The notes under the pieces: generated by a model | Database searches by the model: none | Told to the model about the DNA's origin: nothing | Seen by the model: the letters and a program-made list of their open reading frames with translations, nothing else | Assembly: GCA_964544275.1 (NCBI GenBank) | Contig: CAZIZX010000005.1 | Span: forward strand, 4,720-68,719 | Source of the DNA: an uncultured Gammaproteobacteria bacterium | GTDB taxonomy: Bacteria > Patescibacteriota > Microgenomatia > UBA12405 | Reading direction: 5' to 3' | DNA: 64,000 bases | Position numbers and translations under genes: made by a program | Part shown: one piece after another, positions 1 to 64,000 of the stretch | Numbering within the stretch: position 1 is the stretch's first letter | How the letters are laid out: every line of letters begins with the position of its first letter

Positions 1-1218
1 ATTAGCGATTTGGGTTCCAGGGAATTTGTGTGCGGCGATTCGGCGAATGGTTTGGTGACATTTACCTACAGCGGAAACCCAATTACTTATGGTTCGATTT
101 TAAGAGAAGACCGGTGCTGGCTAGATAGAAATTTGGGGGCTTCCCGAGTAGCCACCGGGGTTGGGGATAGTCTAGCATATGGCGACTATTTCCAATGGGG
201 GCGGGGTGGTGATGGGCACCAATCAAAAGATAGTGGCACAACTGCCACTGTTTCTGCCGCCGAAAATCCTGGACACAACAAATTCATAACTCCGGCTTCG
301 GCTCCATATAACTGGCATGCTTCAGTAAATAACGACTTTTGGCAGGGGGTCGGTGGAACAAACAATCCCTGTCCGACTGGCTGGCGACTGCCCACAGAGA
401 GTGAGTGGGAGACTGAATTCGAAAGTTGGGAATATGGTTATGGTCCACAAGAAGCTTTCTCTGTTCTCAAGTTGACGCTTAACGGGCGTCGGCGTTACTT
501 TAATGGTTCTTTTGAAGACATAAATCAGTATGGTTTTTATTGGAGCTCAGGAGTAGAGGTCACAATGGGCAGAAACTTACTTGTTCAAGTTCTTCCAAAT
601 GTAATCAATGGCTTCCGTGCCGATGGTCTGGCTGTCCGTTGTATAAAAGATCTACCACCAAACAATCCGCCCAACGCACCTTCTAACTTTGGACCTAGTC
701 ATTCTATTGATGGCTCCTGGACTACCAATGGACAGCCGACACTTACTTTTAACATCAGCGACCCAGACAGCTCTGATCAGGTGCGATACCAGATCCAGAT
801 TGCTTCCAGCGAAGATTTCGAGGTTGATTACACTTCCGGTCTTTTGGACCAAGGAGAAACTTCTTTTACTGTCGGTCAAGAACCTGGAAGCGAAGGAAGT
901 TATGCCCCGGGAAAGGGAGATACGGGCCAGAGTTTGTCAGATGGAGTTTATCACTGGCGGGTGAAAGTAATTGACCAGTATAACGCTGAGTCCGAGTGGG
1001 TATTGGCGCGCGAAGAAGATAGGGCTTTTGGGATATACTCTGTTCCCGACTGGACCGAATGTGGTGATCCGGTAACTTTTATCTACAACGACGAACCTGT
1101 AACCTATGGTTCGGTTAATGGCGCTGATGGGAGGTGCTGGTTGGATAGAAATCTGGGGGCTTCCCGAGTAGCCACCGGGGTTGGGGATAGTCTAGCATAT
1201 GGTGGTCTTTTTCAGTGA
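1..1218 (+). CDS. Large surface protein, N-terminal segment (5' end cut by window edge); FISUMP (Fibrobacter succinogenes major paralogous, TIGR02145-type) domain; ends at in-frame TGA
   Basis: Frame 1 is open from nt 1. Motifs CWLDRNLGASRV...YGDYFQWG and GGTNNPCPTGWRLPTESEWE are typical of the FISUMP domain. A second partial copy of the motif sits at the C-terminus. Confidence 0.6.
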   Translation: MSDLGSREFVCGDSANGLVTFTYSGNPITYGSILREDRCWLDRNLGASRVATGVGDSLAYGDYFQWGRGGDGHQSKDSGTTATVSAAENPGHNKFITPASAPYNWHASVNNDFWQGVGGTNNPCPTGWRLPTESEWETEFESWEYGYGPQEAFSVLKLTLNGRRRYFNGSFEDINQYGFYWSSGVEVTMGRNLLVQVLPNVINGFRADGLAVRCIKDLPPNNPPNAPSNFGPSHSIDGSWTTNGQPTLTFNISDPDSSDQVRYQIQIASSEDFEVDYTSGLLDQGETSFTVGQEPGSEGSYAPGKGDTGQSLSDGVYHWRVKVIDQYNAESEWVLAREEDRAFGIYSVPDWTECGDPVTFIYNDEPVTYGSVNGADGRCWLDRNLGASRVATGVGDSLAYGGLFQ

Positions 1219-1368
1219 GGAAGAGCTGCCGATGGGCACCAGAAAAGAAACAGTGATTCATGGTATGGGCTGGCAGATTCGGATATTCCGGGACATGGCA
1301 ATTTCATTCTTAACAGTAATTTTCCTTTCGACTGGAGCGATCCCCAAAACCCTAACCGTTGACAGGGG

Positions 1369-3228
1369 GTGGGCGGACTCAATAATCCCTGTCCTTTGGA
1401 ATGGAGAATCCCAACCCTTGGAGAGTGGGAGAGAGAAAGAGACAGTTGGGAGCCTAAAAACGCGACAGGGGCTTATGCCGGTATTAAGCTGACCGTCAGT
1501 GGCCGTCGCGACAGCTTTAACGGCGAGATTGAAAATCTTGACCGAGGCTATTACTGGTCAAGCACGCCGGGGACAGATTCGTATTTAAGTAGACTTGTCC
1601 TTTTCACTACTACCGGCGTTGGTTCTGGTTCTTCCACCCGGTCGACGGGACACTCAGTCCGCTGTATTAAACCCGCTCCTGGTTACAGACTGAACAATCT
1701 TCTCAATAATGTGTCTGCCGTATTAACTGGCAATAATCAGGATGTTTCAGACAAAGACATTAATTATCAAAATGGCAGCCAGTCGGTAACATTAAAATTC
1801 AATGGCGCTAATCTGGCTCAGGTAACGGTAAACTTTTCTCAAGATCACAATTGGGAAAATTTTGTCGGGGAGAGTAGCACTGACGTCCGTAAATCTTTTA
1901 TTAACCTCTCCGGCTTAGGAGGTCTTTCTTCCGAAAACACCCACACCCTTTTTGTTCCCGGCACTTCATCTGCCAATAAAGTCAGGATTTGTCCTGAAGC
2001 GGTTGCTCTAAACGAGGTAACAACAACATGTCCCAACGGTTACGAGCTGACGGATAACGAAAGTAACGGAGGAGTTTTGGCCGAGTTTGTAGATAACTTT
2101 TGGGTGGTTTCTGGTCTGACTGGAACCGGAGGGATGGAGATTGCTCCACCAGAACCAATCCCCTCTCAAATGATATCTCCTACTTCAAGTTCGATAAATT
2201 CTTCTGACAATTTAGGCCAAGCCGGAGACTCAAGCCAAAGTAACGCTGTTCCGGTTTGTAATGATGTTTCGCCTGGAGTTAAAGCCCCTTGGCTGTATGG
2301 AGCTCTGGCTCAGGACAATACCGATATCTTGTTGCACTTTACTCCGGCCGATATCCCGGTTGATAAATATGTCCTGGAATATGGTACTGCTTCAGGTAGT
2401 TACCAATATGGCGCTTTGGACCTGGGAGTCAATAGCCGAGAACAAATGACCTATTTGGTTTCTGCCCTGTCCCCCAATACTACTTATTACTTTAGGGTCA
2501 GAGCTGGTAATGGTTGTGCTACAGGAGAGTGGAGTAATGAAATTTCGGCCAAAACTAAAGGGTTTATTTCTTTCAACCAATTGAATATTACCCGTACAGA
2601 ACTTAATTCAATTGAGGAAGAAACACCAACGAATATCTGCCAGACTTACACAGTTAAACTGGGTGATTCTTTTTGGTCGATTGCCCAAAATGTACTGGGT
2701 GATGGCCACAAATTTATAGACCTGATTGAGCAAAACCAGGATAGATATCCGGCGTTAATTAAGTCAACCAATTTGGAAAGCGGTTGGGAGCTAGAGATAA
2801 GTTGTCAGACCCAAACCTCTTCATTTGAACCTAACCAAGAGATTCGAACTGACAGGGAGAGTCAAATAGGTCAAACATATGATTTGACTGTCAAGGTGGT
2901 TGACAAAGAGGATAAGCCTGTCAAAGGGGCCAGGGTTACCATCCATTCTCGAGTTCAGGAAGCAGTAACTGATGAAGACGGTCTGGTCAGATTTAAGGAG
3001 GTGGAAAAAGGAGATCATAAAGTCTTTATTGTTTATCAAAACTATCAAGGTGAAGAGTCGATCAATCTGACCGGTGACAATCAAGAATTCTCCCTTAAAG
3101 TGACGGTGGAGCTCAAACCAGCGCTTATCTCTTCCCAGGCTTGGATTATTATTTTTATCTTACTGACTGCCTTAATTATCTTGGGATTTTTATTAATACG
3201 GTCAAGACGAGTTGAAAAATATTCCTGA
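1369..3228 (+). CDS. Same surface protein, C-terminal segment: second FISUMP-like motif, Fn3-like, LysM-like, carboxypeptidase-regulatory-like beta-sandwich, C-terminal TM anchor
   Basis: Same frame as 1..1218, separated only by TGA at 1216-1218 and 1360-1362. Domain motifs: GGLNNPCPLEWRIPTLGEWE, YYFRVRAGNGCATGEWSNEISAKT (Fn3-like), YTVKLGDSFWSIAQNVLGDGHKFIDLI (LysM-like), YDLTVKVVDKEDKPVKGARVTIH (CarboxypepD_reg-like). Terminal hydrophobic stretch AWIIIFILLTALIILGFLLIRSRR. Confidence 0.55.
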   Translation: MGGLNNPCPLEWRIPTLGEWERERDSWEPKNATGAYAGIKLTVSGRRDSFNGEIENLDRGYYWSSTPGTDSYLSRLVLFTTTGVGSGSSTRSTGHSVRCIKPAPGYRLNNLLNNVSAVLTGNNQDVSDKDINYQNGSQSVTLKFNGANLAQVTVNFSQDHNWENFVGESSTDVRKSFINLSGLGGLSSENTHTLFVPGTSSANKVRICPEAVALNEVTTTCPNGYELTDNESNGGVLAEFVDNFWVVSGLTGTGGMEIAPPEPIPSQMISPTSSSINSSDNLGQAGDSSQSNAVPVCNDVSPGVKAPWLYGALAQDNTDILLHFTPADIPVDKYVLEYGTASGSYQYGALDLGVNSREQMTYLVSALSPNTTYYFRVRAGNGCATGEWSNEISAKTKGFISFNQLNITRTELNSIEEETPTNICQTYTVKLGDSFWSIAQNVLGDGHKFIDLIEQNQDRYPALIKSTNLESGWELEISCQTQTSSFEPNQEIRTDRESQIGQTYDLTVKVVDKEDKPVKGARVTIHSRVQEAVTDEDGLVRFKEVEKGDHKVFIVYQNYQGEESINLTGDNQEFSLKVTVELKPALISSQAWIIIFILLTALIILGFLLIRSRRVEKYS

Positions 3229-3363
3229 CCTTTATTGTTTTTTTCAACGTTCTTGATAATTTAATAAATTTTCGACATATAATTATTAGGAAGGTTCCAG
3301 ATTTACTGGCTTAGCTATATTATTAAGAATTTTAAAATGGCGACGGCAAGGATATAATTTTTT

Positions 3364-4509
3364 ATGGATTATTCACAAACAGCACTTGAAAAGCACAAGC
3401 AACATAAAGGTAAAATTGCTATTCAAAGTAAATTTGGAGAGCTGAAGACTAAAGACGATTTGAGTGTGGCTTATACTCCGGGAGTGGCAGCAGTTTCAGC
3501 GCTTTTAGCAAAGCAGCCTGAATTAGCTTCAGAATATTCAATAAAGGCCAATACTGTAGCGGTGGTGTCGGATGGATCGGCGGTTTTGGGCTTAGGAAAT
3601 ATCGGGCCATACGGAGCTTTGCCAGTAATGGAAGGAAAAGCGTTACTTTTTAAAGAATTTGCTAACGTGGACGCATTTCCGATTGTCTTGGAGACCCAAG
3701 ATCCAGATGAAATAATAAATATCGTTAAAAATATTGCTCCGGGATTTGGAGGAATAAATTTGGAAGATTTTTCAGCACCAAATTGTTTTTATATTGAAAA
3801 TAAGTTAAAAGAAATTTTAAGTATCCCAGTGTTCCATGACGATCAGCATGGAACTGCTATCGTAGTATTGGCGGCATTAATTAATGCCATAAAGTTGGCA
3901 AACAAGAATGTAAAAGAAGCAAACGTAGTGGTTTGTGGAGCCGGAGCAGCAGGAACAGCAGTGGCAAAACTGATTAGTGCTTATGGTTTTGGGTCAATTT
4001 TGGTAGTTGATTCGAAGGGAATAATCAGTAGGGACAGAACAGATTTGAGCAAGGAGAAGGAAGAATTTTTAGAATTTACCAACAAAGAAAATTTAAGTGG
4101 AGATTTGGCAACAGCGATAGCTGGACGAGACGTCTTTGTCGGAGTAAGTGGGCCGAACTTAGTAACAGAAGGAATGGTTAAATCAATGGCGGAAAAAGCA
4201 ATTATTTTTGCTATGGCCAATCCAATACCAGAAATTGATCCGAACTTAGCAAAAACGGCTGGAGCTTTTATCGTGGGTACAGGTAGAAGCGATTATCCAA
4301 ACCAAATTAACAATGTTTCAGCTTTTCCCGGAGTATTTAGAGGAGCTTTGGATAATAAGGTTGGTAAAATAACAGACAATATGAAATTGGCAGCGGCCAG
4401 GGCTTTAGCTGAATATGTTAAAGATAATGAATTAACGGTGGAAAATATCTTGCCGAGCCCTTTGAATCGAGGGGTGGTAAATATAATTGCGAAAGCGATT
4501 ACAGAATAA
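3364..4509 (+). CDS. NAD(P)-dependent malic enzyme, short form
   Basis: 381 aa. The N-terminus (GKIAIQSKF...LSVAYTPGVA) and the Rossmann motif VVCGAGAAGTAVAKL match malic enzyme. No phosphotransacetylase domain. Confidence 0.88.
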   Translation: MDYSQTALEKHKQHKGKIAIQSKFGELKTKDDLSVAYTPGVAAVSALLAKQPELASEYSIKANTVAVVSDGSAVLGLGNIGPYGALPVMEGKALLFKEFANVDAFPIVLETQDPDEIINIVKNIAPGFGGINLEDFSAPNCFYIENKLKEILSIPVFHDDQHGTAIVVLAALINAIKLANKNVKEANVVVCGAGAAGTAVAKLISAYGFGSILVVDSKGIISRDRTDLSKEKEEFLEFTNKENLSGDLATAIAGRDVFVGVSGPNLVTEGMVKSMAEKAIIFAMANPIPEIDPNLAKTAGAFIVGTGRSDYPNQINNVSAFPGVFRGALDNKVGKITDNMKLAAARALAEYVKDNELTVENILPSPLNRGVVNIIAKAITE

Positions 4510-4547
4510 TAAACTTCTTAAAAAATTGCCATGATAGACTAAGTGAA

Positions 4548-5387
4548 ATGTCGAACGTAAGTAGATTATATGATGATTATGGTGAATATAACATCTGGTT
4601 TAATCAACTGAACACGCCATCGCCATCGATAGAATATGCCTGGAGGAGAACGAAATTGCTACTGGAAACGGAAGCCGGTAAAGAAATCAACCGGTTATTA
4701 GCCAGAAAAAAAGAGGTAAGAGTGCTGGATATCGGTTGCGGTAATGGAGCAGTTTTGATCAGACTGGCGCTGAAATTTAAGAAAAATAAAAAGGTAAAAT
4801 TTAAGGGTGTGGATTTGTCGAAAGCATTTGTAGATTACGGTAATATAGCGGCCAAATATAAAGGGCTAGCGGGGACAGTCTCTTTTGAACAGCTGGATAT
4901 AGAAAAAAGTGACTTGAAAGGAAAGTACGACGTAATTTTGAGCTCCGAAGTGCTGGAGCATTTACAGGAAGCAGAGAAGTTTTTGATGAAAGTGGTTAAT
5001 AGTTTGAAAAAAGGCGGAGTATTATTATTGTCCACTCCAAACAGTAATAATTGGGCTAAATATCCGTTAGGATGGATCAAAGGTCTGGTAATAAAAATTA
5101 ATAATAAAGACTGGGAAAAGCAATTGATCAAGAAGGAAGAGAAGTACAAATTATCAGAACAAGAACAACATATTAAGGTTTTTGGACTGGGGGAACTTAA
5201 AAATTTATTGGAGAAAGCCGGATTAAAAGTATACGCTTCTCCTAGAAGTACCAGTTTTTTTGGCGGCAAATTCTTGGATGACGCCCCCTTATTATTGGGC
5301 TTGTCAATGATCGCAGATTCAGTCTTAAATTTATTGCCAATTAATCAGGTGGGTTGGGACTTGATAGTTTTTAGCAGAAAAAGATGA
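4548..5387 (+). CDS. Class I SAM-dependent methyltransferase
   Basis: Motif I VLDIGCGNGAVL and acidic motif II; 279 aa. Confidence 0.7.
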   Translation: MSNVSRLYDDYGEYNIWFNQLNTPSPSIEYAWRRTKLLLETEAGKEINRLLARKKEVRVLDIGCGNGAVLIRLALKFKKNKKVKFKGVDLSKAFVDYGNIAAKYKGLAGTVSFEQLDIEKSDLKGKYDVILSSEVLEHLQEAEKFLMKVVNSLKKGGVLLLSTPNSNNWAKYPLGWIKGLVIKINNKDWEKQLIKKEEKYKLSEQEQHIKVFGLGELKNLLEKAGLKVYASPRSTSFFGGKFLDDAPLLLGLSMIADSVLNLLPINQVGWDLIVFSRKR

Positions 5388-5474
5388 GACGGCAGATGGA
5401 TCTAAAGCATATTTTTCACATGAAAATATACCAATTACTTGATCCTGAGGAAAAAATTAATTTATAATATAGGC

Positions 5475-5906
5475 ATGAAAATGTTGGTCATATATGATTC
5501 GAATTACGGTAATACGAAATTATTAGCGGAAATTATGGCCAAAGAACTGGGTAAGAAGACTAGGGTAGTAAAAGTAGATGAAATGAATAGCAAAGACCTT
5601 GAAGAGCTGGATTTATTGGTGGTGGGGAGTCCAATTATTGGGTGGAGACCAACAGAGAAAATGGGTGGATTTTTGACGGACCTGAAAAGCGGTCAGTTAA
5701 GAGGGGTGAAAGCGGCGGCTTTTGATACCAGAGTTAAGGTGTGGTTTTCGGGGAATGCGGCCAAAAAAATTGCAGCACAATTGGAAAAGGCGGGGGCTAA
5801 ATTAATATCTGATCCGGAAGCATTTTATGTAGCTGGAAGAGAAGGGCCATTGGTGGATGGTGAAGAAAAGAGAGCTTTGGAATGGATAAAAGGAATTAGG
5901 AGATAA
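5475..5906 (+). CDS. Flavodoxin-like protein
   Basis: MKMLVIYDSNYGNTKLLAEIMAKELG is a flavodoxin-type FMN-binding N-terminus. Start chosen at the internal ATG at 5475. Confidence 0.6.
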   Translation: MKMLVIYDSNYGNTKLLAEIMAKELGKKTRVVKVDEMNSKDLEELDLLVVGSPIIGWRPTEKMGGFLTDLKSGQLRGVKAAAFDTRVKVWFSGNAAKKIAAQLEKAGAKLISDPEAFYVAGREGPLVDGEEKRALEWIKGIRR

Positions 5907-5909
5907 AAA

Positions 5910-7313
5910 TTAAAGCGGTTCAAAATAAAGAAACCACTGGTTTTGGTGTTTGTTTAGTATGATGTTGATTAATTGTCCGTTAATATTGATTAAGCTTTGG
6001 GATTGAGTGGCGAACGGCGAATAAGGCGGTGGTTCGAGAACCAGCAATTGGTTTGGGTGGCTTGGATTAATCAGCGGCGCAATTTGATCATAGCCGCCAA
6101 TCGTCATGACTTCAATTTCCTGAATCTGTCCGCGGCTGACATATTCCGACAAGGTTTTGAGGGTGCTGCCTGGATCCGGCCAGTAAGTTGACAGGGAAAG
6201 GGGTAGATAACTGATAAGAATGAGCCAAAGAAATATGGGTTTGCTTTTGAATAAGGTGACGGTGAAAATTACGAAAAGAGGAATGATCGGAATAAAGTAC
6301 CTTGGCCAAAAATCAACCAGAGAACAGGTAATAATATATACTAAAAATACACCTAAAAGGAACAGGAATGATTTGTTTTGTTTTTGACGGTTGAAGATAT
6401 TTTTGACGATTACCAAGGCAGATAATAACCCAGTGGGAAGAAGGAGCGACCACTCTTTAAAGGGAAAGATGCCGTTGTTGTAATGAGTGGTGGAACGAAG
6501 GAGTATTGATTGGATTAAATTAAAAGGAAAATTGGTGCCTTTTTGATTTACCTGAAAGTCAATTACTTTTTGGTGGAGGCGGAGCCAAGGTATGGGGTTG
6601 GGATGCTTTAGAAAATAACAAAAGTAAGCAGACAAGTAGCCTAAGAAAAAGAAACCGGAATATAAAAGTACTTGTTTAATGTTTTTGGTGGTGACGATTA
6701 ACCAGAAAGTAATAAAGAACAACAGGACTAGACTGAAAAGCGGGGGCTTTGTTCCAGCCATTAACCCGAGGAAAAAACCTGATAGCATTAAAACCCGACG
6801 ATCCGATGATTGAAGATAATTGACGAAAAATAAAACTGATATGAGAAAAAATAGAGCCAGGGGCAGGTCGAGCATGGTCTGTTGGAGCTGAAAAATTACC
6901 AGGGGGTTAAGTATAAGTAGTAATAAGGAAATCAATATGAGAGAAGAATTTTTGAAGAGCTGTTTTGAGAGTAAATAAAAAACTAAAATGAATGATAAAT
7001 AAAAGAGCAATGAGGCAAAATATGGATTACCAAAATGAGCGGCAAAAAAACCGTAAATATATTTGCCTAAAGGTGGTACCCAGTAATCAATATTGAACGG
7101 GTTTTCACCATTAACCAAACGAAAACCAACATAACGGTAAACTCCTTCGTCAGATATTATCCGAGGACTGTTGGGGATATTCCACTGGGAGGTGTAATAA
7201 TAATTTTCCCAGTATTGAGGGTTGAATTTAAAACTAAAAATCCAGGAAGATATCCAAAACACGAACGACAGGCTTGACAATAGTAAAACAATTTGTAAAC
7301 TCTTAACTTTCAT
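5910..7313 (-). CDS. Polytopic membrane protein, GT-C (PMT/ArnT-like) glycosyltransferase fold
   Basis: 467 aa, more than 10 predicted TM helices, DE-containing first loop (ISDEGVYRY) as in GT39/GT83 enzymes. Confidence 0.45.
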   Translation of the reverse strand: MKVKSLQIVLLLSSLSFVFWISSWIFSFKFNPQYWENYYYTSQWNIPNSPRIISDEGVYRYVGFRLVNGENPFNIDYWVPPLGKYIYGFFAAHFGNPYFASLLFYLSFILVFYLLSKQLFKNSSLILISLLLLILNPLVIFQLQQTMLDLPLALFFLISVLFFVNYLQSSDRRVLMLSGFFLGLMAGTKPPLFSLVLLFFITFWLIVTTKNIKQVLLYSGFFFLGYLSAYFCYFLKHPNPIPWLRLHQKVIDFQVNQKGTNFPFNLIQSILLRSTTHYNNGIFPFKEWSLLLPTGLLSALVIVKNIFNRQKQNKSFLFLLGVFLVYIITCSLVDFWPRYFIPIIPLFVIFTVTLFKSKPIFLWLILISYLPLSLSTYWPDPGSTLKTLSEYVSRGQIQEIEVMTIGGYDQIAPLINPSHPNQLLVLEPPPYSPFATQSQSLININGQLINIILNKHQNQWFLYFEPL

Positions 7314-7524
7314 AATTACAAGAAAGAACTAGTTTATTTTAATTAGCAAGTTGATAATTCTCCAGAAGATGATGAAAATAGTGATCAATCTTACATATTT
7401 CTTATTGTTTTCTTACATAGTTATTACCTGAAATAAACATAATGAAGCAGAGCGCTTAGTAGGATGTTTGGGTCTGGGTGTTTTTTGGGGGAATTTGTGG
7501 TAATTTATAATCAAATTTAAATTA

Positions 7525-8682
7525 TTGATGTTAGAAGACGTATATAATTCATCATTAAAGTTTCTGTTCCCTTTGAATCTGAAAAGTACGTTCGAAATTG
7601 TGGGGACAGAGGCAATGAAGCTGGTAGGGGCAAAATATAGCTCGGTGTTTATGATGGTTGATGGTCAACTGAAGAGAATGTTTGCCTCCTCCCCTATTTT
7701 GTATGATATAAAAACCCGGAAAAAAGGCGTTACTTATAGGGCTTATAAAAGCGAAAGGGTGGTGCTGCTAAAGAATGAAGAGTTAAAAAAAATTCATCCA
7801 GAATTTAAAAAAATTAAAGTGGGAGAAGATGTGAGCATACCGTTAACTTACAATAAAATCACTTTGGGTGTTTTGTCAATCATATCGGAAGAAGGGAGAG
7901 CTTTTAGTAAGGATGATATTGACAAGTTAAAATTATTTTCACCCCTGGCCATGATGGCATTGAGGAAGGCGTTGTTGTACAACGAGCTCCATCGGGCATT
8001 ACGGGAGAGAGATTTGTTTATATCGATAGCATCGCACGAGCTGAAAACTCCGCTAACATCGATTTTTGCTTATAGTCAGCTGTTGGCAAAAAAAATTAGA
8101 AAAGGAGAATTGCCAAGAAACGAAGACGTGAATAAGCTTTTGGTAGAAGAAGCAAGGTTGAATAAGTTAGTTTCTGATTTTCTGGAGGTAAATAAGATTA
8201 AGACCGGAAGAATTCAATTTGAAATGGAAAAGGTTGACTTGGTGGAAGTGGCGGCGGGAGCAAAAGCAAGCTTTGAGAACGTTGATAAAAGTCATAAAGT
8301 AGTTATCGCCAGAAAGGTTAAAGAATTGTGGGTTTGGGGTGATCAATACAAGATGGTACAAGCGGTTCTTAATATCCTTAATAATGCAAGTAAATATTCG
8401 CAAAAAAACAGTTTGATTAAAATAAGTTTTGTTGAGGATGAGTCTTGTTATGGAATAAGGATTAAAGATGAAGGGGTGGGTATCTCGGAGACAGATCTAC
8501 CGTTTGTTTTTGACAGGTTTTATCGGGCTGAAAATATGAAGGAGTCAGGGATGGGAATTGGTTTGTATTTGGTAAAATATATTATCCTAAAGCATGGGGG
8601 GAAAATTGATATTAAATCGAGGGTTGGTAAAGGAACAACCGTAAGCATACTGTTACCGAAGCTAAATGAACAGAGGACCTGA
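7525..8682 (+). CDS. Cytoplasmic sensor histidine kinase (GAF-like N-terminus, HisKA, HATPase_c)
   Basis: H-box SHELKTPLTSI, N-box LNNASKYS, G-boxes DEGVGI and GMGIGLYLVKYIILKHGG. No TM segments. Confidence 0.85.
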   Translation: MMLEDVYNSSLKFLFPLNLKSTFEIVGTEAMKLVGAKYSSVFMMVDGQLKRMFASSPILYDIKTRKKGVTYRAYKSERVVLLKNEELKKIHPEFKKIKVGEDVSIPLTYNKITLGVLSIISEEGRAFSKDDIDKLKLFSPLAMMALRKALLYNELHRALRERDLFISIASHELKTPLTSIFAYSQLLAKKIRKGELPRNEDVNKLLVEEARLNKLVSDFLEVNKIKTGRIQFEMEKVDLVEVAAGAKASFENVDKSHKVVIARKVKELWVWGDQYKMVQAVLNILNNASKYSQKNSLIKISFVEDESCYGIRIKDEGVGISETDLPFVFDRFYRAENMKESGMGIGLYLVKYIILKHGGKIDIKSRVGKGTTVSILLPKLNEQRT

Positions 8683-9937
8683 AAGAAAAAGGATTGAAGA
8701 TATTACAATCAGCCCAGAAAGGTTAACTTACCTGCGAACAAGACAAAACGAACTGTGGAGAGAGATGGAGGGATTCGAGAGAGTGTATTTTATCCAGGAA
8801 GGGTCAGCAAATTTGACACAGTGCCTGAGACCGTTAATCAGGAAATTCGAAGAGCAGGTAGCACGTCTGGCTGATGGCAATATTCCAGACATGGACAGTT
8901 ATGTGATATTTCTTGAAGGACTACCTGGGTCAGGTAAAACTTACATTGCCGATAAGATTAGAGAGGTAGTGGAAATTACGTCGGAAAGAATGAAGATCTT
9001 GAAAAATACGGAGGTAGATTTTCGTTATGTTCCATGGGAAGAATCAGAAGATGAACTGAGATATAGCGGAGGAATCGCCCGGAGAGGCATGGCGCCGGAC
9101 ACGGTGGAAGACTTGGAAATAGTAGGAGCGTGGATGACAGAAAAGGTAATCCGACCAATCAGGGAAGGCCGAAAAAATTTGATAATACTGGTAGAAAAAC
9201 CGGGGGGAACTTCAGTCAACTTAGAAGACGGGTTGGTGGTGAGCCGTCCATACGCTCCGACGATGAGAAGAGATTTAATAAAAAGAGAAGGGGTTTTTCA
9301 AGGAATACAAGAAGGAAGAATATCGGTTGCCAGTATCGGAGTGGTGGCCGGACCAATGATGGAAATTTTGGGTTATTACCGGACTTATGTCAAAAAACTT
9401 TTTATTGATTTTACTGAAGGCAGGTTTGACGAAGATGGAGCAATTAGGGAGGCTGACCGGATTGGACGATTGTTTGGTATTCCTGAGGCGGATAAGATTG
9501 ATACTTTAGCTGCTATGCGTCGAGTGGGAGAGGGAGGAAGCGTGGAAACAATCAATCGAGCGAGGGTAGCGGCAGATGAGCTAATCAGAAATTTAAGAAA
9601 AAGAAAAGTGTTGACCTATCCTCAATATTTGGACAGGGTACTGAATAACCAAGTTCTGGGGCGAAAGAATTTTTTTGAAGACTTGTTGTCGAGTTTCAGA
9701 TCACTGGCTGAGCAATCAGAACAGGTGGCTGAAATAATGGATATCACGACAGGCAACCCAAAAAGGGATTACTTGGAAATTTTGTGTAAAAATTTGGTGG
9801 CAGCCAGTGTTTTGAACCTAGATTTTAAAGGCTCAGACCGACAGGTTATTTTGCTTAATAATCCTGATATCAGGGTGAAAAGTATTAGAAGCCTGAGATA
9901 TTACCTAGAGCAAAGAGCGAATAGAAGCTGGAGATAA
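8666..9937 (+). CDS. P-loop NTPase / kinase-like hypothetical protein, translationally coupled to the histidine kinase
   Basis: Walker A LEGLPGSGKTY; overlaps the HK stop by 17 nt. Otherwise no recognisable family. Confidence 0.5.
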   Translation: MNRGPERKRIEDITISPERLTYLRTRQNELWREMEGFERVYFIQEGSANLTQCLRPLIRKFEEQVARLADGNIPDMDSYVIFLEGLPGSGKTYIADKIREVVEITSERMKILKNTEVDFRYVPWEESEDELRYSGGIARRGMAPDTVEDLEIVGAWMTEKVIRPIREGRKNLIILVEKPGGTSVNLEDGLVVSRPYAPTMRRDLIKREGVFQGIQEGRISVASIGVVAGPMMEILGYYRTYVKKLFIDFTEGRFDEDGAIREADRIGRLFGIPEADKIDTLAAMRRVGEGGSVETINRARVAADELIRNLRKRKVLTYPQYLDRVLNNQVLGRKNFFEDLLSSFRSLAEQSEQVAEIMDITTGNPKRDYLEILCKNLVAASVLNLDFKGSDRQVILLNNPDIRVKSIRSLRYYLEQRANRSWR

Positions 9938-10016
9938 TATAAAATTCTTACGATATGATCCCTTTTCATATGCTATGATTTAAATCGCTTGATAGAAGTT
10001 AAATTTTAATTAGACG

Positions 10017-10178
10017 ATGTCAAATAAAATTATTCTACCGATTGTTTATATGGGAATTTTTTTAGTATCTATGATTATTGGCAAGAGTTATGCCATAAGA
10101 ATTGAGGATATGGGACAATTTCTGGGATTAGGCGGGGTGGCAGTTGGGTATTTTGTGGGGAAAAAGATTAAGAAATAA
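10017..10178 (+). CDS. Possible small membrane protein (53 aa), below the ORF-track cutoff
   Basis: ATG at 10017, TAA at 10176; encodes MSNKIILPIVYMGIFLVSMIIG...GLGGVAVGYFVGKKIKK with two hydrophobic segments. Lies in an otherwise empty intergenic region. Confidence 0.25.
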   Translation: MSNKIILPIVYMGIFLVSMIIGKSYAIRIEDMGQFLGLGGVAVGYFVGKKIKK

Positions 10179-10214
10179 TTGATTTCGGGTTAGCTTCGGG
10201 TTTATGATAAGAAT

Positions 10215-11375
10215 ATGGATTTATCGGCGGATCAGAAAAAGGCATTGAAAGAACTAGAGGAGTGGTTTGGCAACACAGAGAGAGAACAATATATAACCCT
10301 GGGCGGGTATGCAGGAACCGGAAAGACGACCTTGCTATCGATATTAAGACAAAGGCTTGATAAAAAGAACAAAAAGTTAAAGGTGGCCTTTGCCAGTTAT
10401 ACCGGCAAAGCAGCCAGGGTGTTGAGAGGAAAATTGATGGAGCAAGAAAGTTTATACCTTCAGGATACAGTTGGAACAATACATTCATTAATTTACTCCC
10501 CCGTTGTAGATGGCAAAAAGGAAATTATTGGCTGGAAGAGAAGGGAGAGTATTGAGGCTAACTTGATTATTATTGACGAAGCTTCAATGGTGGATGATAA
10601 TATCTGGCGGGATCTGAGAGCTTATGGCAAACCAATTATTGCGGCAGGCGACCATGGCCAATTGCCGCCAATTAGTGGGTTTTTTAATTTAATGGAAAAC
10701 CCCCTACTTAGGTTAGAAGAGATTCACCGGCAGGCCCGAGAAAACCCAATTATTAAACTTTCGATTTTGGCCAGAGAAAGAGGGATAATCCCAGCGATTA
10801 CTTATGGGGATAATGTTAAAAAAATCCGAAAAGAAAACCCTGACAGTCAATTTGAAGTAGAAGAATGGCTGGCAAACTATAATGCTAATACCCTGGTGCT
10901 ATGCGGGTATAATTCAACCCGGGTACGATTAAATAATTATCTGAGAAAAGCGCTGGAGTTTTCTTCCGAAGAACCGGAGGTAAATGACCGAGTAATATGT
11001 TTGCGTAACAACCATGAAAAAGAGGTATTTAATGGAATGTTGGGGGTGGTGATGGATATTGTGCCAAAAAATGAAGATTGGTATAAGGCTGAGATCTTGA
11101 TGGATGGAGAGGAGAACCTGTACGAAGGATTAATTTATAAAAAACAATTTAACAGCAGGGAGCCGATGAATTTTAGTAATAAGCGGTATTTGACAAAAAT
11201 AGGTGACCTTTTTGATTTCGGGTATGCATTAACAGTCCATAAAGCGCAAGGCAGTCAAGCTAAAAGAGTAATTCTATTTGAAGAGAGGTTTGCCAAAATG
11301 AGTGATGATGAATGGCGAAGGTGGTTATATACGGCGGTTACTCGAGCGGAAGAAGAATTATTAATAATAGGTTAG
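10215..11375 (+). CDS. RecD/Dda-like superfamily 1 DNA helicase (AAA_30 + UvrD_C_2 type), short form
   Basis: Walker A GGYAGTGKTT, Walker B IIDEASMV, GDHGQLPPI, C-terminal YALTVHKAQGSQAKRVIL. Confidence 0.8.
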   Translation: MDLSADQKKALKELEEWFGNTEREQYITLGGYAGTGKTTLLSILRQRLDKKNKKLKVAFASYTGKAARVLRGKLMEQESLYLQDTVGTIHSLIYSPVVDGKKEIIGWKRRESIEANLIIIDEASMVDDNIWRDLRAYGKPIIAAGDHGQLPPISGFFNLMENPLLRLEEIHRQARENPIIKLSILARERGIIPAITYGDNVKKIRKENPDSQFEVEEWLANYNANTLVLCGYNSTRVRLNNYLRKALEFSSEEPEVNDRVICLRNNHEKEVFNGMLGVVMDIVPKNEDWYKAEILMDGEENLYEGLIYKKQFNSREPMNFSNKRYLTKIGDLFDFGYALTVHKAQGSQAKRVILFEERFAKMSDDEWRRWLYTAVTRAEEELLIIG

Positions 11376-11378
11376 ATT

Positions 11379-12524
11379 TTGTATAATTGGCAGATGATTA
11401 AAAAGGCGCTTTTGGTAATTTGCCTGTTTTTGGGTTTGACGGGAGGAGTTTGGGCACAAGAAGAAGACATTCCTTTTCGAATAGAGGAAAGCTTGGAAGC
11501 GAGAGTGGTAGAAATTATCGAAGAAGGTGAGGTGATAATTTTTGACCAGGCCCAGAATTATCAAAAGTTAAGATTAGAGTTTACCAAGGGAACGCTTAAA
11601 GGAGAGAGACGGGAAATCGAGGTGGGGATGACGCCAATGGTGCAAGTGGTGGAATACAAACTGAATGACAAGGTGGCGGTGGTGAGGCAAAAGGATTTGA
11701 ATGGAGAGGAGATGCTGACAATAATTGATTTTGTGAGAAGAGATGCCTTGGCTTTGTTGTTTATTGTTTTTTTGATAATTACACTGCTGGTGGCAAAGAA
11801 AAGAGGGCTTACTTCGGTAATAAGTATGATTATTACATTTGTGGTGATTTTTTTGTTTATCTTGCCCCGGATTTTAAATGGAGGCAACCCGGTTTTGATA
11901 ACAATTATGGGAGCCTTGGGAATTATCCCTTTCAGTTTCTACCTGTCCCACGGAAATAATAAAAAAACAACGGTGGCTATATTGTCAACCATAATATCTT
12001 TTATTATTACAGGGTTGTTGGCTTTAATTTTTGCTCAGTTAACAAGATTGACAGGACTGGCGTCGGAAGAGGCCGGGATGCTTATGTCTATAAAACAGGG
12101 AGAGATTGACATGAAAGGTTTACTGTTGGCTGGTATCCTAATTGGGACTTTGGGTATATTGGATGACATTACTATTTCACAAGCAGCAATTGTGGAACAA
12201 TTAGCGCAGGCTTCCGAAGGGATTAAGTTTAAGGAATTATACACACGAGCGATGAGGGTGGGAGAAGACCATATTGCATCGATGATCAATACTTTGGTGT
12301 TAGTCTATGCGGGAGCGTCATTGCCCCTACTTTTAATCTTTATAAATAACCCACATCCTATATCGGAAGTGATAAGTTATGAATTTATCGCTGAAGAAGT
12401 GGTAAGGACTTTGGTGGGAAGCATCGGACTAATTGCAGCAGTACCGATCAGCACTTTGCTGGCTTGTCTTGTAATACGGAAGCGTGCTTTTGCTAGAATA
12501 GGCAATGAGATCCAAGGTAAATAA
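11379..12524 (+). CDS. Multi-pass membrane protein, YibE/F-like
   Basis: Signal peptide, ~120-aa extracytoplasmic region, then 7-8 TM helices including GILDDITISQA. Confidence 0.4.
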   Translation: MYNWQMIKKALLVICLFLGLTGGVWAQEEDIPFRIEESLEARVVEIIEEGEVIIFDQAQNYQKLRLEFTKGTLKGERREIEVGMTPMVQVVEYKLNDKVAVVRQKDLNGEEMLTIIDFVRRDALALLFIVFLIITLLVAKKRGLTSVISMIITFVVIFLFILPRILNGGNPVLITIMGALGIIPFSFYLSHGNNKKTTVAILSTIISFIITGLLALIFAQLTRLTGLASEEAGMLMSIKQGEIDMKGLLLAGILIGTLGILDDITISQAAIVEQLAQASEGIKFKELYTRAMRVGEDHIASMINTLVLVYAGASLPLLLIFINNPHPISEVISYEFIAEEVVRTLVGSIGLIAAVPISTLLACLVIRKRAFARIGNEIQGK

Positions 12525-13764
12525 TAGAATCTATTATTTGGGTTTATTGATATTAATCGGGGCGTATATTTTGTTGAGGGTGGTTGGTTTTGAAGAGAAA
12601 ATGACATATCAAATGGACCAGGGAATACATCTGATGGAAAGTTATGAGATGGTATTAGAAAAGAAACCCAGGCTGATTGGACCAATGGTTACATCAAGAG
12701 TTGTGAATGGCAAGGGATTTTTTATCGGTCCTTATTATTACTACGCATTGGCAGCGTCGGGTTTGATTACGAGATGGAACCCAGTGGCTATCAGTGTGTT
12801 ATGGCTGGTAGCAGAAGGAGCGGTAGTGTTGATTTTTGTTGGATGGGTCAAGGGAAAATTTGGAAATTTAATATCTTGGGCAATACTTTACATGGTTGCC
12901 ACATCGCATTTTTTTATCGTACACAGTCGATTTTTTTGGAACCCTCATTTTTTGTTACCGTTGGGGTTGCTAGGAATAATTTTGCTGGATAAGTTTACAA
13001 CCAAAAAAAGACGATTGTATTTATATTGTTTTTTTTGGTTGTGGGGATTGGCTTTTAGTTTTCATTATATGGCAGTGTTTTGGGCTTTGCCGTTGGTTTA
13101 TTACTGGTGGAAAAGCAAGTCCCCCGTTAAGCTGACTGATTTATTAATGATGGTAACCATGTTTGTCGGGGGTGATTTGTTGTTTTTTGTTTTTGAAGTA
13201 AGACATGATTTTTATAATCTTACTACCGCCTGGCAATCGCTGGTAAATAATGTTGGAGGCGGCCAAGAACTACATTATTTTATATATCCTCTAGTCGGAC
13301 CAATTCTGGTAGCTGTGGCCGCTATTTTTAGCAAACTAAACAAAAAAAGATTTGGATGGGTAGCAATATTGGGACTGGGTGTTTTGGCTGGAATTGGCCA
13401 AAAAAAATATATTAATCTAGAAGTGCCCTACCGGCATCCGGCCGGATGGAGTTATCCATTAATTACAAGAACGGTTGAGGAAATACTGAAAGAAGGCTGC
13501 CAGGAGAGTTTCAATGTGGCCAGTACAATAAGCGGCGATACCAGGGCTTATGATTTAAGATTTTTGCTAACTAAAAATGGCTGTCGACCAATGGGGGTAG
13601 AGGATTATCCGCTGGCGGAAAAATTGTTTTTGATATCACCCCAAAATAGAAATCCGATGACTGAAAAGATATGGGAGGTGAGAAGTATGGGAAATATTGA
13701 AATAGAAAAGCAGACGGATATAGGTAATATGACGCTTTTTCAATTAAAAAAAGTTATCAATTAA
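12505..13764 (+). CDS. Polytopic membrane protein, putative GT-C-type glycosyltransferase
   Basis: 419 aa, many TM helices, acidic first loop (MDQGIH). Confidence 0.4.
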   Translation: MRSKVNNRIYYLGLLILIGAYILLRVVGFEEKMTYQMDQGIHLMESYEMVLEKKPRLIGPMVTSRVVNGKGFFIGPYYYYALAASGLITRWNPVAISVLWLVAEGAVVLIFVGWVKGKFGNLISWAILYMVATSHFFIVHSRFFWNPHFLLPLGLLGIILLDKFTTKKRRLYLYCFFWLWGLAFSFHYMAVFWALPLVYYWWKSKSPVKLTDLLMMVTMFVGGDLLFFVFEVRHDFYNLTTAWQSLVNNVGGGQELHYFIYPLVGPILVAVAAIFSKLNKKRFGWVAILGLGVLAGIGQKKYINLEVPYRHPAGWSYPLITRTVEEILKEGCQESFNVASTISGDTRAYDLRFLLTKNGCRPMGVEDYPLAEKLFLISPQNRNPMTEKIWEVRSMGNIEIEKQTDIGNMTLFQLKKVIN

Positions 13765-13779
13765 ATGATATGAAAGTAA

Positions 13780-15573
13780 GTGAAACTTAAAATAGTAATT
13801 TTGGCTATTTTGTTTTTTTGTGTTGGTGGCAGGAAAGTGTTAGCAACTGAGTGTGCTGACAGATATGCTACAGTGGTAAACCCGATCCGAGATAGAAAGT
13901 TGTGGATCAGTAATGATTTGGGTTGGCTGGATAAACAGTATCAGCCAATAGCGACAAGGGGGTTGGCGGCAACGTGGTTGGTGCAATATGACGTATTGGA
14001 TGATAAAGATTTGATGGAAGCTGTGCTGAATTTTGACGATAATCAGGAATTGGGACTATTTGTAGAAATGAGTGAAAAATTAGCTAAGGAAGCGGAGGTT
14101 TTTTATACGGTAAACAGACCTTGGTATAGTCCAGAAGTAGTGTTTTTGTCCGGATATCAAAGGGATGAAAGGATTAAATTAATTGATAAAGCATTTAATA
14201 TTTTTAAGGAAAAAGTTGGTAAGTATCCAAAGTCGGTAGGGGCGTGGTGGATAGATTCCTTTTCAATTGGTTACATGAGAGAAAAGTATGGAGTAGAGAG
14301 CGTGATGATCGTAGCGGACCAGAAGACAACAGACGATTATGGAGTGTGGGGACAATGGTGGGGAGTGCCTTATTGGCCAGCAAGATACAATGTATTAAAA
14401 CCGGCGGCCAGCCTGGATGAAAAAGAGGAGGTGGTGGTAATACAATGGGCGTTGAGAGACCCGAATTTGGCCTATGAAGGTGAAGGTCCAGCATACTCAA
14501 ACTATTCACTTCAGGCCAACGACTATTCCGAAAGAGGGCTGGATACAGAGTACTTTAAAAAGTTGGCTTCTGTTTACTGGGATTGCAGGAATAAGATTGG
14601 ACAAATTACTGTTGGCTTAGAAGTCGGGATGGAAGGGGCAAGATATTTTGAGGAATTTGACAAACAAATGGAATATCTGGCTGAAAACAAAAACATTAAG
14701 GTGGTGGGGATGAGTGATTTTGGGCGTGATTACAGAAAGATTTTCCCAGAGTTGAGTGAAACAGCTCAAATTGATGCGTGGAAAATGAACTTAGTGGAAA
14801 GAAAAAATGAAAATCTGAGGGAGAGGATTGAGTATAAAAAAGTGGCGTTTTTAGATTATTTTACTGAAGACGGGAGTAGCTTTTTGGACCGGAAGTTGCC
14901 GCTTGACAATAATGAGACAACATATTTTCCTTACTGGGTAATGGGATGTTTATTTTTTGGATTAGTGGCGCTAAAGATAAGAAGCTACCGGTGGTGGTTT
15001 TCGGGAACGGTTCTATTGTTAGCCGGTTGGGGGTGGTTGCTAAAATCGAAAATTGCCCTGGGTTGGCTGGTTAAATACGGACCGGTTCCGGAAGTCGGAC
15101 TGGCCTGGTGGCAATTGGGGATGGTGATATTGGTGATGGGCGGGACTTATTTAATTAGAAAGAAAAAAAATTTATTGGGATGGTTACCATTGGGGTTTGC
15201 AATACTGCCAGTTATCGGATTGCTAAGAGGGTCGATTATTGAAGGAGAATATTGGTTAGGGATACTGGTCAGGTTTAATAATTTTGTCGGAATTGGATTG
15301 TCAAGAGAAAAAATTATCCGATTAATTGCGACAGATTTACAATCATTTCAAGCGGAGTCGTTACTTAAAATTAATCTGGTGGAGGTTGGATGGCTGGGCG
15401 GGATAGTAATTCCAATGATTTTTGCAGGCTGGGCGGTTTTGATGACCAGGTTGGAGAGCAGGTCTAAAAATAAAAGGTTTCTGAAAAGATTGAAGGTGGT
15501 TTTGGCTTTTTTGTTGCTGTGGCATTTAATTCAAACAGTTTTGGGTGTACCGATAGAAGGAATAGCTTTATAA
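13780..15573 (+). CDS. Membrane protein with large N-terminal extracytoplasmic domain and C-terminal multi-TM region
   Basis: Signal peptide MKLKIVILAILFFCVGG, ~380-aa soluble domain, then at least 7 TM helices. Confidence 0.5.
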   Translation: MKLKIVILAILFFCVGGRKVLATECADRYATVVNPIRDRKLWISNDLGWLDKQYQPIATRGLAATWLVQYDVLDDKDLMEAVLNFDDNQELGLFVEMSEKLAKEAEVFYTVNRPWYSPEVVFLSGYQRDERIKLIDKAFNIFKEKVGKYPKSVGAWWIDSFSIGYMREKYGVESVMIVADQKTTDDYGVWGQWWGVPYWPARYNVLKPAASLDEKEEVVVIQWALRDPNLAYEGEGPAYSNYSLQANDYSERGLDTEYFKKLASVYWDCRNKIGQITVGLEVGMEGARYFEEFDKQMEYLAENKNIKVVGMSDFGRDYRKIFPELSETAQIDAWKMNLVERKNENLRERIEYKKVAFLDYFTEDGSSFLDRKLPLDNNETTYFPYWVMGCLFFGLVALKIRSYRWWFSGTVLLLAGWGWLLKSKIALGWLVKYGPVPEVGLAWWQLGMVILVMGGTYLIRKKKNLLGWLPLGFAILPVIGLLRGSIIEGEYWLGILVRFNNFVGIGLSREKIIRLIATDLQSFQAESLLKINLVEVGWLGGIVIPMIFAGWAVLMTRLESRSKNKRFLKRLKVVLAFLLLWHLIQTVLGVPIEGIAL

Positions 15574-15580
15574 TAAGATA

Positions 15581-16123
15581 ATGAAGGGGAAAATCATTGT
15601 AATTTCGGGACTATCGGGAACAGGAAAAACAACTATCGGCAAATATTTGTCGGAAAAGCTATCGATACCGTTTTTTAATAAAGATAATTTGAAAGAAATT
15701 ATGTTTGATGAAATAGGATGGAAAGATAGGGGCTGGTCACAAAAATTAGGAGCGGCGAGTTATAAAATTTTATATATGGTGGCTGAAGAAATGACAAAAA
15801 ACGGAAAAGAAATTATTTTAGAAAGTAACTTCCGAACTAAGATAGATGGGAAAAAGCTGAAGAAATTGAAGGAAAAGTATAGTTGCGAAATGATAGAAAT
15901 ATTATGTCATGCTTCGGGGAATATATTATTTGAGAGATTTAAAAAAAGGGCGGAGTCGGGTGAGAGACACCCGGGACATGTAGACCACTTGAGCTATAAA
16001 GAGCAGGAGGCAAGGTTGCTGAAAGGAAGGGCAGGGCCGTTGGGAGTAGGAAGGTTGATAGAGATAGACACGAGTGACTGGTCGAAAGTAAATTTGGAGG
16101 AGGTTGTTCTTGGGGTTAAGTAA
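15581..16123 (+). CDS. P-loop nucleotide/nucleoside kinase-like protein (AAA_33 type)
   Basis: IIVISGLSGTGKTTIGKY Walker A; 180 aa. Confidence 0.6.
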   Translation: MKGKIIVISGLSGTGKTTIGKYLSEKLSIPFFNKDNLKEIMFDEIGWKDRGWSQKLGAASYKILYMVAEEMTKNGKEIILESNFRTKIDGKKLKKLKEKYSCEMIEILCHASGNILFERFKKRAESGERHPGHVDHLSYKEQEARLLKGRAGPLGVGRLIEIDTSDWSKVNLEEVVLGVK

Positions 16124-16145
16124 AAGGGAGAGGAAAATCAAGAAG

Positions 16146-16634
16146 ATGATGAGCAACAGGCAGGAGGGAGTGATAGTTTTGGAAGATATTCACGATCCAC
16201 ATAATGCGGCGGCGGTACTGAGAAGTATGGACGCATTCGGTTTTCAAAAAGTGTATTTTATTTTTGATCAAGAGAAGAAATTTAACCCAAGGCAAGTGGG
16301 AAAAATAAGTTCAGGAAGTGCTAACAAATGGTTGGATTTTAGACTTTTTGAATCGACAGATGGGTGTATTGAGAGTTTGAAGAATGAAGGGTTTGAAGTG
16401 ATCGCAACAATAATAGACGGAAAAGCGGAAAGTATTTTTGAAAGTAGGTTAAATAAAGTAAAACCAGCAATTATGTTTGGTAATGAACATCGGGGATTAT
16501 CGGCGACTGCGATTGGCCAAGCTGACAGAAAAATATACATTCCAATGAGAGGGATGGTTCAAAGCCTGAATTTATCGGTAGCGGCGGCAGTAGTAATGTA
16601 TGAGATTACCAGGCAAAAATTATTGAATGGTTAG
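16146..16634 (+). CDS. SpoU/TrmH-family RNA 2'-O-methyltransferase
   Basis: Motifs FGNEHRGLS and IPMRGMVQSLNLSVAAAVVMYE; start at internal ATG 16146. Confidence 0.8.
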   Translation: MMSNRQEGVIVLEDIHDPHNAAAVLRSMDAFGFQKVYFIFDQEKKFNPRQVGKISSGSANKWLDFRLFESTDGCIESLKNEGFEVIATIIDGKAESIFESRLNKVKPAIMFGNEHRGLSATAIGQADRKIYIPMRGMVQSLNLSVAAAVVMYEITRQKLLNG

Positions 16635-16642
16635 GTGTGTTT

Positions 16643-17299
16643 TTATCGATTGAGTAAGTTTTTGACAGGTTTGTAGGAAAAACGGTGAATTTCACATGGT
16701 CCGTGAGTCTTTAGGGCCTGCAAGTGGGTTTTTGTACCATAACCTTTGTGAGAAGAAAAATTATAAGAAGGAAATTGTTGATGATATAAATCCATTTGGG
16801 AATCACGATAGACCTTGGCTAGAATTGAGGCGGCGGCGACAGAAAAACATTGAGAATCGGCCTTGACGCAAGAAATGACTTTAGGACAATTGATGTTGAG
16901 ATTACCGTCAACAATGGCCGTATCGAACAACCCCTGATATTCCAACAAGGCGGTATAAACGAGATTGATGATGACATTGTTTATCCCCTGCTGATCAATA
17001 TCCCGGGAAGAGGCGGAATAGATAGAAAATTTGTGAGAAGCGGAAAGTTTCTGGGAAATTAATTGACGTTTTTGGGGAGAGAGAAGCTTGCTGTCACGAA
17101 CACCGAGGTTGATGAAAGTCTGAGGATTAAAAGATTTCAGGTCAAGCAGAAAAACGGCGATAGTAACTGGGCCGGCAAGAGGGCCCCGGCCAACTTCGTC
17201 GATACCAAGAAGAAAACGAGTGCCTGGGAGTAGAAGGGATTTTTCAAAAGAAAAAGAAGGTGTAGTCATCGGGTGTTTTTTAGAAATTGAGCCAGACAT
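16643..17299 (-). CDS. rnhB: Ribonuclease HII
   Basis: LLGIDEVGRGPLAGPV catalytic motif. Confidence 0.85.
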   Translation of the reverse strand: MSGSISKKHPMTTPSFSFEKSLLLPGTRFLLGIDEVGRGPLAGPVTIAVFLLDLKSFNPQTFINLGVRDSKLLSPQKRQLISQKLSASHKFSIYSASSRDIDQQGINNVIINLVYTALLEYQGLFDTAIVDGNLNINCPKVISCVKADSQCFSVAAASILAKVYRDSQMDLYHQQFPSYNFSSHKGYGTKTHLQALKTHGPCEIHRFSYKPVKNLLNR

Positions 17300-17655
17300 T
17301 TCTTAAATTGAGCCAGTGATTGATAGTGAATGGTAGAGAAACCAAAGTTTTTTGAAGCGGAAATATGAGAAAGAGTGTCGTCAACGAACAAACAATCAGA
17401 GAGTGGGGCCTGGGTAATATCAATAAACTTTTGAAACAAGCGTGGGTCGGGTTTGAGAAGATGGGTTTGATCATAAGAGAGAATCGGATCAAAGATACTC
17501 AAATTAGACAATTCCGATGGAACAGATGAATAGTTAGAAATTATTGCCAGTGAATAATTTTGTTGTTTTAGATCAAGACATATATTAAGCAAAGGTTGAT
17601 TTATCTGTCCGTTGATTAAAAGTACGCCGCCGACATCAAAGATCAGAAATTTCAT
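17266..17655 (-). CDS. HAD-like hydrolase, short/degenerate
   Basis: MKFLIFDVGGVLL motif I-like (second Asp replaced) and LFVDDTLSHI motif IV-like; 129 aa. Confidence 0.45.
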   Translation of the reverse strand: MKFLIFDVGGVLLINGQINQPLLNICLDLKQQNYSLAIISNYSSVPSELSNLSIFDPILSYDQTHLLKPDPRLFQKFIDITQAPLSDCLFVDDTLSHISASKNFGFSTIHYQSLAQFKKCLAQFLKNTR

Positions 17656-18725
17656 CTGAAAGTGAGGCCTCGATTGATATTTTCGAAAGTAATCGAGGGA
17701 GTAACCTGAATAAAGCGAGCTTTCTGGTGAAGCTGCGAAATAGTGAAGGCACCAGAGTAACTAAACCCGGAACGGATACCTTTGTCGAGATTCGAGAGAA
17801 CATCGGAAACTAAGCCTTTGCAATCAGAAAGGGTTTCAATGCCCTCAACATAATTAACATAATCGGGGTGTTTTTGGGACGGATCTTTTTTGAATTGGCG
17901 GATTTTTTCTGTTTTTGAAGTAGAGCCATTGTAAGCTTTGAATTTTTTACCACCCACAACAACTATTCTGCCTGGTGTCTCGAGGGTACCAGAAAGAAGA
18001 AATCCGGTAGAAACGGCGGAGGCGCCAGCAGCCAGAGCTTTGACAATATCACCTGAGTTTTTGAGACCGCCATCAGCAATTACCGGGGTATTGGTTTTTT
18101 TGGCAACGGTAAATACGTCCATGATGGCAGTCAGTTGAGGTATGCCAGAACCGGTCTGGAGGCGGGTAAGGCAAATTGAACCAGGTCCGACACCGACACG
18201 AAGAGAGCTGGCCCCGGCTTTGATCAAATCGGAAGCAGCTTGACTGGTAGCGATAGCACCAGCAATAATTTCAATATCCTTGAATTGTTTTTTGGTTTGG
18301 CTGATAAAATTCAAGACTGATTCCAGGTGACCGTGAGCAACATCGACCAAAAAGGTACGAATGCCGATATTGTAAAGGGATTGGATTCGGGCCAGTTCAC
18401 CACTTTTGATGCCAACTGAGGGGATGGTGTGACCGTTGGCGTCCAAAACTTGTTTAATCTCCTTGACTATTTTGTCGGCGGTGTTAAAGCGAGGATAAAA
18501 ACTGGTAGCACCAAAACGAGACATAGCGATGGCCATATCGACTCCAGTAACGGTGTCCATATTAGTAGCAATGACGGGAAATTTAAGTGTAAGCTTGGGG
18601 GTTATGTGAGTAGAAAGATCAACATTTGCCCGTGAGTTAACGGCCGAACGCTGAGGAAGCAGAAGAACGTCGTTAAAAGTCAGAGCAAGGGGGATATTGT
18701 TGATCATACGAAATAAGTTTATCAC
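17652..18725 (-). CDS. IMP dehydrogenase / GMP reductase family protein (no CBS pair)
   Basis: N-terminal LTFNDVLLLP, catalytic loop GVGPGSICLTR, phosphate-binding GGLKNSGDIVKALAAGASAV. Confidence 0.8.
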   Translation of the reverse strand: MINLFRMINNIPLALTFNDVLLLPQRSAVNSRANVDLSTHITPKLTLKFPVIATNMDTVTGVDMAIAMSRFGATSFYPRFNTADKIVKEIKQVLDANGHTIPSVGIKSGELARIQSLYNIGIRTFLVDVAHGHLESVLNFISQTKKQFKDIEIIAGAIATSQAASDLIKAGASSLRVGVGPGSICLTRLQTGSGIPQLTAIMDVFTVAKKTNTPVIADGGLKNSGDIVKALAAGASAVSTGFLLSGTLETPGRIVVVGGKKFKAYNGSTSKTEKIRQFKKDPSQKHPDYVNYVEGIETLSDCKGLVSDVLSNLDKGIRSGFSYSGAFTISQLHQKARFIQVTPSITFENINRGLTFR

Positions 18726-18742
18726 GCAAGGTAAAATAGGTT

Positions 18743-20509
18743 ATGAAAAATAAATGGAACTTGGATGATATTGTAAGTCTGGAGGCTTACGATGAGCTTT
18801 ATAAAGCAGTCGAAAGAGAGATAGATGAAATTGACAAATGGGTAGAACAACTGGACCCTAGGATGAAGAAGGATGACTTTAAAAATATTATGGAAAAGCG
18901 GGAAAAACTGGAGGCAAAACTGGCCAGATTAGCCTATAGACCCCATTTGATGGAAGCGGTTGATCAGAAAAATCAAAGGGCGAAACAATTAAAAAGCAGG
19001 AGTGATGATTTGAGGATGAAGTGTGCACAAAAAGTGAGACGGATTGACCATTGGATAAAAGGTAAAGAGGTGGAAGGCAAAAGACAACTAGATGAAAAGA
19101 ATGCTAAAAGATTGTTTTCGGCAATAGCTGATTTGAAGTATGAATTGACTTATTCCCGAGGAGCAGCTAAGTATACACTGGAGGAGCGGGAAGAAGATAT
19201 TATCAGTAATAAGGACATTAATGGAGTGAGGGTGTTGACGGATTTGAGAACGATGATCGAGACTGAGTTTGAATATGAAATGAAAGAGGGTGAGGAAAAG
19301 AAAATAATTAAAACTCAGGCTGAGTTGATGGCATATGTTTACTCCCCTATTGCTGATAAACGGGAGGCGGCTTATAGGGCATTACTGGAAAAACACAAAG
19401 AAAACCTGGACAAGTTTTTTATGATTTATCAGGCAGTGGTAAAAAATTGGAGGTATGAGACAAAAATGAGAGGGTTTGAGGAAGCAATTTCGGCCAGAAA
19501 TTTCAACAATAGGGTTCCGGACAGGGCGGTTGAGGTTTTATTGGAAATATGTCGTCAGAATCGCCATATTTTTCAGGAGTTTTTTAAAATGAAGGCAAAG
19601 GATATGGGACTAAAAAAAATGCGAAGATTTGATATATACGCTCCAAGTGAATCAGTAACAAAAAAAATCGACTACAAAGAAGCTGAGAATGTCGTACTAG
19701 AATCATTTGGAAAATTTGGTGAAAGGTTTAGGAATTATGCTTGGCAAATTGTCGAGGAAAAGCATCTGGATTCGCACCCTGGGGCAACAAAAAGGAGTGG
19801 GGCTTTTTGTGCAACAGTGGAACCGTCAATAACGCCGTATGTGTTGATGAACTTTACTGGAAATATAAGGGATATGTCAGTTTTGGCCCACGAATTGGGA
19901 CATGGAGTTCATAGCTTGTATGCCAACAAACATTTTTACAGCACACAGCATGCCAACCTGCCTTTGGCAGAAACAGCTTCAACGCTGGGAGAAATGATCT
20001 TGTTTGAAACATTGTATGAACAAGAAAGAGACAAGGGAATAAAAAAGGCGATGCTGTCGGAAAAAATTGCTGATACTTATGCTTCGATACTAAGGCAAAA
20101 TTACTTCGTAGTTTTTGAAAAAAGGGTTCATGAACAAATAAGTAAAGGGCTGACGGCGGAGGAGGTGAGCGAAATGTGGATGAAAACACTTAGAGAGCAG
20201 TTTGGAGAGAGCGTGGAATTAGATCCGATTTTCAGGTACGAGTGGGCTTATATTCCCCATATAGTGGAAACACCATTTTACTGTTATGCTTATAATTTTG
20301 GCGAACTTTTGAGTTATTCTTTGTATTCGAGATACAAGGAGGAAGGTAAAAGTTTTATACCTAAAATAGAAAAGATTCTGGAAGCAGGCGGAGGGGAAGA
20401 CCCGATTTTAATTTTGGAGGATATTGGGGTAGATGTTAACAAGGCTGAGTTCTGGCAGAAAAGTTTTTCTATTATTAAAGACTGGGTGGAAAAACTAAAA
20501 GTGTTATAA
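18743..20509 (+). CDS. pepF: Oligoendopeptidase F family (M3B) metallopeptidase
   Basis: HELGHGVHSLY zinc motif, 588 aa. Confidence 0.85.
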   Translation: MKNKWNLDDIVSLEAYDELYKAVEREIDEIDKWVEQLDPRMKKDDFKNIMEKREKLEAKLARLAYRPHLMEAVDQKNQRAKQLKSRSDDLRMKCAQKVRRIDHWIKGKEVEGKRQLDEKNAKRLFSAIADLKYELTYSRGAAKYTLEEREEDIISNKDINGVRVLTDLRTMIETEFEYEMKEGEEKKIIKTQAELMAYVYSPIADKREAAYRALLEKHKENLDKFFMIYQAVVKNWRYETKMRGFEEAISARNFNNRVPDRAVEVLLEICRQNRHIFQEFFKMKAKDMGLKKMRRFDIYAPSESVTKKIDYKEAENVVLESFGKFGERFRNYAWQIVEEKHLDSHPGATKRSGAFCATVEPSITPYVLMNFTGNIRDMSVLAHELGHGVHSLYANKHFYSTQHANLPLAETASTLGEMILFETLYEQERDKGIKKAMLSEKIADTYASILRQNYFVVFEKRVHEQISKGLTAEEVSEMWMKTLREQFGESVELDPIFRYEWAYIPHIVETPFYCYAYNFGELLSYSLYSRYKEEGKSFIPKIEKILEAGGGEDPILILEDIGVDVNKAEFWQKSFSIIKDWVEKLKVL

Positions 20510-20535
20510 ACTTTACCACATTCTTACATTAATCT

Positions 20536-20567
20536 AATAATAATTGTGTTCTTTTTGAATTATTATT
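20536..20567. promoter_or_regulatory. Perfect 10-bp A/T inverted repeat AATAATAATT-N12-AATTATTATT between pepF and the Crp/Fnr regulator gene
   Basis: Read directly from the sequence. Candidate operator or weak terminator. Confidence 0.3.
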
Positions 20568-20618
20568 GTGAGGAAATCGTATTTTAGGTCTTTATAAAAG
20601 GAAATAGACGGGGAGATT

Positions 20619-21266
20619 ATGAATGAAGAAAATAAAAATAAGCTGACGGACTTTTTTGGTAAATATCAACTTATCAAATACCGCAAAGGAGAGATAATTT
20701 TGCGGCCTGAAGAAAATTTTCCGGGAATAATTTTTGTTAAAAGCGGATATATAAAAGCCTTTAGAATATCAAAAGATGACCGGGAAATTACGCTGCAATT
20801 GTTTAAACCTATTTTTTATTTTTCACTAATAAATGCAATTACGAATTGTGGCAACAGGCATTATTTTGAAGCTGTGTCACCAGTAGAATTGTGGATTGCC
20901 CCAGTGAAAGAAACTATGGAGTTTATTAAAAACGATGAGGAATTGAGTCGGTCCTTGTTGCAAACGATATTGTGCGAGTTTGTTGACTTAACTAAAAATA
21001 TTGAACTACTAATTTCTGGAGATGCCTACAATAAAGTGGCAGGGTCGATTTATTATCTGGCTAAAAGGTTTGGAGAAGAAAGTGATGATACAACCCAGAT
21101 TAAATTCCGAATAACCCATAGGTTAATTGCCAGTTTGACCGGACTGACTAGAGAAACAGTGACACTACAGATAATTAAACTGGAAAGAGAAGGGTATCTT
21201 CTAAACAAAAATAGGCAAGTATTCATTGAAGATATGGACAAATTGAGAGAAATAGCTGAGATATAG
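20619..21266 (+). CDS. Crp/Fnr-family transcriptional regulator
   Basis: cNMP-binding-like beta-roll followed by HTH IASLTGLTRETVTLQIIKLEREGYL. Confidence 0.8.
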   Translation: MNEENKNKLTDFFGKYQLIKYRKGEIILRPEENFPGIIFVKSGYIKAFRISKDDREITLQLFKPIFYFSLINAITNCGNRHYFEAVSPVELWIAPVKETMEFIKNDEELSRSLLQTILCEFVDLTKNIELLISGDAYNKVAGSIYYLAKRFGEESDDTTQIKFRITHRLIASLTGLTRETVTLQIIKLEREGYLLNKNRQVFIEDMDKLREIAEI

Positions 21267-21282
21267 TGTAAAATAAATTTAT

Positions 21283-21687
21283 ATGGAAAAAAAATTATAT
21301 CGATCTTCAAGTAACAAAATAATATCTGGAGTGGCGGGGGGCTTGGGAGAATATTTTCAAGTTGATCCTTCAGTTGTCAGGTTAATTTTGGTAGTTTTGG
21401 CCTTGACGGGAGGTTTGGGTTTGTGGGTATATTTGATACTGGCTTTATTGCTACCAGTTGACGGAGGAGAAGAAGAAAAATCAGAGGACAAAGTTGAAAA
21501 CAAATTGAGAGTAAAATCAGATACAGATAAACACGAATCGGTGGGTAGAAGAAATATGCTGGGATGGGGAATAGTTTTTTTGGGGGTGGTTGCTTTGTTT
21601 AATCAGATAGTGCCAGGATTTTGGCGATGGGACATTTTCTGGCCGATGATTTTGATAATTGCGGGCGTTTACTTGATCCTGAAATAA
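21283..21687 (+). CDS. PspC-domain membrane protein
   Basis: KIISGVAGGLGEYFQVDPSVVRLILVVLAL matches the PspC domain. Confidence 0.8.
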   Translation: MEKKLYRSSSNKIISGVAGGLGEYFQVDPSVVRLILVVLALTGGLGLWVYLILALLLPVDGGEEEKSEDKVENKLRVKSDTDKHESVGRRNMLGWGIVFLGVVALFNQIVPGFWRWDIFWPMILIIAGVYLILK

Positions 21688-21689
21688 AA

Positions 21690-22622
21690 ATGAAGAACAA
21701 AAGTATCTGGCAAGTGGTAGCCGGAGGGGTGTTGTTGCTGGCTGGTGCGGTGATGGTGATGGGAAGATTGGGGGTAATTAATTTTAAGCTAAACCAATGG
21801 TGGCCAATAATTTGGCCGGTTTTGTTGGTGGTTGCCGGATTTTTAATTTTATTTAGGAGACAAGGAATTGGATGGATATTAGTGGCTTTGGCTTTATTTG
21901 TAGTCGTCAGCGGGTCGACGATTGACGACCAGAGGGGTAGAGAGAGCAGGGGCGTAATTAGACAAATGGAGGATCTAGCGGAAGAAAGAAGAGTAGTGGA
22001 AAACTTTAAAAAAATTAATTTTTTGGGTGGTGGAAGACTGATTATCATTGAAGGTGACGAAGAGTATTTACTGATTGAAGCAAGCAGGAAAGATTTAGAA
22101 AACATAAGAACCGAAGTTGTGGATAATACCTTGGAAATAAGGCAGACCGAATGGTGGTGGGGAAGCGGATGGAATAATCCGAATTATACTCTGGCGGTGA
22201 AAGATATTGATGAAATTAATATTAACGGAGCGGCTGAAGTTAAAAGTGAGGCTTTGCTAGTGGAAAATTTAAGAATCGTTAATAACGGTGCGGCTAAGTT
22301 GGAGGCAAATATTTTAGCAAACGAAGTGGAGGTGATTCTGAATGGGGCCGGACAGATTGTTTTGTCAGGGAAAACGGATAATTTGACTGTTAGAATTGCG
22401 GGTCTGGGGGAATATCAAGGAAGAGATTTGCTGACTAATGAGGCAAGAATAAGTGTTAGTGGGGCTGGAAAAGCAGAAGTGTCGACAAGGGAGGGGTTGG
22501 ATATCAATATCAGTGGAGCCGGAAGTATAGATTATTGGGGTGATCCAAGAATAAGCCAAAATATATCAGGATTGGGAAACGTAAGTAGGAAAGGAGACTT
22601 ATTTGAAGCTGATGAATTATAA
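21690..22622 (+). CDS. DUF2807/DUF4097-type (GIN-domain, putative adhesin head) protein with N-terminal membrane anchor
   Basis: Two N-terminal TM helices, then repeated NGAAEV/NGAGQI/SGAGKA/SGAGSI beta-helix-like repeats. Sits immediately after PspC, a known pairing. Confidence 0.65.
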   Translation: MKNKSIWQVVAGGVLLLAGAVMVMGRLGVINFKLNQWWPIIWPVLLVVAGFLILFRRQGIGWILVALALFVVVSGSTIDDQRGRESRGVIRQMEDLAEERRVVENFKKINFLGGGRLIIIEGDEEYLLIEASRKDLENIRTEVVDNTLEIRQTEWWWGSGWNNPNYTLAVKDIDEININGAAEVKSEALLVENLRIVNNGAAKLEANILANEVEVILNGAGQIVLSGKTDNLTVRIAGLGEYQGRDLLTNEARISVSGAGKAEVSTREGLDINISGAGSIDYWGDPRISQNISGLGNVSRKGDLFEADEL

Positions 22623-22625
22623 AAA

Positions 22626-22982
22626 TTACAGAGTGAGTTTTGATTTTTTGGCAGCAGCCTGGAAGCAGGAAACCGCCAACTGACCGTAGGAGCGAAAAAG
22701 GCGCTGGTATAAATCATTTAAGCAAGCGGTGGCAAAGGTGTTTTTGTCAATCAGGGGTGAATAATAAAAAACACGACCTTTAACTTGGCGTTTGAGTATC
22801 TTTTTGTCTGTCATTCTTTTGAGGACAGTCATAACAGTAGTGTAGGCGTATTTTTGGTTGAGCCTGGAGAGAACCTCTGAGGGCTTGAGGGAATTGGGTG
22901 AGTTCCAGATGACATCCATAATTTTTTGTTCGAGACCACCCAGAAGTTTACATTTGGCAGTGCAATGGCAATCACATTTCAT
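22626..22982 (-). CDS. BlaI/MecI/CopY-family transcriptional repressor
   Basis: LEQKIMDVIWNSPNSLKPSEVLSRL...YTTVMTVLKRMTDKKIL winged-helix pattern; unusual Cys-rich N-terminal 12 residues. Confidence 0.65.
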   Translation of the reverse strand: MKCDCHCTAKCKLLGGLEQKIMDVIWNSPNSLKPSEVLSRLNQKYAYTTVMTVLKRMTDKKILKRQVKGRVFYYSPLIDKNTFATACLNDLYQRLFRSYGQLAVSCFQAAAKKSKLTL

Positions 22983-23043
22983 AAGCAGATATTACTACAA
23001 ATGTAACAGTTTGGATAGAGATGGCAGGGTGTTTTGCTTAAAT

Positions 23044-23901
23044 TTAAATTAATCTTTGGCACGAAGGACAAAAGAACGAAGATCGTCCACCTATTTTTAT
23101 TCTTTCTATGCAGGTAGAACATTGAAGGCAGGGCTCCCCTTCTTTCTGATAAACGCGAAAATGATATTGATGAGAACCAAAAGAGCCGTCGGGATGGATA
23201 TATTTATTATCCTTGGCAGTTGAACCGCCATGACTGATCGATTCACGGGTGATATCGAGTAGGTGGCGGTAAAGCTTGGTGGCTACTTTGGAGGTTAAGG
23301 AATTGGCCGAGGTTTGTGGATGGATACCGGAGAGGAAGAGGGCATCATTGGCATAAATGTTACCAATGCCGGCAAATTTAGTTTGATCAAGTAAGACTAG
23401 CTTGATAGAACGAGAAGATTTCTGAAGTTGTTTTTTGAAGTAATTAGGAGTAAAAGAGGGGTCCAAAAGATCTTTACCTAAAGTTTTTTGATATTCAAGC
23501 AAATCAGCTGGAGTAAGAGCTTTGACCCAGCCAAATTTACGCTGATCATTAAAATAAAGAGTTGACCCATCAGAAAACTTGAAGTTGATTCTGGTGGATT
23601 TATTGGGTAAAGGTTGATTATTTAGAGTGGGAGTAGGGTGGCCTAAAATAGTTTTTTTTCGATGAACACAAACTAATTGGCCGGTCATTTTGAAATGAAA
23701 AAGGAGAGTAATATTGTTCGAAAGATGAAGGGAAAGTTGTTTGCCGTGTCGGGAAAAAGATTCTACTTTTTGATGCTTGATTAGGCTAGGGTCTCCCTGA
23801 AAAGATTTGGGGTTGTGAACAATAACATCAATAATGGTCTTGTGAAGAATCTGGTTGTTTAAAAATTGGCGGATGACTTCGACCTCGGGCAGTTCAGGCA
23901 T
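23044..23901 (-). CDS. mutM: Formamidopyrimidine-DNA glycosylase
   Basis: N-terminal MPELPEVE, H2TH region, C-terminal zinc finger CLQCSTC...CPSCQ. Confidence 0.85.
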   Translation of the reverse strand: MPELPEVEVIRQFLNNQILHKTIIDVIVHNPKSFQGDPSLIKHQKVESFSRHGKQLSLHLSNNITLLFHFKMTGQLVCVHRKKTILGHPTPTLNNQPLPNKSTRINFKFSDGSTLYFNDQRKFGWVKALTPADLLEYQKTLGKDLLDPSFTPNYFKKQLQKSSRSIKLVLLDQTKFAGIGNIYANDALFLSGIHPQTSANSLTSKVATKLYRHLLDITRESISHGGSTAKDNKYIHPDGSFGSHQYHFRVYQKEGEPCLQCSTCIERIKIGGRSSFFCPSCQRLI

Positions 23902-23907
23902 GATTTA

Positions 23908-24870
23908 TTATCTCATGAAGTCATTGAGGCCGACGACCAGAACATATTTGCTTTTGGCCAACCGGGATAGAGCAACCTTGGTGTCGGCCAGGCGATCTTT
24001 GATATTACTGAAATTATTGAGAAAGACTTGGGTAGAGGCGATATAACCCATGATCAAGACCAGATCGGAAATAACTTTTTCTCCTAATTGAACTTGGCGA
24101 ATTAAGTAAAAGAGGATGAGGGTATAAAAAATAACGGCGATATTTTGGAGAGAAAACCATTCAATAAAGCCCCAGCGACAGAGTTTTTTGAAGTGGTCGG
24201 TAAACTGGGCTGATTCTTTTTGGATTTTATTGGAGTCCTGGAATTTGGCATAATAGACTTCGGTGTGTTGATTTTGGATGTCTTTAAGTTTGGAATATTT
24301 ATCGGTGGTATAAACGTCAACAAAGTAATAAGTAATCATATAGGCCAGGTGGAGGATAAAAATTTTGATATCAAGAAAAAAAAGGATGCCGGGAATGGTT
24401 ATCAGGGCAACGATGGCGTCGATACCGGGCTGGCGGATAAGTTCAAGTGAAGTTCTGACAGCTTCGCCAAAATTTCTTATGGCCTGAATAACTTCGTGAC
24501 GAATTTTTTTGTCATAGGTCTTGAGGCCGATTAACATGAACTGATGAATGCCAAACTCGGTTTGGATAATAATACTGTTGAGATTGTGAATAGAAAGAAG
24601 TCGGGTCAGATTGTCCGCAATAAAGACTGAAAGAATCAGTCCAACTAAAAGTAACACTTGATCAAAACTGGCCCCAACTTCGAGAAATTTGATAACACGC
24701 GAGTAAAGATAAATCGAGACCATGGGAAATGCGGCTGAAAGAAAGCGGACAAATACCCAGAAGAAAAAGATATTTTTGTGACAAACTAATTTCAGGATAA
24801 ACTTAAGAATTTCTCTGGTTTCACGAGTCATGTATAGATAAATTGTGTGGAAAGAGATAAATAAAATCAA
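23908..24870 (-). CDS. Membrane protein resembling an ABC-exporter transmembrane domain without an ATPase domain
   Basis: About 6 TM helices with spacing like type-I exporter TMDs; no Walker motifs. Confidence 0.35.
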   Translation of the reverse strand: MILFISFHTIYLYMTRETREILKFILKLVCHKNIFFFWVFVRFLSAAFPMVSIYLYSRVIKFLEVGASFDQVLLLVGLILSVFIADNLTRLLSIHNLNSIIIQTEFGIHQFMLIGLKTYDKKIRHEVIQAIRNFGEAVRTSLELIRQPGIDAIVALITIPGILFFLDIKIFILHLAYMITYYFVDVYTTDKYSKLKDIQNQHTEVYYAKFQDSNKIQKESAQFTDHFKKLCRWGFIEWFSLQNIAVIFYTLILFYLIRQVQLGEKVISDLVLIMGYIASTQVFLNNFSNIKDRLADTKVALSRLAKSKYVLVVGLNDFMR

Positions 24871-24888
24871 GTACGATAAAATAGGTTT

Positions 24889-25842
24889 ATGAAAAATGAA
24901 AGCTTTGACACAATAATCATTGGATCAGGTCCGGCTGGATTAACGGCAGCAATATATAACGCCAGAGCGGCAATAAAAACGATAATAGTGGCCGGAGGTC
25001 AACCGGGGGGTCAATTGACAATTACCACGGTGGTGGAAAATTTTCCTGGCTTTGTTCACGGCATTGGAGGAGTGAAATTAATGATGGACATGCAGGCTCA
25101 AGTAAAAAATTTGGGAGTAGAAATTAGATATGGGCTAGTGGAAAAAATTGAGAAGAAAAAAGAAGGAGGTTTTCGAGTGGTATTACAGGACAAAAATGAT
25201 TTAATAGCCAAAGCAGTAATCGTGGCTACCGGGGCCAGAACCAGGTGGTTGGGATTGGAAAATGAAAAAGAACTGATTGGCAAAGGAGTGAGCGGTTGTG
25301 CCACCTGTGACGGCATGTTTTTTAGAGATAAACGAGTGGTGGTGGTGGGCGGAGGGGATGCGGCGTGTGAAGAAGCTGATTTTTTGAGCCGATTTGCCAG
25401 CAAGGTGTACTTAATTCATCGGAGAGATAGTTTTAGGGCAACAGCAATACAGCAAAAAAAGGTGTTTAGCAATCCAAAAATTGAAATTTGGTGGAATGGT
25501 GAGGTTAAGGAAATTATTGGAGAAGAAAAATTGGAGAAAATAAAGGTTTTTAATAATGTTACTCGGGAAGAGAAAGTGGTGGATATGGACGGGTTGTTTG
25601 TGGCTATAGGACATGATCCAGCAACTGGATTTGTGGCCGATTTGGTCGAACTAAACGAAACCGGCCACATAGTAATTGGTAAAAATAAACACTTTGCAAC
25701 AATGACCAGTCAGGAAGGCATATTTGCTGCCGGAGATTGTTCGGATAGTGTTTACCGCCAAGCAATTGTGGCGGCTGGAGACGGGGCAAGGGCAGCTATT
25801 GATGCAGAAAGGTGGATTGGCGAGCAGTTAATGAAAGACTAG
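24889..25842 (+). CDS. trxB: Thioredoxin-disulfide reductase
   Basis: IIGSGPAGLTAAIY FAD motif, redox-active CATCDG, NADPH motif VVVGGGDAACEEA. Confidence 0.9.
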   Translation: MKNESFDTIIIGSGPAGLTAAIYNARAAIKTIIVAGGQPGGQLTITTVVENFPGFVHGIGGVKLMMDMQAQVKNLGVEIRYGLVEKIEKKKEGGFRVVLQDKNDLIAKAVIVATGARTRWLGLENEKELIGKGVSGCATCDGMFFRDKRVVVVGGGDAACEEADFLSRFASKVYLIHRRDSFRATAIQQKKVFSNPKIEIWWNGEVKEIIGEEKLEKIKVFNNVTREEKVVDMDGLFVAIGHDPATGFVADLVELNETGHIVIGKNKHFATMTSQEGIFAAGDCSDSVYRQAIVAAGDGARAAIDAERWIGEQLMKD

Positions 25843-26448
25843 TTATCTGAAAAGAATCAGAGTAAAGTCAAGTGGGTCGTAGTGTTGCTTAAAAATAATT
25901 TTTGGAGTTAGATTTTGACAAAAGGTTAAGATGTTGAGGGAGTCCACATAATAAATGTTGTGCCTGGGGTGATTAGAAGGTTGAGGGTGATAACCGGCCA
26001 TGTTGAAAGCAAGAGCATAAGAACAGTGGTTAAACAGGATCTGGATGTAGTGTTGGCGATATGAAAGGGTGTTGAGACCCTGATTGAAATTGAGACAACC
26101 TGAAGCGATAACAATATCAAAAATATTTTCCAACGGATAGTCAAGGTAATTGCGCTCAACGAAGCGGTAGCCGGGATGATTTTTCTGAGCTTGGGTAATA
26201 AATTCGGGAACAATATCAACTCCAAGGTAAGAAAAATCCTGAGCTTGACGGCTGATGGAATCGATTAAGTCACCAAAACCAGAGCCGACATCAAGAACGG
26301 ATTTGTGGTTAAAATCGAGCTCTTTCAGGAATTGCTCAAAGCGAATATCAACAGAATGCTGACTAACCCACTGAAGAGAGCGGGGATCATGGCCAAATCG
26401 GCGGAAAGCCCGTTGATAATCTTTTTTTTGGTCATCGAAGGTGGACAT
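25843..26448 (-). CDS. Class I SAM-dependent methyltransferase
   Basis: VLDVGSGFGDLI motif I. Confidence 0.65.
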   Translation of the reverse strand: MSTFDDQKKDYQRAFRRFGHDPRSLQWVSQHSVDIRFEQFLKELDFNHKSVLDVGSGFGDLIDSISRQAQDFSYLGVDIVPEFITQAQKNHPGYRFVERNYLDYPLENIFDIVIASGCLNFNQGLNTLSYRQHYIQILFNHCSYALAFNMAGYHPQPSNHPRHNIYYVDSLNILTFCQNLTPKIIFKQHYDPLDFTLILFR

Positions 26449-26822
26449 AGTTAATTATAATGCTAGAATGGGTAATTTGTCATTTTCGCCTGTGATATGA
26501 TGTTATTATGAGAATGAGGTGTGAGTGGGCAAGCAGAGATGTTTGTGAACTTGACAAGACGAGTATCCGGATTCAAATCCTCGAGAGGAAACCGGCAAGC
26601 GGATTGATTGAAGCTAAGAAATTTGAGGGTGGATGTATTATTGGCAATATTGCGGAAGAAGTCTTGAGAAGATCATGTTCTTCGTTGTACCTTTCCGGCT
26701 ATTGTCCTAAGTGCAATGAGTATGTAAGCTGTTTATTTTCTACCGAGCCCGTTTCGACTAAAGAATGAGGTTTTTTGAGCAAAAGCTGGCAGGGACTAGA
26801 GTATGGGCCGTGAAAAGATTGG

Positions 26823-27959
26823 TTATGGATACACAGAATTAATTAAACTATTTATTTTTTCGATGAATTTGGCTTGATTAAATTCAGAGGCGCGGGTAAG
26901 ACAATCTTTGGGGAATATTTTTGTATCTTCCAGTTTTTTAATGGCCTGGACACAGGAATCGGCGTTTAACTGGTCAAAAAAGACACCCGTTTTGCCATTG
27001 ACAACTGTTTCGGTAACTCCCCCACTGTGGTAGGCAATAACTGGACAACCATAAGCCATGGACTCGACAGGGACAATGCCGAAGTCTTCATTGTCGGAAC
27101 AAAAGATGAAGGCTTTGGCGTTTTGATAAAGTCTGGCTTTGTCAGATTGGCTGACTTCGCCCAGAAACTCAATGGTGGGCCCAGATATCGACTCGAGTTC
27201 GGACTGAAAGTTGGCAAAGTCGCGACCAAATATTTTCAGAGGAACTTTTAGCTGGTTGCAGGCTTGAATAGCAATATCATAACGCTTGGCCCGTGCGAGT
27301 CGACCACCGGTAAGGTAAAAATGCTTGTCTTTTGGCGGGTGGGTTGATTTCTGACTGGTTGCGGGAAGGTCGACGGGAGGGTTGATAATAATTGATGATT
27401 TTCGGTAATATTTCTCGATCCTGGCGGCGGTGGTAACTGAATTGGCGATAAACTGATCAACATTTTGAGAATATTTGAAATCAAAAAGACGGAGAAAGTG
27501 GTTGACCAGGTTCATCAGAAGGGAAATTAATCTATTTTTGGTTAAATTACGAGCGGTGGGTAGGCCATAAAGATAACGAGGAGGGGTGTGGCAATAGCAG
27601 ATTAATTTGGCTTGTTTTTTCCTAAGGGAGTTGGGAAAGTAAGCACCGGTAGCTGAGGTAATAATCAGGTCAAAGTCGGAAAAATCAAAGGATTTGAAAG
27701 CTAAGGGCGAGAGAAGACGGAGAGGGCTGATTAACCGGTGAGAAAAGGGAATGAAGTTAAAAAAACTCTGATGAACGCGGTCGGTCCACTTTTTCTCCAG
27801 GCGAGAGCGGTGGGGGCCAAAAAATTGAGGTGAGTAAAGAGTGGTAAAAATTGGGGCTTGAGGGAAAATATCGGAAAGAGTCTCCAGAACAGACTCAGCT
27901 CCGCCGTATTCTTTGAGATAATCATGAACGAGAGCGATTTTGGGCTGTTTGATTGACAT
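26823..27959 (-). CDS. GT4-family glycosyltransferase (group 1)
   Basis: C-terminal EDFGIVPVESMAYGCPVIAYHSGGVTETV (EX7E region). Confidence 0.8.
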   Translation of the reverse strand: MSIKQPKIALVHDYLKEYGGAESVLETLSDIFPQAPIFTTLYSPQFFGPHRSRLEKKWTDRVHQSFFNFIPFSHRLISPLRLLSPLAFKSFDFSDFDLIITSATGAYFPNSLRKKQAKLICYCHTPPRYLYGLPTARNLTKNRLISLLMNLVNHFLRLFDFKYSQNVDQFIANSVTTAARIEKYYRKSSIIINPPVDLPATSQKSTHPPKDKHFYLTGGRLARAKRYDIAIQACNQLKVPLKIFGRDFANFQSELESISGPTIEFLGEVSQSDKARLYQNAKAFIFCSDNEDFGIVPVESMAYGCPVIAYHSGGVTETVVNGKTGVFFDQLNADSCVQAIKKLEDTKIFPKDCLTRASEFNQAKFIEKINSLINSVYP

Positions 27960-27961
27960 GT

Positions 27962-28876
27962 TTAAAAAAGTGAGTCTTGTTTTAAATTACTGGGTTTTTC
28001 AAAAATCTCAAGATTGGCTTTTTTGAGGCGAGAGAGGAGAGATTTGAAATTGTAGGTCTGAAAAACTTTTTCTAAACCTAAAACTTGATCTGGGGTAAAC
28101 TTGAACTTCTTGAGACTAAAATCCAGAGGAATGTTGTCGATAAGAGTGGCCAGTTTCTGGGAAAGGTAGGCGTCGTTTTTGTTTTTTTCAAGTTTTTCTT
28201 TGATGGAAGGTTTGATTTGGTCAAGATGTTGATAAATATTATCTAAATTAGAATATTGATTGAGCAAATCAGTGGCAACTTTGGGGCCGATACCAGCAAC
28301 GCCGGGATAATTATCAGACATGTCCCCCATCAAGGCTTTAAGGTCGACTACCTGATCAGGGTCAACACCCAATTTTTCCCGGACAACCGAGCGGTCAATA
28401 ATTTGGGTGTGGGACAGACCACGAAGCGGCATAAGCAACTGAGTTTTGTCGTCAACAAGCTGCATTAAATCCTTATCGCCGGTAATAATGGTAATGTTGT
28501 CAATGTTTTTTTTGGAAAGGGATTTGCGATTAATGGTAGCAATTAAATCATCGGCTTCAAATCCGCCAATGGCAAAATTAGAGAGAGACGCATCTTGAAG
28601 AGTAGATTGGAGCAAGGGAAGCTGGGAAACCAGTTCCCGGTCAGGAACTTTTCTTTTGGACCGATAACCAATAAACTCCTGGCTGCGAAAGGTGGGACCG
28701 GGCGAATCCAGACAAACAACAAGATATTTGGGGTTGAGGTTGTCTAGGGCAGAAAGAAGCATGGAATAAAACCCATAAATGGCGTTGACCGGCTGGCCGT
28801 TTGAGGTGAGCGGGGGCATTGAATAATATGCCCGGTGAATAATGGCATGGCCGTCAATGATCAGTAATTTAGACAT
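27962..28876 (-). CDS. Stand-alone 5'-3' exonuclease (Pol I N-terminal/FEN-like)
   Basis: MSKLLIIDGHAIIHRAYY PIN-like N-terminus and H3TH region GIGPKVA. Confidence 0.8.
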   Translation of the reverse strand: MSKLLIIDGHAIIHRAYYSMPPLTSNGQPVNAIYGFYSMLLSALDNLNPKYLVVCLDSPGPTFRSQEFIGYRSKRKVPDRELVSQLPLLQSTLQDASLSNFAIGGFEADDLIATINRKSLSKKNIDNITIITGDKDLMQLVDDKTQLLMPLRGLSHTQIIDRSVVREKLGVDPDQVVDLKALMGDMSDNYPGVAGIGPKVATDLLNQYSNLDNIYQHLDQIKPSIKEKLEKNKNDAYLSQKLATLIDNIPLDFSLKKFKFTPDQVLGLEKVFQTYNFKSLLSRLKKANLEIFEKPSNLKQDSLF

Positions 28877-28938
28877 AGCCTATTATATTAGAAATTTGAC
28901 AGTTAAAAAAACCTTGTTTCTATTGATAAAATTAGTAG

Positions 28939-29847
28939 ATGGAACAACATCCGATACCTCAGCAGATTTCGTCCTACGAATTCAAGCTGGTGGGAGAAAT
29001 GACTTTAAAACAATTTGTGAAAGCGGCAGCAGGAGTGATTATTGCCTTGTTGATAAATGCCAGTGGAATCATCTTTTTTATAAAGTGGCCATTAATGTTA
29101 TTTTTTGGAGGAGGCGGACTATTGTTGGCGTTTGTCCCCTATGAGGATAGACCGCTGGAGACTTGGGTGATGGCGTTTGTCAGGTCGATATACTCACCAA
29201 CAATTTTCGTTTATAGAAAGAAAAAAACGATTAAGATAACCCCAGTTGAAGTCAAGAAGGAAGAGGAAAAGAAGGAGGTGGTTGAAGAAGAGAGCACAAA
29301 AGTTAAAAAGGACGAAAAGAAAGTAAGAGAGTTTATTTCGTCGTTACCTTCGGTAAAAAGAGAAGAAAAGAAAGAGGAAAAGGAAGAGGTGGTACTAATT
29401 AAAAAGGACGTGATTATAAAAGATGTAAATCCCGAAATTCAAGTTGATAAAAAAGCGACAGAGGCAAATGCCAGCAGTAACAAAGAAGAATGGAGAGATC
29501 AAAAAAGTGATTTAAATTTGCAAAGGAGAAGATTAGAAGCTACGGGCGAAACGTCTTTTGGAACTATCCCAATGCCAGACATTCCAGAAGTTGCCAACGT
29601 ATTAGTGGGAATGGCAACCGATGTTGACGGCAAGATAATTGATGGAGCGATAGTCGAAATTCAAGATGATGTGGGCAATCCAAGCCGAGTATTAAAAACG
29701 AATTCTTTGGGGCAATTTAGAACTTCAACTCCAATGGCAAACGGGAAATACTTAATTATAACGGAAAAAGAAGGTTATGATTTTCATCGAATAAGTGTCG
29801 AATTAAAGGGAGAAATAGTTCAACCAATAAAAATTATCAGCAAATAA
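28939..29847 (+). CDS. PrgI-family-like T4SS membrane protein with K/E-rich linker and C-terminal CarboxypepD_reg-like beta-sandwich
   Basis: N-terminal ~100 aa: EFKLVGEMTLKQF then two TM helices (AAAGVIIALLINASGIIFF, LMLFFGGGGLLLAFVPY), as in PrgI proteins that precede VirB4 in Gram-positive T4SS. 302 aa is longer than the typical ~120 aa. Confidence 0.55.
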   Translation: MEQHPIPQQISSYEFKLVGEMTLKQFVKAAAGVIIALLINASGIIFFIKWPLMLFFGGGGLLLAFVPYEDRPLETWVMAFVRSIYSPTIFVYRKKKTIKITPVEVKKEEEKKEVVEEESTKVKKDEKKVREFISSLPSVKREEKKEEKEEVVLIKKDVIIKDVNPEIQVDKKATEANASSNKEEWRDQKSDLNLQRRRLEATGETSFGTIPMPDIPEVANVLVGMATDVDGKIIDGAIVEIQDDVGNPSRVLKTNSLGQFRTSTPMANGKYLIITEKEGYDFHRISVELKGEIVQPIKIISK

Positions 29848-29879
29848 TCTTGGGATAAATTTAGGTTATCATATAACAT

Positions 29880-30587
29880 ATGCCAAGTGATCCTTTAAAA
29901 ATTGCCATAAAAGGAAGTACTCAAGAACATTTGCCAATCGAGGATGTGGTAGATGGTATTGTGGTGCTGAAAGACGGATCGTGCTCGATGGTTTTGCAAT
30001 TGTCGTCGGTGAACTTTGATTTGTTGTCGGAACGGGAACAATCAGCTTTGGTGTTTGCTTATGGCGGTATTTTGAATTCACTCAATTTCATGGTGCAGAT
30101 TATTATTCATTCAAACAGTAAAGATATTAGTGTATATTTAAAAAATTTAGCGGCAGCCCAGGAAAAACAAGAAAATCCGCAGTTAAAGGAACGAGTGGTG
30201 GCGTATCGTAAGTTCGTGGAGGAAACCGTAAAAAGAAACGATGTTCTGTCAAAGTCATTTTATGTGGCGATACCATTTTCTATAATGGAACTGGGAATCA
30301 GCAGCGCTAAAGGTCAAATATTTAATTCCCTACCCTTGCCCGGAAAAAGTAGCGGAGAGTTGCCATTTTCCAAAGAATATATTTTAGAAAAAGCTAAAGC
30401 TAGTTTGGAACCGAAAAAGGATCATTTGGTAAGATTATTTTCACGCTTGGGGCTGGACATAAAACCACTAGGGACAAAGGAGTTGATTGAGCTTTTTTAT
30501 AAAATATACAATGAAAGTACGGCGGTGAATCAAAAAATTCAAACGTTAAATTATAACGCACCAGTGGTAACAAGTACTGAAAAATAA
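29880..30587 (+). CDS. Hypothetical T4SS-associated protein (between PrgI-like and VirB4)
   Basis: Tightly packed in the operon; the N-terminal ~80 aa resemble the N-terminal region of the adjacent VirB4 only loosely. Confidence 0.4.
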   Translation: MPSDPLKIAIKGSTQEHLPIEDVVDGIVVLKDGSCSMVLQLSSVNFDLLSEREQSALVFAYGGILNSLNFMVQIIIHSNSKDISVYLKNLAAAQEKQENPQLKERVVAYRKFVEETVKRNDVLSKSFYVAIPFSIMELGISSAKGQIFNSLPLPGKSSGELPFSKEYILEKAKASLEPKKDHLVRLFSRLGLDIKPLGTKELIELFYKIYNESTAVNQKIQTLNYNAPVVTSTEK

Positions 30588-30590
30588 AAA

Positions 30591-32999
30591 ATGGATTTTT
30601 TAAAAAAAATAATAAAGAAGGAAGAGAAGGCCGATATGCCGAAAGCTAGTGCTTCGGTGACGGCGAATAATAATGGAAGCAAGCCTTTTGAGGAAGGTTT
30701 GGTGTCGACAAAGGATATTATTGCACCATCAGCCATAGAGGTTGATTTTAACCACATAAGGATTGATGATAAATACTATCGGACATTGTTTGTGGCCGGG
30801 TATCCAAGATTTGTGGGAATAAACTGGTTGTCACCGCTAATTAACTTTGATGCTTCACTAAATGTGTCAATGTTTATTTACCCGACGGATGGGAAAGAAA
30901 TTTTGGATGATTTGAGAAGAAAAATTACGGAAATGGAGGCAGAGCTGAGTACAGATATTCAAAGAGGACGGATCGTGAATCCGGCTACTCAGGCTAAATT
31001 AGAAGATGCTTTGTCTTTGCAAGCAGACCTAGTCAAAGGGGAGGAGCGGTTTTTTCAATTCGGACTTTACATCACTATATCGGCGGAATCGGTGGAAGAG
31101 TTAGACCGGATAAATAAAAACATCGAAGCGTCTTTGGGAGCATTATTAATTATCAGCAAGAAAGCAACTCTTCAAATGGAAGATGGATTTATGACCACTC
31201 TACCCATATGCAGCGACAAACTCAGCATCACTAGGAACATGGACACGACCTCACTGGCAACAACCTTCCCATTTGTGTCGTCTGACTTGTCCGATAACAA
31301 AGGGATAATGTACGGAATAAACCAACACAACGGGTCGTTGGTCATTTTCGACCGATTCAGCATGCCGAATTATAATTCGGTAGTATTTGCTACGGCCGGT
31401 GCCGGTAAGTCCTACATGATTAAGCTGGAAGCAATCAGATCATTAATGTTTGATACAGACGTGATCGTGGTCGACCCTGAAAATGAATACAGAAGTTTGT
31501 GTGATGCGGCAGGCGGCCAGTACATTGCTTTTGGCTATAGTGAGAATTCTAAAATCAATCCATTTGATCTATCTTTGACAGTGGAAGAGGAAGGGGAAAA
31601 TTCGTTGAATTCCAAGATACTATCATTACATAAGTTGTTTAAGCTAATGGTGGGAGAAATGACGCCGATTGAGGAGTCAATTTTGGACCGGGCAATAATG
31701 GATGCTTATAAAATGAAGGGGATTACTCCAGATCCAGATACACAAAGTAAGGAATCTCCACTGATTGAGGATTTATATAAGTCGCTTATCGGAACAGAGA
31801 GCAAGGAAGCTCAGAGTTTGGCAGCCAGGTTAGAAAAATATATTAAGGGTTCTTTTGCGGGTATATTTAACCAAAAAACTACTGTAAATTTAAACAACCG
31901 GTTTGTGGTGTTTGGCATTAAAAACTTAGAAGAAAGTCTAAGACCAATTGCCATGCATATAATTCTGGACTACATCTGGACCACGGTTAAAAAAGAGCTT
32001 AAAAAGAGAATTATGATCGTGGATGAGGCCTGGTATTTGATGCAATATCCAGATTCGGCGGCGTTTTTGAGAGGGGTAGTTAAACGAGGTAGAAAATACT
32101 ACTTAGGAGTGACGACTATTACCCAGGATGTGGATGATTTTTTGGAAACACCGTATGGTAAGGAAATTGTGACCAACAGTTCAATACAGATATTGCTAAA
32201 GCAACACAGTGCGGCCATAGATAAAATTGGTGAGGTTTTTTATCTTTCTGAAGGTGAAAAACAATTATTGCTGACGGCGGACAAGGGAGAAGGTATTTTC
32301 TTTGCCGGGCAAAATCATGTGGCTATAAAAGTGATCGCTTCAGAAGATGAACACAAATTAATAACATCGAACCCAGAAGAGATATTGAAGATGAAGGCGG
32401 AGGGAAAGGTAGTAACAATGGAAAATAAAAACTTGCTTATTTCAAATCAAACACTGCCGATCAACCCAAGCAATATTCAAGTAGAAGAAGAGCCGGAGAA
32501 GGTTGTTTCTCCAGTAGTAGAAGTGAAGAATGAAATAAAACAAGCTGAGACAGGAAAAGGTGAGGAAAAGCCAATAGAAACAAAACCATTAATTGATAGT
32601 TCAAGTGCCCGGTTCAGAACAGAGGTGGTCGGAGGGGATGACGAAAATGAAGGATTGCTTCAAAGAAAAATTAATGAAATGGAAAAAGTTGAGCAGGATA
32701 AAATAGATGATTTTATCAGGCAAGAAGTAGAGGCAGTTAAAGATGAAGAAGAGGAAATACCCTTGAGAGAATCACAACCGACACCATCTTTTGAAGCGCC
32801 AAAGGTGGTAAAACTTGGAGGAGGAAATATCGGGAGTAAGCCAATTTTTGTCAGTCAAGAACCGAAAATACAACAACCCCCACAATTGAGTAATAAGCCT
32901 AAGCCGGATTTTGAAGAAAACAACCAAGATAAAAAGATAGATACCAATAAAGATGATAAAAACGATTATGACTCACTTTTCGGTGATGGAATTGTTTAA
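30591..32999 (+). CDS. virB4: VirB4/TraC/PrgJ-family type IV secretion ATPase with ~200-aa low-complexity C-terminal extension
   Basis: Walker A ATAGAGKSY, Walker B IMIVDEAWYLM. Overall 802 aa with CagE/TrbE/VirB4 domain order. E/K/P-rich tail from about aa 600. Confidence 0.85.
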   Translation: MDFLKKIIKKEEKADMPKASASVTANNNGSKPFEEGLVSTKDIIAPSAIEVDFNHIRIDDKYYRTLFVAGYPRFVGINWLSPLINFDASLNVSMFIYPTDGKEILDDLRRKITEMEAELSTDIQRGRIVNPATQAKLEDALSLQADLVKGEERFFQFGLYITISAESVEELDRINKNIEASLGALLIISKKATLQMEDGFMTTLPICSDKLSITRNMDTTSLATTFPFVSSDLSDNKGIMYGINQHNGSLVIFDRFSMPNYNSVVFATAGAGKSYMIKLEAIRSLMFDTDVIVVDPENEYRSLCDAAGGQYIAFGYSENSKINPFDLSLTVEEEGENSLNSKILSLHKLFKLMVGEMTPIEESILDRAIMDAYKMKGITPDPDTQSKESPLIEDLYKSLIGTESKEAQSLAARLEKYIKGSFAGIFNQKTTVNLNNRFVVFGIKNLEESLRPIAMHIILDYIWTTVKKELKKRIMIVDEAWYLMQYPDSAAFLRGVVKRGRKYYLGVTTITQDVDDFLETPYGKEIVTNSSIQILLKQHSAAIDKIGEVFYLSEGEKQLLLTADKGEGIFFAGQNHVAIKVIASEDEHKLITSNPEEILKMKAEGKVVTMENKNLLISNQTLPINPSNIQVEEEPEKVVSPVVEVKNEIKQAETGKGEEKPIETKPLIDSSSARFRTEVVGGDDENEGLLQRKINEMEKVEQDKIDDFIRQEVEAVKDEEEEIPLRESQPTPSFEAPKVVKLGGGNIGSKPIFVSQEPKIQQPPQLSNKPKPDFEENNQDKKIDTNKDDKNDYDSLFGDGIV

Positions 33000-33022
33000 A
33001 ACAAGGTAAGGGTTGCTATAAT

Positions 33023-35833
33023 TTGGTATCGATGAGCGGATTTAATGTTGCCAACATATCTTCTGTGGAAAATTGCCAATCACTGGCTCTGTGTTTAAGG
33101 GAACTAGATAAAACTTCTAATGTTAGACAAAATCTATATCTAGAAAATATTTTAGAAAGGGTATTTAGGGCTGGAGGATTTAGAGTAGATGTAAGAAAAG
33201 AATCGCTGACGGGAGTGGCCAAGGCTTTGGAGAGTCTGAGTCCGGATCAGGTCGAGAGGGTCAACAGGGTGCTTTTGGAAGAAATGGGGGCGATTGACGA
33301 AGCAACCGAAAAGGATTTGCAAAATGCAGTGGTACCAACCGCCCAACTGGAACAATTACTGAAAGAATATGAAGAACACCTGAAAAATGGTATGAGTCCA
33401 GGTGAAGCATTGGAGAAAATCACCGAAGCAAACAAGGGTATTGTGGCCAGATCTCAAATAGAGGATTTAATTAGAAGACAAAGCGAAGCTTATCAAAAAA
33501 TTGTTGATGATCTGAGGGAAGTTTCAGCAGAAAGCTTGGGAGAGGAAACCATAAAAGAATTAGCTAAAAAGACGGCAACAGAGGTGGCAGTGAGTAGTAA
33601 AGAGCTGGAGATCGAAATTAAGGCTGCCGGGCAGAGTGTTCCGTCGATAGTGGTTGAAAAATTAGCAGAGGAATTAAAAGAGGTGGGTGTACAGAGAATA
33701 CTGGAAAACAATATTTCGCGAGACGGTTTTGACAAAAAGGTGGAGAAGGCAGTTGAGGAAGTGAGTCAGGACTTAACCAAGCAAATAATAAAGCAATATG
33801 CAGAAGGAGCAAAAACAAGAATTGAGCTTCAGGTGGATATAAGAAAAAGAGCTTTTGAGATAACTGATAATTTATTGGCTGAGCTTCAATCTAGTGATCC
33901 GATACTGGCTGGGTTGGTGGAGAAAGCCGGGGTTGGTGTCAGGATGGAACTGGCCGACAGGATAAATCAGGAAATTATTCTGGGGCTAAGTGTTCCCGGA
34001 CAATTAGAGGAGAGGGTTGTATCTGAGATAAGCAGAGGCACTCCGTCCTTGGGAGAAGAACAGGTCGAAAGAGTTGAAATGGCAGTAAAGTCGATAAGAG
34101 TACAGGTAACAAGCTGGACTGAAAACAATAAAATTGAATTAACTAAACCACAGGGAGATTGGTTTGAAAGAAATATCGTTGATTCGTTTGTGGGAGAAAA
34201 TGGTCAGTTGCAAATAAACGAGTGGCGGGACGTAAGGCAATACGCAAAATTGGTAAGACAGATATATTACCCTTCGGACGGAAACCAGGTAGATGCATAC
34301 AAAAATGAGTCAATGGAACTTGCCAGAAGCAGGAATCAAAGTCCAGGAAAAATAGATAATGCATGGAACGATTTGAGAGGATTAACGGCGATGTTGCGGA
34401 TGAAACCGGCAGAACTAAATAATTTTATTAATAATTACAGGAATGCTCAGGAAAAATTGAAAGGTTTGAACCTACCGTTCAAAGTAGGTGAGTGCCGGGC
34501 CTTGGACGGTTTAATTAAAGCCATTGAAAGCAGTCCACAAACAAGAAATTTTTTGATTTATGCTCAGAAATACATTGCTCTGAACAATTCAATAAACAAG
34601 ATTGGAGCGACGATACTAACAAAAATTGGAGCTAAAGAAGTAGCGTTAAAAATGGTAGGGAAGCTGGGCGGGCAAGCGATGGTGGAATTTACCAAAAATG
34701 CTTTGGTGGTGTTTGCTGAACACGGGACAACAACTGGATTGAAGTTGATATTAAAAGGAATTGTGACAGGAGGAGTGAAGGCGGGGGCAGCAGGAGCCGG
34801 GGCTGGAGCGGGAGCAAGTGGAGGTGTGGCGGCAGCAGTAGCAGCTTTCCAAGCATTACCGGTGGTGGGACAAGTAATATTGTTGGTGGTTGGGGCAGTT
34901 GTTTTGATTAAGTCAGTGGTGGCTCCGTTGGTAAAAAAGATTAAGAAGGTGTTGGGATCGTTGAACTTGGAGTTGGGAATGACTAAATTTTTCAAGGAGA
35001 ATTTTGGTAATTTTGTAGGCGGAATATTAAATGGAGCCGTAAAAGTGGGAATGGTAGTGGTTGGCATGCCTGCTTTGATAATAGGCACAACGATGACTGC
35101 TTTTTTAACTCCAGTTTTAATAATTTTTTTTGCAGTATTCGTATTATATCAGTTCATTTTTTTGCCTAATTTGATTTCGAGTATAGTTCCACCAAGGTAC
35201 GCCGGGTCGGGGGCAGGGGAAGAAATCGGTGATGGTGGTTTTACCCCTTCTGAACCAATATATTCTGAGGATTGTGATAGTAGTCCGGCTTGCGCAATTA
35301 TTGAACATATACTGCATGATTTGGGTTACCAAAGAGCTGTTGGGCGAGATACAAGAGAACACAAGAAAAATGTTGATGAGATTGCAAGTAAGTTAAGAAA
35401 TTGGGACAGGACTTTTCCTGATTTTCCCAGTTTTAATTTGAATAGGTTTGTTGAAATTATGATAAGTAATTCAACGAATAACACCAGTGGTAGACCTTAT
35501 TTTCAATGTTTAGGGTTTTCTCTGGCGGCGGACTTAAATTTACCAAGAGGCAGGGAAATTAGTCATTATATGGCAGGTAATCATCCTGGTTGTATTTCAG
35601 TTGACCCAAAAAATGCTGGGGTTGGTGATCATATAATGTATATGGGACCTCATATTATGATCTTGTCAGTACTAAATAGTCCTGATGAATACGGAAAAAA
35701 AAGTGGTGTAATATCGGATGTAAACTATGATTACGAAGGAGCATTTAGGAATCGTTATTTTCCAGACTTCGATGAGTTTTTTAATAGTTTAAAAAGTAAT
35801 AAAGGGGCAGTTAAGATATTAAGATGCAAATAA
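33023..35833 (+). CDS. Large membrane protein: coiled-coil N-terminal half, Gly/Ala-rich TM cluster, C-terminal CHAP/NlpC-P60-like cysteine peptidase (cell-wall hydrolase) domain
   Basis: GAAGAGAGAGASGGVAAAVAAF and several TM helices (aa ~520-720). C-terminal YFQCLGFS (Cys) ... GDHIMYMGPHIMIL (His) is a papain-fold amidase pattern. Position after VirB4 resembles the PrgK/VirB1 role. Confidence 0.5.
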   Translation: MVSMSGFNVANISSVENCQSLALCLRELDKTSNVRQNLYLENILERVFRAGGFRVDVRKESLTGVAKALESLSPDQVERVNRVLLEEMGAIDEATEKDLQNAVVPTAQLEQLLKEYEEHLKNGMSPGEALEKITEANKGIVARSQIEDLIRRQSEAYQKIVDDLREVSAESLGEETIKELAKKTATEVAVSSKELEIEIKAAGQSVPSIVVEKLAEELKEVGVQRILENNISRDGFDKKVEKAVEEVSQDLTKQIIKQYAEGAKTRIELQVDIRKRAFEITDNLLAELQSSDPILAGLVEKAGVGVRMELADRINQEIILGLSVPGQLEERVVSEISRGTPSLGEEQVERVEMAVKSIRVQVTSWTENNKIELTKPQGDWFERNIVDSFVGENGQLQINEWRDVRQYAKLVRQIYYPSDGNQVDAYKNESMELARSRNQSPGKIDNAWNDLRGLTAMLRMKPAELNNFINNYRNAQEKLKGLNLPFKVGECRALDGLIKAIESSPQTRNFLIYAQKYIALNNSINKIGATILTKIGAKEVALKMVGKLGGQAMVEFTKNALVVFAEHGTTTGLKLILKGIVTGGVKAGAAGAGAGAGASGGVAAAVAAFQALPVVGQVILLVVGAVVLIKSVVAPLVKKIKKVLGSLNLELGMTKFFKENFGNFVGGILNGAVKVGMVVVGMPALIIGTTMTAFLTPVLIIFFAVFVLYQFIFLPNLISSIVPPRYAGSGAGEEIGDGGFTPSEPIYSEDCDSSPACAIIEHILHDLGYQRAVGRDTREHKKNVDEIASKLRNWDRTFPDFPSFNLNRFVEIMISNSTNNTSGRPYFQCLGFSLAADLNLPRGREISHYMAGNHPGCISVDPKNAGVGDHIMYMGPHIMILSVLNSPDEYGKKSGVISDVNYDYEGAFRNRYFPDFDEFFNSLKSNKGAVKILRCK

Positions 35834-36228
35834 GATTAATTAATAAAAAAATCTTATATATCGGGTTAGCTTTAGTATTCTTGCTAATCCTTCCTTGGGG
35901 AGGAGGCGGAAGTAAAGTAGAAAAAGACGAGACGGAATTGGGAGGTGGAGAGGTAATAATTGATCCAAATGATTATTCTGGATTCGGACCAACAGAAGAA
36001 GAGGCCTTAGAATTAATTGATGAATTCGAGTCGAACAAAAATGATTATCCTCTGTGGAATAAACTACCTTATGAAGGAAGAGGGTATAAAATAAGCAAAT
36101 ATTCAAAACCGCTGACGGTGGTGGTTTATCCGATAGGGTTAGATAAAGAAGTGGTAGAGAGGGAGGTAAGGCAATGGATTAAAGATAATGGCGGGGATGA
36201 GGTAAGGCATCAAATAGAATGGCGGTAA
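35824..36228 (+). CDS. Small secreted/membrane-anchored protein, paralog A
   Basis: N-terminal TM/signal; shares DYPLW..LPY.G.GY...Y...L.VV....DKE.VE..V..WIK.NG.D...H.IEW with the next gene. Confidence 0.5.
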   Translation: MQIRLINKKILYIGLALVFLLILPWGGGGSKVEKDETELGGGEVIIDPNDYSGFGPTEEEALELIDEFESNKNDYPLWNKLPYEGRGYKISKYSKPLTVVVYPIGLDKEVVEREVRQWIKDNGGDEVRHQIEWR

Positions 36229-36272
36229 TATATTTAATTTGAATTTTTAAATTAAATCCCTAGAATTAGATA

Positions 36273-36680
36273 ATGAATGGGAGTTTTATGAAAAGGTACT
36301 TTTTGATAATAGTGTTGACCTTTGTAGCTACTGGAATGGTGGTGACTAGACTTAAATACCAAGAAGATGGTTTTGAAAGAGAAGTTATTGAGACTAAAAA
36401 CTTAAATACAGAAATTGAGAGTGAACCAGACTTGATAATTACTCCGACTGAGGCGGTTGAGTCGGAAGACGAAGTGTTTGAACTTGACCCCGATTATCCT
36501 TTATGGAGATCTTTGCCTTATTACGGTAAAGGTTATATTGTAGATAGATATGTTGAAAGTTTAAAATTGGTAGTAAAAATTAAAGGTATTGATAAAGAAA
36601 TAGTGGAAGAGGACGTTTATGAATGGATTAAAGAAAATGGAGTTGATCCAGAGAGTCACACAATCGAATGGGAGGATTAA
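36273..36680 (+). CDS. Small secreted/membrane-anchored protein, paralog B
   Basis: Same conserved C-terminal motif as paralog A. Its stop overlaps the dnaN stop on the opposite strand. Confidence 0.5.
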   Translation: MNGSFMKRYFLIIVLTFVATGMVVTRLKYQEDGFEREVIETKNLNTEIESEPDLIITPTEAVESEDEVFELDPDYPLWRSLPYYGKGYIVDRYVESLKLVVKIKGIDKEIVEEDVYEWIKENGVDPESHTIEWED

Positions 36681-37795
36681 TCCTGAAGACGGACCGGCAT
36701 GATGATATGGGTAAATTGAGGGTCGGACTGATCACGGAAGAGAGCTGGGGAAAGAGATTCATTCAGTTCAATGACAAGTTCATCACCTTTGCAGACAGAA
36801 AGGAAGTCGGAAACAAATTTGTAGTTGAAAGCAATGTCTAAATTACCACCTTCAACCTTAGCTTCGACAGTGGTTTTGTTTTGACCAATTTGAGGGGCAT
36901 TGGCTGAAACTTCAACGTGAGAACCGGAAACGCCAAAGCGAATGATATTGGCAGACTCGCGAGCAAAAACGGAGGCAATTCTGACAGCTTGAGATAATTC
37001 TTCTTTGTTTAAGGTGAGTCTGGTATTAAAGGAGGAAGGTATTATTCGCTGATAATCAGGAAACTCACCTTCCACCAGACGAGAGGCAAGCTCTAGGCCG
37101 TCTAGGACGAAAATTAATTGATGTTCGTCTACTGATAGACCTAAAGTAAGCTTTTTGTCGTTTCTGGAGAGTTTAGTGATTTCAGAGAGGCTTTTGCCGG
37201 GGATCAAAAGGGTGAGATTGTCGGAGGGTAGAGAAATTGGATTAACTAATTTTATTTCTTTGAGAGAAAGTCGAAAGCCATCAGTAGCAGCTAAAGTCAG
37301 CTGATTGCTGGTAAAACGACAAAGAACAGCGGTTAAGACAGGGCGAGTATCATCGGTGGCGGCAGAAAAAACGATTTGACTGACTGACTCCCGAAGTATT
37401 GACATATCCAGATCGATGGACTGGTTAGCATCAAGAGAAGGGGTTAGTGGAAAATCACCGGGAGGAGTAATGGTAAAAGTGGATTGAGCTTTGGGAGAAG
37501 AGACAGTTAACAGATTACTGGTGTTAACTTCGAGATCAAGACGGCCGGGTGGTAGGTAAGAGACAAACTCGGTAATTTCTTTGGCCGGAATAGTCAAACT
37601 TCCCTCAGAATCAATCTTGGCACCAATCCAACAGCTGATACCTAATTCCAAGTTGGTAGCCGATAATTTTAGTTGGCCGTTGTTGGTAGAAAGAAAAATA
37701 TTACTCAAAATTGGAAGTTGGGATCGGGTTGAAACAAAGCGAGAAACATTACTTAAAGCAGTGGAAAAGTTTTCCTGTAGAAGGGAGAGTTTCAT
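36677..37795 (-). CDS. dnaN: DNA polymerase III beta sliding clamp
   Basis: MKLSLLQENFSTALSNVSRFVS..., 372 aa, three-domain clamp pattern. Confidence 0.9.
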   Translation of the reverse strand: MKLSLLQENFSTALSNVSRFVSTRSQLPILSNIFLSTNNGQLKLSATNLELGISCWIGAKIDSEGSLTIPAKEITEFVSYLPPGRLDLEVNTSNLLTVSSPKAQSTFTITPPGDFPLTPSLDANQSIDLDMSILRESVSQIVFSAATDDTRPVLTAVLCRFTSNQLTLAATDGFRLSLKEIKLVNPISLPSDNLTLLIPGKSLSEITKLSRNDKKLTLGLSVDEHQLIFVLDGLELASRLVEGEFPDYQRIIPSSFNTRLTLNKEELSQAVRIASVFARESANIIRFGVSGSHVEVSANAPQIGQNKTTVEAKVEGGNLDIAFNYKFVSDFLSVCKGDELVIELNESLSPALFRDQSDPQFTHIIMPVRLQD

Positions 37796-38117
37796 TGTCT
37801 TATATTAACAAAAAGAAGGTGTTCAGTAAATAATAAAACCGGGTTAGTTAAATATGATAAATAATAAATAACTAGTAGCAGTAGTATTAGGTGGAGTGTA
37901 TAAGTGCAGAGATGGAAACAATTTCCTAAAATATCGAGGTAGATGTAAAAATTAGGGTGTGGATTAGATTGATTTAAAGTTGGTTTTCCATAAAAAACGG
38001 AGAAAGTGGCTTATAAGCTTGCTTGTTGTTTGGGTAAGGTTCGGGGGAAAAAGAGAAAATTAATTGTGGACAAGTCGGTGGATAAATAAAGGAAATTTGT
38101 GGATAAAAATTTTTCTT
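37796..38117. promoter_or_regulatory. Candidate oriC: AT-rich dnaN-dnaA spacer with DnaA-box cluster
   Basis: TGTGGATAA (38098-38106, perfect reverse complement of TTATCCACA), GGTGGATAA (38077-38085), TGTGGACAA (38065-38073), TGTGGATTA (37958-37966); 322 bp with AT-rich stretches. Confidence 0.5.
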
Positions 38118-39464
38118 TTAAAATTTAGACTTGATTTGGTTAATAAGTGTACGGGTTTGTGGGTTTGTGGAAAAGGAGGTATGGATTTTGTCTCGGGCGT
38201 GCATAATACTGGTGTGATCACGTCCACCCAAAAGTTGACCAACTTCATCGAGAGCCAGATTGATGTGGGTGAGAAGTAAATAGGCGGTGATATGGCGGGC
38301 AAAGACAAGATCTTTTTTTCGACTTTTACCACAAAGCTCACCGGTTTTTAGATTAAAATGTTTGGCACAAATTGAGATGAGGTGGCGAGGGTTGGTATTA
38401 AGGGAAGAAGTGGAGGTTGAAGAGGTAGATGAGGGGTTAAAGAGGTTTTGGATAAACTGAAGATCAATCTCCCCCACCCTTTGGGTTTGAGATTGAACAG
38501 AAATTTCTTGCAACTTACCTTCGATGTCTCTAATATTGGAGTCTAAATTTTCGGCCAAAAAAGAGACGGCGTCTGGAGTGATGTTAATTCCCTTGTCTTG
38601 AGCCTTCTGGTTAATAATGGCGGTTCTCATTTCAAAGTCAGGCAGTTGAATGTCAACAGTTAATCCGCCCATAAAACGGGAGACAAGTCGGTCTTCGAGA
38701 TCTTTGATTTCGCTGGGTTTGCGGTCGGAAGTAAGAATTACCTGTTTGCCGGACATGTGGAGGGCATTAAAGGTGTGAAAAAATTCTTCCTGAATGTACT
38801 CTTTGCCGGCAATGAATTGAATATCATCAACTAAGATACAGTCGAGGTGGCGGTATTTTTCTTTGAACTGGTTAATATTTTTGGAACGGAGGGCGAAGAT
38901 GAGTTCATTACCAAAGGTTTCGGCGGGGAAATAACGAACTTTAAACGAGGGGTTGTTTTTGAGTAATTCATGGCCAATGGCTTGCATGAGATGGGTTTTA
39001 CCGACCCCTACTCCGCCCCAGATGAAGAAGGGGTTGTAGGTGGCGCCGGGATTTTTGACAATACCCTGGGCGGCAGCGAAGGCAAAATTATTACTATTGC
39101 CGACAATTAAATTATCGAAGGTGTATTTGGGGTGAAGGTTGGCTGATGGAGCTGGAGTGAGTAGAGGTTGGTTATAAGAAAAGAGAGGGGCGGGAGTGGT
39201 GTTATTGTCAGTTTTTATCGGTTCCTGGACAATAAAGGCGAGGGAGTTGTCGGTTTTGGTTTGGTTGTCGAGAGCACTTTTGAAAAGATCGTAGTAGCGT
39301 TTTTTATTGATATCAACCAGGTAGGAATTGGAACAAGAAATAGTAGCAGTACTGTTTTTGTAGGCAATTAACTGAGTGTTGGCAACAAAAGTTTGGAAGA
39401 CAGCAGGAGCCAGGACGACTTTTAATTCTTCCTGAGTATTTTTCCAAATACGATCAATGTCCAT
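38118..39464 (-). CDS. dnaA: Chromosomal replication initiator protein DnaA
   Basis: AAA+ Walker A GGVGVGKTHLMQAIGHE, C-terminal DnaA-box-binding domain. Start placed at MDIDRIWKNTQEELK (39464) rather than the ORF-track start 39551. Confidence 0.9.
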   Translation of the reverse strand: MDIDRIWKNTQEELKVVLAPAVFQTFVANTQLIAYKNSTATISCSNSYLVDINKKRYYDLFKSALDNQTKTDNSLAFIVQEPIKTDNNTTPAPLFSYNQPLLTPAPSANLHPKYTFDNLIVGNSNNFAFAAAQGIVKNPGATYNPFFIWGGVGVGKTHLMQAIGHELLKNNPSFKVRYFPAETFGNELIFALRSKNINQFKEKYRHLDCILVDDIQFIAGKEYIQEEFFHTFNALHMSGKQVILTSDRKPSEIKDLEDRLVSRFMGGLTVDIQLPDFEMRTAIINQKAQDKGINITPDAVSFLAENLDSNIRDIEGKLQEISVQSQTQRVGEIDLQFIQNLFNPSSTSSTSTSSLNTNPRHLISICAKHFNLKTGELCGKSRKKDLVFARHITAYLLLTHINLALDEVGQLLGGRDHTSIMHARDKIHTSFSTNPQTRTLINQIKSKF

Positions 39465-39519
39465 AATATTGGTTGTAAGACAGGCAGATTTGAGGCTGTC
39501 AGAGGCAGGAAAAATTAAC

Positions 39520-39528
39520 TTATCCACA
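39520..39528. promoter_or_regulatory. Consensus DnaA box TTATCCACA upstream of dnaA (a second box TGTGGATAT lies at 39608-39616 upstream of rpmH)
   Basis: Exact 9-mer match in the divergent dnaA/rpmH promoter region. Confidence 0.5.
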
Positions 39529-39631
39529 TTGATGATATAAGAGTTTTCCACAAAAGAAAAGATATCAAAGAAGAGTTGGTTTGGAAATTTGCAAATATAA
39601 TCTAAGGTGTGGATATGTTAAAATAACCGCT

Positions 39632-39769
39632 ATGGTAAAAAGAACATATCAACCTAAAAAAGGCAAAAGAGCCAGAGTTCATGGATTTTTGAAAAGAATG
39701 ACGACTCAAGTGGGTAGAAGAGTGTTGAAAAGAAGAAGGATTAAGGGTAGGAAAAAATTAACAGTGTAA
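39632..39769 (+). CDS. rpmH: 50S ribosomal protein L34
   Basis: [23 protein letters not shown]..., 45 aa. Confidence 0.85.
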
Positions 39770-39782
39770 AGAAGTCAGATAA

Positions 39783-40112
39783 GTGCTTAAAAAAATAAAC
39801 AGAATTGATAAGAAGAAAGATTTTGGGGAAGTAATGGAAAAAGGGAGGCTGTGGCAGTCCCCTTTTTTTGGTTTAAAGGTATTGAAAGGTGGAGATGGGG
39901 TTAAGTTTGGTTTTGTAATATCAAGAAAAATATCCAAAAAGGCGGTAGACAGAAACAAGATCAAACGGGTATTGGCTGAAGTGGTAAGAAAGAAAATGGA
40001 AAGTGAAAAGGTGGAAGGCAGGATGATTTTTTTGATTAAAAAGAAAGCTTTGGGAGTAAAGTATAAGGATTTTGAGGTGGAAATTGATCGTTTATGGAAG
40101 GATTTGGGGTGA
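39783..40112 (+). CDS. rnpA: Ribonuclease P protein component
   Basis: Position after rpmH; basic protein with [21 protein letters not shown]. Confidence 0.8.
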
Positions 40113-40312
40113 AGAGGTTTCTATTAAAATTAATTTTATTTTATAAAGAAAATATCAGTTGGGGTTGGAATTGCCGGTTTGTGCCGACTTGTAGCCAATA
40201 TGCTTATGAAGCGGTGGATAAGTATGGATCAATTAGAGGTTTGTACTTGGCAGTTAAAAGAATTTTGAGGTGTAATCCTTTTAATAAAGGTGGCGTTGAT
40301 CTGTTAGAATAG
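40094..40312 (+). CDS. yidD: Membrane protein insertion efficiency factor YidD
   Basis: [25 protein letters not shown]...[12 protein letters not shown]. Confidence 0.75.
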
Positions 40313-40317
40313 CTTTT

Positions 40318-41094
40318 ATGAATATTTTTATTTCGCCGTTTGTTAATGCGCTTTTTGGAATTTATTACCTCTTGGGAAATTTGGGTTGGGCGGTAGTGGT
40401 AGTGACGGTGATGATTAGATTATTATTGTTACCTTTGGTGTTGCCTAGCTTGAAGTCGGCTAAAAAAATGAGGGATTTGCAACCTAAGTTAAAGAAAATT
40501 CAAGAAAAACATAAAGGAGATAAGCAAAAGTTGGCTCAGGCCCAAATGGAGTTGTATAAACAGGAAGGAGTAAATCCCCTATCCGGGTGTATGCCGCAGT
40601 TGCTTCAAATAGCGGTGCTGTTGTTGTTTTTTTCGGCGTTTAATGTGGTGACAGGTTTGGCCGAGGGGCGATTGGGGGTGGAAGTGGTGAATCAACACCT
40701 GATTAGTAATTTTAAAATCGATGAGAATTTTCAGTTTAATAAAACGTTTTTCGGGGCAGATATTACTCAAACTCCATCAAGGATTATTAGCGGAGATTTG
40801 GGAATTCAGGTAGTCTTGCCTTTGGTTTTGTTGTTGGGTTCGGGGGCATTGCAATTTTTGGTATCAAAGTTGATGGCGCCAAATCCCAAAACCAGCGAAC
40901 AAATCGCTAAGAAAACGGAAGATAAGGAAGATGATATGATGGCGGCAATGAGGACGCAGACGACTTATTTTATGCCGATCATGACTATTGTTATTGGCTG
41001 GAATTTTACAATAGGAATATTGGTTTACTGGTTTGTGAACTCTTTGGTAATGCTAATACAGCAATTAGTGGCTGATAGATTAGCTAAAACCTAG
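40318..41094 (+). CDS. yidC: Membrane protein insertase YidC (short Gram-positive/Oxa1-type)
   Basis: VVTVMIRLLLLPL TM1, QELYKQEGVNPLSGCMPQLLQ, 258 aa. Confidence 0.85.
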   Translation: MNIFISPFVNALFGIYYLLGNLGWAVVVVTVMIRLLLLPLVLPSLKSAKKMRDLQPKLKKIQEKHKGDKQKLAQAQMELYKQEGVNPLSGCMPQLLQIAVLLLFFSAFNVVTGLAEGRLGVEVVNQHLISNFKIDENFQFNKTFFGADITQTPSRIISGDLGIQVVLPLVLLLGSGALQFLVSKLMAPNPKTSEQIAKKTEDKEDDMMAAMRTQTTYFMPIMTIVIGWNFTIGILVYWFVNSLVMLIQQLVADRLAKT

Positions 41095-41118
41095 AAGAAA
41101 CATGCTAGAATAGCGACT

Positions 41119-41607
41119 ATGGTAAGCAATAAAGAAAGAAATGAAATAATTCTTCAGCTAACTTGTGAGTTTTTGGAGAAAATGAATTTTGAGTTGGAAA
41201 ATGCGTTTGTGGAAGATGTGGTAGGAGAAGAGGGTGAGGAGGATCAAGTGTTGGTAGGGGTAAAAGTAAACAATCCGGCGAGTTTAATCGGGTATAGGGG
41301 TAGGAATTTGGCGGCGATTCAACTAATTTTGTCTTTGATGGTGAAGAACAAACTGGAAAAGTGGGTGAGGGTGCTTCTGGATGTAAATAACTATCGGGAG
41401 GAGCAAAAGGAAAGATTGGAAAATATGGCAAGGAACTTGGCCGAGAAAGTACTAGAGACGGGAAAGGCGGTGTCGATGGCTAATATGAGTTCGTATGAAA
41501 GAAGGATTTGTCATATGGTGGTGGCTGGAATTGAAGGAGTGGTGAGTGAGTCAGAAGGCGAAGGTGAAGATCGGCATGTGGTGATAAGGCTGGTAGGTAA
41601 AGAATGA
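41119..41607 (+). CDS. Jag/KhpB-like RNA-binding protein (KH + R3H)
   Basis: Position after yidC; C-terminal R3H-like YERRICHMVVAGIEGVVSESEGEGEDRHVVIRLV. Confidence 0.7.
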   Translation: MVSNKERNEIILQLTCEFLEKMNFELENAFVEDVVGEEGEEDQVLVGVKVNNPASLIGYRGRNLAAIQLILSLMVKNKLEKWVRVLLDVNNYREEQKERLENMARNLAEKVLETGKAVSMANMSSYERRICHMVVAGIEGVVSESEGEGEDRHVVIRLVGKE

Positions 41608-41620
41608 TAAGATAAGGCTG

Positions 41621-42805
41621 GTGGAGAAAACCCTTTTTTTTATATTTTTGCTTCTGGTTCCGACACAATTGGGCAGACATTTTTGGCCGGAATGGAGTTA
41701 CGTGGCGGGAATAAGAGTGGATTACCTATCCCCGACTCTGTATCTGATTGATTTGGTGTTTTTGGGATTGTGGGTGGTGAAAACAAAGAAAGAAAGAAGA
41801 TTTGATGTTAAAAAATGGTGCTGGCTATTAGTTTTGCTAATAAGCGGGTGGGTGGTAGCAGAAAGTAAATGGCTTTTGATCTATAGTTTGATTAGAATAT
41901 GGCAGGTAGCTTGGTTGGTAACTTATGTTCGAAATAACAGGATACAAGCAAGGAAAAGTTTGGTTAAGACAATCCCCTGGTGGATAGGAGGACAAAGTAT
42001 TTTGGGTTTGGCTCAGGTGATGAAGGGAGGGAGTATTCAAGGGTTGTTTTATTGGCTGGGAGAGAGGAGGTTTAATTACACCACAATCGGGACGGCTTTG
42101 TTTTCGTTGGATGGCCAGGGTCTGGTCAGGGGTTACGGGACTTTTTCGCATCCGAATAGTTTAGCCGGATTTTTACTGGTGGCGATGGTATTGTGGGTAT
42201 CTTGGAAGAAAGAAGTAAAAGCAGTCGGATGGTGGATAGTTTGGTGGATGGGTACGGTGGGTGTATTAATTGCGGCCAGTCGGATGATTTGGGTACTGAC
42301 GATATTTTTTGGTGGTTGGGGTTTAGTGAAATTGATAAAAGGAAAAAAAGATCGGTGGTTGTTTGGAGTTTTGAGTTTGGTGTTGGTGGTTGGGGTGATT
42401 TTTCAAATTAATAACAATTATGTTAAAGAAAGTTGGTTGGGAGGCTGGGACAAGGATAGCTTGAGTAAGAGGGTCGAATTGAATAAATCGGCGTGGAAAA
42501 TGATTGGTGATAATCCTTTGGCAGGAGTAGGACTGGGGAATTTTTTGGTGGAATTACCTAAATATCAGGAGAAATTGTGGTTGCAACCGGTACATAATTT
42601 GGGATTATTGGCCTTGAGCCAAACGGGAGTGGTGGGGGTATTGTTGAGTGTCTGGGGATGGTGGAATATAAGGACGAAAAAGAAAAGGATGACCGTCCAA
42701 ATGGTGGCTTTGGGGGTAATTGGGGTGAGTGGGATGGTGGATCACTATTGGTTGACGTTACCTCAGAATTACTGGCTTTTGGGAATAGTGCTGGGTTTGG
42801 TTTAG
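41621..42805 (+). CDS. O-antigen ligase/polymerase (Wzy_C)-like polytopic membrane protein
   Basis: At least 10 TM helices with a large extracytoplasmic loop near the C-terminal third. Confidence 0.5.
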   Translation: MEKTLFFIFLLLVPTQLGRHFWPEWSYVAGIRVDYLSPTLYLIDLVFLGLWVVKTKKERRFDVKKWCWLLVLLISGWVVAESKWLLIYSLIRIWQVAWLVTYVRNNRIQARKSLVKTIPWWIGGQSILGLAQVMKGGSIQGLFYWLGERRFNYTTIGTALFSLDGQGLVRGYGTFSHPNSLAGFLLVAMVLWVSWKKEVKAVGWWIVWWMGTVGVLIAASRMIWVLTIFFGGWGLVKLIKGKKDRWLFGVLSLVLVVGVIFQINNNYVKESWLGGWDKDSLSKRVELNKSAWKMIGDNPLAGVGLGNFLVELPKYQEKLWLQPVHNLGLLALSQTGVVGVLLSVWGWWNIRTKKKRMTVQMVALGVIGVSGMVDHYWLTLPQNYWLLGIVLGLV

Positions 42806-42813
42806 AATAAGTA

Positions 42814-44028
42814 ATGTTTAAAAGACCGATGGTTAATACGTTGGTTCAAGTGGTGGGTAAAGCGGTGGCAGTTGGTGTCGGATTGATAACAACCGGGATG
42901 TTGACAAGACGGTTGGGGGCAGATATTTACGGTGGATTTATTCTGATCAGTTCGTTATTTGTGTTTTTGGACTCAATGGCGGACTTTGGGACGAAAATTA
43001 TCGGAGTAAGAGAAGCCAGTGGAGTTGAGGGCTGGGAAAGAGAAAGTAAGTGGGTTCAAGTTGGCTGGTTGAGGTTGTTTTTGAGTGGAGTGTCGTTTTT
43101 GTTAGGGTTGGTGGTAGTAAACAGTTGGGGTGGATTTGCTTTGATGAGAAAAGAAGCAATTTTGGGATTAACCATGATATTTTTTACATCGATTGCCGGG
43201 AGCATTGAAATTATCTGGCAGACAAAGATGAGGATGGAGTTAAAGGTAATAATTGAAAGCAGCTTTCCCCTACTGTTTTTGATGTTGCTGTGGTTTGGGG
43301 ATGGGAGAGTGACTTTGTGGTTAGTGTTTGTTTTTCTTTTGGTGGCCAGAGTGGTAAGTTTAGGACTTGGTTTGTTGGCAATAAAGCTTTTGGGTGTAAT
43401 TAAAACGATAGGTAAAATTGATAAAACAGAGGTAAGACGACTATTAAAAGAATCATGGCCGATGGGAGTCTACCTGCTGGTTTTTGCTTCATATGACCGG
43501 GCGGTAGATTCGTTAATGATTGAACGATTGGCGGGTATAAGAGAGGTGGCCTGGTATGGATTGGCATATAAAATTTACGCTACCTTACTCCAGCCGGTTT
43601 ATTTTTATGTAAGCAGCATTTTCCCATTAATGTCGTCGAAATTAACCGATAAAAAAAAGTTAATGAGTTATTCAAAATTAATTATCGGCGGCTCGCTTTT
43701 GGTGGGATTACCGTTGGCCTACTGGCTGTCGCCATGGGTGGTTGAGGTCTTGGCTGGGAGCGAGTTTTTGCCTTCGGTGGCAATTTTCAGAATTTTATTA
43801 TTAGCCATGTCTTTTTCCTACTTAAATCATCTTTGGGGTTTTAATCTGATTGCCAAAAAGGGCCAGAGCCAAATGCTTCAGGTCGGACTGATAGCCTTGG
43901 TGACTAATGTCGGCTTAAATTTAATTATTATCCCAAGATTTGGGATAATCGGTGCGGCTTGGGTAACAGTGGCAACCGAGGCGATTTCGTTTTTGGGAGT
44001 AAGATGGTTTTTGGCTAGAGTAGCTTAG
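42814..44028 (+). CDS. Polysaccharide biosynthesis protein / Wzx-like flippase (MOP superfamily)
   Basis: 404 aa, ~12 TM helices, N-terminal VGKAVAVGVGLITTGMLTRRLGADIYGGF. Confidence 0.7.
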   Translation: MFKRPMVNTLVQVVGKAVAVGVGLITTGMLTRRLGADIYGGFILISSLFVFLDSMADFGTKIIGVREASGVEGWERESKWVQVGWLRLFLSGVSFLLGLVVVNSWGGFALMRKEAILGLTMIFFTSIAGSIEIIWQTKMRMELKVIIESSFPLLFLMLLWFGDGRVTLWLVFVFLLVARVVSLGLGLLAIKLLGVIKTIGKIDKTEVRRLLKESWPMGVYLLVFASYDRAVDSLMIERLAGIREVAWYGLAYKIYATLLQPVYFYVSSIFPLMSSKLTDKKKLMSYSKLIIGGSLLVGLPLAYWLSPWVVEVLAGSEFLPSVAIFRILLLAMSFSYLNHLWGFNLIAKKGQSQMLQVGLIALVTNVGLNLIIIPRFGIIGAAWVTVATEAISFLGVRWFLARVA

Positions 44029-44312
44029 GTTTGATATATTTCCCTATTTAATATACTGACAGTTTTTCTGGGTCTAAAAACGGCCTAAATGGAGTGTTCG
44101 AACGGTTTTTGGAATTAAATTAGCTTTAACTGCAGCCACAGAAAAGTCCAATTATCAGTACAAATTATTAATAAACAAACCATTGTCGTTATGACAATTT
44201 TTCACGTTACTAACCACCCACCCAAGTTTACCCAAAGGAAAAAGTAATGAAATAACCGCAGAATAACCGATATATTACCGCAAGCTAGTTTGAAAGTGAA
44301 AATTAGATTAAA

Positions 44313-47252
44313 ATGATTAATATGAATAAGGCTTTGCCGACAGCAATTATTGTCGGAATCGAGCATTTTGTGGCTCAGCGATTAGCGGCAATATTGTTGT
44401 CCAGGGATATTAATGTAATTGGGGTGGGAGAGTATGCGGGAGGGTTTCAGGAAGAAAAGAACTATGAATATCGGGTATCTTTGGATGAGGTTGAGGAAAA
44501 GGTAAATTATGTATTTGATTTTGTGGGCGAGGTAGAGAGTTGGGAGTTAGCGGTAAAAGGCCAGGCAAAGCTGACAGTGGTGTCAGTTAACAAAAAAAAT
44601 ATTGGCAGAGAGGTAGTGGCGGAATTGGCGAAAAGTAACTTTAACTGGAGAGTGGTGGAGACTTTTGGAGTTTATGGTGTTGGAATGGAGGAGGATGGTT
44701 TTTTGGCGGAAGCGATCAGGCAGGCGGTGAGAAATGAAAACTTGAGATTGCCGCGAGTGGGAAAGATTTACAGACTTTTGAGCGTCGAGGATGCGGTGGA
44801 AGTGATTTTGAGGGCAAGTTTTCTGTCGGGGACGGAGGGGGAGGTTTATAAAATTTGGGGAATGGAGACAAACACAGCAGAGGTGGCCGAAGTGTTGATA
44901 GATGAGGCCAAGATGACAAAAATGAAGGTGATGCAGGAAGAAATTGATTTGGAAGAGGAGGATGAGGCTGAAATGCTGGAAAGCAGGAGAAAACTAAGAT
45001 GGCAACCGGAGGTGGGCTTTTCGGAGGGAATAAAGGAGACGTTACAATATTTTTTTTCCAAGGTGGACGAGGAAAACCGGAGAAGAAAGAATGAAAAGCG
45101 AAATATAACAAGAGAGGTAGTGGAAGAAATAGTGGAAAAGCCGAGGTTGATGGAGGTGATGGTGGAGGAGGAAGATGAGGTGGTGAGGGAAGTAGAGCCA
45201 GAACCGGAATTGGAATTAGTAGTGGAGGAGGAAGATGAGGAAGAAGAGATTCAACCTTTGGAACTGAAAAATTCAAATATGAGGCCGATAGCTGAGGAGG
45301 TAGATGAAGAAGTGGAGGAGAGAGTGGTTGAGTCGAAAATGGAAAAAGAGGAAGAGAGAGAGAAAAAAGCGGAGCTGTCGGAAGAAATTATGATCCCAAG
45401 AAGAAAAGCCAATCCTTGGAAATATTGGTATGTTGGGGTAATTTTGAGTTTGTTTTTGGTTCTGGTAATACCGGTGTGGTTGGGAGTGGTAGGGGTAGGC
45501 ACTTATAGAGGTGTAGTTAAAAGTCTGGAGTTAATAGAGGAGAGAAAGTTGGATGAGGCTGAAGAATTAATTGATAAAAGTTTAGAGCGGGTGAAAAGAA
45601 CGGATAAAAGGATTGATGAATTAGGGCTAAATAGTCTGAGCTGGTTGAGAAATTATCAGAAATTATTAAAAGTGTCTGAAGGGGTGATGGTGACTGGTTT
45701 GAGTGGGATGGAACTTTTGAAAAGCGGCGATGCGATGAGTGAGGCTGTTTTGGGTGAGAAAGAAATAGACTGGGACAATCAGGTTGGCTTGGTGAGGTTG
45801 AATATTAACGATCTTTTTGAAGAAAGTGGGGTGTTGCAGGCGAGGTTGGGTGGGGATTGGACATGGTTGCCATCAAGGTGGCGGGCTTGGCCACAGAAAG
45901 GAGCGAGGCAAATTGATGAGTTGAGGAAGGATTTGGAGCTGGGAGATCAAATACTTGAAGTAATGCCGGAGATTTTGGGATTGGATGGTAAAAAAAAGGA
46001 ATATATGGTTTTGCTGCAAAACGAAACGGAATTGAGGCCAGGAGGAGGGTTTATCGGATCGGTGGCATTTTTGAGTTTTTTGGAGGGTAGGTTAACTGGG
46101 TTTGAGGTTAAAGATGTTTATGAAATAGACGGTCAGTTGAAGGGGCACGTGGAGCCGCCGGTGGAAATAAGAGACTATTTGGGTGAGGCTGGTTGGTTTA
46201 TGAGGGATGCTAATTGGAATCCAAACTTTATGGTTTCGAGCGCTCAAATACAATGGTTTTTGGAGAAGTCAGTGGGGAAGAAGGTGGATGGAGTAATCGG
46301 GATGAATTTGGCGGTGGCTAAAGAGCTGCTGGGGGTGGTGGGGGAAGTGACAGTAGCGGATTTTCGGGAAAAGGTTAATAAAGACAATTTATATGAGCAA
46401 GCACAGTTTTATGCCGAGACAAAATTTTTCCCCGGATCAATTCAGAAAGCCAGTTTTTTGGGAGGAGTGAGTAAGCAACTATTTGAGGAAATTAAATTAA
46501 TGGATAGTAATAAGAAGTTGAGATTGGGAAAAGTGCTGTTGACTATGCTGGAAAGCAATGATTTGCAAATGGCGTTTAACGATAAAAAGGTTTCCAGTAA
46601 AATGGCGGAAATGAGTTGGGACGGGGCGATGTATGTGGGAAAGTGCAGGAACGAGGATTGTGTGAGTGATTATTTGTATGTAGTTGAAGCCAATGTGGGA
46701 GTGAACAAGGCTAATTATTTTTTGTACAGGAATATTGAGCAGTTGGTGGATATTGGTCAGCGATCGGTGAGTAGGATCGTTAAAGTTAATTACGAAAATA
46801 CGGCCAAGAATAGTAATTGGCCGGGAGGGGATTACAAAAATTATTTAAGGGTATATCTGCCAAACAATATCAACGTAGCTCAGGTGAGTATAAGTGACAG
46901 TGACAAACCGGAATCTTTGAAAATATATAGTCGAGACGAATTAAAAATCGGACAGTTTGGGCAAAAGACAGAATTGGGGTTCCTGGTGACAGTGCCAGTA
47001 AGTAGCAAGAGAACAGTAGAGATAAGATATTCGAGTGAGATGAGCTTGAGCGACAAGGACAAGTATTCTTATATTCATTACATTCAAAGACAGCCGGGCT
47101 ATGGTGACACGGCGGCGGTGGTATTGGTATCGATGCCAAGTTCGTGGCAAGCTTTGCAGGTACAACCATCGGCGAGCCTGGTGGGGGGAAAGTTGTTATT
47201 TAACCAAAAGTTGGACAGGGATATTAAAATGGGGGTGGAGCTGGCAAGATAG
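44313..47252 (+). CDS. Giant membrane-anchored protein: N-terminal Rossmann-like domain, Glu-rich low-complexity linker, single TM helix, large C-terminal DUF4012-like extracytoplasmic domain
   Basis: E-rich tract around nt 45060-45380, TM helix WKYWYVGVILSLFLVLVIPVWLGVVGVG, C-terminal GGGFIGSVAFL...RDANWNPNF. Confidence 0.5.
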   Translation: MINMNKALPTAIIVGIEHFVAQRLAAILLSRDINVIGVGEYAGGFQEEKNYEYRVSLDEVEEKVNYVFDFVGEVESWELAVKGQAKLTVVSVNKKNIGREVVAELAKSNFNWRVVETFGVYGVGMEEDGFLAEAIRQAVRNENLRLPRVGKIYRLLSVEDAVEVILRASFLSGTEGEVYKIWGMETNTAEVAEVLIDEAKMTKMKVMQEEIDLEEEDEAEMLESRRKLRWQPEVGFSEGIKETLQYFFSKVDEENRRRKNEKRNITREVVEEIVEKPRLMEVMVEEEDEVVREVEPEPELELVVEEEDEEEEIQPLELKNSNMRPIAEEVDEEVEERVVESKMEKEEEREKKAELSEEIMIPRRKANPWKYWYVGVILSLFLVLVIPVWLGVVGVGTYRGVVKSLELIEERKLDEAEELIDKSLERVKRTDKRIDELGLNSLSWLRNYQKLLKVSEGVMVTGLSGMELLKSGDAMSEAVLGEKEIDWDNQVGLVRLNINDLFEESGVLQARLGGDWTWLPSRWRAWPQKGARQIDELRKDLELGDQILEVMPEILGLDGKKKEYMVLLQNETELRPGGGFIGSVAFLSFLEGRLTGFEVKDVYEIDGQLKGHVEPPVEIRDYLGEAGWFMRDANWNPNFMVSSAQIQWFLEKSVGKKVDGVIGMNLAVAKELLGVVGEVTVADFREKVNKDNLYEQAQFYAETKFFPGSIQKASFLGGVSKQLFEEIKLMDSNKKLRLGKVLLTMLESNDLQMAFNDKKVSSKMAEMSWDGAMYVGKCRNEDCVSDYLYVVEANVGVNKANYFLYRNIEQLVDIGQRSVSRIVKVNYENTAKNSNWPGGDYKNYLRVYLPNNINVAQVSISDSDKPESLKIYSRDELKIGQFGQKTELGFLVTVPVSSKRTVEIRYSSEMSLSDKDKYSYIHYIQRQPGYGDTAAVVLVSMPSSWQALQVQPSASLVGGKLLFNQKLDRDIKMGVELAR

Positions 47253-47254
47253 AG

Positions 47255-47572
47255 ATGAAAAATTTTATCAGAAAGAAAGAGAATTTCTGGTGCAATAACT
47301 GTGGGGTTGAGGTGGTGGGGGATGGTTACACAGACCACTGCCCCAATTGTTTATGGGGAAAGCATGTTGACGATAAAATTCCGGGAGACAGAGGAAATAA
47401 GTGCCGAGGGGCAATGAGACCGGTGGGGGTAGTTTATGAAAAAGAGGGTTTTAGAATTTACTATGAGTGCCAAAGGTGCGGGCATAAATTTCGGGTAAGG
47501 GAGGGGGTTGGGGACAATAGGGAGGAGTTGATCAAATTGGCAAGCGGAGAAATATCGGAAAAAATGCGGTGA
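47255..47572 (+). CDS. RNHCP-like zinc-ribbon protein
   Basis: FWCNNCGVEVVGDGYTDHCPNCLWGKH...YECQRCGHKF. Starts 3 nt after the previous stop. Confidence 0.5.
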   Translation: MKNFIRKKENFWCNNCGVEVVGDGYTDHCPNCLWGKHVDDKIPGDRGNKCRGAMRPVGVVYEKEGFRIYYECQRCGHKFRVREGVGDNREELIKLASGEISEKMR

Positions 47573-47634
47573 AAAGTTTAGCCTAGCTTGGGAAAGAAAG
47601 CATTTTAGCTTGGAATAGGTGATATAATAATCCG

Positions 47635-49617
47635 ATGAAGAAAAGAAATAGTTGGCAGGAGAAGATACAAAAGTTTTTTTTGGGTGAGGTTGATAATAAG
47701 AAAAAAGAGCCAAAAAAAAATGACGATTTGGGTTTGCCCAAGGAAATAATGGATAGGTTACCCAAAGGGACAAAGATCAAGAAAGTTAAGGTTGGTCCGG
47801 CTCAAATTTTGAGGTTTTTGGTGTATTTGGTTTTGGGGTTTTGGTTACTGTCGAGCTTGAGACAGATGTTTGTATCAGAGGAAATGGTGCAGGTGCCTTT
47901 GTCGAGAGTGATTGAAACCATAAAAAACGAGGAGGCTAGTAAGGTGACGGTAATGGATGATGAAATTTTGGTGGAATTGAAGGAAGGGGGGACGGTGCTG
48001 ATGGCTTCAAAGGAACCAGGTTCATCAATGACGGAGATCCTGCAAAGAGAAAATATAGATATTTCAAATATTGAGTTTGAAATTGAAAACAGGCGGGGCT
48101 GGAAGCTGATAGGAGATATTTTTAGCTTATTGTTGACAGTGGGATTACCTTTGTTGTTCATTATCTGGTTTCTGGGCAGACAGACAGGTGGGTCGGGTGG
48201 CGGGATGTTTGGTTTTGGTAAATCGACGGCTAAGTTATTTGTGAAGGGTAAGCAGAACTTAAGCTTTAAAGATGTGGCCGGGGTGACTGAAGCAAAAAAT
48301 GATTTGGAGGAAATTGTTGATTTTTTGAAACATCCGGAAAAGTATAAAAAAGTGGGAGCAAGGGCTCCTAAAGGAGTGCTTTTGGTGGGCCCAGCGGGGG
48401 TAGGAAAGACGCTTTTGGCCAAAGCGGTGGCAGGGGAGGCAGATGTGCCGTTTTATTCAATGGCGGGCTCTGAGTTCATGGAGATGTTGGTGGGAGTAGG
48501 GGCGAGTAGAGTAAGGGATTTATTCGGGACGGCCAAAAAAGCAGGGAAGGCAATTATTTTTATTGATGAGATTGATGCTATCGGTAGAATGAGAGGAGGG
48601 CTAGATGGAGGTCACGGTGAAAGAGAGCAGACTTTGAACCAAATATTGGTAGAGATGGATGGTTTTGAGGCTAATACAGCAGTGGTGGTGTTGGCGGCTA
48701 CTAACAGAGGTGATTTGTTAGATCCAGCTTTGTTGAGGCCAGGCAGATTTGATCGAAGAGTAATTTTGGAAATGCCGGATATTGAAGCTCGGAAGGAGAT
48801 TATTAAAATTCATGCTAAAGGTAAGCCTTTTGATGAGACAGTAAATTGGGAGGCAGTGGCCAGGAGAACGGTGGGGTTTTCGGGAGCAGATCTGGAAAAT
48901 ATGTTGAATGAAGCGGCAATATCGGCGGCCAGGCAAAATAATACCAAGATATTTATGGCGGATATTGAAGATGCGGCTTTGAAGGTAAAATTGGGAGCAG
49001 AAAAGAGAAGGCAACAGAGCGAGGAGGACAGGTTGATGACGGCTTATCATGAAGCAGGGCATGCAATGGTAAATTATGTTGAAGATTTGGATCCGGTACA
49101 CCGAATTTCAATAGTATCTCGAGGAATGGCATTGGGCTATACACTAATACCGCCAAAGAAAGACAGGGTACATGAGACCAAACAGAGACTGATAAAGCAA
49201 ATGGCGATGGCGATGGGAGGAAGGGCGGCCGAGGAACTGGTATTTGGAGACATTACTACCGGAGCGGCTTCGGATATATCGCATGCAACCAAAATTGCCA
49301 GAGATATGGTAGTGGAGTGGGGAATGTCGGACTTGGGGCCAGTAAATTATGGGCCGCAGGTTGACGTGAATGATTTTGGTAAGGCATATCTGGAACCGTC
49401 AAAAATTTCCGACATGATGATGTCGAGAGTGGACGAAGAAATTAAAAAATTAGTGGGAACCGCTTTGGATGAGGCAAGGAGAGTGTTGAAAGAAAACCGA
49501 GCCAGTTTGGATGAAATTGCCAAAGTGCTGGTGGAGAAAGAGAGCCTGGATGAAGAGGAGTTTGAAGCTTTGGTAAAAAAGGGAAAGAAGAAGGGCGGCA
49601 AAGACTTACAGGCTTGA
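47635..49617 (+). CDS. ftsH: ATP-dependent zinc metalloprotease FtsH
   Basis: Walker A GPAGVGKT, second region of homology, HEAGHAM zinc motif, two N-terminal TM helices. Confidence 0.9.
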   Translation: MKKRNSWQEKIQKFFLGEVDNKKKEPKKNDDLGLPKEIMDRLPKGTKIKKVKVGPAQILRFLVYLVLGFWLLSSLRQMFVSEEMVQVPLSRVIETIKNEEASKVTVMDDEILVELKEGGTVLMASKEPGSSMTEILQRENIDISNIEFEIENRRGWKLIGDIFSLLLTVGLPLLFIIWFLGRQTGGSGGGMFGFGKSTAKLFVKGKQNLSFKDVAGVTEAKNDLEEIVDFLKHPEKYKKVGARAPKGVLLVGPAGVGKTLLAKAVAGEADVPFYSMAGSEFMEMLVGVGASRVRDLFGTAKKAGKAIIFIDEIDAIGRMRGGLDGGHGEREQTLNQILVEMDGFEANTAVVVLAATNRGDLLDPALLRPGRFDRRVILEMPDIEARKEIIKIHAKGKPFDETVNWEAVARRTVGFSGADLENMLNEAAISAARQNNTKIFMADIEDAALKVKLGAEKRRQQSEEDRLMTAYHEAGHAMVNYVEDLDPVHRISIVSRGMALGYTLIPPKKDRVHETKQRLIKQMAMAMGGRAAEELVFGDITTGAASDISHATKIARDMVVEWGMSDLGPVNYGPQVDVNDFGKAYLEPSKISDMMMSRVDEEIKKLVGTALDEARRVLKENRASLDEIAKVLVEKESLDEEEFEALVKKGKKKGGKDLQA

Positions 49618-51309
49618 TTCTTCCAAGTTAATAATGCGCTGAAGAATAGCTAGGGAGGCCAAATAGACGGGTTCAACGCCGTTGAGTGAAAGGCTGTGAG
49701 AACCGAGATTTTTAGCTTTGGAGTAGGGGGTGTCGGAAGTATAGTTGAGGATACCGATATCAAAGGGAGCACTGTTGAGGTCGACAACGGTATCTTTGGG
49801 GGTTTGTTGGTCATAGGTGGCTTCGGTGACGGCGCTAAGAAAAGGGCCGGATTCCATCTCGATAACGGTGAGGTTATTTTCAGAATATTTTTGGAGAAGG
49901 GCTTCATTTTCTAGAAAAGTACCCAGGACCGAGACGGCTTTTTGGTGAGTAAGGATGGAACCCTGGTGGTTGGAAAAAGGAAAGAAAGAATTAAAACAAT
50001 TATTGAACATGTAGGTGTTTTGGGTGTGTTCGTCAAAAACAACGCGAGGGATTTGGATGTCACCAATTTCACTGTTGAGAACAGCGGCTTTGCCTAAAAT
50101 GTAAACGCCTTTGATTTGGTGAACGTTTTCAAGAATTTCATTTAAAATGTGGTAAGCCGAGAAGCCCAGCGGGTAGTTGATGTTGAAAATAAGAGCGTTT
50201 GAACGTTGGAGTGTTTGTCTTTTGGTAATTTTGAGGCGGGAGTCAAGGTGACGGGATTGAGCCAGATTTTTCAGCGGGAAAATTTGGGTATTAATATCTA
50301 AATAATGAGCACTGGGGATGGAGAGTGACTTTAGCTGGGATTGGAGTTTTTGGAATAAAATTTGGTTGGAGGTGGACTGGAGATAGAACTTGGAAGCGTA
50401 ATAAAGGAAGTCATTGGGATGGAGAAAATTTTCGCGGGCTTGAATTTGCTGCCAGGTTTGATATAAGTCGGGATGGTTTGGTCGGATGAGTTTGATAATG
50501 TCTTTTTGGTTTTGGATGGCGAAACCAGTGATTAAGTTAAGCAGGCTATGGGAGTTGCTGGAAACAAAATAAATTTTTTGGCGGGATATATGAAAAGTGT
50601 TGGAGGTGGTGGCGGCAATATTTTTCCACCAGCGCTGGGTAGCTTTGGTATAGTCAATCCAGGAACCGGCGAGAAGCTGAAGGCGAAGATTGGCTTTACG
50701 GTTATAAATGCGCTTGAGACGGATTTTCCAGTTGGTTCCCAGGGCGGTAATCAGGCGTTGCCAGTCATCGGCAGAAATGTTTAAGGAGAGGTGGAGGGTT
50801 TGGTTTTTGAGGGCGGTGGCTACTTTGTCGTAGGTTTTGAATTTAGAGGTGATCAGCTGGTGAAATTTGTTCCATTCATGTTGGTAGGCGATAAGTAAAT
50901 TGACAAGGTCGTCAACGTCGGAAATGGAGCTGGCAAAACAGGCGAGAACACCAGAAGTTTGGTTGAAATGCATGGAGCGGCGGCGGGCAGGTGAGATGAC
51001 ACGGAGCCAGGAAGTAACGTTAGGGTAGCCGGCTTTGGTAAAAACTTCGGGAGTTTGGCCGATAATTAATTTTTGGGTCAGGTCGATAACCAGAGGCAGA
51101 CGAAAAACGGAATAAATAAGAGCGGAGGTGTCGATAATATTGGGATCGGAGCCGTAGGGATGAAGGATGGGTTCCATCTTGAGGTGAGTGTTGGTGAGGG
51201 AGTTGACGGTGAGTTCAAGAGTGCTTTGGAGAGCGGAGCGATAGGTGCGTAAATGGAGATCAATAGATTCGATGGTCGGAGGCATGTAAAAATTATAGCG
51301 TAAAGTCAA
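49606..51309 (-). CDS. Hypothetical protein with C-terminal PNP_UDP_1 (nucleoside phosphorylase/nucleosidase) fold; AMP-nucleosidase-like architecture
   Basis: C-terminal GVYILGKAAVLNS...TVIEMESGPFLSAV resembles the EMES region of the PNP/UDP family. N-terminal ~300 aa unrecognised. Confidence 0.4.
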   Translation of the reverse strand: MTLRYNFYMPPTIESIDLHLRTYRSALQSTLELTVNSLTNTHLKMEPILHPYGSDPNIIDTSALIYSVFRLPLVIDLTQKLIIGQTPEVFTKAGYPNVTSWLRVISPARRRSMHFNQTSGVLACFASSISDVDDLVNLLIAYQHEWNKFHQLITSKFKTYDKVATALKNQTLHLSLNISADDWQRLITALGTNWKIRLKRIYNRKANLRLQLLAGSWIDYTKATQRWWKNIAATTSNTFHISRQKIYFVSSNSHSLLNLITGFAIQNQKDIIKLIRPNHPDLYQTWQQIQARENFLHPNDFLYYASKFYLQSTSNQILFQKLQSQLKSLSIPSAHYLDINTQIFPLKNLAQSRHLDSRLKITKRQTLQRSNALIFNINYPLGFSAYHILNEILENVHQIKGVYILGKAAVLNSEIGDIQIPRVVFDEHTQNTYMFNNCFNSFFPFSNHQGSILTHQKAVSVLGTFLENEALLQKYSENNLTVIEMESGPFLSAVTEATYDQQTPKDTVVDLNSAPFDIGILNYTSDTPYSKAKNLGSHSLSLNGVEPVYLASLAILQRIINLEESSL

Positions 51310-51353
51310 GGTATTGCTAAATATAGGATAGAAAATGTTATAATACGGGCTAT

Positions 51354-53603
51354 ATGACAGAAAGAAGCGGGGCGATACCCAGTTCCTATTTGAGCGAAGT
51401 GAGAAGGGGAGGAATGGGAGAAGCGGATACGCGATGGGTAGAGGGAACGGCTTCTTTGGTTAAAGACCATATTTTTTATCCAGATCGAAGTAGAGTAGGA
51501 GGGGTGGGCGATACGGCGAAATCATTGGTGGAAGCTGTGAGCCAGGGGTTACCGAAGAGGTATCAGCGGGTGGCCGAGTTAAACAGGGATTACAACATGG
51601 CCCAAAGTCAGGGTGATAATGATTTGGCGGAACAATTGGATAGAAGATTAAATTTGTTGACACAGGTATCACTTGAAGCAATTACCAGTGGGAGTCCAAG
51701 GCCGGGAGCGAATACGCCTGATTATGCGGCGATAGCCGGGGCAGGGAGTACTTTGGATGTTAACCGGGCTTTGCCGCGGGAGTTGGTGGGTTTGGGTGAA
51801 AGGATAAGAAATCACTTGATAAGTAATCAGGAGGTGCAGGGTGTACTGAATTCACTGGATCGGGTGAGGCAAGATAAAGGTTGGGACAGAAGACCTCCGC
51901 GGGCAGAGAAAGTGCTGGAGGAGTATGAGAGTCATTATGAAAGATTGGCGGCTTTGAGGAGAACTATTGGTGAAAATCATCAAGACAGAGGGCAGTTGGA
52001 TATGGCAATGGCATATTTGGAAGATAAAATGCAGCAGGAAGAGATGAGGATCGGGGCGGGAGGACAACAGCAAGGACGTGACAGTGTGGAGGGTGGACGA
52101 CAAATGCCAAGTGAGGTTTCTACTGACATTGAAATTCCGACCAGTCCAGAGTCTCAGTTAAGATATGTGAGGACAATATTGGATACTTTAGAAGCAACCA
52201 ATAGGGATACCGGGGATTATGCCATAGCTACCAGAGTACATTACTTGGAATCAATTGCAGACAGGTTAAGTCCTGAGGTTGCGAGAGAAGTAAAAGCAAG
52301 AATTGCATTGGTAGATTGCTACGCCTTAATGAGAAAAGCAAACGGTTGGATTGAGCAACCACCTTCCGGGGGGATGACTATGGGTGGGGCAGCGCAGATT
52401 GCTTATGAGAGAAATCATGATTTATCAAGGGAAGTAATGGAGTTTTTCTTTGCTAGAGACAGCCGAAGCATGGTGGCTAACGGATTGCCAATTGATAGAG
52501 CATGGGATTTATTGCAGGAAGCTAACTTTAAATATGAAGAGATGATTGATAAGGTTGCAGCACATTTTGGTAGAGATCCTAATCGTATGAAAAGGGATTT
52601 TACCGTAAGTTTTGATGATGATCCTTCTTTAGGTAGGGTGGAAACAAATTTTTATGTTGACGGCAATGATGAGAGGAAAAATTTAGTTAGAGAGTATATA
52701 GTGGAGAGATTGGGTGGGGGATACCAAGCTAGAAAGGCATTGCAGCTAGCAGAAAGACTTATTTATGCAACGGCAGAAGCATCGGTAATTAACAGAGGAT
52801 CCCAGACGGGCAATGATCAGTTAGCAGAGGCAATCGGTTTGCATGCTTATCGCAGGAGTAGAGCACATACTGGAAGAAACAGAGGGCCGGAGCTTCATAT
52901 CGACGAAATACCTGGTTTTGGCATATCTTGGATTAGACAGTTTTCTCGGGTTACAAACGTAAATTCTCCTTTGTTTTCGAAAGACATTTTACCAGGTAGA
53001 ATCGAAGAAGGAAATTATCTGTATTATTATAGTGTTTGGGTCTCTGCAAAAATTCATCCATTGAGGGAAGAGGTATTGAATATTGCGCCTGATCCTAAGA
53101 AAATGTTATCTAGAGGTTTTTTTCAGAGGGCTGTTGATTATTTTAATAAAGCGGACCCTCCCTATGATGTAGTACGTGTTCCTGATAGGAATGTGTTGCC
53201 GCATGAAGTGCTTTTGGATAACAATGGAGATAAATATATAAAATATAAGGGAAGAAGAGTTGTCGGTGTAAAGCGAGGGGATGAACTGGTTTTTGATTTT
53301 GGTGGAGGAGTGAGAGTGGTAGCGGAGAAGACAAAGGAAGGAAAGAAGAGATTGCGATCATGGTATATTGCAGGAGTTGTTCAAATGGCCTCAACTGAAG
53401 GTTCTTTGGGTTGGACATTGGATGATGTTCAAGATTTGGGGAATCTTGTTAGCAGGGAAAGGTATGCTGAATTATCGGAAGAAGCAGGTACGTTTATTTC
53501 AAGAGAATCTTGGAATTGGATAATGAAGATTAATGACGCTCCAAGTGAAATGAGGAAAATGGAAGCTAGAAGACGAAGTAGAAGGAGGGCAGGTAGAGGA
53601 TAA
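51354..53603 (+). CDS. Large hypothetical soluble protein with Arg-rich C-terminal tail
   Basis: 749 aa, no TM, no Walker motifs, ends RKMEARRRSRRRAGRG. True start may be an internal Met. Confidence 0.4.
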   Translation: MTERSGAIPSSYLSEVRRGGMGEADTRWVEGTASLVKDHIFYPDRSRVGGVGDTAKSLVEAVSQGLPKRYQRVAELNRDYNMAQSQGDNDLAEQLDRRLNLLTQVSLEAITSGSPRPGANTPDYAAIAGAGSTLDVNRALPRELVGLGERIRNHLISNQEVQGVLNSLDRVRQDKGWDRRPPRAEKVLEEYESHYERLAALRRTIGENHQDRGQLDMAMAYLEDKMQQEEMRIGAGGQQQGRDSVEGGRQMPSEVSTDIEIPTSPESQLRYVRTILDTLEATNRDTGDYAIATRVHYLESIADRLSPEVAREVKARIALVDCYALMRKANGWIEQPPSGGMTMGGAAQIAYERNHDLSREVMEFFFARDSRSMVANGLPIDRAWDLLQEANFKYEEMIDKVAAHFGRDPNRMKRDFTVSFDDDPSLGRVETNFYVDGNDERKNLVREYIVERLGGGYQARKALQLAERLIYATAEASVINRGSQTGNDQLAEAIGLHAYRRSRAHTGRNRGPELHIDEIPGFGISWIRQFSRVTNVNSPLFSKDILPGRIEEGNYLYYYSVWVSAKIHPLREEVLNIAPDPKKMLSRGFFQRAVDYFNKADPPYDVVRVPDRNVLPHEVLLDNNGDKYIKYKGRRVVGVKRGDELVFDFGGGVRVVAEKTKEGKKRLRSWYIAGVVQMASTEGSLGWTLDDVQDLGNLVSRERYAELSEEAGTFISRESWNWIMKINDAPSEMRKMEARRRSRRRAGRG

Positions 53604-53728
53604 GATAATCGTTGGTTACGATTGCTTTACTGATTGACGTGGCGGAGAGGGGTTGGTTTTGAATTTTTTTGCAAGTTCTTTTGCTGTTAATTGTTTTTTT
53701 TGGTCTTTCATGGATAAAAGTTGAATAA

Positions 53729-55345
53729 TTATGAGCCTGAGGTGGATTGAGATGGGGGTTCTCTAGTGGTACTATTCCGAGAAGCTTGGTCTTCTGCGGT
53801 GGTTTGTTGGGTTCTCCTTTTGGCAAACCAATTCGTTGCTTGAGAAATTCGTTCTTCGGCTTGCTTCCCAACTTCTTCTTGAGCATATCTTTCAAGTCCG
53901 CCTCGGATGTTCTTGGTGATAGGTGCAATAATTGGCATATTACCAAGTCCTTCTCCGACAGCACTACCCCAAGGAGACGGTTTGAGTTGGAAGATGGCTT
54001 GAGGGATAAGCTCTGGGAGTTTGGAAACCATAAGTAGTCCTCCCATGCCGATAAAAAAGGGAACGAGGCCTGCACCTGCGGATAAAATTTGAGGGGTCCA
54101 AATTGTAGCTCCAGAATACTTTATTGATTCGACGATGACATTTAGTATGATCAGGAAAATTAAGGATATAGGAAAGACGGAAAGATTGGCAACTAAATCG
54201 ATAATCCAGGAGGAAAAGCCCATTTTGGAGTTGGGAAAAGCTCCAAGACCAATTTCGAGAGGGGCTAAAATAATTTTGACAATAGCTGCGACATAGCATT
54301 TTATGAGTCCGAAAAAAAATTTGAAAAGAAAAAAGACGATGATAATTGAGAATATCAGGGTAACTATTCCGGCTCCAATAGCTGCACCTTTCAATCCGAC
54401 GAGAACAGTACCAATACCCGGTAGGGCAGATCCTGTGATAGCGCCGACAACTCCTCCGATGACAGCACCAATCAGAGCGAGATATTCAACGCCTGAATTT
54501 CTGATCATAAGGTAGAAGGAGGATACAAGATCAAAATTGTTAAGAGACCTATAGTTACTGGAAGCGATACCAATGTTTTGGAGGGCACCGGAAAATAAAT
54601 TTTCGTTCAAATTTGTGATCCCGCGGGCTTGAAAGATGGCAGCAATAGCTATAGCTTGGATCAGGTTTAGCAAGTCAATAACCAGACCGGCAATGGCGTA
54701 AGAGAAGGTGACTAGAATGAGGGTCATGAAAAGGCGAGGAAGAGCATTTTGTATGGTAATTGTGGCTTGAGGGCTAATCTTGATGCGAAGAATGATCATG
54801 AAACCAATGGCGATGAGTATTAAGGAAGAAAAGATGTAAACAATATTACGGAAGGTTCGCCAAATATCAAGTAGTGGTTGGAGGCCAACAAAACCAACAC
54901 CTTGTTGGGCATAGGCGGGTTTACCGAGAAAACTATTTTTCATTTGAGCTATATATTCGACCCCGGAAGCCGGAGGACTAAAGGTGGCAGCAATCAGATT
55001 GTTGACAGAACCGACAACGCCACCTGGTATCCAAACAATAGGTTGGCCGTTTTGGTCATACACTTGGCCTTCGAGAAACTCATCGGGAGCGGTTTCAAAT
55101 TCAATCAGGGCGTTGAGAGTGCCCATGACATTAGATTTAATTGCTTCTTTACCTAGCCAGGTTTCCATATTGGTACCTTTTGACCAAGCTTCTTTGGTAT
55201 CAAGAAAAATGTTGTTTTCTTGGGCAGAGACTGAGGATGTAAATATCGAGGAAAAAGCAAGAGCAAAAAGCAGAAAGACCAGAAATCCGGTATTTGAAAA
55301 AATTCTTGTAAGCAGGCGGTCTTTGACCATATGAAATTTTATCAT
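53729..55345 (-). CDS. VirB6/TrbL-like polytopic membrane protein with ~170-aa N-terminal extracytoplasmic domain
   Basis: Signal peptide then soluble domain, then at least 8 TM helices. Last gene of the pilin/transglycosylase operon. Confidence 0.45.
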   Translation of the reverse strand: MIKFHMVKDRLLTRIFSNTGFLVFLLFALAFSSIFTSSVSAQENNIFLDTKEAWSKGTNMETWLGKEAIKSNVMGTLNALIEFETAPDEFLEGQVYDQNGQPIVWIPGGVVGSVNNLIAATFSPPASGVEYIAQMKNSFLGKPAYAQQGVGFVGLQPLLDIWRTFRNIVYIFSSLILIAIGFMIILRIKISPQATITIQNALPRLFMTLILVTFSYAIAGLVIDLLNLIQAIAIAAIFQARGITNLNENLFSGALQNIGIASSNYRSLNNFDLVSSFYLMIRNSGVEYLALIGAVIGGVVGAITGSALPGIGTVLVGLKGAAIGAGIVTLIFSIIIVFFLFKFFFGLIKCYVAAIVKIILAPLEIGLGAFPNSKMGFSSWIIDLVANLSVFPISLIFLIILNVIVESIKYSGATIWTPQILSAGAGLVPFFIGMGGLLMVSKLPELIPQAIFQLKPSPWGSAVGEGLGNMPIIAPITKNIRGGLERYAQEEVGKQAEERISQATNWFAKRRTQQTTAEDQASRNSTTREPPSQSTSGS

Positions 55346-55366
55346 AGAGATGGTTGCTTGGCTAAG

Positions 55367-57940
55367 TTAATTGTTGTGACAGGCAGTAGGATTACTGGCT
55401 TGAATGCCAAGGACTGTTTTGTAATAGGTAGGATGATAGGCAGGACCGTAACGGTAGACTCCAAGTTCGATACTGCCCCAGCGGCTTATGAGTCCGGCCA
55501 AAAGAGAAGTGCCGTATTTGATGTTGAATTCGGGATGGAGAAGTTGGGCGGTGGTGGGGCGATCGGTAAAAAAGTGATCGAATTGATTGGTTTTGGTGTT
55601 ATCTTTGGGCATGATCTGCATCAATCCGACAGCTCCCTGAAAAGATATGGCATCAGGTTTGCCGCCGCTTTCGACGGTAATTAGAGCGGCAATGAGAGCA
55701 GGGTCAAGATTGTTTTCGAGAGAATATTTTCGAATCAAAGGGCACCATTGTTGGACGTTTTCGGCTACAGTGCCGGGAATGAATTCATAATCGCCGGGAA
55801 GATCCGGTCGTTGGAAGGAATCAATTGTACCAAGTTTTTCATGCCAGGATTCGGGATAGAGATAGGAGGTAAAGGCGTCGCGAAGTTTTTCGTTGCGGTT
55901 GCCTAAGTGGACAGTATCGTTTTTGTTGGTGGTGGATGAAAAAGGTTGATCTTTTATGTACTTGCCAGTATCTTCGGGGATAAAATATGAAAGAGCGGTG
56001 TCGTCTTTCTGGACGCCTTGGGCATACTGGGTGTCAAAGTATATTCTTTTGGTTAGATCAGCCCTTTCAGAGCGACTGAAGACGAGTCCTGTCCGGACTT
56101 CTTCGACAAAGATGTCCCAAATTTTGTCAACATTTTTAACTATTTTGCCGAATTGTAAAGGATTGGGTCGGTCACGGGCTGAATCCTGAGCAAGGGTGTT
56201 ACAGATATTTGACTCTAGAAGTTCTTGGGTGTCGGGCAGGAGGTTGTTGACGGCATTATTGTTGGGATAGACAGCAGCTAGAGGAATGGCTTGTTTTTGA
56301 GTGCTGTTGGGGTTGTCGGTGTTGTCATTTAGGATAATGTGCTTGGTGTCATATGAGCCGGTATCAACAATTTTTAGGGCTTCGAAGATTTTTTGGTAAC
56401 AATTATCATCTAATTGGGTGAATGTCTGGTTTTTCTTTGAAGTATAGGTTGAGCTGTATTGAGAGATAAAGCCCTGCTGAAAAGCGTGGATTTCACTTAA
56501 GAAGACAGGTCGACAAGTTAGGCCTTCAGGTTTCTGACAGTTGACACTAAAACATTGGGAGCCACAGCCCCAGGCAACTTGTTCGTCAATGGTGGTTCCG
56601 TGGTACTTGTTTTCTTCCGTTAAGGAACGGTAGGCTTCGGAAAGACGCTGTTCCTTTATTTTAATTTGGCTTTGGTAGGAGGTGCTTTTGAGAGCGGCAC
56701 CAACTCCGTCGGAATCATAGGATTTGAAAGAGGTATTTTTTACTTCTGAAGGGGCATTTATTTCAACGGGAAACTCTTTGGTCCAGTGGATTTGGGCTTT
56801 GCGGGTGGAATGATTGGTTAGATATTCGGAAGATAATACTTCCTGCTCAACCCGGTTGATAAATCTTTTGATAGTTTGGCCAATATCGGAAAGTAGGGGG
56901 ATGTAAGTGAAAGTTTCTTCGATGGAGATAGTTTTCTCGCAATAGGTATTGTCACTGATGTCAATATTGTTAGGAATGTTGTCCGGGTGTTTATTTTCGA
57001 TATTTTGGGCATTAGAGATGGGGGGGGAGAGATTGTTGGTGGTGACAATGACGGGAGGAAAGTCATGAATGGTGGATAAGTTACAGACAGCAGATTCACA
57101 AGTGACATTGGTGCAATCGTTTTTAAGGGCTCGAGCAACCTGGTGGTTGCTAAATTTCCAGGAGCCGCCATCGGGTTCGACGGTAAACATGAAATAGGCA
57201 ATAATGTTGCTGTCTTGTTGCCAGGTTTGAGTAATTTTTTGGTCACAAAAAAATTGAATAAATTTACAATCATCGTAAACCGGAGTTCCGGAATCACCGT
57301 TAGCAAGAACGCCAACCTCGGTGAGGATAAACTTTTTGCCGGGAAAAAGGGAAGAATATTGCCGAGCTTTGGCTGGGCCATAGGCGTGATAAGAAATAAT
57401 ATCAAAGTTGCCAAAGGCAGCTTGAGTGGCAGGGAAATTGTGGTGGTGAGGGTCAAGACCGGGGGAGATAACGGTAAAGTTTTTGTCGGGACAGGATTGG
57501 AGGTAGTTAATAAAGTTTTGAGCCCGATCAATAGCCTCATTGAGGGAAAGATTTAACCTTTCCCGTTCATGTTCGAGTTCATTGAAGGGTTCGACGTAAA
57601 CGGTTTTGCCGGTAGAAAATGACTTGATGGAATTGCACCAGCGAGTGGCAATTTCCTGTTGTTGGGCAGGAGTGCCTAACATTTTGGGGGCAACAGCATT
57701 TTCCCAGTGGGAGTGAAGACGTAAAACGACGTTGGATGCTGAGATGTTAGAAATATTTTCAGGAGAAGGCGGAGCATAAAAAAGCCAATTTTTGAGGCTG
57801 GGGTCGGTGACGATATTAATATTTCCAGGTTGGTTGATAAGATTAATACCAGGTGAGGCTGAAAAAACAGGGGAAATAGCAGAGAAAAGGTAAAACAAGG
57901 TGGTGAAGAATAAAATAGGTCTGAAACAATGTTGAACCAC
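55367..57940 (-). CDS. Large secreted protein with C-terminal lytic transglycosylase (SLT) domain, VirB1-like
   Basis: Signal peptide; C-terminal ALIAALITVESGGKPDAISFQGAVGLMQIMP is the SLT ES...GLMQ signature. Confidence 0.65.
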   Translation of the reverse strand: MVQHCFRPILFFTTLFYLFSAISPVFSASPGINLINQPGNINIVTDPSLKNWLFYAPPSPENISNISASNVVLRLHSHWENAVAPKMLGTPAQQQEIATRWCNSIKSFSTGKTVYVEPFNELEHERERLNLSLNEAIDRAQNFINYLQSCPDKNFTVISPGLDPHHHNFPATQAAFGNFDIISYHAYGPAKARQYSSLFPGKKFILTEVGVLANGDSGTPVYDDCKFIQFFCDQKITQTWQQDSNIIAYFMFTVEPDGGSWKFSNHQVARALKNDCTNVTCESAVCNLSTIHDFPPVIVTTNNLSPPISNAQNIENKHPDNIPNNIDISDNTYCEKTISIEETFTYIPLLSDIGQTIKRFINRVEQEVLSSEYLTNHSTRKAQIHWTKEFPVEINAPSEVKNTSFKSYDSDGVGAALKSTSYQSQIKIKEQRLSEAYRSLTEENKYHGTTIDEQVAWGCGSQCFSVNCQKPEGLTCRPVFLSEIHAFQQGFISQYSSTYTSKKNQTFTQLDDNCYQKIFEALKIVDTGSYDTKHIILNDNTDNPNSTQKQAIPLAAVYPNNNAVNNLLPDTQELLESNICNTLAQDSARDRPNPLQFGKIVKNVDKIWDIFVEEVRTGLVFSRSERADLTKRIYFDTQYAQGVQKDDTALSYFIPEDTGKYIKDQPFSSTTNKNDTVHLGNRNEKLRDAFTSYLYPESWHEKLGTIDSFQRPDLPGDYEFIPGTVAENVQQWCPLIRKYSLENNLDPALIAALITVESGGKPDAISFQGAVGLMQIMPKDNTKTNQFDHFFTDRPTTAQLLHPEFNIKYGTSLLAGLISRWGSIELGVYRYGPAYHPTYYKTVLGIQASNPTACHNN

Positions 57941-57978
57941 AAATTATTATAGCAAGACGCAAGCAAGGGAATGGTATT

Positions 57979-58365
57979 TTAGCCGGGGATTCTGAACTGA
58001 AGTATGGATAAATCCAGCCCGGTGAAATTGGCGATAAGTCTGAGGATGAGCCAGGAAATGATAATACCAGCCACGCCAAGTATGGCCATGGTAAGGCTGG
58101 ATGAGACTTGGGCGGTTTTTTTTGGGTCGCCGCTGGAAGTAAGATATTGGAAGCCATTAGTTATCAGAACCACAAAAAAAACTAGGCCAACCAGAAAGAC
58201 GATAGCTTGAAGAATATTAAAGAATAAACATTCAAGTCCTTGGATGGTAGCGACACCATCAACAACACAACGATTATCGATTTGGTTCCAGTCTTGTTGA
58301 GCAAAAGCAGCAGGAGGATTAAATAGGGTAATAAAAAATGGCAGTGCCAAGGCCTTCTTGAGCAT
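57979..58365 (-). CDS. VirB2/TrbC-like pilin paralog 1
   Basis: Start set at internal ATG (MLKKALALPFF...); leader ending AAFAQQ; hydrophobic-TSSGDPKK-hydrophobic core. Confidence 0.55.
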   Translation of the reverse strand: MLKKALALPFFITLFNPPAAFAQQDWNQIDNRCVVDGVATIQGLECLFFNILQAIVFLVGLVFFVVLITNGFQYLTSSGDPKKTAQVSSSLTMAILGVAGIIISWLILRLIANFTGLDLSILQFRIPG

Positions 58366-58391
58366 AAATGGATTATACAATAATTTAAAGC

Positions 58392-58416
58392 AAAACCCCG
58401 ACTTTAGTCGGGGTTT
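58392..58416 (-). terminator. Intrinsic-terminator-like hairpin between pilin paralogs 2 and 1
   Basis: Minus-strand transcript reads AACCCCGAC-UAAAG-UCGGGGUU followed by UUUUGC: 9-bp GC-rich stem plus U tract, 22 nt after the paralog 2 stop. Confidence 0.45.
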
Positions 58417-58438
58417 AAGGTTTACGATAGAAGTGAAA

Positions 58439-58819
58439 TTATGGTTGAAGGGTTGGTATTTCGAGAGTGAGGATGTTGATGCCGAAGATGACATTGATAA
58501 GCTGGACGATGGCCCAAGCGGCAAAAATAATAGCCAGACCGATAAGAGCACTGGTAATTTGGGCGCGGGCCGAAGCGACTTTCTTTTCGTCACCTTCGGA
58601 AGTAACCCACTTAATGCCGCCCCAGATAAGCATGAAGAAAAAGAGCAGGGCAGCGACCAGCATGATCAAGCTGATCAGTCCGGAAACTAAGCTGGCGGGG
58701 GTGATATTTCGAAGGACATTAAAGGTGCTGCTATCTTTGGGTCTGAGATCTATTTGCTGGGCGTAGGCGGGAGCGACCAGAGAGAAATATTTGACTTTAT
58801 TTGTTATTTGTTTGATCAT
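58439..58819 (-). CDS. VirB2/TrbC-like pilin paralog 2
   Basis: PAYAQQ leader end; core WVTSEGDEKKVASARAQITSALIGLAIIF. Confidence 0.55.
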   Translation of the reverse strand: MIKQITNKVKYFSLVAPAYAQQIDLRPKDSSTFNVLRNITPASLVSGLISLIMLVAALLFFFMLIWGGIKWVTSEGDEKKVASARAQITSALIGLAIIFAAWAIVQLINVIFGINILTLEIPTLQP

Positions 58820-58899
58820 TTTGTTGATTTAATGGTTAATTTGTAAGTAATTAGTTTATTTTAGCAGTTAGTTTTTTAAAATGGAAGGATTGCTTGTTT

Positions 58900-59259
58900 T
58901 TAGAGAGTGGGCCAGGGAATTGACAGGGCTTCCAGGCCTTGGATACCAGTAATTGTACCGATTAATTTGAGGATGACAAAAATAGAAAAGATTAAGATTA
59001 AGCCGACAAAAGCATAAGTGATAGAAGTGCGTCCGGATTCTATCTTTTTGGGATCACCCTCAGAGGTAATGAAGTGGAAAGCTCCAAGTGAAAAGAAGAT
59101 GATAAACATGAGGACGGCAATTATGAAGAGTATGGAAAAACCAGTCTGGAGCAGGTTGTTGAAATATCCTTGTGGATTAGTTACTTGGTTAGCAGCGCTG
59201 CAGTTTGGATTGAGGGCGGGGTTACAGATTTGGGCGAGAGCGGGTTTGACGATTGACAT
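58900..59259 (-). CDS. VirB2/TrbC-like pilin paralog 3
   Basis: PALAQ near the N-terminus; core FITSEGDPKKIESGRTSITYAFVGLILIF. Confidence 0.55.
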   Translation of the reverse strand: MSIVKPALAQICNPALNPNCSAANQVTNPQGYFNNLLQTGFSILFIIAVLMFIIFFSLGAFHFITSEGDPKKIESGRTSITYAFVGLILIFSIFVILKLIGTITGIQGLEALSIPWPTL

Positions 59260-59260
59260 G

Positions 59261-59602
59261 TTATTTAAATAGAGGTGAACTGGTAAGATTGAGGATGCCG
59301 GGCATACCTAAGATAGTAGCAATAAGCGAGGCCAGGGCGACGGCGACGACAACGATAATGAGCCCCATGATGCCGTAAGTGAGAGATTTTCTGGCGGAAT
59401 CGACTTTGGCCTTGTCGCCTTCGGAAGAAATAAAATTATAGCCGGCAATAATGATTTGAAAGATAAAGTAGATGACGGCAGCTACAGTGAGTAAGCCAAT
59501 AACCGTGCTGATTAGGTTTTGGAGAGTGGTGACAGAGTCAGCACCGGGCTGGAGGCCAAAGGGATTTTTCAATGTTTGAGCGTAAGCTGGTTTGATAATC
59601 AT
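59261..59602 (-). CDS. VirB2/TrbC-like pilin paralog 4
   Basis: PAYAQ near the N-terminus; core FISSEGDKAKVDSARKSLTYGIMGLIIVV. Confidence 0.55.
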   Translation of the reverse strand: MIIKPAYAQTLKNPFGLQPGADSVTTLQNLISTVIGLLTVAAVIYFIFQIIIAGYNFISSEGDKAKVDSARKSLTYGIMGLIIVVVAVALASLIATILGMPGILNLTSSPLFK

Positions 59603-59922
59603 TATTGTGGTCCCAAAATTCTGGGATTAAGGATGTCAATATTTAATATGCGGCCAACGACGGAAGCGATAAGGAAAGCAGAAGCGATAATTCCGAGACC
59701 GATAATGCTTTGGATGAGTCGGGAGGTAGCCTGTTCAACTTTTTTGGGGTCGCCGCTGGCTGAAAGAAGAGAGAAGCCGGACATGATAATCTGGAAAACA
59801 AAAAAGATAGCAGCGACAGTGGTAATGAGAATAAAAAAACGGTTGAGTAGGGTAAAAAGAGGAGAATCGCCGGTTGTTTCTATTTGGACCGGTGGTTTGA
59901 TTTGGCCGATAATGTCGCCCAT
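59602..59922 (-). CDS. VirB2/TrbC-like pilin paralog 5
   Basis: Core LLSASGDPKKVEQATSRLIQSIIGLGIIA. Confidence 0.55.
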   Translation of the reverse strand: MGDIIGQIKPPVQIETTGDSPLFTLLNRFFILITTVAAIFFVFQIIMSGFSLLSASGDPKKVEQATSRLIQSIIGLGIIASAFLIASVVGRILNIDILNPRILGPQ

Positions 59923-59925
59923 GGT

Positions 59926-60246
59926 TTAGTTGGTATTATTGAAAATTGTAACTCCGGTGACCATTTCGATAACTTGAACGATAAAAAAGGCAGAAACAAC
60001 GATCACTAGCCCGATAACGGCATTGGTAACAGCTTGTTTGCCGGTTTCAGTCTTTTTGGCATCATTACTGCCTGCGCCAATTATAAGCTGAAGACCGCCA
60101 AAAATCAAAAGACCAAGGAAAATTATGCCAGCCAGAGAAATAATATTTTTTAAGAGAACATTGACAAGAACGCCAAGATTAGGGAAGGTGTTTTCAAGAG
60201 TACGGCCGGAACCTAGAGGTAATTGCCCAATATTAACTTGAATCAT
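59926..60246 (-). CDS. VirB2/TrbC-like pilin paralog 6 (first gene of operon)
   Basis: Start set at internal ATG (MIQVNIGQLPLGS); core LIIGAGSNDAKKTETGKQAVTNAVIGLVIVV. Confidence 0.5.
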   Translation of the reverse strand: MIQVNIGQLPLGSGRTLENTFPNLGVLVNVLLKNIISLAGIIFLGLLIFGGLQLIIGAGSNDAKKTETGKQAVTNAVIGLVIVVSAFFIVQVIEMVTGVTIFNNTN

Positions 60247-60398
60247 TTTAATGGAAATTATACTATGTATATATAGGAATTTGTAGGAGCGCTTGGTAGA
60301 AAATTGACAAATAGATTTATTTGGCTGAAGATTCCGTATATATGATGATATAATACGCCACAAAGAAAAGGTTAATAATTAATATAAATCCCAAAAGA

Positions 60399-61310
60399 AT
60401 GAGAAAAAATATAATTATTACAATATGGGTGATGGCGGGAATGGTCTGGCTGTCGGGTTTGGGCAGTAAGGTGTTGGCGGTGACTGAGGTACCGGAGGCA
60501 AGTGTGAGCGCTGAGACGGAAGAAGCCAGTGTGAGCGCGACCCCAATTCCAACTGAGGTTAAACCAAAAGAGAACATAACCGAACCAAGTAGTCCGGAAG
60601 TTAAGTATCGATTAGAGTCGGTACTAGAGCGGCAGGAGGTTGATGGTTGGAATGGAATAAATAGCTTGAGAAAGGTGGTGAGAGTGGCTATCGACAGGGG
60701 TGTTTCGGCTAATACGATAGTTTTGCTGTTGTTATTGCCATTGGTGGCAACATTGGTATCGGTGCTACATTACGTGTTTGGCTTATCCGGTTACGGGATA
60801 TTTACGCCAACGATGTTGGCGGTGACGTTTCTGGCAACGGGAATTTTGGGAGGTTTGCTGTTATTTGCTTTGATTTTGGCGATATCATTGGTGGGCAATA
60901 TGATACTTAAAAAGTTAAGGTTGCACTTTTGGCCGTCGAGGTCGATTAATTTGGCATTTATTGCTTTTGGGACTTTTGGGTTGATGTTTGTGTCGTCTTT
61001 TATGCCGTTTGTAGACATCAGCAATATATCCATATTCCCAATATTGTTTATGATATTGCTGGCGGAAGAATTTGTGAGAACACAATTGGTCAAGAGCCGG
61101 GACGAGGCGATGAAATTGACTTTGGGGACGCTGGTGCTGGCGATTGGCGGAGCAGTAACCATGAGTTTCCGATGGGCGCAGGAGATGGTGTTGTTGAACC
61201 CAGAAATTACAATACTTCTGGTAATAGTGATTAACCTTTTGGTGGGGAGTTACACCGGAATCAGACTGTTGGAAATAAGTAGATTTAAAAAAGCGATTAG
61301 AGAAAAGTAA
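60399..61310 (+). CDS. Seven-TM membrane protein with ~100-aa N-terminal extracytoplasmic region (7TM partner of ATP-grasp amidoligase systems)
   Basis: Signal peptide, acidic/Pro-rich stretch, then 7 hydrophobic helices. Immediately upstream of two ATP-grasp genes. Confidence 0.5.
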   Translation: MRKNIIITIWVMAGMVWLSGLGSKVLAVTEVPEASVSAETEEASVSATPIPTEVKPKENITEPSSPEVKYRLESVLERQEVDGWNGINSLRKVVRVAIDRGVSANTIVLLLLLPLVATLVSVLHYVFGLSGYGIFTPTMLAVTFLATGILGGLLLFALILAISLVGNMILKKLRLHFWPSRSINLAFIAFGTFGLMFVSSFMPFVDISNISIFPILFMILLAEEFVRTQLVKSRDEAMKLTLGTLVLAIGGAVTMSFRWAQEMVLLNPEITILLVIVINLLVGSYTGIRLLEISRFKKAIREK

Positions 61311-61325
61311 ATTTTTGATAAATTT

Positions 61326-62648
61326 ATGATTAAATTAGGCGCTTATAAACAATTTCTGACCAAAAACGACAGGAATAAGGTGTATTTGCGGAAGAACGGA
61401 GTGAGTGGCAGGGCTATTGCCGACAGCAAGTATAAGACCAAAAGCAGGTTGGCCAGGGCGGGGGTGATGGTACCAAAATTGATTGCCAGATTTAGAGATG
61501 AGGAAGAGTTGAACAATTTCCGATGGGAGGATTTAGAGGGTAATTTTGTGATAAAACCGGTGTCGGGTTATGGAGGGGAAGGAATTATTATTATCCGAAG
61601 AAGGGGCAAATGGGCAGGTGAGTGGCAGAAGATGAACGGTGAGGTTATTAGCACGCAGGAGATTAATCTTCATTGTCGGGAAATATTGGCGGGACGTTAC
61701 AGTCTGCATGGGATACCGGATAACGTGCTGGTGGAAGAGAGAATCAAGATTCATCCAAAGTTTTTGTCTTTGACCAAATCGGGAACACCGGATATCAGAG
61801 TAATTGTGTACAATAAAATCCCGGTAATGGCGATGTTTAGGATACCAACAGAGAAGAGCGGAGGAAAGGCAAATTTGCAACAGGGAGCGATGGGGCTGGG
61901 GATTGACTTGGCGACGGGAATTACAACTTACGGAGTGGAAGGGAAGGGAGATTTGGTGACCAGGATTTATGACTACAAGAAGAAAAAAAGGATAAAGGTA
62001 AACGGGATAAAAATCCCCTGGTGGAAAGAAATATTGGAAACAGCGGTAAATTGTCAGAAGGCGATTCCGTCTTTGGGATTCTTGGGGGTGGATATTGTTC
62101 TGGATAAAGAAAAAGGGCCGGTGGTGCTGGAAGTGAATGCCAGACCGGGCCTGTCGATTCAAATCTGCAACAAGGCGGGCCTGAAAAACAGAATGGACAA
62201 GGTGGAAGGGTTGGAAGTGAGGAGTATTAACCACGCTACGACTTTGGCCAAATATTTGTTTGGGGAAAGTTTTTTTGAGAAGGTGGAGGAAAAGGAAAAA
62301 GACAAAATAAGGACAGTTAAGCCATTGGAAACGGTGAAGGTGAAAATCGGCAAAGGGAAGAAGAACGTAGTTGAAGTATTGGCTAAAATTGATACAGGAG
62401 CTTTTCGAAGTTCGATTGACAGGAGCTTGGCATTGAAGCATGGGTTGCTGGGTGAAGATAAGGTTTTATATTATCGGCACTACAGGAACAGTATGGGATC
62501 AGGAGTGAGGAGGCCGGTGGTGGAATTGACTTTTTGGTTGCAAGGTAAAAGAATTACGTCGGCCATTAATGTGGCGGATAGGAAGAAATTAAGAGCAAAA
62601 TTCTTGATTGGAAGGAGAGATTTACAGGATTTTGTGGTAAAAACTTGA
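61326..62648 (+). CDS. ATP-grasp ligase (alpha-L-glutamate-ligase-related / ATPgrasp_ST type) fused to C-terminal retropepsin-like aspartic peptidase domain
   Basis: FVIKPVSGYGGEGIIII, DIRVIVYNKIPVMAMFRIP and GVDIVLDKEKGPVVLEVNARPGLS form the ATP-grasp. The C-terminus carries VKIGKGKKNVVEVLAKIDTGAFRSSID (D-T-G-A), as in the Zn_protease/PF05618-type proteins found next to RimK. Confidence 0.6.
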   Translation: MIKLGAYKQFLTKNDRNKVYLRKNGVSGRAIADSKYKTKSRLARAGVMVPKLIARFRDEEELNNFRWEDLEGNFVIKPVSGYGGEGIIIIRRRGKWAGEWQKMNGEVISTQEINLHCREILAGRYSLHGIPDNVLVEERIKIHPKFLSLTKSGTPDIRVIVYNKIPVMAMFRIPTEKSGGKANLQQGAMGLGIDLATGITTYGVEGKGDLVTRIYDYKKKKRIKVNGIKIPWWKEILETAVNCQKAIPSLGFLGVDIVLDKEKGPVVLEVNARPGLSIQICNKAGLKNRMDKVEGLEVRSINHATTLAKYLFGESFFEKVEEKEKDKIRTVKPLETVKVKIGKGKKNVVEVLAKIDTGAFRSSIDRSLALKHGLLGEDKVLYYRHYRNSMGSGVRRPVVELTFWLQGKRITSAINVADRKKLRAKFLIGRRDLQDFVVKT

Positions 62649-62649
62649 T

Positions 62650-63537
62650 ATGAAAAAGATCGGAGTGTTTTTTGGCGGAAAGTTAAATTCAAAAGTAGAA
62701 GCACTTAAACTGGCGGCGGAGAGGCAGGGGGTGAGCTTAGATTTAATTAATTACAAACAGGTTGGCTATAGAGTTTCGGGGGATAGAGTGAAGATTGAGC
62801 TGGGGAAGGGAAGGAAGCTGGCTGACTATGGAGTGATATTTTTCCGGACAGCGAAAAATCATTGGGAAAAAATTGGAGTGATTGTTGACGCTATTGACGA
62901 CAAGACAGTAGTGGTGGACCCGATTGTAAAAACGGGAAGGCCAACAGATATCTGCAAGGTGTATCAAGTGAAAACTTTGGCGAAAAACGGGCTGTCAGTA
63001 CCCAAAACTGTAATGGGAGATTTGCATTGGCTTCGGTTAAGAGCGGACAAATTGTTTAAATATCCAATGATCCTGAAGGGAAGTCAGGGAGACAGGAGGT
63101 CGCAGGTGTTTAAATTTTATAGTAATGCCGATTGGGATAAGCGATGGGAAAATTGTGTTTTAAGGGTAAAAAATGAAGGACAGATATATATGTTGCAAGA
63201 ATACGTGGAAAATATTGAAGATTATCGAGTAATGGTAGTAGGGAAGAAGGTTTTGGGAGTGATGAAGAGGGCGGTTGGAGAAAATAGCCAACTTAAGAAT
63301 GTGTTTACGAAGACAGAGTTACCTGAAAAAGATTTAGAGTTGGCGGCGAGGGCGGCGAGGGCCTGTGGAATTGAAATAGCCGGGGTGGACATGGTTTATA
63401 GGAAGGAAAGCGAAACACCTATGTTCTGGGAAGTAAACAAAACGCCAAATTATTCCCGGTTTATGGAAGTAACCGGGATAGATGTGCCAGGGGAAATAGT
63501 TTCACATTTAGCGGCATATTTGAAAAAGAACAAATAG
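62650..63537 (+). CDS. rimK: RimK-family ATP-grasp alpha-L-glutamate ligase
   Basis: 295 aa; MILKGSQGDRRSQV, YMLQEYVENIEDYRVMVVGKKVLG, EIAGVDMVYRKESETPMFWEVN. Start is 2 nt after the previous stop. Confidence 0.7.
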   Translation: MKKIGVFFGGKLNSKVEALKLAAERQGVSLDLINYKQVGYRVSGDRVKIELGKGRKLADYGVIFFRTAKNHWEKIGVIVDAIDDKTVVVDPIVKTGRPTDICKVYQVKTLAKNGLSVPKTVMGDLHWLRLRADKLFKYPMILKGSQGDRRSQVFKFYSNADWDKRWENCVLRVKNEGQIYMLQEYVENIEDYRVMVVGKKVLGVMKRAVGENSQLKNVFTKTELPEKDLELAARAARACGIEIAGVDMVYRKESETPMFWEVNKTPNYSRFMEVTGIDVPGEIVSHLAAYLKKNK

Positions 63538-63583
63538 GATTTTGTGGCCAATCCTGTTATAATAATTCGTCTTTGTCAGTTTT

Positions 63584-63657
63584 GGGCAATTAGCTCAGTT
63601 GGTTAGAGCACCGTCCTGATAAGACGGGGGTCGGAGATTCGAGTTCTCCATTGCCCA
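63584..63657 (+). tRNA. tRNA-Ile (anticodon GAT)
   Basis: 74-nt cloverleaf: acceptor GGGCAAT/ATTGCCC, D-arm GCTCAGTTGGTTAGAGC, anticodon stem CCGTC/GACGG with loop CTGATAA, T-arm GGAGATTCGAGTTCTCC, discriminator A. Confidence 0.85.
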
Positions 63658-63825
63658 CACTCGAGTTGTAATCTAGAATTAATCAATAAATGAAATGAAA
63701 AAATGGAATTTTTTTCGAGTGGTGGGTTTGACAGCTGCCTTGGCACTGATTGTGTTTGGGAGTGTGGATAATGTATGGAGGACGATCAAGTTGGGTTTAA
63801 GAAGTTTAAGGAATATCTAGGTTGT

Positions 63826-64000
63826 TAATAAGGAAAGTTATTCTGGCGGCGGCGGTGTTGGTGGGGTTGGGATATTGGAGATTTGGGGGTAAGATGGACT
63901 TGTTGAGTCCTTTGGTGTTGGGTGACAGGCAGAATAAATTTGAAAGAGATTATAAAGTAGTGGGTTTTTTGCCGACCTGGATGGTAGGAAAGACGCTGCA
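63826..64000 (+). CDS. 5' fragment of a gene (runs off window); possible GH18-like/peptidoglycan-hydrolase N-terminus with a non-ATG start
   Basis: Open frame to the window end. Signal-like LAAAVLVGLGYW, then YKVVGFLPTWMVGKT resembling GH18 N-termini. Confidence 0.25.

Follow-up and report, generated by a model that had tools for sequence, protein, structure and literature searches.

Within the 64,000-nucleotide stretch of DNA analysed here (the window), two small genes, A (35824–36228, plus strand, 134 aa) and B (36273–36680, plus strand, 135 aa), lie at the end of a gene cluster resembling a type IV secretion system (T4SS). The first gene of this cluster (28939–29847, plus strand) encodes a PrgI/VirB3-like membrane protein that ends in a CarboxypepD_reg-like Ig domain (E 3e-5); it scores 25.9 bits with the Pfam PrgI model, just below the gathering score of 27, and holds the same position in all related loci. 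The next gene (29880–30587, plus strand) encodes a TrsD/TraC-N-like protein that resembles the N-terminal part of VirB4 (NCBIfam TrsD, E 1e-7; VirB4 N-terminal models, E 1e-6), and its orthologs carry a precomputed PF26593 TraC-like match. It is followed by a gene for a VirB4-like T4SS ATPase (30591–32999, plus strand), which reaches 400 bits with NCBIfam NF045971 (CD1110 family; cut-off 325) and also matches Pfam P-loop_TraG (E 1e-31) and CagE_TrbE_VirB. Elsewhere in the window, six pilin genes at 57979–60363 pass the T4SS_pilin gathering score (a VirB2-like array, PF18895/PF04956), and a separate SLT-domain protein adjoins this array.

The gene directly before A (33023–35833, plus strand) encodes a large protein of 936 aa, with a helical N-terminal region, a polytopic transmembrane region at residues ~600–770 (hydropathy segments at residues 601, 664 and 686) and a CHAP-like Cys/His domain at residues ~750–936, and it occupies the place expected for a VirB6/VirB1-like component. 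An earlier reading made from the sequence only had called it a CHAP protein. No direct Pfam match was obtained for the 936-aa protein, including to CHAP (PF05257), but its C-terminus aligned with CHAP-positive relatives (hhalign probability 92%, E 5e-7) with the FQC and GD..H motifs in register, and these relatives (L027, L029 and L036) pass the CHAP gathering score of 26 at 33–37 bits. Support for the label is therefore indirect.

The 936-aa reading frame ends at 35833 and A starts at 35824, which bears out the 10-nt overlap described in the sequence-only reading; overlaps of 4–10 nt between A and the upstream gene are also present in orthologous loci. B may start at ATG 36273, backed by the conserved N-terminus MN/QxSF[WM]xKY in relatives, or at ATG 36288, which is preceded by GGGAG at a distance of 5 nt and yields the 130-aa form on record (P0002). 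Downstream of B, dnaN (36677–37795, minus strand), encoding the DNA polymerase III beta clamp with all three Pfam DNA_pol3_beta domains, converges on the T4SS cluster, and the next gene is dnaA (38118–39551, minus strand; Bac_DnaA match). The TAA of B (36678–36680) and that of dnaN (36677–36679 on the minus strand) overlap within ATTAA at 36676–36680. This overlap of convergent genes, 4 nt in length, is real and recurs in distant lineages: the family gene and dnaN also overlap by 4 nt in L001, L002, L005 and L040, and in distant lineages they overlap by 17 or 29 nt or lie 2 to 6 nt apart.

A and B are identical at 38 of 77 residues (49%) without gaps (BLASTP, E 9e-23), and the identity over the full length is 38%, so that the earlier estimate of ~40% was accurate and the paralogy is well above chance. 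Both contain the proposed shared motif, DYPLW..LPY.G.GY...Y...L.VV...G.DKE.VE..V..WIK.NG.D...H.IEW. Each of the four species in the clade of the window has both copies, and a rough NJ tree places them in separate deep subfamilies, in agreement with the old duplication suspected before. Judging from the orthologs of A (P0003–P0005) and B found in three other species and from the low dN/dS of the domain (~0.05–0.30, with dS near saturation), A and B are genuine genes. For the domain of A, identity across the four species is 76–92% and dN/dS is 0.05–0.15.

Exchange of the hydrolase domain and the gene that follows it

Among related loci, the class of the hydrolase domain on the large protein varies between CHAP-like, Peptidase_C39_2-like and M23, while the B-type gene stays; in all Shapirobacteria loci sampled, B-type genes hold the same position whatever the hydrolase class. 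The first slot after the hydrolase is occupied by an A-type gene in CHAP-like loci, by a gene named U in C39-like loci and by a gene for a ~310-aa protein in M23 loci. U may be a diverged paralog of the family, but hhalign gave a probability of only 49% (E 1.7e-4).

In the VirB4 tree, the M23-type locus L010 is sister to the C39-type L019 (bootstrap 100), and the M23-type L017 is sister to the C39-type L008 (bootstrap 95). The large proteins of L010 and L019 are 70% identical over residues 1–706, while the hydrolase domain and the next gene are unrelated; beyond the swapped part, B and a lipoprotein are again 65–75% identical. A third swap distinguishes L001 from L005, in which the CHAP-like domain and roughly the first 85–100 codons of A have been replaced, with the breakpoint within A, at about the point where the conserved domain begins or slightly downstream of it. 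Three independent cassette swaps thus show that the first-slot gene changes along with the class of the hydrolase, and the hydrolase domain and the following gene are exchanged as a unit between close relatives.

A conserved N-terminal part, a variable C-terminal enzymatic domain and a variable small downstream gene form the classic layout of polymorphic toxins and their immunity proteins, and the sequence-only reading had offered immunity to the hydrolase as one role for A and B. A would then be the cognate immunity or inhibitor protein of the upstream hydrolase in a polymorphic-toxin-like cassette, shielding the cell's own wall while the hydrolase attacks that of a host bacterium, and B, its paralog, would have diverged to another role. 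The start of A inside the 3′ end of the hydrolase gene, the three independent swaps with both flanks conserved, and a membrane-anchored slot protein with a predicted outside domain, as expected against a wall-active enzyme, are all consistent with this proposal, in which the housekeeping VirB1 function could fall to the SLT-domain protein near the pilin array. Xanthomonas has T4SS-linked effector-immunity pairs (PMC10933484), and these X-Tfe/X-Tfi pairs, together with polymorphic toxins, share with the present loci a variable C-terminal wall-degrading domain on a conserved carrier, followed by a small co-changing envelope protein. However, the predicted hydrolase of the present system is fused to a polytopic membrane protein and is not a soluble cargo with a T4SS signal, so that delivery to another cell is unsupported. 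B, which has the same fold as A, is independent of the hydrolase class, and the L001/L005 breakpoint lies within A, so co-transfer may just mark where homology permits crossover. Immunity domains normally diverge along with their toxins, but the globular domain of A is conserved across hydrolase subtypes, at 76–92% identity where the CHAP-like subtypes themselves are only ~41% identical. Moreover, Gram-positive VirB1-like hydrolases function without immunity proteins (PMC12857230). The constancy of B while the hydrolase class changes excludes an immunity role for this protein. For A, whose slot co-varies with the hydrolase class, a classical immunity role is weakened by the conservation of its domain, and we consider it unlikely.

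Gene context of the family

An exhaustive HMM search among 1.84 billion cluster representatives returned 271 family representatives at E ≤ 1e-3, each standing for a cluster at 50% identity. The domain could have been confined to this genome or scattered over unrelated contexts; instead, all sampled representatives lie in the same context. In a taxon sample that consists of the returns of word-based and pattern-based retrieval and is not a census, VirB4 was encoded in the same cluster as the family gene in all 23 distinct loci whose relevant flank reached 5 kb or more, as in the window. The earlier proposals that the domain follows VirB4 and hydrolase genes and that A and B belong to the T4SS-like module are thereby upheld. 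The usual order is PrgI, the TrsD-like gene, VirB4, the large hydrolase-bearing protein and the family gene, which is usually last in the cluster and tail-to-tail with dnaN. Many lineages have a single detectable family member, so the pair is not universal. The T4SS cluster context is kept even where dnaN is only 35–48% identical to that of the window.

The tie between the family and the T4SS rests on gene context, and the whole area is syntenic, including a 5′-3′ exonuclease gene, the T4SS genes, dnaN, dnaA, rnpA, yidC and Wzy/Polysacc_synt genes. In very compact genomes, conserved order next to oriC could in part be a frozen state, and the family might then consist of general envelope proteins unrelated to secretion (e.g. 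wall-binding or division-related), whose position is inherited gene order around oriC. Loci in which the order has changed make this quite improbable. The family gene has been relocated in L034, yet it still adjoins PrgI. In L007/8, dnaN is not a neighbour and the family gene still follows the large hydrolase protein; the same holds in L043/44, where the convergent neighbour is a T4CP-like ATPase gene instead of dnaN, so the family's link is with the T4SS and not with dnaN. In addition, the family gene overlaps or abuts the preceding T4SS-cluster gene by 4–10 nt in several lineages.

Architecture of A and B

The sequence-only description of an N-terminal transmembrane segment or signal, an acidic linker and a common C-terminal domain was confirmed by AF2 models of both proteins. 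In A, a hydrophobic helix at residues 8–22 (35845–35889) is followed by an acidic disordered linker, a helix at residues 58–74 and a beta-beta-beta-alpha-beta domain at residues ~74–134 (36043–36225; pLDDT ~95). In B, a transmembrane helix at residues 5–30 (36285–36362) precedes an acidic disordered linker and a domain of the same type at residues ~74–135 (36492–36677; pLDDT ~95). The domain measures ~55 aa. Both N-termini look like uncleaved signal anchors, and a hydrophobic signal-anchor helix starts nearly all of the 154 family members examined, in which the domain is C-terminal. Longer members have an Ig-like domain inserted between the anchor and the family domain, which fits an extracytoplasmic location. 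The charge distribution of A, the Pro/Thr-rich linkers and these Ig-like inserts suggest that the C-terminal domains lie outside the membrane; in B, K/R residues occur on both sides of the transmembrane helix, and the positive-inside rule is ambiguous.

Neither A nor B belongs to a family in Pfam-A, NCBIfam or PHROGs, no Pfam match was found for either at E ≤ 0.1, pilin profiles included, and no relative was found in the PDB. Among 100 family members, no Pfam family recurred in more than two. Resemblances to the ring-building-motif domains of EscJ/PrgK, SpoIIIAG/AF/AH and FliF and to the C-terminal domain of CDF transporters were rejected, as the scores do not rise above the noise for a two-layer sandwich of 55 aa (Foldseek E ≥ 0.3); B also lacks the preceding helix needed to complete an alpha-beta-beta-alpha-beta motif.

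Known T4SS substrates are recruited from the cytoplasm, and an N-terminal hydrophobic anchor routes a protein to Sec/YidC. Release from the cell as exported cargo, in the form of secreted substrates, pilus-tip proteins or adhesin adaptors, was the leading suggestion of the sequence-only reading, for which the position of A and B at the end of the T4SS cluster, the pilin array in the same genome and the conceivable signal-peptidase site in some A orthologs (small residues after the hydrophobic stretch, GGG/GS in the window and ALS/G in L001) might speak, but it is very improbable, since A, B and nearly all of the 154 members carry a Sec-type N-terminal anchor that points to membrane entry via Sec/YidC and not to T4SS recruitment, B-type proteins have a conserved basic juxtamembrane motif without a plausible cleavage site, strict conservation in one or two copies and strong purifying selection on the domain are unlike variable effector repertoires, and neither A nor B resembles the T4SS_pilin model, which detects the six true pilin genes elsewhere in the window.

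A possible wall-zone role in the secretion machine

The defining feature of VirB8 proteins is an NTF2-like domain of roughly 120–140 aa, whereas A and B have the ~55-aa beta-beta-beta-alpha-beta unit, for which comparison with VirB8-like structures gave no sequence or fold match; an NTF2-like fold was thus not found in their predicted extracytoplasmic domain. Gram-positive VirB8-like proteins have one transmembrane segment and an extracellular domain, and often come in pairs of paralogs, and VirB1-like hydrolases are among their interaction partners (PMC12857230). A and B resemble PrgL/PrgD of pCF10 and TraM/TraH of pIP501 in their single N-terminal transmembrane segment, their C-terminal domain (for A and B putatively outside), their encoding in a T4SS operon and their frequent pairing; VirB8-like proteins are functionally linked to the VirB1-like wall hydrolase (PMC12857230), and A and B are encoded near VirB4 and a VirB1-like hydrolase. 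The likeness is one of position and topology and does not make A and B members of the VirB8 group.

With the patescibacterial T4SS described in passages of Quinonero-Coronel et al. 2025 (PMC12102498), the window shares the VirB3/PrgI-like protein, TrsD, VirB4, a VirB2-like pilin array located elsewhere and the proximity to dnaA/dnaN reported for Microgenomatia. According to the same passages, no T4SS component is commoner among Patescibacteria than TrsD, few VirB6 homologs are found in Microgenomatia, and VirB8 homologs are barely detected in Patescibacteria outside class ABY1, which leaves a role open for A and B. Sections 13 and 14 of that paper do not name the small proteins of the cluster, where genes without profile matches are drawn unannotated, and they contain no mention of this family, its constant terminal position or the swapping of hydrolase cassettes.

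On balance, we lean towards the view that A and B are old paralogs of an uncharacterised family that forms a fixed part of an origin-adjacent, chromosomal, monoderm-type (MPF-FATA-like) T4SS cluster of Microgenomatia-type Patescibacteria, which are ultra-small bacteria of the CPR, and that they are Sec-inserted accessory subunits in the wall zone. Each would be inserted via Sec/YidC with a short cytoplasmic N-terminus and one transmembrane helix, and a flexible acidic or Pro/Thr-rich tether of 35–50 aa would hold the small rigid domain outside the membrane, placing it in the wall zone around the secretion channel. B would be the constant subunit, its type being present whatever hydrolase the machine carries. 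A, whose gene comes directly after the C-terminal hydrolase domain of the large polytopic protein and whose translation is probably coupled to that of this protein, would most likely be the partner that positions or regulates the CHAP-like hydrolase, since its slot changes together with the hydrolase class. Together, A and B might do the job of paired bitopic VirB8-like proteins, as a wall-zone scaffold interacting with the VirB1-like hydrolase through an unrelated fold. In our reading, they may stand in for the undetected VirB8 in position and topology while lacking its NTF2 fold.

A bolder version, which we regard as somewhat unlikely, would make the family the missing wall-zone part of the Microgenomatia T4SS: a protein not homologous to VirB8 would have replaced it, with a new minimal fold, and would oligomerise round the channel. 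The swappable hydrolase, as a polymorphic enzyme for breaching walls, and its first-slot partner, as cognate regulator or immunity protein, would in addition form a host-range module that the epibiont recombines to match the walls of different host bacteria.

A cultivated Saccharimonadia species is reported, in passages of PMC12102498, to be unable to grow epibiotically without its T4SS genes. The envelope-spanning parts of the Microgenomatia T4SS are largely unassigned, and the family described here is a concrete candidate for one missing part. As an unannotated family of 271 clusters at 50% identity, found in the T4SS cluster of every sampled locus, it can be defined as a new Pfam-type family. 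A and B seem to be built into the machine and not to be secreted cargo. Close relatives exchange the hydrolase domain and the next gene as one unit, which points to diversifying pressure on this part of the T4SS, possibly linked to the cell-wall type of the host.

Genes A and B and their protein family

Within the window, the T4SS cluster closes with two small genes for membrane-anchored proteins, A (35824–36228, 134 aa) and B (36273–36680, 135 aa), which a sequence-only reading had described as tandem paralogs overlapping their neighbors. The ORF coordinates and the alignment of the two proteins confirmed this description. BLASTP showed 38 identities over 77 aligned positions without gaps (49%, E 9e-23), with an identity of 38% across the full length. 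Since the upstream ORF, encoding a 936-aa protein (33023–35833, plus strand), ends at 35833, it overlaps A by 10 nt, while the TAA stops of B and of dnaN (36677–37795, minus strand, three DNA_pol3_beta domains) share bases in ATTAA at 36676–36680. Two ATG codons are candidates for the start of B. The one at 36273 is favored by the N-terminus MN/QxSF[WM]xKY conserved among relatives; the alternative at 36288 has the better Shine-Dalgarno-like sequence (GGGAG, 5 nt upstream), and the corresponding 130-aa form is on record as P0002.

Word-indexed homolog searches were insensitive, with 5, 87, and 6 matches, and the family was uncovered by an exhaustive HMM search. Against 1.84 billion cluster representatives, this profile search returned 271 proteins at E ≤ 1e-3, of which 65 also passed E ≤ 1e-10. 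Nearly all members are 100–250 aa long, with a hydrophobic helix at the start and the domain at the C-terminus, and in longer members an inserted Ig-like domain separates the anchor from the family domain. Both prolines of YPLW..LPY, Tyr93, and Trp118 (A numbering) are near-invariant. The family source names are solely “hypothetical protein” of Candidatus Shapirobacteria, and a scan of a genome collection yielded mostly Shapirobacteria or “Patescibacteria group” MAGs, the range past these labels being judged from context only. One member, P0118 (279 aa), carries two tandem copies of the domain in one chain, downstream of an Ig-like domain, which hints that two family domains may act next to each other, as could also hold for A and B.

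AF2 models of A and B, built on an alignment of 89–94 sequences, are similar overall. In the model of A, a TM helix (residues 8–22) is followed by a disordered stretch (27–44), a helix (58–74), and the domain itself, with strands at 83–85, 88–95, and 98–103, a helix at 108–121, and a strand at 130–133; the mean pLDDT is 93–96 for blocks from residue 81 on. B is modeled with a helix at 5–30, a disordered stretch at 37–55, and low confidence up to about residue 70, followed by the same beta-beta-beta-alpha-beta unit at 83–134 (mean pLDDT 94–96 from residue 81 on). Unlike A, with its helix 58–74, B has no long helix before the domain. Asp and Glu abound in both linkers, and neither protein has a lipobox cysteine. 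Neither A nor B matched a curated family in Pfam, NCBIfam, or PHROGs, no Pfam family was recurrent among 100 scanned members, and the family profile found nothing below E 0.4 among PDB sequences. Foldseek against PDB gave weak, generic alpha/beta sandwiches only (best E 0.3). The ring-building-motif proteins EscJ, PrgK, SpoIIIAG/AF, and FliF, together with the C-terminal domains of CDF transporters, recur in the lists of fold matches at noise-level scores, and we treat this possible resemblance of the modeled domain as a lead, not a result.

Both A and B are found throughout the clade of the window, which includes the related loci L001, L002-4, L005/12, and L006 from other genomes. Within this clade, the anchors and linkers evolve fast, and the domain of A is the better kept of the two, with 76–92% identity and dN/dS of 0.05–0.15, compared with 56–68% identity between the more distant pairs and dN/dS of 0.18–0.30 for the domain of B. 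In a rough NJ tree of the domain, A belongs to a separate subfamily (P0006, P0011, P0029, and others), and B clusters with genes that other Shapirobacteria have as single copies. This marks the duplication as old, as had been proposed, and the idea that A is a recent lineage-specific duplicate of B was rejected. Members of the A subfamily in loci L042-L046 likewise follow a window-like CHAP-like domain.

Genomic setting of the family genes

Neighbors of the family genes were placed in 46 related loci by tblastn and an HMM of the family domain. In each of the 23 distinct loci that covered 5 kb or more of the relevant flank, VirB4 is part of the cluster of the family gene, and this linkage persists where the identity of dnaN to that of the window is only 35–48%. 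The gene order starts with a 5′-3′ exonuclease (minus strand), followed by PrgI/VirB3-like, TrsD/TraC-N-like, and VirB4 genes and a gene for a large polytopic protein that ends in a wall hydrolase; the family gene comes next, directly or after one further small gene, and then usually the convergent dnaN and dnaA. In L034, the family gene is relocated, yet lies directly upstream of PrgI, and in one lineage, seen in L043 (3754–6084, minus) and L044 (2095–4425, minus), a gene for a 776-aa T4CP-like ATPase with TrwB_AAD_bind, DUF87, and DUF8128 domains is convergent with the family gene in place of dnaN. Given the VirB4 linkage, the adjacency to PrgI, and the loci lacking dnaN at this position, the association is with the T4SS genes. 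The expectation that homologs exist in other genomes and accompany VirB4 and hydrolase genes was thus borne out.

PMC12102498 describes an MPF-FATA-like Patescibacterial T4SS, the system represented by the cluster in the window, located close to dnaA/dnaN in Microgenomatia. It also reports that TrsD is abundant, that detectable VirB6 homologs are scarce in Microgenomatia, and that VirB8 homologs are scarce outside class ABY1.

The overlap of the stop codons with dnaN is real and conserved, amounting to −4 nt in the clade of the window as well as in L040. Elsewhere, the junction overlaps by −17 nt (L026, L032/33, L038, L039) or −29 nt (L029) or leaves a gap of +2 to +6 nt (L027/28, L030/31, L035, L037), and larger gaps occur only with another gene interposed, such as a small lipoprotein gene in several Shapirobacteria loci. 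Near the B/dnaN junction no terminator-like hairpin was found; promoter and terminator scans over 28.5–38.2 kb gave counts matching the shuffled-sequence expectation, and Rfam detected only tRNA-Ile over the window. The junction is consistent with genome compaction, probably accompanied by antisense read-through.

Several further features of these loci were observed. The small lipoprotein gene (87–98 aa, lipobox, C-terminal ...VTGMFSG.TLYVD) is a conserved feature of many Shapirobacteria loci, where it separates the family gene from dnaN (L008 10416–10679, L010 10306–10578, L014 8217–8501, L017 8225–8512, L018 7788–8084, L019 8204–8479, L020 8204–8482, L042 8970–9254); it is absent in the window and its close relatives. 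In one Shapirobacteria genome, the place of dnaN after the cluster is taken by a gene whose product has about 4,400 aa and includes a protein-kinase domain (L007/L008, 11152–20363, minus). The PrgI/VirB3-like protein of the window (28939–29847, plus) ends in a CarboxypepD_reg-like Ig domain (E 3e-5), an extension also present in its orthologs in L001, L005, L010, and L042. Contigs with this Patescibacteria-type T4SS-dnaN-dnaA locus are labeled “uncultured Gammaproteobacteria” (L012, L014, L016, L020) or “Candidatus Methanoperedens sp.” (L018); these MAG labels cannot be right, which points to default labeling or mis-binning.

Joint exchange of the hydrolase domain and the following gene

The 936-aa protein upstream of A had been called a CHAP protein, and it matched no Pfam model. 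Relatives in the distant loci L027, L029, and L036 exceed the CHAP gathering score (33–37 bits vs 26), and a profile of the window-clade C-terminus could be aligned with that of the CHAP-positive relatives (probability 92%, E 5e-7), the FQC and GD..H motifs coinciding. The label “CHAP-like” for the domain at residues ~750–936 is therefore reasonable but indirect.

In other Shapirobacteria, the position directly after the hydrolase-bearing gene, here termed slot 1 and held by A in the window, encodes a different TM-anchored protein. With C39_2-like hydrolases this is a ~130-aa protein, “U”, encoded at 9615–10004 in L009, and with M23 hydrolases a ~310-aa protein. The C-terminus of U aligns in register with the family (hhalign probability 49%, E 1.7e-4), and on this single alignment U may be homologous to it.

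Hydrolase class and slot 1 change jointly, in conflict with the VirB4 phylogeny, where the M23-type L010 forms a sister pair with the C39-type L019 (bootstrap 100), as does the M23-type L017 with the C39-type L008 (bootstrap 95). Between L010 (6409–9959) and L019 (4073–7854), residues 1–706 of the large protein are 70% identical, the hydrolase domain and the next gene are unrelated, and identity is back to 65–75% in B and the lipoprotein after it. A third swap was found in the clade of the window, between L001 (~9400–10280) and L005, where identity is 88–99% in PrgI, TrsD, VirB4, B, dnaN, and the N-terminal and TM portions of the large protein, but drops to 44% in the hydrolase domain and 54% in A. 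Divergence begins near codon 708 of the large gene and extends to about codon 85–100 of A, ending at or shortly past the start of its conserved domain. In these three independent cases, each between otherwise closely related loci, the exchange unit is the C-terminal wall-hydrolase domain (CHAP-like, C39_2-like, or M23) plus the next gene, with conserved flanks.

Both the T4SS cluster and its origin-proximal position have been published. In the sections consulted of PMC12102498 and PMC12857230, we did not find the family or its fixed place at the end of the cluster, the division of the paralogs into a constant and a cassette copy, or the exchange of hydrolase and slot-1 gene.

Possible roles of A and B

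With somewhat better than even odds, we consider A and B to be Sec-inserted, wall-zone accessory subunits of the T4SS, B constant and A a partner of the hydrolase. An immunity function against the hydrolase had also been suggested. Because the type of B is kept across hydrolase classes, B cannot be a cognate immunity protein. For A, the tie between slot 1 and hydrolase class does fit a partner of the hydrolase. However, its domain has diverged much less than the CHAP-like domain (81% vs 41% identity, window vs L001) and the L001/L005 breakpoint falls inside A, which together weaken a classical immunity role, leaving it unlikely, and favor a class-matched adaptor or regulator. That A and B are unrelated envelope proteins kept in place by synteny is a little more doubtful still. 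Export as T4SS cargo, proposed earlier under the heading of secreted substrates, appears quite improbable, as the N-terminal signal anchors of both proteins imply Sec/YidC insertion. A pilus component had been another suggestion, and A and B were ruled out as pilins, given that the window has six true T4SS_pilin genes at a different place.

These six tandem VirB2-like genes (57979–60363, minus) all score above the Pfam T4SS_pilin gathering threshold (29–50 bits vs 26.6), and such arrays are reported for Microgenomatia in PMC12102498. After the array comes the gene of an 857-aa protein whose C-terminus holds an SLT lytic-transglycosylase domain (55367–57940, minus), and together they make up a second locus related to the T4SS, some 21 kb away from the VirB4 cluster. 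Nearby, a 567-aa protein (49606–51309, minus) has a full-length DUF6909 match of 556 bits, and the two ORFs between this gene and the SLT/pilin locus (51354–53603, plus, 749 aa; 53729–55345, minus, 538 aa) had no family match.

As for the accessory-subunit reading, the closest functional analogy is the VirB8-like bitopic pair of pCF10 and pIP501, which, as described in PMC12857230, is located in the wall zone, multimerises, and interacts with the VirB1-like hydrolase. The NTF2 fold that defines VirB8 is absent in A and B, and the likeness is therefore one of analogy, not of membership. As accessory subunits, A and B would be inserted via Sec/YidC by their N-terminal signal anchors; B would be the constant subunit, its type kept whatever the hydrolase class, and A would act as the partner of the hydrolase, a class-matched adaptor or regulator whose slot is tied to the hydrolase class.

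Follow-up and report, generated by a model that had tools for sequence, protein, structure and literature searches.

Which structure do six divergent pilin-like proteins build when they are encoded next to a lytic transglycosylase domain and a large polytopic membrane protein in a monoderm bacterium, and do the six proteins share one task or divide it? We addressed these questions for a locus in a 64-kb window (the whole stretch of DNA that was analyzed, 64,000 nucleotides) from a Shapirobacteria-like (Microgenomates) chromosome. Related systems are on record. Southlakia epibionticum ML1 encodes a type IV secretion system (T4SS; SEML1_0006-0019) whose pilin series is essential (Wang et al. 2023, PMC10633639; reviewed in PMC12857230), and 441 VirB2 arrays of 2-11 genes, matching PF18895/PF04956, have been described in Patescibacteria, mostly in Microgenomatia and Saccharimonadia and near virB4/dnaA (Quinonero-Coronel et al. 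2025, PMC12102498). That survey proposed that array variability may aid adaptation to different hosts, and found VirB6 homologues to be scarce in Microgenomatia. Because VirB2-like pilin arrays beside VirB4/dnaA have thus been published for Patescibacteria (Wang 2023; Quinonero-Coronel 2025), the locus does not represent a new kind of system; it is a new member of a published system type, from a Shapirobacteria-like genome. The explanation that we prefer, and consider likely, is that it encodes the surface-structure module of a Patescibacteria-type T4SS, partner of a VirB3/TrsD/VirB4 module on the same chromosome, with pilin 5 as the major subunit and the other five pilins as minor subunits.

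Six tandem genes predicted to encode T4SS-type pilins

Six small genes, each of which was verified to be present, lie in tandem on the minus strand at 57979-60246. In the following list, a slash marks the end of a leader peptide.

59926-60246, minus strand: pilin 1, 106 aa, without a signal peptide; conserved N-terminal IG..PLG.G; turn AGSNDAKK
59602-59922, minus strand: pilin 2, 106 aa, without a signal peptide; conserved C-terminal ILNP.IYGP
59261-59602, minus strand: pilin 3, 113 aa; N terminus MIIKPAYAQ; 1-nt overlap with the stop codon of pilin 2
58900-59259, minus strand: pilin 4, 119 aa; N terminus MSIVKPALAQICNP..NC; C-terminal IPWPTL
58439-58819, minus strand: pilin 5, 126 aa, candidate major pilin; 20-aa signal-like leader ending in APAYA/Q
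57979-58365, minus strand: pilin 6, 128 aa; classical signal peptide ending in PAAFA/Q; C-terminal F.IPG

The initial annotation had recognized all six genes. The longest open reading frames (ORFs) of two of them, beginning at TTG 60363 (pilin 1) and GTG 58593 (pilin 6), are too long. For pilin 1 the start was set to ATG 60246 (106 aa), and for pilin 6 to ATG 58365 (128 aa), since a start at GTG 58593 would make the gene run into pilin 5 and its terminator. Both revised starts fit the lengths of the orthologs. The intergenic spacings from pilin 1 to the downstream gene for a 538-aa membrane protein are 3, -1, 1, 80, 73, 38, and 21 nt, so that pilin 2 begins 3 nt past pilin 1. Because the arrangement recurs in at least 55 species-level genomes, it is far beyond chance.

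All six proteins exceed the gathering threshold (26.6 bits) of the T4SS_pilin family PF18895, with 32.5, 50.3, 29.3, 36.6, 42.7, and 34.8 bits for pilins 1 to 6, respectively. Homologues of pilin 5 carry the name "pilin" at NCBI, and among the matches listed, 114 of 120 pilin 5 homologues have a precomputed PF18895 annotation. The threshold of the TrbC/VirB2 family PF04956 (27.9 bits), by which the proteins had been expected to be identifiable, is reached by none of the six, and only pilin 5 gives a match, which is weak (16 bits, E 0.015). Searches of the PDB with pilin sequence profiles did not find VirB2, TraA, or TrbC chains. When aligned, the six pilins display two hydrophobic helices joined by a short turn, [ST]-[SA]-x-G-D-x-K-K, in which G, D, and K are invariant, as is a Gly in helix 2. 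The AlphaFold2 model of pilin 5 is a helical hairpin (residues 41-73 and 78-112) with pLDDT >90 in the hairpin. No T4SS pilin was among the top 50-60 matches of a PDB fold search with the pilin model, but such searches are uninformative because any helical hairpin gives a match. A G/FTLIE-type prepilin motif is not visible in any of the six translations, and each pilin has two hydrophobic helices, whereas type IV pilins have one, at the N terminus. These features support the proposal, already made in the initial annotation, that the six small proteins are T4SS-type (VirB2-like) rather than PilA-like type IV pilins.

The six proteins resemble the canonical conjugative pilins VirB2, TrbC, and TraA of Agrobacterium, RP4, and F in being small hairpins whose two hydrophobic helices are connected by a short, basic turn in the cytoplasm, and in being encoded alongside VirB1-, VirB4-, and VirB6-type genes. 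Some of their leaders, moreover, end in Ala/Gln, and the processing site of VirB2 is Ala47/Gln48. They differ from these pilins in falling short of the PF04956 threshold, in leader length (0-22 aa instead of ~36-51 aa), in number (six paralogs instead of one), and in the type of envelope (monoderm instead of diderm). Leaders of 20-22 aa ending in A-x-A/Q are found in pilins 5 and 6, and pilins 1-4 have no signal peptide. The motif P-A-[YL]-A-Q, first described as a frequent leader ending, is indeed present in pilins 3-6 but not in pilins 1 and 2. It follows the Met of pilins 3 and 4 at a distance of 3-4 residues and therefore cannot end a Sec signal peptide in these two; for pilin 3, an in-frame stop 8 codons upstream makes a longer leader impossible. 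Pilin 6 has, in addition, two conserved Cys (RC...ATIQG.EC).

The six pilins form a fixed set of predicted orthogroups

Exactly six pilins in identical order are encoded in 55 related genomes, i.e. in 55 of ~60 complete arrays, and these 55 loci were used for all orthology counts. In 329 of 330 cases (55 loci x six positions) the best cross-genome match of a pilin occupies the same array position (55/55 for pilins 1, 2, 3, and 6, and 54/55 for pilin 4). Orthologs at one position are 46-60% identical, compared with 31.5% for the paralogs in a locus, and every position is marked by conserved signatures of its own at both termini. The most conserved position is that of pilin 5, with 59.7% identity overall and 70.5% in the hairpin core, compared with 46-60% at the other positions. 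The N-terminal regions, which are presumably exposed, are the most variable parts (34-45% identity across species). As judged from these alignments, the six pilins are a fixed, specialized set of anciently separated orthogroups.

These comparisons bear on the idea that the six pilins provide antigenic or host-range variation as a repertoire of interchangeable alternative major subunits, a proposal made for VirB2 paralogs in Bartonella and Anaplasma. Although the low identity of the paralogs of one locus (~31%) and their variable N termini would suit such a repertoire, the constant copy number and order, the one-to-one orthologs of every paralog, and the position-specific signatures at both ends speak for dedicated roles, as does a promoter-plus-terminator unit at only one position (see below). 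No recombination or switching elements were noticed. The idea has also been raised for Patescibacteria arrays at large (PMC12102498), but for the present locus we consider it improbable. The initial annotation had left open whether the filament was heteropolymeric or antigenically variable: the former is favored, and the latter is at odds with strict one-to-one orthology in 55 genomes.

Predicted transcription signals set pilin 5 apart

Three putative transcription signals were found around pilin 5.

58858-58866, minus strand: extended -10 promoter-like box TGcTAAAAT, 38 nt upstream of the pilin 5 ATG, within the 80-nt gap between pilins 4 and 5
58392-58416, minus strand: intrinsic-terminator hairpin AACCCCGAC-TAAA-GTCGGGGTT with a TTGCTTT tail, beginning 23 nt past the pilin 5 stop codon
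58372-58379, minus strand: extended -10-like box TGTATAAT, 6 nt before the pilin 6 ATG

The promoter and terminator flanking pilin 5 are sequence predictions. A TGn-extended -10 box, mostly TAAAAT, is found in the pilin 4-5 gap of 42 of the 55 loci, in most cases 21-43 nt before the ATG, as a match to the consensus and not as a mapped transcription start. At 48 of 55 loci, the gene at position 5 is followed by a hairpin with a T-tract, compared with at most 4 of 55 at any other position; the stems of this hairpin covary, with sequences that vary from locus to locus. Across loci, the gaps between pilins 1-4 are ~2, -14, and 1 nt, compared with 53 and 68 nt on the two sides of pilin 5. Downstream of the terminator, the TGTATAAT box could serve to start transcription anew, and the mRNA might be leaderless; a TGn box within 130 nt after pilin 5 is weakly conserved (15/55 loci). 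The array is thus probably not one plain transcript, and the single transcript that had been assumed is contradicted by the conserved signals on the two sides of pilin 5, a promoter-like box before it and a terminator after it. Because pilin 5 has the most conserved core (70%) besides its own -10 box and terminator, it is likely to be the major pilin.

The same evidence was weighed against a different arrangement, in which the six proteins, instead of making an extended pilus, would assemble on the VirB6-fold protein described below into a hetero-oligomer of fixed stoichiometry, either a short stalk or a conduit through the wall, as the channel core of a monoderm T4SS. A defined complex would suit six distinct, strictly conserved paralogs. 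Monoderm MPF-FATA systems are normally without pili (PMC12102498, PMC12857230), Mycoplasma integrative and conjugative elements (ICEs) carry a related "pilin-like" protein with no pilus known there, and VirB6 of R388 makes a stalk with VirB5 (7o3v). However, the terminator-flanked unit of pilin 5 and the exceptional conservation of its core suggest that one subunit is needed in large excess, which is what a polymer requires and a fixed-ratio complex does not. For this reason we regard the stalk or conduit as unlikely, noting that the length of the structure is the only point in which it differs from our preferred explanation of one major and five minor pilins. Whether a monoderm might bear a pilus has been discussed in a review, and no Patescibacteria T4SS is known to build an extracellular filament (PMC12857230).

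A predicted VirB6 fold and a motif common to pilins and membrane protein

The last gene of the cluster encodes a large membrane protein.

53729-55345, minus strand: 538-aa predicted VirB6-fold polytopic membrane protein; N-terminal signal/anchor, ~100-aa ectodomain, helical core at residues 150-450
54905-54922, minus strand: KPAYAQ motif of the 538-aa protein, residues 142-147, with the same sequence as the motif at the N terminus of pilin 3

Wherever the six-gene array is complete (55 loci), the gene for the 538-aa protein comes after the pilin genes, in the same orientation. Pfam searches with this protein returned no family match, TrbL (PF04610) included, and sequence profiles of its family found no VirB6 chain in the PDB. 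When its AlphaFold model, which is polytopic with ~7 long helices, was compared with 48,164 PDB chains, TrwI/VirB6 ranked first and DotA second, and the model superposes on solved VirB6 in the manner of a VirB6-type polytopic fold. The best structural match of the modeled protein is therefore the VirB6 fold, and the earlier label "VirB6/TrbL-like" stands as regards the predicted fold but is not borne out by PF04610. Its family, which is unannotated, comprises 3,537 cluster representatives. Among the best 150 matches listed (E <= 1e-80) from a profile search of 1.84 billion representatives, the 42 lowest were taken as more distant members, and two of these 42 have weak Pfam TrbL matches (best E 7e-4). 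The protein shares with the VirB6 family (TrwI of R388, 7o3v; DotA of Legionella, 9ngy; TrbL) a polytopic helical architecture and a gene beside the pilins, but it has no significant sequence similarity to that family and possesses an extra ~100-aa N-terminal ectodomain and an invariant KPAYAQ.

In this motif K142, P143, Y145, and A146 are invariant or nearly so among 44 homologues, and KPAYAQ is also retained in the 42 more distant members. In the form KP[AIV]YA[QA] it is common to pilins 3-6 and the VirB6-fold protein. A pilin-like hairpin in the membrane protein was considered as well: a profile of the six pilins aligned to residues 142-223 (E 2e-4, probability 45%), and a profile of ~325 pilins gave a probability of 0.2%, no better than controls such as 7TM_transglut and FtsH. 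Because the match vanished with the larger profile, homology between pilins and membrane protein was dropped, and only the short KPAYAQ is common to them.

An accessory SLT domain in the 857-aa secreted protein

A large modular gene lies between the pilins and the membrane protein gene.

55367-57940, minus strand: 857-aa secreted modular protein; signal peptide, N-terminal region of ~300 aa, Cys-rich middle of ~400 aa, C-terminal SLT
55460-55738, minus strand: SLT lytic transglycosylase domain (PF01464), residues 735-827, with TVESGG (catalytic Glu-Ser) and GLMQ motifs

The SLT domain that had been read from the sequence was confirmed by PF01464 (64.7 bits against a cut-off of 21.3, E 7e-18). 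It resembles EmtA (1.8e-12) and also MltC in the PDB, and is matched by the NCBIfam models for EmtA, MltC, and flagellar lytic transglycosylase, each below its cut-off. Whereas the slot of this gene is always filled in relatives, by proteins of 240-1093 aa, the domain was detected in only 9 of ~80 fetched loci, and in locus L003 the occupant is a SpoIID-domain protein. As its distribution indicates, the SLT domain is accessory rather than a conserved, dedicated component of these T4SS loci; "VirB1-like" is thus apt for the domain but not as the name of such a component. The N-terminal and middle domains have no Pfam or PDB matches. By eye, this region shows a likeness to clan GH-A ("NE...TEVG").

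Small proteins with two transmembrane helices beside an SLT enzyme superficially resemble a holin-endolysin pair, and the 538-aa protein weakly matches gp7 of phage P22 (E 0.032), as might be expected of a cassette for lysis or cell-wall remodeling, perhaps a prophage remnant, that has nothing to do with secretion. We rejected this interpretation as very improbable. All six small proteins pass the T4SS_pilin threshold, the membrane protein has a predicted VirB6 fold, and most orthologous loci lack the SLT domain, whereas the pilins and the 538-aa protein are always there. The locus is, moreover, chromosomal and uniform in composition, with synteny in at least 55 species, and no phage genes were found nearby.

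Genomic context and the VirB4 module

The window also contains the genes of a putative energizing module and of replication proteins.

28939-35833, plus strand: energizing and inner-membrane module, consisting of the following four genes
28939-29847, plus strand: PrgI/VirB3-like protein (PrgI, 25.9 bits, cut-off 27)
29880-30587, plus strand: TrsD-like protein, 235 aa (TraC_F_IV, E 0.011)
30591-32999, plus strand: VirB4 ATPase (TraG P-loop domain, 1.2e-31; CagE_TrbE_VirB, 21.5 bits)
33023-35833, plus strand: 936-aa membrane protein, directly after VirB4
36677-39551: dnaN and dnaA, between the VirB4 module and the pilin array

A VirB4 module and a PrgI-like protein, as initially reported, are thus present at 28.9-33.0 kb, together with a TrsD-like protein, and their arrangement agrees with that described in PMC12102498. 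The pilin array is ~21 kb from virB4, across dnaA-dnaN, with ~15-16 unrelated genes between. Among ORFs of at least 150 aa in the 64-kb window, no VirB11, VirD4, or relaxase was found, so that their reported absence holds for this set but not as a statement on the organism. VirB5, VirB7, VirB9, and VirB10 were not found in the window either. The locus is chromosomal and shows synteny across species with FtsH, DUF6909, and ATP-grasp genes; an origin from a mobile element was rejected in view of this synteny and of uniform composition. The 936-aa protein has a C-terminal Cys/His domain that looks CHAP-like by eye and has no Pfam match.

Discussion

How the products of the locus might work together can be outlined as follows. 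The Patescibacteria-type T4SS derives from monoderm MPF-FATA systems. The pilins would sit in the membrane with their N and C termini on the outer side and the K/R-rich turn facing the cytoplasm. Pilin 5 would be overproduced from its own promoter-to-terminator unit and polymerize as the major subunit, whereas pilins 1-4, which are tightly packed and probably translationally coupled, and pilin 6 would be subunits of low abundance, with roles in initiating, capping, or adapting the structure. The VirB6-fold protein may serve as the membrane platform for pilin extraction, powered by VirB4, and the SLT domain may open the cell wall locally. The filament or conduit so formed would touch a host bacterium for uptake or delivery, by analogy with S. 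epibionticum, in which the T4SS and its series of pilins are essential.

It is conceivable, though we put it forward only tentatively, that the appendage is heteromeric, combining a major pilin at position 5 with five dedicated minor ones, a set kept one-to-one since before the lineage diversified, and that KP[AIV]YA[QA] is a common maturation or docking mark, where, for example, a dedicated protease or cyclase might cleave before Gln. We know of no T4SS platform protein with a maturation or docking step at such a motif. If major and minor pilins with a common maturation step were indeed present, this would be a conjugative-type pilus of a monoderm with a division of labor as in type IV pili. 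The pilin 5 promoter and terminator and KPAYAQ are direct targets for transcriptomics, mass spectrometry, and structure modeling.

Patescibacteria are a large and mostly uncultured share of bacterial diversity, and the T4SS and its pilin series are essential in the sole species tested, S. epibionticum. Its T4SS, too, is that of a monoderm member of the Patescibacteria and has VirB3-, VirB4-, and VirB6-like components, cell-wall hydrolases, and six clustered, sequence-divergent VirB2-like pilins, and its cluster includes no recognizable relaxase or coupling protein. The pilins of S. epibionticum are part of the T4SS cluster, whereas here the pilin, hydrolase, and VirB6-fold genes are ~21 kb from virB4, and essentiality has been demonstrated for that species only. 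With the surveyed VirB2 arrays (PMC12102498), the locus shares the Pfam family, the tandem array, the closeness to virB4, dnaA, and dnaN, and the low within-array identity (~25-31%). It departs from that description in its fixed six-member ortholog set with a predicted distinct transcription unit for member 5. For a second class (Microgenomates/Shapirobacteria), the reading as a variable repertoire would thereby give way to a testable architecture in which one pilin is major and five are minor. The VirB6 reported as scarce in Microgenomatia would be accounted for by the large unannotated family, if its members have the VirB6 fold of the model.

A further likeness is to the "Mbov_0395 family" (NF045849) of Mycoplasma ICEs, monoderm MPF-FATA systems in which the pilin-like conjugal transfer protein adjoins a larger membrane protein (NF045848, NF045889). 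All six pilins match NF045849 below its threshold (E 6e-10 to 1e-5; 24.7-38.6 bits, cut-off 40). The Mycoplasma elements are mobile, carry a single copy, and have a relaxase, whereas the present locus is chromosomal, has six copies, and lies in a window in which no relaxase was seen.

Six VirB2-like pilins of the PF18895 family

Reading against the sequence and orthologs resolves the feature at 53729-60363 into eight genes in the same direction on the minus strand. These encode six small VirB2-like proteins, numbered pilins 1-6 in transcription order, followed by an 857-aa protein with an SLT domain and a 538-aa polytopic membrane protein (VirB6-fold protein).

Genes of the array and TATAAT-type boxes read in the sequence
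59926-60246, minus strand, pilin 1 (106 aa; likely start ATG 60246)
59602-59922, minus strand, pilin 2
59261-59602, minus strand, pilin 3
58900-59259, minus strand, pilin 4
58439-58819, minus strand, pilin 5
57979-58365, minus strand, pilin 6 (start ATG 58365)
55367-57940, minus strand, 857-aa protein
53729-55345, minus strand, 538-aa protein
57946-57954, 58372-58379 and 60257-60262, minus strand, TATAAT-type boxes

Two alternative starts were rejected: TTG 60363 for pilin 1, which over-extends the ORF, and a 204-aa GTG ORF for pilin 6, which would run through pilin 5. Each of the TATAAT-type boxes is only 5-10 nt 5' of a start codon (that of the 857-aa gene, a GTG, and those of pilin 6 and pilin 1, respectively), a hint that these mRNAs are leaderless or nearly so. 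None of the six pilin genes is preceded by an evident Shine-Dalgarno-like sequence.

The six small proteins all pass the Pfam model PF18895 (T4SS_pilin), scoring 29.3-50.3 bits (gathering cut-off 26.6). Their alignment displays the design described in the initial annotation, with two hydrophobic helices separated by a turn; G, D and K never vary in this turn, nor does a Gly in helix 2. Pilin 5 is predicted with confidence to fold as a helical hairpin (residues 41-73 and 78-112). None of the six contains a type IV prepilin motif, which, with the PF18895 matches, upholds their classification as conjugative-pilus-type rather than PilA-type. The VirB2-like identity stands in a narrower sense. Because PF18895 is passed but the threshold of the canonical TrbC/VirB2 model (PF04956) is not, pilin 5 being the sole match at 16 bits, the six belong, as VirB2-like proteins, to PF18895 and not to PF04956. 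In NCBIfam, all six show sub-threshold matches to NF045849, the Mycoplasma ICE "pilin-like conjugal transfer protein" and a monoderm relative; pilins 3-5 also match two ICE transmembrane proteins, NF045848 and NF045889, over the N-terminal part of each. Whether PF18895-type pilins have a diderm or a monoderm origin has been left open (PMC12102498). These sub-threshold matches suggest that they are native to monoderm MPF-FATA systems, and not borrowed from diderm ones.

A system of this kind has already been published (Wang et al.). Using PF18895, Quinonero-Coronel et al. (2025) reported 441 VirB2 arrays of 2-11 genes each, located near virB4 and dnaA and commonest in Microgenomatia and Saccharimonadia, and found VirB6 homologues to be scarce in Microgenomatia (PMC12102498). 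A 2025 review draws attention to six divergent VirB2-like pilins in Southlakia epibionticum (Saccharibacteria) and to a possible pilus in a monoderm (PMC12857230). The feature is thus real, correctly identified and of a known kind, its system type having been named correctly from the outset. What is added is incremental, and useful: a fixed set of six pilins, a putative pilin 5 transcription unit and a VirB6-fold family in Microgenomates.

The set of six is fixed across relatives

Using a profile of the six proteins, we called pilins in 80 related loci from species-representative genomes and three loci from metagenome assemblies. In 55 loci exactly six pilins precede the 538-aa homologue and share its strand; a few loci have seven or eight. 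In 329 of 330 cases, a pilin's best match in another genome occupies the same array position. Identity across species within one position is 46-60%, as against 31.5% among paralogs of one locus, and the conserved N- and C-terminal signatures are particular to each position. The fixed count, same-position orthology and position-specific signatures argue against the antigenically variable repertoire envisaged earlier, and favour six subunits with specialised roles.

Pilin 5 is predicted to be transcribed separately

The eight genes had been thought to form one transcript, which is contradicted by predicted signals on both sides of pilin 5. Median intergenic gaps are 2, -14 and 1 nt among pilins 1-4, and 53 and 68 nt on either side of pilin 5. 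A TGn-extended -10 box, mostly TGnTAAAAT, is found in the short gap 5' of pilin 5 in 42 of 55 loci, and a GC-rich hairpin with a T-tract, a predicted terminator, follows its stop codon by 20-30 nt in 48 of 55 (at most 4 of 55 at other positions). Stem sequences vary between genomes, which points to selection on hairpin structure. The hairpin core of the pilin 5 protein is 70.5% identical across species (46-60% for the other pilins), and its N-terminal region is variable (36%). A gene within the array that is monocistronic, flanked by a terminator and under strong constraint fits the expectation for a major self-polymerising subunit.

VirB6-fold protein, hydrolase slot and putative mechanism

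The 538-aa protein has no sequence match in Pfam, NCBIfam or PDB. Its family is nevertheless large and comprises 616 word-indexed homologues, mostly labelled Candidatus Shapirobacteria, 3,537 cluster representatives and 529 species-level genomes. We accept it as VirB6-like on its predicted fold and gene context, not on Pfam membership. The motif KPAYAQ, nearly invariant in this family (residues 142-147 here), also occurs near the N terminus of pilin 3, with close variants in pilins 4-6. Its form in pilins 5 and 6 resembles a signal-peptidase site. This cannot be a general explanation, as pilins 3 and 4 leave no room for a signal peptide, nor does it account for the internal copy in the VirB6-fold protein. 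Homology of the whole pilin hairpin to VirB6-fold residues 142-223 was also considered, and was lost with a larger profile and controls.

As first annotated, the 857-aa protein is a secreted one, with a signal peptide at its start and an SLT domain near its C terminus (residues 735-827, E 7e-18), which resembles EmtA and MltC. Its first ~720 residues match nothing in Pfam or PDB, and homologues of its N-terminal domain occur in 11 related loci. By eye, the motifs "EPFNELEH" and "ILTEVG" in residues 1-330 are reminiscent of the catalytic glutamate pair of clan GH-A glycoside hydrolases, a reading without Pfam or PDB support. The slot between pilin 6 and the VirB6-fold gene is always filled in relatives, by modular proteins of 240-1093 aa. 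Since an SLT domain occurs in only 9 of ~80 fetched loci, the cell-wall enzyme is, judging by gene content, an interchangeable accessory. One locus has a separate SpoIID-domain protein.

The analysis shows which parts are present, to which families or folds they belong, and that their order and signals are conserved; from this we infer the following mechanism. Each pilin would lie in the membrane, its K/R-rich turn facing inwards. Pilin 5, made in excess, would polymerise, with pilins 1-4 and 6 in low abundance, serving as initiators, tip subunits or adaptors. The VirB6-fold protein would provide the assembly platform and VirB4 the energy, the hydrolase would open the wall, and the resulting structure would contact the host cell. 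That this structure is a short defined stalk instead of a long filament is the less likely possibility.

Chromosomal surroundings

The window is chromosomal: besides yidC, ftsH and cell-envelope genes it carries dnaN and dnaA (36.7-39.6 kb). The stretch at 28.9-35.8 kb encodes VirB4, PrgI/VirB3-like and TrsD-like proteins and a membrane protein of 936 aa. Among ORFs of at least 150 aa in the 64-kb window, none showed a VirD4, VirB11 or relaxase domain, and their reported absence from the organism holds to that extent.

The 936-aa protein (33023-35833, plus strand), encoded directly 3' of VirB4, has a long coiled-coil N terminus and Gly/Ala-rich transmembrane segments, and matches no Pfam or NCBIfam family. 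By eye, its C-terminal domain ("FQCLGFS ... GDHIMYMGPHIMIL"), in which Cys and His look conserved, resembles an amidase of the CHAP/NlpC type, which in monoderm T4SSs is usually the counterpart of VirB1. Between this gene and dnaN lie two paralogous ~134-aa proteins (35824-36228 and 36273-36680, plus strand), each with an N-terminal anchor and a common "YPLW..LPY.G.GY" motif; neither matches a known family. A cytoplasmic-looking 749-aa protein (51354-53603, plus strand), convergent with the VirB6-fold gene, is without Pfam or NCBIfam match. Relatives encode a 744-872-aa protein in its place (23 loci match at E < 1e-5), and DUF6909 and FtsH follow in conserved order. A divergent gene set adjoins the array (60399-63537, plus strand), encoding 7TM_transglut, ATPgrasp_ST fused to a Zn_protease-like C terminus, and a RimK-like ATP-grasp protein; the 7TM protein is present in 58 of ~80 fetched loci. 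This peptide-ligase system may modify the pilins, or may simply be syntenic with them.

Strand asymmetry in the window is extreme (plus strand, G 27.4% vs C 13.8%). Every 2-kb bin has a GC skew between +0.1 and +0.52 regardless of gene orientation, with no sign change around dnaA/dnaN. In 42 of 47 related loci of at least 15 kb, the skew of the array-bearing strand is -0.2 to -0.42, and the array is therefore on the C-rich strand throughout the lineage.

What the first reader, a model, noticed from the sequence alone, without database searches (positions are those of the whole stretch)
60399..63537. Three-gene predicted peptide-amidoligase system: 7TM protein, ATP-grasp fused to retropepsin-like DTGA domain, RimK-like ATP-grasp
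A 7-helix membrane protein with an extracytoplasmic N-terminal segment is followed with a 15-nt spacer by an ATP-grasp enzyme whose C-terminal ~120 aa contain K-I-D-T-G-A-F, the retropepsin-type motif of the PF05618 family that is known only from RimK neighbourhoods. Then, with a 2-nt spacer, comes a bona fide RimK-type glutamate ligase. Comparative-genomics work has predicted such 7TM/ATP-grasp ensembles to add and trim amino-acid tails (for example poly-Glu) on a protein or peptide substrate, but none has been characterised biochemically. Its presence in a minimal genome next to the pilin operon and a tRNA gene is intriguing. Candidate substrates include the pilins or ribosomal protein S6.
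Basis: partly seen in the sequence, partly recalled or inferred. Interest (0 to 1): 0.7.

Follow-up and report, generated by a model that had tools for sequence, protein, structure and literature searches.

The report
Compact Rlo-type glutamate ligase–protease membrane module
Three adjacent genes in a tiny-genome (Patescibacteria) bacterium encode a membrane protein, a peptide-bond-forming enzyme fused to a small HIV-protease-like cutter, and a second such ligase; together they are a compressed version of the recently described bacterial "Rlo/Rim" system that adds and trims glutamate chains, whose real target is still unknown.

Summary
Genes at 60399-61310 (A), 61326-62648 (B) and 62650-63537 (C) encode a signal-anchored 7TM protein (Pfam 7TM_transglut), an ATPgrasp_ST/TIGR02291-type ligase with a C-terminal retropepsin domain (DTGA at residues 356-359), and a RimK/LysX-family ligase.

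A plus B correspond to the three proteins of the Pseudomonas rloABC operon (characterised in 2025), compressed into two genes:
- the 7TM half of RloB, without its transglutaminase-like ectodomain;
- RloC;
- an RloA/RimB-type protease, here cytoplasmic and fused behind the ligase.

ATP-grasp catalytic residues and the protease's DTG and polyglutamate-binding K/R/R residues are conserved in 39 close and 75 distant homologues.

The A-B pair is the conserved core across Patescibacteria. A lies directly upstream of B in all close loci with enough flank and in 69 of 72 dereplicated distant loci. Zero to four extra ligases follow.

The neighbouring six-gene pilin array, like the tRNA, is conserved only in the window's own clade. 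Pilins are therefore not supported as substrates. S6 could not be tested.

Most likely this is a membrane-docked ligase/protease pair that builds and trims alpha-glutamate chains for an envelope-related target. It is a new variant of a known kind, of moderate interest.

The parts
60247..60398 (.). Divergent intergenic region between the first pilin gene and gene A. It contains an extended -10-like TGATATAAT at 60346-60354 (+), 44 nt upstream of A's ATG.
   Evidence: Read from the sequence. The pattern occurs 3 times in the window, and a second copy lies just upstream of the ftsH-like gene at 47635. Its role as a promoter is inferred; the generic promoter scan was uninformative.
60399..61310 (+). 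Gene A: a 303-aa membrane protein, the RloB-like 7TM module without the transglutaminase-like ectodomain.
   Evidence: PF14402, 2e-22 (residues 108-298). NF052267 RloB matches only profile positions 312-507 of 508. 26% identity (2e-15) to residues 311-501 of a Legionella 'inactive transglutaminase family protein'.
60399..60707 (+). A residues 1-103: a signal-like hydrophobic segment (1-27) plus a short acidic extracytoplasmic linker. This part is poorly conserved, except for a WNG.N motif in close relatives.
   Evidence: Hydropathy and charge analysis; alignment of 110 A homologues. Distant homologues lack this region (about 215 aa in total) or carry a PKD domain instead.
60708..61262 (+). A residues 104-288: seven transmembrane segments.
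   Evidence: Pfam 7TM_transglut.
61245..61289 (+). A residues 283-297: a conserved cytoplasmic C-terminal motif, G-x-x-x-G-x-R-x-x-E-x-x-R-F. It is a candidate docking site for the ligase (inferred).
   Evidence: Conserved in close and distant A homologues and in the Legionella RloB-like protein.
61326..62648 (+). Gene B: a 440-aa fusion of an RloC-type ATP-grasp ligase and a RimB/RloA-type retropepsin domain. It has no signal peptide or TM segment, so it is cytoplasmic.
61377..62207 (+). B residues 18-294: the ATP-grasp ligase domain (ATPgrasp_ST / TIGR02291 type).
   Evidence: PF14397, 215 bits. TIGR02291, 264.5 bits (cutoff 314.2). 39% identity over the full length of a Legionella 'alpha-L-glutamate ligase-like protein'. 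K77, D256, E269 and N271 are invariant in 39 close and 75 distant homologues. The closest folds are ArgX/LysX, Ddl, RimK and cyanophycin synthetase.
62265..62306 (+). B residues 314-327: a Glu/Lys-rich flexible linker.
   Evidence: pLDDT below 50 in the full-length model.
62310..62645 (+). B residues 329-440: the retropepsin-like aspartic peptidase domain.
   Evidence: Domain model pLDDT 94.9. Foldseek top hits are RloA2 9g59, Lpg0085 2pma and RloA 9g58, then Ddi1, HTLV and HIV proteases. The profile matches 9g59 at 6e-13.
62391..62402 (+). The catalytic D356-T357-G358-A359 motif. Its partners K354, R396 and R419 correspond to the polyglutamate-coordinating K46, R114 and R137 of P. aeruginosa RloA.
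   Evidence: Invariant in alignment A1. Among 75 distant homologues, D and G are kept in 75, T/S in 75, and R396 and R419 in 73 each. The residue roles come from PMC12239564. The mapping rests on the hmmsearch alignment and on the identical 23-residue R-R spacing.
62650..63537 (+). Gene C: a 295-aa RimK/LysX/MptN-family ATP-grasp ligase (the 'C1' paralogue). It is an accessory ligase.
   Evidence: PF08443, 61 bits. TIGR00768, 95.9 bits (cutoff 143.4); MptN 78 bits; LysX 65 bits. Best PDB sequence match is T. thermophilus LysX, then RimK. It shows about 42% identity to the first and about 23% to the second of the two paralogues in relatives. No significant similarity to B.
57979..60246 (-). A divergently transcribed array of six VirB2-like T4SS_pilin paralogues. 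It is a conserved neighbour only in the window's clade, so whether it belongs to the system is doubtful.
   Evidence: PF18895 hits for all six. The six are positional orthologues in 70-86 related loci. The array is absent next to A-B in 74 of 76 distant groups.
63584..63658 (+). tRNA-Ile(GAT), a conserved downstream neighbour in the clade. It serves as a synteny marker and is not part of the system.

Best explanation
A and B form a two-gene, Patescibacteria-type version of the Rlo system, and C is an accessory ligase.

Proposed mechanism:
- B is a cytoplasmic ATP-dependent ligase of the RloC (RimK-related) type. It forms alpha-peptide bonds, most probably adding L-glutamate, either as a tail on an acceptor or as free poly-alpha-glutamate.
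- B's own C-terminal retropepsin domain acts as a dimer. It cuts runs of glutamate, limiting chain length or releasing product, and may stimulate the ligase as RimB does for RimK.
- A is the membrane partner. Its conserved cytoplasmic C-terminal motif would dock B at the membrane. Its 7TM bundle would either pass the product to the outside or present a membrane- or envelope-bound acceptor.
- C, and the second paralogue present in most relatives, primes or extends the chain.

Shown here:
- the domain identities;
- intact catalytic and polyGlu-binding residues;
- the retropepsin fold;
- A-B coupling across Patescibacteria.

Inferred:
- glutamate as the amino acid added;
- the A-B physical contact;
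- export or an envelope target.

The envelope inference rests on the Pseudomonas phenotypes. Loss of the Rlo proteases causes hypo-osmotic lethality, shape defects and beta-lactam sensitivity, and deleting rloB or rloC suppresses these effects.
For: Family assignment:
- Pfam and NCBIfam hits.
- B residues 10-319 are 39% identical (3e-69) to the ligase of a canonical retropepsin / TGase-7TM / ATP-grasp locus on a Legionella plasmid. A's 7TM region is 26% identical (2e-15) to the C-terminal half of that locus's membrane protein.

Protease domain:
- Model pLDDT 94.9, with top structural matches RloA2, Lpg0085 and RloA.
- DTG(A), the h-h-G-R-[RD] motif, and K354/R396/R419 (equivalent to RloA K46/R114/R137, which bind polyGlu and are needed for activity) are conserved in 39 close and 75 distant homologues.

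Ligase: K77, D256, E269 and N271 are invariant.

Coupling:
- A lies immediately upstream of B, on the same strand, in all close loci with enough flank and in 69 of 72 dereplicated distant groups.
- The wider neighbourhood differs between clades.

Published function of homologues:
- RimB and RloA cleave polyGlu; RimB stimulates poly-alpha-Glu synthesis by RimK.
- Delta-rloB or delta-rloC suppresses the delta-rloA1-3 phenotypes.
Against: - No substrate or product is known, even for the Pseudomonas system.
- The amino acid added by RloC-type ligases has never been determined.
- In Pseudomonas the protease is periplasmic, whereas here it is cytoplasmic, so the order of events (trim after export versus trim before export) cannot be the same.
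- TIGR02291 scores below its trusted cutoff (264.5 vs 314.2).
- A lacks the transglutaminase-like domain that defines RloB.
- The number of extra ligases varies from 0 to 4, and some are of a different ATP-grasp type. This fits stepwise assembly of a mixed peptide as well as it fits a homopolymer.
Confidence: 0.5

Rival explanations
1. Cell-wall peptide chemistry. The ligases add amino acids to a peptidoglycan precursor (stem peptide or cross-bridge) or to another lipid-linked envelope precursor held by the 7TM protein, and the protease edits the result.
For: - A class A PBP gene follows the ligase genes on the same strand in 18 of 76 distant groups, and lies upstream in another arrangement (L087).
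- Individual loci also carry Ddl, a Mur ligase, Alr, MurJ, MurB, LysM-M23 or LytR nearby.
- The window's clade has SLT, SpoIID and GH18 genes around the block.
- The Pseudomonas rlo phenotypes (shape, hypo-osmotic lysis, beta-lactam sensitivity) point to the cell wall.
- The variable number of ligases (0-4) suits stepwise peptide assembly.
- From my own knowledge: ATP-grasp enzymes that build cross-bridges exist, for example the Enterococcus D-aspartate ligase.
Against: - PBP adjacency belongs to one synteny class (yebC-ruvC-A-B-K-PBP) and may simply be inherited gene order.
- I did not measure the background frequency of wall genes in these small genomes.
- The conserved K/R/R residues of the protease argue for runs of acidic residues, which are not a known feature of stem peptides.
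Confidence: 0.2
2. Classical Rim function. [quoted passage not shown] The 7TM protein only regulates or localises the enzymes.
For: - C belongs to the RimK/LysX family.
- The protease domain keeps RimB-like polyGlu-binding residues and is cytoplasmic like RimB.
- In 19 of 76 distant groups the operon abuts the L11-L1-L10-L7/L12 genes, in two orientations.
Against: - C misses the RimK equivalog cutoff by a wide margin (40 vs 331 bits).
- L7/L12 in those loci ends in the ordinary ...VELK, and the single CPR S6 recovered ends ...KRRGD with no C-terminal Glu.
- There is no S6 gene in the window.
- The near-obligate pairing with a 7TM protein has no counterpart in Rim systems.
- The two orientations relative to the ribosomal genes are explained by one local inversion.
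Confidence: 0.1
3. Pilin maturation. The module modifies the six VirB2-like pilins encoded divergently next to it, for example at their conserved cytoplasmic G-D-x-K-K loop.
For: - The block of six pilins facing A-B-C is present in every related locus with enough flank (77 loci), with a short shared intergenic region (median 124 bp).
- The six paralogues are positional orthologues.
- Genes beyond the pilins differ between relatives.
Against: - Only 2 of 76 distant groups carrying A-B have pilin genes within 10 kb, and these are not adjacent.
- The tRNA-Ile downstream is equally conserved in the clade, so much of the conservation reflects shared ancestry.
- No pilin ends in Glu or carries an acidic run.
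- Pilin termini are extracytoplasmic, whereas the enzymes are cytoplasmic.
Confidence: 0.07
4. Cofactor or carrier-protein chemistry. C works like MptN or CofF (glutamate tails on cofactors), or like LysX/ArgX (amino-group carrier protein pathway).
For: C scores 78 bits on MptN, 65 on LysX and 42 on CofF. LysX is its best PDB sequence match.
Against: - All scores are far below the equivalog cutoffs (350, 276 and 300).
- There is no LysW-like small ORF in the locus.
- The partner genes (7TM protein, polyGlu-type protease) do not fit these pathways.
- From my own knowledge: Patescibacteria generally lack these biosynthetic pathways.
Confidence: 0.03

Closest known systems
rloABC operon of Pseudomonas aeruginosa (RloA secreted retropepsin, RloB inactive-transglutaminase/7TM protein, RloC ATP-grasp protein; PMC12239564, 2025)
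   Same: - The same three protein modules lie in one operon.
- B's ligase is of the RloC type (PF14397/TIGR02291) and is 39% identical to a proteobacterial homologue.
- A's 7TM bundle and C-terminal motif align with the C-terminal half of RloB.
- The protease domain's best structural matches are RloA2 and RloA, and it keeps their polyGlu-binding K/R/R residues.
   Different: - The protease has no signal peptide and is fused behind the ligase, so it is cytoplasmic rather than periplasmic.
- A lacks the transglutaminase-like ectodomain.
- One or more RimK-like ligases are added.
- The host is Patescibacteria, whereas RloB was reported as 96% proteobacterial.
RimK/RimB(/RimA) ribosomal S6 glutamylation module of Pseudomonas (PMC4741518, PMC7343187, PMC11957791)
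   Same: - A cytoplasmic retropepsin-type protease is paired with ATP-grasp ligase(s).
- The logic is add-and-trim.
- C is in the RimK Pfam family.
   Different: - The ligase fused to the protease is RloC-type, not RimK-type.
- There is an obligate 7TM partner.
- There is no RimA.
- C is not a RimK equivalog.
- An S6 target is not supported.
RimBK hybrid (Desulfotalea psychrophila DP2392; PMC11957791)
   Same: A single polypeptide combines a RimB-like protease with an ATP-grasp ligase. The hybrid's protease was shown to be active on polyglutamylated S6.
   Different: - The domain order is reversed: protease then ligase in RimBK, ligase then protease here.
- The ligase subfamily differs (RimK vs RloC type).
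- RimBK has no 7TM partner.
- RimBK occurs mainly in Flavobacteriales and Rhodobacterales.
Predicted 7TM / ATP-grasp amidoligase systems of comparative genomics (Iyer, Abhiman, Burroughs, Aravind 2009, Mol Biosyst; cited from memory and through PMC12096838, because the paper itself was not available)
   Same: The Pfam families 7TM_transglut and ATPgrasp_ST were defined from such neighbourhoods. This locus is an instance of them.
   Different: - The membrane protein here lacks the transglutaminase-like domain.
- The ligase carries a fused retropepsin.
LysX/ArgX-LysW amino-group carrier system
   Same: C's best match among solved structures, by sequence, is LysX. B's ligase domain has ArgX/LysX as its top fold matches.
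   Different: There is no LysW-like carrier gene, no lysine or arginine pathway context, and scores are far below the equivalog cutoffs.

Membership tests
Rlo system (rloABC) | RloC-type cytoplasmic ATP-grasp protein (PF14397 / TIGR02291) | tested here: met
   PF14397 scores 215 bits (cutoff 31.4). TIGR02291 scores 264.5 bits, below its hypothetical-equivalog cutoff of 314.2, so this is family-level membership, not equivalog-level. 39% identity over the full length of the ligase of a canonical Legionella locus.
Rlo system (rloABC) | RloB: seven transmembrane helices | tested here: met
   PF14402 scores 80 bits (cutoff 25). The alignment covers RloB profile positions 312-507 of 508 and residues 311-501 of the Legionella protein.
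Rlo system (rloABC) | RloB: periplasmic inactive transglutaminase domain fused to the 7TM part | tested here: not met
   A has only about 75 non-conserved residues before the first TM segment. There is no match to the N-terminal 311 positions of the RloB model (56 bits vs cutoff 900).
Rlo system (rloABC) | RloA: separate, secreted retropepsin with an N-terminal signal peptide | tested here: not met
   The retropepsin fold and DTG are present. However, the domain is the C-terminal part of a soluble 440-aa protein with no hydrophobic segment.
Rlo system (rloABC) | The three modules are encoded in one operon | tested here: met
   Spacers are 15 nt and 1 nt, on the same strand. The A-B adjacency is conserved in hundreds of loci.
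Rim system (RimK/RimB) | A RimK orthologue (S6-L-glutamate ligase) | tested here: not met
   C: PRK10446 scores 39.9 bits vs cutoff 331, and TIGR00768 scores 95.9 vs 143.4. Only the Pfam domain threshold is passed.
Rim system (RimK/RimB) | A cytoplasmic RimB-type retropepsin with polyGlu-binding basic residues | tested here: met
   There is no signal peptide. K354, R396 and R419 are conserved, and the fold matches. PolyGlu cleavage itself was not testable here.
Rim system (RimK/RimB) | Substrate: ribosomal protein S6 ending in Glu | not testable with these tools
   There is no S6 gene in the window. The only CPR S6 recovered (L125, a distant clade) ends ...KRRGD.
RimBK hybrid | RimB domain N-terminal to a RimK-type ligase in one chain | tested here: not met
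   The order here is ligase then protease, and the ligase is ATPgrasp_ST type. RimBK-like N-terminal fusions exist elsewhere as separate clusters.
Retropepsin-like aspartic peptidases (clan AA) | The D-T/S-G-A active-site motif, the C-terminal hydrophobic-hydrophobic-Gly-Arg motif, and the single-lobe beta fold | tested here: met
   DTGA at residues 356-359 and F-L-I-G-R-R-D at 426-432 are invariant or nearly so. Model pLDDT is 94.9, with Foldseek hits to RloA, Ddi1, HTLV and HIV proteases.
Retropepsin-like aspartic peptidases (clan AA) | Homodimerisation to form the active site | not tested
ATP-grasp superfamily (B and C) | An ATP-binding Lys and the Mg-binding D...E-x-N residues | tested here: met
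   B: K77, D256, E269 and N271 are invariant. C: the GVD...EVN motif is conserved in both paralogue groups. B's fold matches ArgX, LysX, Ddl and RimK.
LysX/ArgX-LysW carrier system | A LysW-like small carrier protein encoded with the ligase | tested here: not met
   There is no such ORF of 40 aa or more in or beside the operon. LysX scores 65 bits vs cutoff 275.6.
Anti-phage defence systems (PADLOC) | A match to any defence-system protein model | tested here: not met
   No hits for A, B or C.

The most novel reading that the evidence does not exclude
In the window's clade, the A-B-C module and the six-paralogue VirB2-like pilin array transcribed divergently from it form one functional unit. 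The cytoplasmic ligases and protease would modify the pilins, for example at their invariant cytoplasmic G-D-x-K-K loop. Alternatively, they would build an anionic glutamate polymer that is delivered to or through the pilus. Either would be a new kind of pilin maturation, in bacteria that depend on this pilus for their host-attached life.
Probability: 0.07. Interest if true: 0.85.

Novelty: new variant of a known kind. Interest (0 to 1): 0.5.

Why it matters
The target of the Rlo system is unknown, although it controls osmotic survival, shape, biofilm formation and antibiotic tolerance in Pseudomonas.

This Patescibacteria form reduces the system to a two-gene core:
- a bare 7TM protein;
- one polypeptide that carries both the ligase and the protease.

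The core is strongly conserved across hundreds of reduced genomes. Three points follow.
1. The 7TM bundle, and not the transglutaminase-like ectodomain, is the indispensable partner of the ligase.
2. A cytoplasmic protease can serve an Rlo-type ligase. This blurs the Rim/Rlo distinction and fits the proposal that Rlo evolved from Rim.
3. The compact pair is easy to express, so one can ask what these ligases make.

It also flags a conserved envelope-related function in bacteria that have discarded most biosynthesis.

Tried and rejected
- A word-indexed homologue search with the protease domain alone returned only 20 fragments of the same fusion family and added little. The exhaustive representative search was more useful.
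- The 2009 comparative-genomics paper that defined these families is not in the library.
- The full-length B model searched against the PDB returned only ATP-grasp hits in the top 50. A separate domain model was needed to test the protease fold.
- The generic promoter/terminator scan showed no clear excess.
- PADLOC gave no hits, so a defence role was dropped.
- A sequence search of A against the PDB found nothing.
- S6 was sought in the window with the E. coli sequence and not found.
- A scan of all window ORFs found no C-terminal Glu-Glu and no run of five or more Glu. The only acidic run is EEEDEEEE inside the 979-aa DUF4012 protein at 44313-47252.
- A 65-aa ORF upstream of the RimK pair in L088 was inspected as a possible carrier or precursor. 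It has no acidic tail and is not conserved.
- L7/L12 was considered as a target because of recurrent adjacency, and rejected on its ordinary C-terminus.
- The Saccharibacteria Tn-seq paper does not mention these genes.

Full report
**1. Observation**

- A: 60399-61310, 303 aa.
- B: 61326-62648, 440 aa.
- C: 62650-63537, 295 aa.

Pfam assigns the three proteins as follows:
- A to 7TM_transglut (PF14402, 2e-22, residues 108-298).
- B to ATPgrasp_ST (PF14397, 1e-63, residues 18-294) plus PF05618 (4e-8, residues 377-434).
- C to the RimK-like ATP-grasp domain (PF08443, 1e-16).

NCBIfam gives these results:
- A matches only the C-terminal 7TM part (positions 312-507 of 508) of the RloB model.
- B matches TIGR02291, 'alpha-L-glutamate ligase-like protein' (264.5 bits, cutoff 314.2), and matches the RloA2 and RloA3 retropepsin models weakly.
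- C matches the generic RimK family model (95.9 bits, cutoff 143.4), MptN (78 bits) and LysX (65 bits).

Further details:
- KIDTGAF lies at B residues 354-360.
- A has a signal-like N-terminal hydrophobic segment, an acidic stretch of about 75 residues, seven hydrophobic segments, and K/R-rich loops consistent with an N-out/C-in topology.
- tRNA-Ile(GAT) follows at 63584-63658.
- Six T4SS_pilin (PF18895) genes are transcribed divergently at 57979-60246.

**2. The protease domain**

The full-length B model (pLDDT 78.9) has an ATP-grasp body, a disordered Glu/Lys-rich linker (residues 314-327) and a beta-rich C-terminal domain. Its best PDB fold matches are ArgX/LysX, Ddl, RimK and cyanophycin synthetase.

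A separate model of residues 325-440 was built on a 75-sequence alignment and reached pLDDT 94.9. Foldseek places it next to the following structures:
- RloA2 (9g59), Lpg0085 (2pma) and RloA (9g58);
- then Ddi1, HTLV, foamy-virus and HIV proteases.

A profile of the domain finds 9g59 at 6e-13.

The mBio paper shows that RloA binds polyglutamate through K46, R114 and R137, and that R114A and R137A abolish function. In the hmmsearch alignment these residues correspond to B's K354, R396 and R419. The R-R spacing is 23 residues in both proteins.

These residues, DTGA, and the F-L-I-G-R-R-D motif (the retropepsin h-h-G-R-[DN] signature) are invariant in 39 close homologues. They are kept in 73-75 of 75 distant ones. 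The ATP-grasp residues K77, D256, E269 and N271 are invariant in all of them. Both activities are therefore under selection.

**3. What it corresponds to**

PMC12239564 describes the P. aeruginosa rloABC operon:
- RloA is a secreted retropepsin that cleaves eight or more consecutive Glu residues in vitro.
- RloB is an inactive transglutaminase fused to 7TM helices.
- RloC is a cytoplasmic ATP-grasp protein.
- Loss of the three RloA paralogues causes hypo-osmotic lethality, shape defects, biofilm defects and antibiotic-sensitivity defects.
- Deleting rloB or rloC suppresses these defects.

PMC11957791 reports the following:
- RimB is a retropepsin-like endopeptidase specific for polyGlu tails.
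- RimB also stimulates poly-alpha-Glu synthesis by RimK.
- A RimB-RimK hybrid, with the protease at the N-terminus, exists and is proteolytically active.

I fetched a canonical proteobacterial locus for direct comparison. It lies on a Legionella adelaidensis plasmid and has the gene order retropepsin, 'inactive transglutaminase family protein' (508 aa), 'alpha-L-glutamate ligase-like protein' (314 aa). The comparisons gave:
- B residues 10-319 align with the whole ligase at 39% identity (3e-69).
- A residues 106-297 align with residues 311-501 of the membrane protein at 26% identity (2e-15), including the C-terminal G-x-R-L-L-E-x-x-R-F motif.
- B and C have no detectable pairwise similarity.

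A plus B therefore equal RloB(7TM part) + RloC + RloA. C is an additional ligase of the RimK/LysX branch, and its closest solved relative by sequence is LysX.

**4. Distribution and the conserved unit**

The window's organism:
- B has more than 120 clusters at 67-90% identity. All named ones are Ca. Shapirobacteria, Woesebacteria or Patescibacteria.
- 342 GTDB species genomes encode a relative.
- The window therefore comes from a Microgenomates-type Patescibacterium.

Close relatives:
- In the 80 best genome loci plus six contig loci, every locus with enough flank has the same block.
- The block is six (5-8) pilin genes on one strand, then A, B, C1 and usually a second RimK-like paralogue C2 on the other.
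- The window's C is the C1 type. C2 is missing in the window and in 12 related loci (11 of the 80 species genomes), including the nearest relative, L007.
- The six pilins are positional orthologues.
- tRNA-Ile also follows the last ligase throughout the clade. Much of this conservation is therefore plain shared synteny.

More distant fusions (35-48% identity) were recovered in three steps:
- an exhaustive search with the protease domain;
- a profile search;
- six contig look-ups and a metagenome scan giving 80 loci.

Unbiased clustering of their neighbours gave 76 dereplicated groups:
- A lies directly upstream of B, on the same strand, in 69 of the 72 groups that have a gene at that position.
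- Additional ATP-grasp ligases follow in 50 of 58 groups with enough downstream sequence. Their number ranges from 0 to 4, and some are of a different ATP-grasp type.

Everything else is lineage-specific:
- One class reads yebC-ruvC-A-B-K(0-3)-PBP1.
- Another has the operon abutting the L11-L1-L10-L7/L12 genes.
- Pilin genes occur within 10 kb in only two groups, and not adjacently.

A's ectodomain is modular:
- It is absent in proteins of about 215 aa.
- It is a short linker in the window.
- It is a PKD domain in L166.
- It is transglutaminase-like in Proteobacteria.

**5. Candidate substrates**

- Pilins: none ends in Glu or carries an acidic run. Their conserved motif is a cytoplasmic G-D-x-K-K loop. 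The adjacency is clade-specific.
- S6: it is not encoded in the window. The single CPR S6 recovered ends ...KRRGD.
- L7/L12: it ends in the ordinary ...VELK.
- No window ORF has a C-terminal Glu-Glu or a run of five or more Glu.

The target therefore remains unknown, as it is for the Pseudomonas system.

**6. Mechanism proposed**

The best-supported reading is a membrane-docked add-and-trim machine:
- B ligates amino acids with ATP, most probably L-Glu. This follows from its family relationship to RimK and from its tight co-evolution with a polyGlu-type protease.
- B's own protease domain, acting as a dimer, limits or releases the chains.
- A tethers the enzyme at the membrane, and either exports the product or presents an envelope-bound acceptor.
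- C and its paralogues prime or extend the chain.

An envelope-related role is inferred from two things:
- the Pseudomonas phenotypes;
- more weakly, the recurrent but lineage-bound wall and surface neighbours (PBP1, SLT, SpoIID, GH18, pilins).

I give this reading 0.5. The main rival, direct modification of a peptidoglycan or lipid-linked precursor, gets 0.2. S6/ribosome modification gets 0.1, pilin modification 0.07 and cofactor or carrier chemistry 0.03.

**7. Novelty and verdict**

The system type is known.

New relative to the literature I could search:
- the ligase-then-protease fusion on an RloC-type ligase, which is the reverse of RimBK;
- the cytoplasmic location of the protease in a system with a 7TM partner;
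- the loss of the transglutaminase-like domain;
- the wide, strongly conserved presence in Patescibacteria.

Two literature checks bear on this:
- The T4SS/pilin-array paper on Patescibacteria does not mention ATP-grasp genes.
- No paper in the library links Patescibacteria with RimK-type systems.

I rate it a new variant of a known kind, with interest 0.5.

Noticed in passing
window 1-64000: There is extreme strand compositional asymmetry. GC skew of the + strand is +0.33 overall (0.2-0.5 in nearly every 2-kb bin), whatever the gene orientation. Third-codon-position GC skew is about +0.3 to +0.67 in + strand genes from about 3.4 kb on (the first gene checked, 1369-3228, is near zero) and -0.3 to -0.75 in - strand genes. 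The first 2 kb differ, with GC 0.48 and skew 0.095.
   Followed up: partly
window 57979-60246 (-) and 55367-57940 (-): Six VirB2-like T4SS_pilin paralogues form an array. Each is a positional orthologue across 70 or more related genomes and carries an invariant loop motif G-D-x-K-K. Downstream of them in the direction of transcription lies an 857-aa protein with a C-terminal SLT lytic transglycosylase domain (VirB1-like?). The conserved number (six) and order suggest a heteromeric fibre rather than antigenic variation.
   Followed up: partly
L007, L010, L013, L086 (relatives); window 63584-63658: tRNA-Ile(GAT) after the operon is followed 1.4-5 kb later by tRNA-Ala(TGC). This is the pair that normally sits in an rRNA spacer, but here the two are separated by protein-coding sequence and no rRNA is in view.
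   Followed up: no
proteins P0148, P0203, P0206, P0211 (representative library): Proteins of about 220-260 aa carry two tandem copies of the RimB/RloA-type retropepsin domain. These are single-chain, two-lobed, pepsin-like arrangements of a bacterial retropepsin.
   Followed up: no
proteins P0188, P0207, P0213, P0220, P0255, P0259-P0261, P0269, P0286: Proteins of about 360-460 aa have an N-terminal signal or anchor, then a RimB/RloA-type retropepsin domain with DTGA, then about 250-300 residues with no similarity to the window's ligases. This appears to be another, uncharacterised secreted architecture of the protease family.
   Followed up: no
L166 8380-10011: This 7TM_transglut protein has an N-terminal PKD domain in place of the transglutaminase-like domain. 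It shows that the ectodomain of this membrane family is exchangeable.
   Followed up: partly
window 49606-51309 (-), 44313-47252 (+), 47635-49617 (+): There is a very strong DUF6909 match (1e-166), a 979-aa DUF4012 protein with an internal EEEDEEEE run, and an FtsH homologue. The FtsH gene is preceded by the same TGATATAAT element that precedes gene A.
   Followed up: no
L008, L012, L014 and other 'binchicken'/SRP loci; L068: Many genome records that carry this typically Patescibacterial locus are titled 'uncultured Gammaproteobacteria bacterium', and one is titled 'Candidatus Methanoperedens sp.'. These are probably placeholder or mis-binned labels.
   Followed up: no
window 61533-62441 (-): A 302-aa antisense ORF lies inside gene B, with a 123-aa one inside gene A. 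Long stop-free antisense frames seem to be a by-product of the skewed composition, not genes.
   Followed up: no
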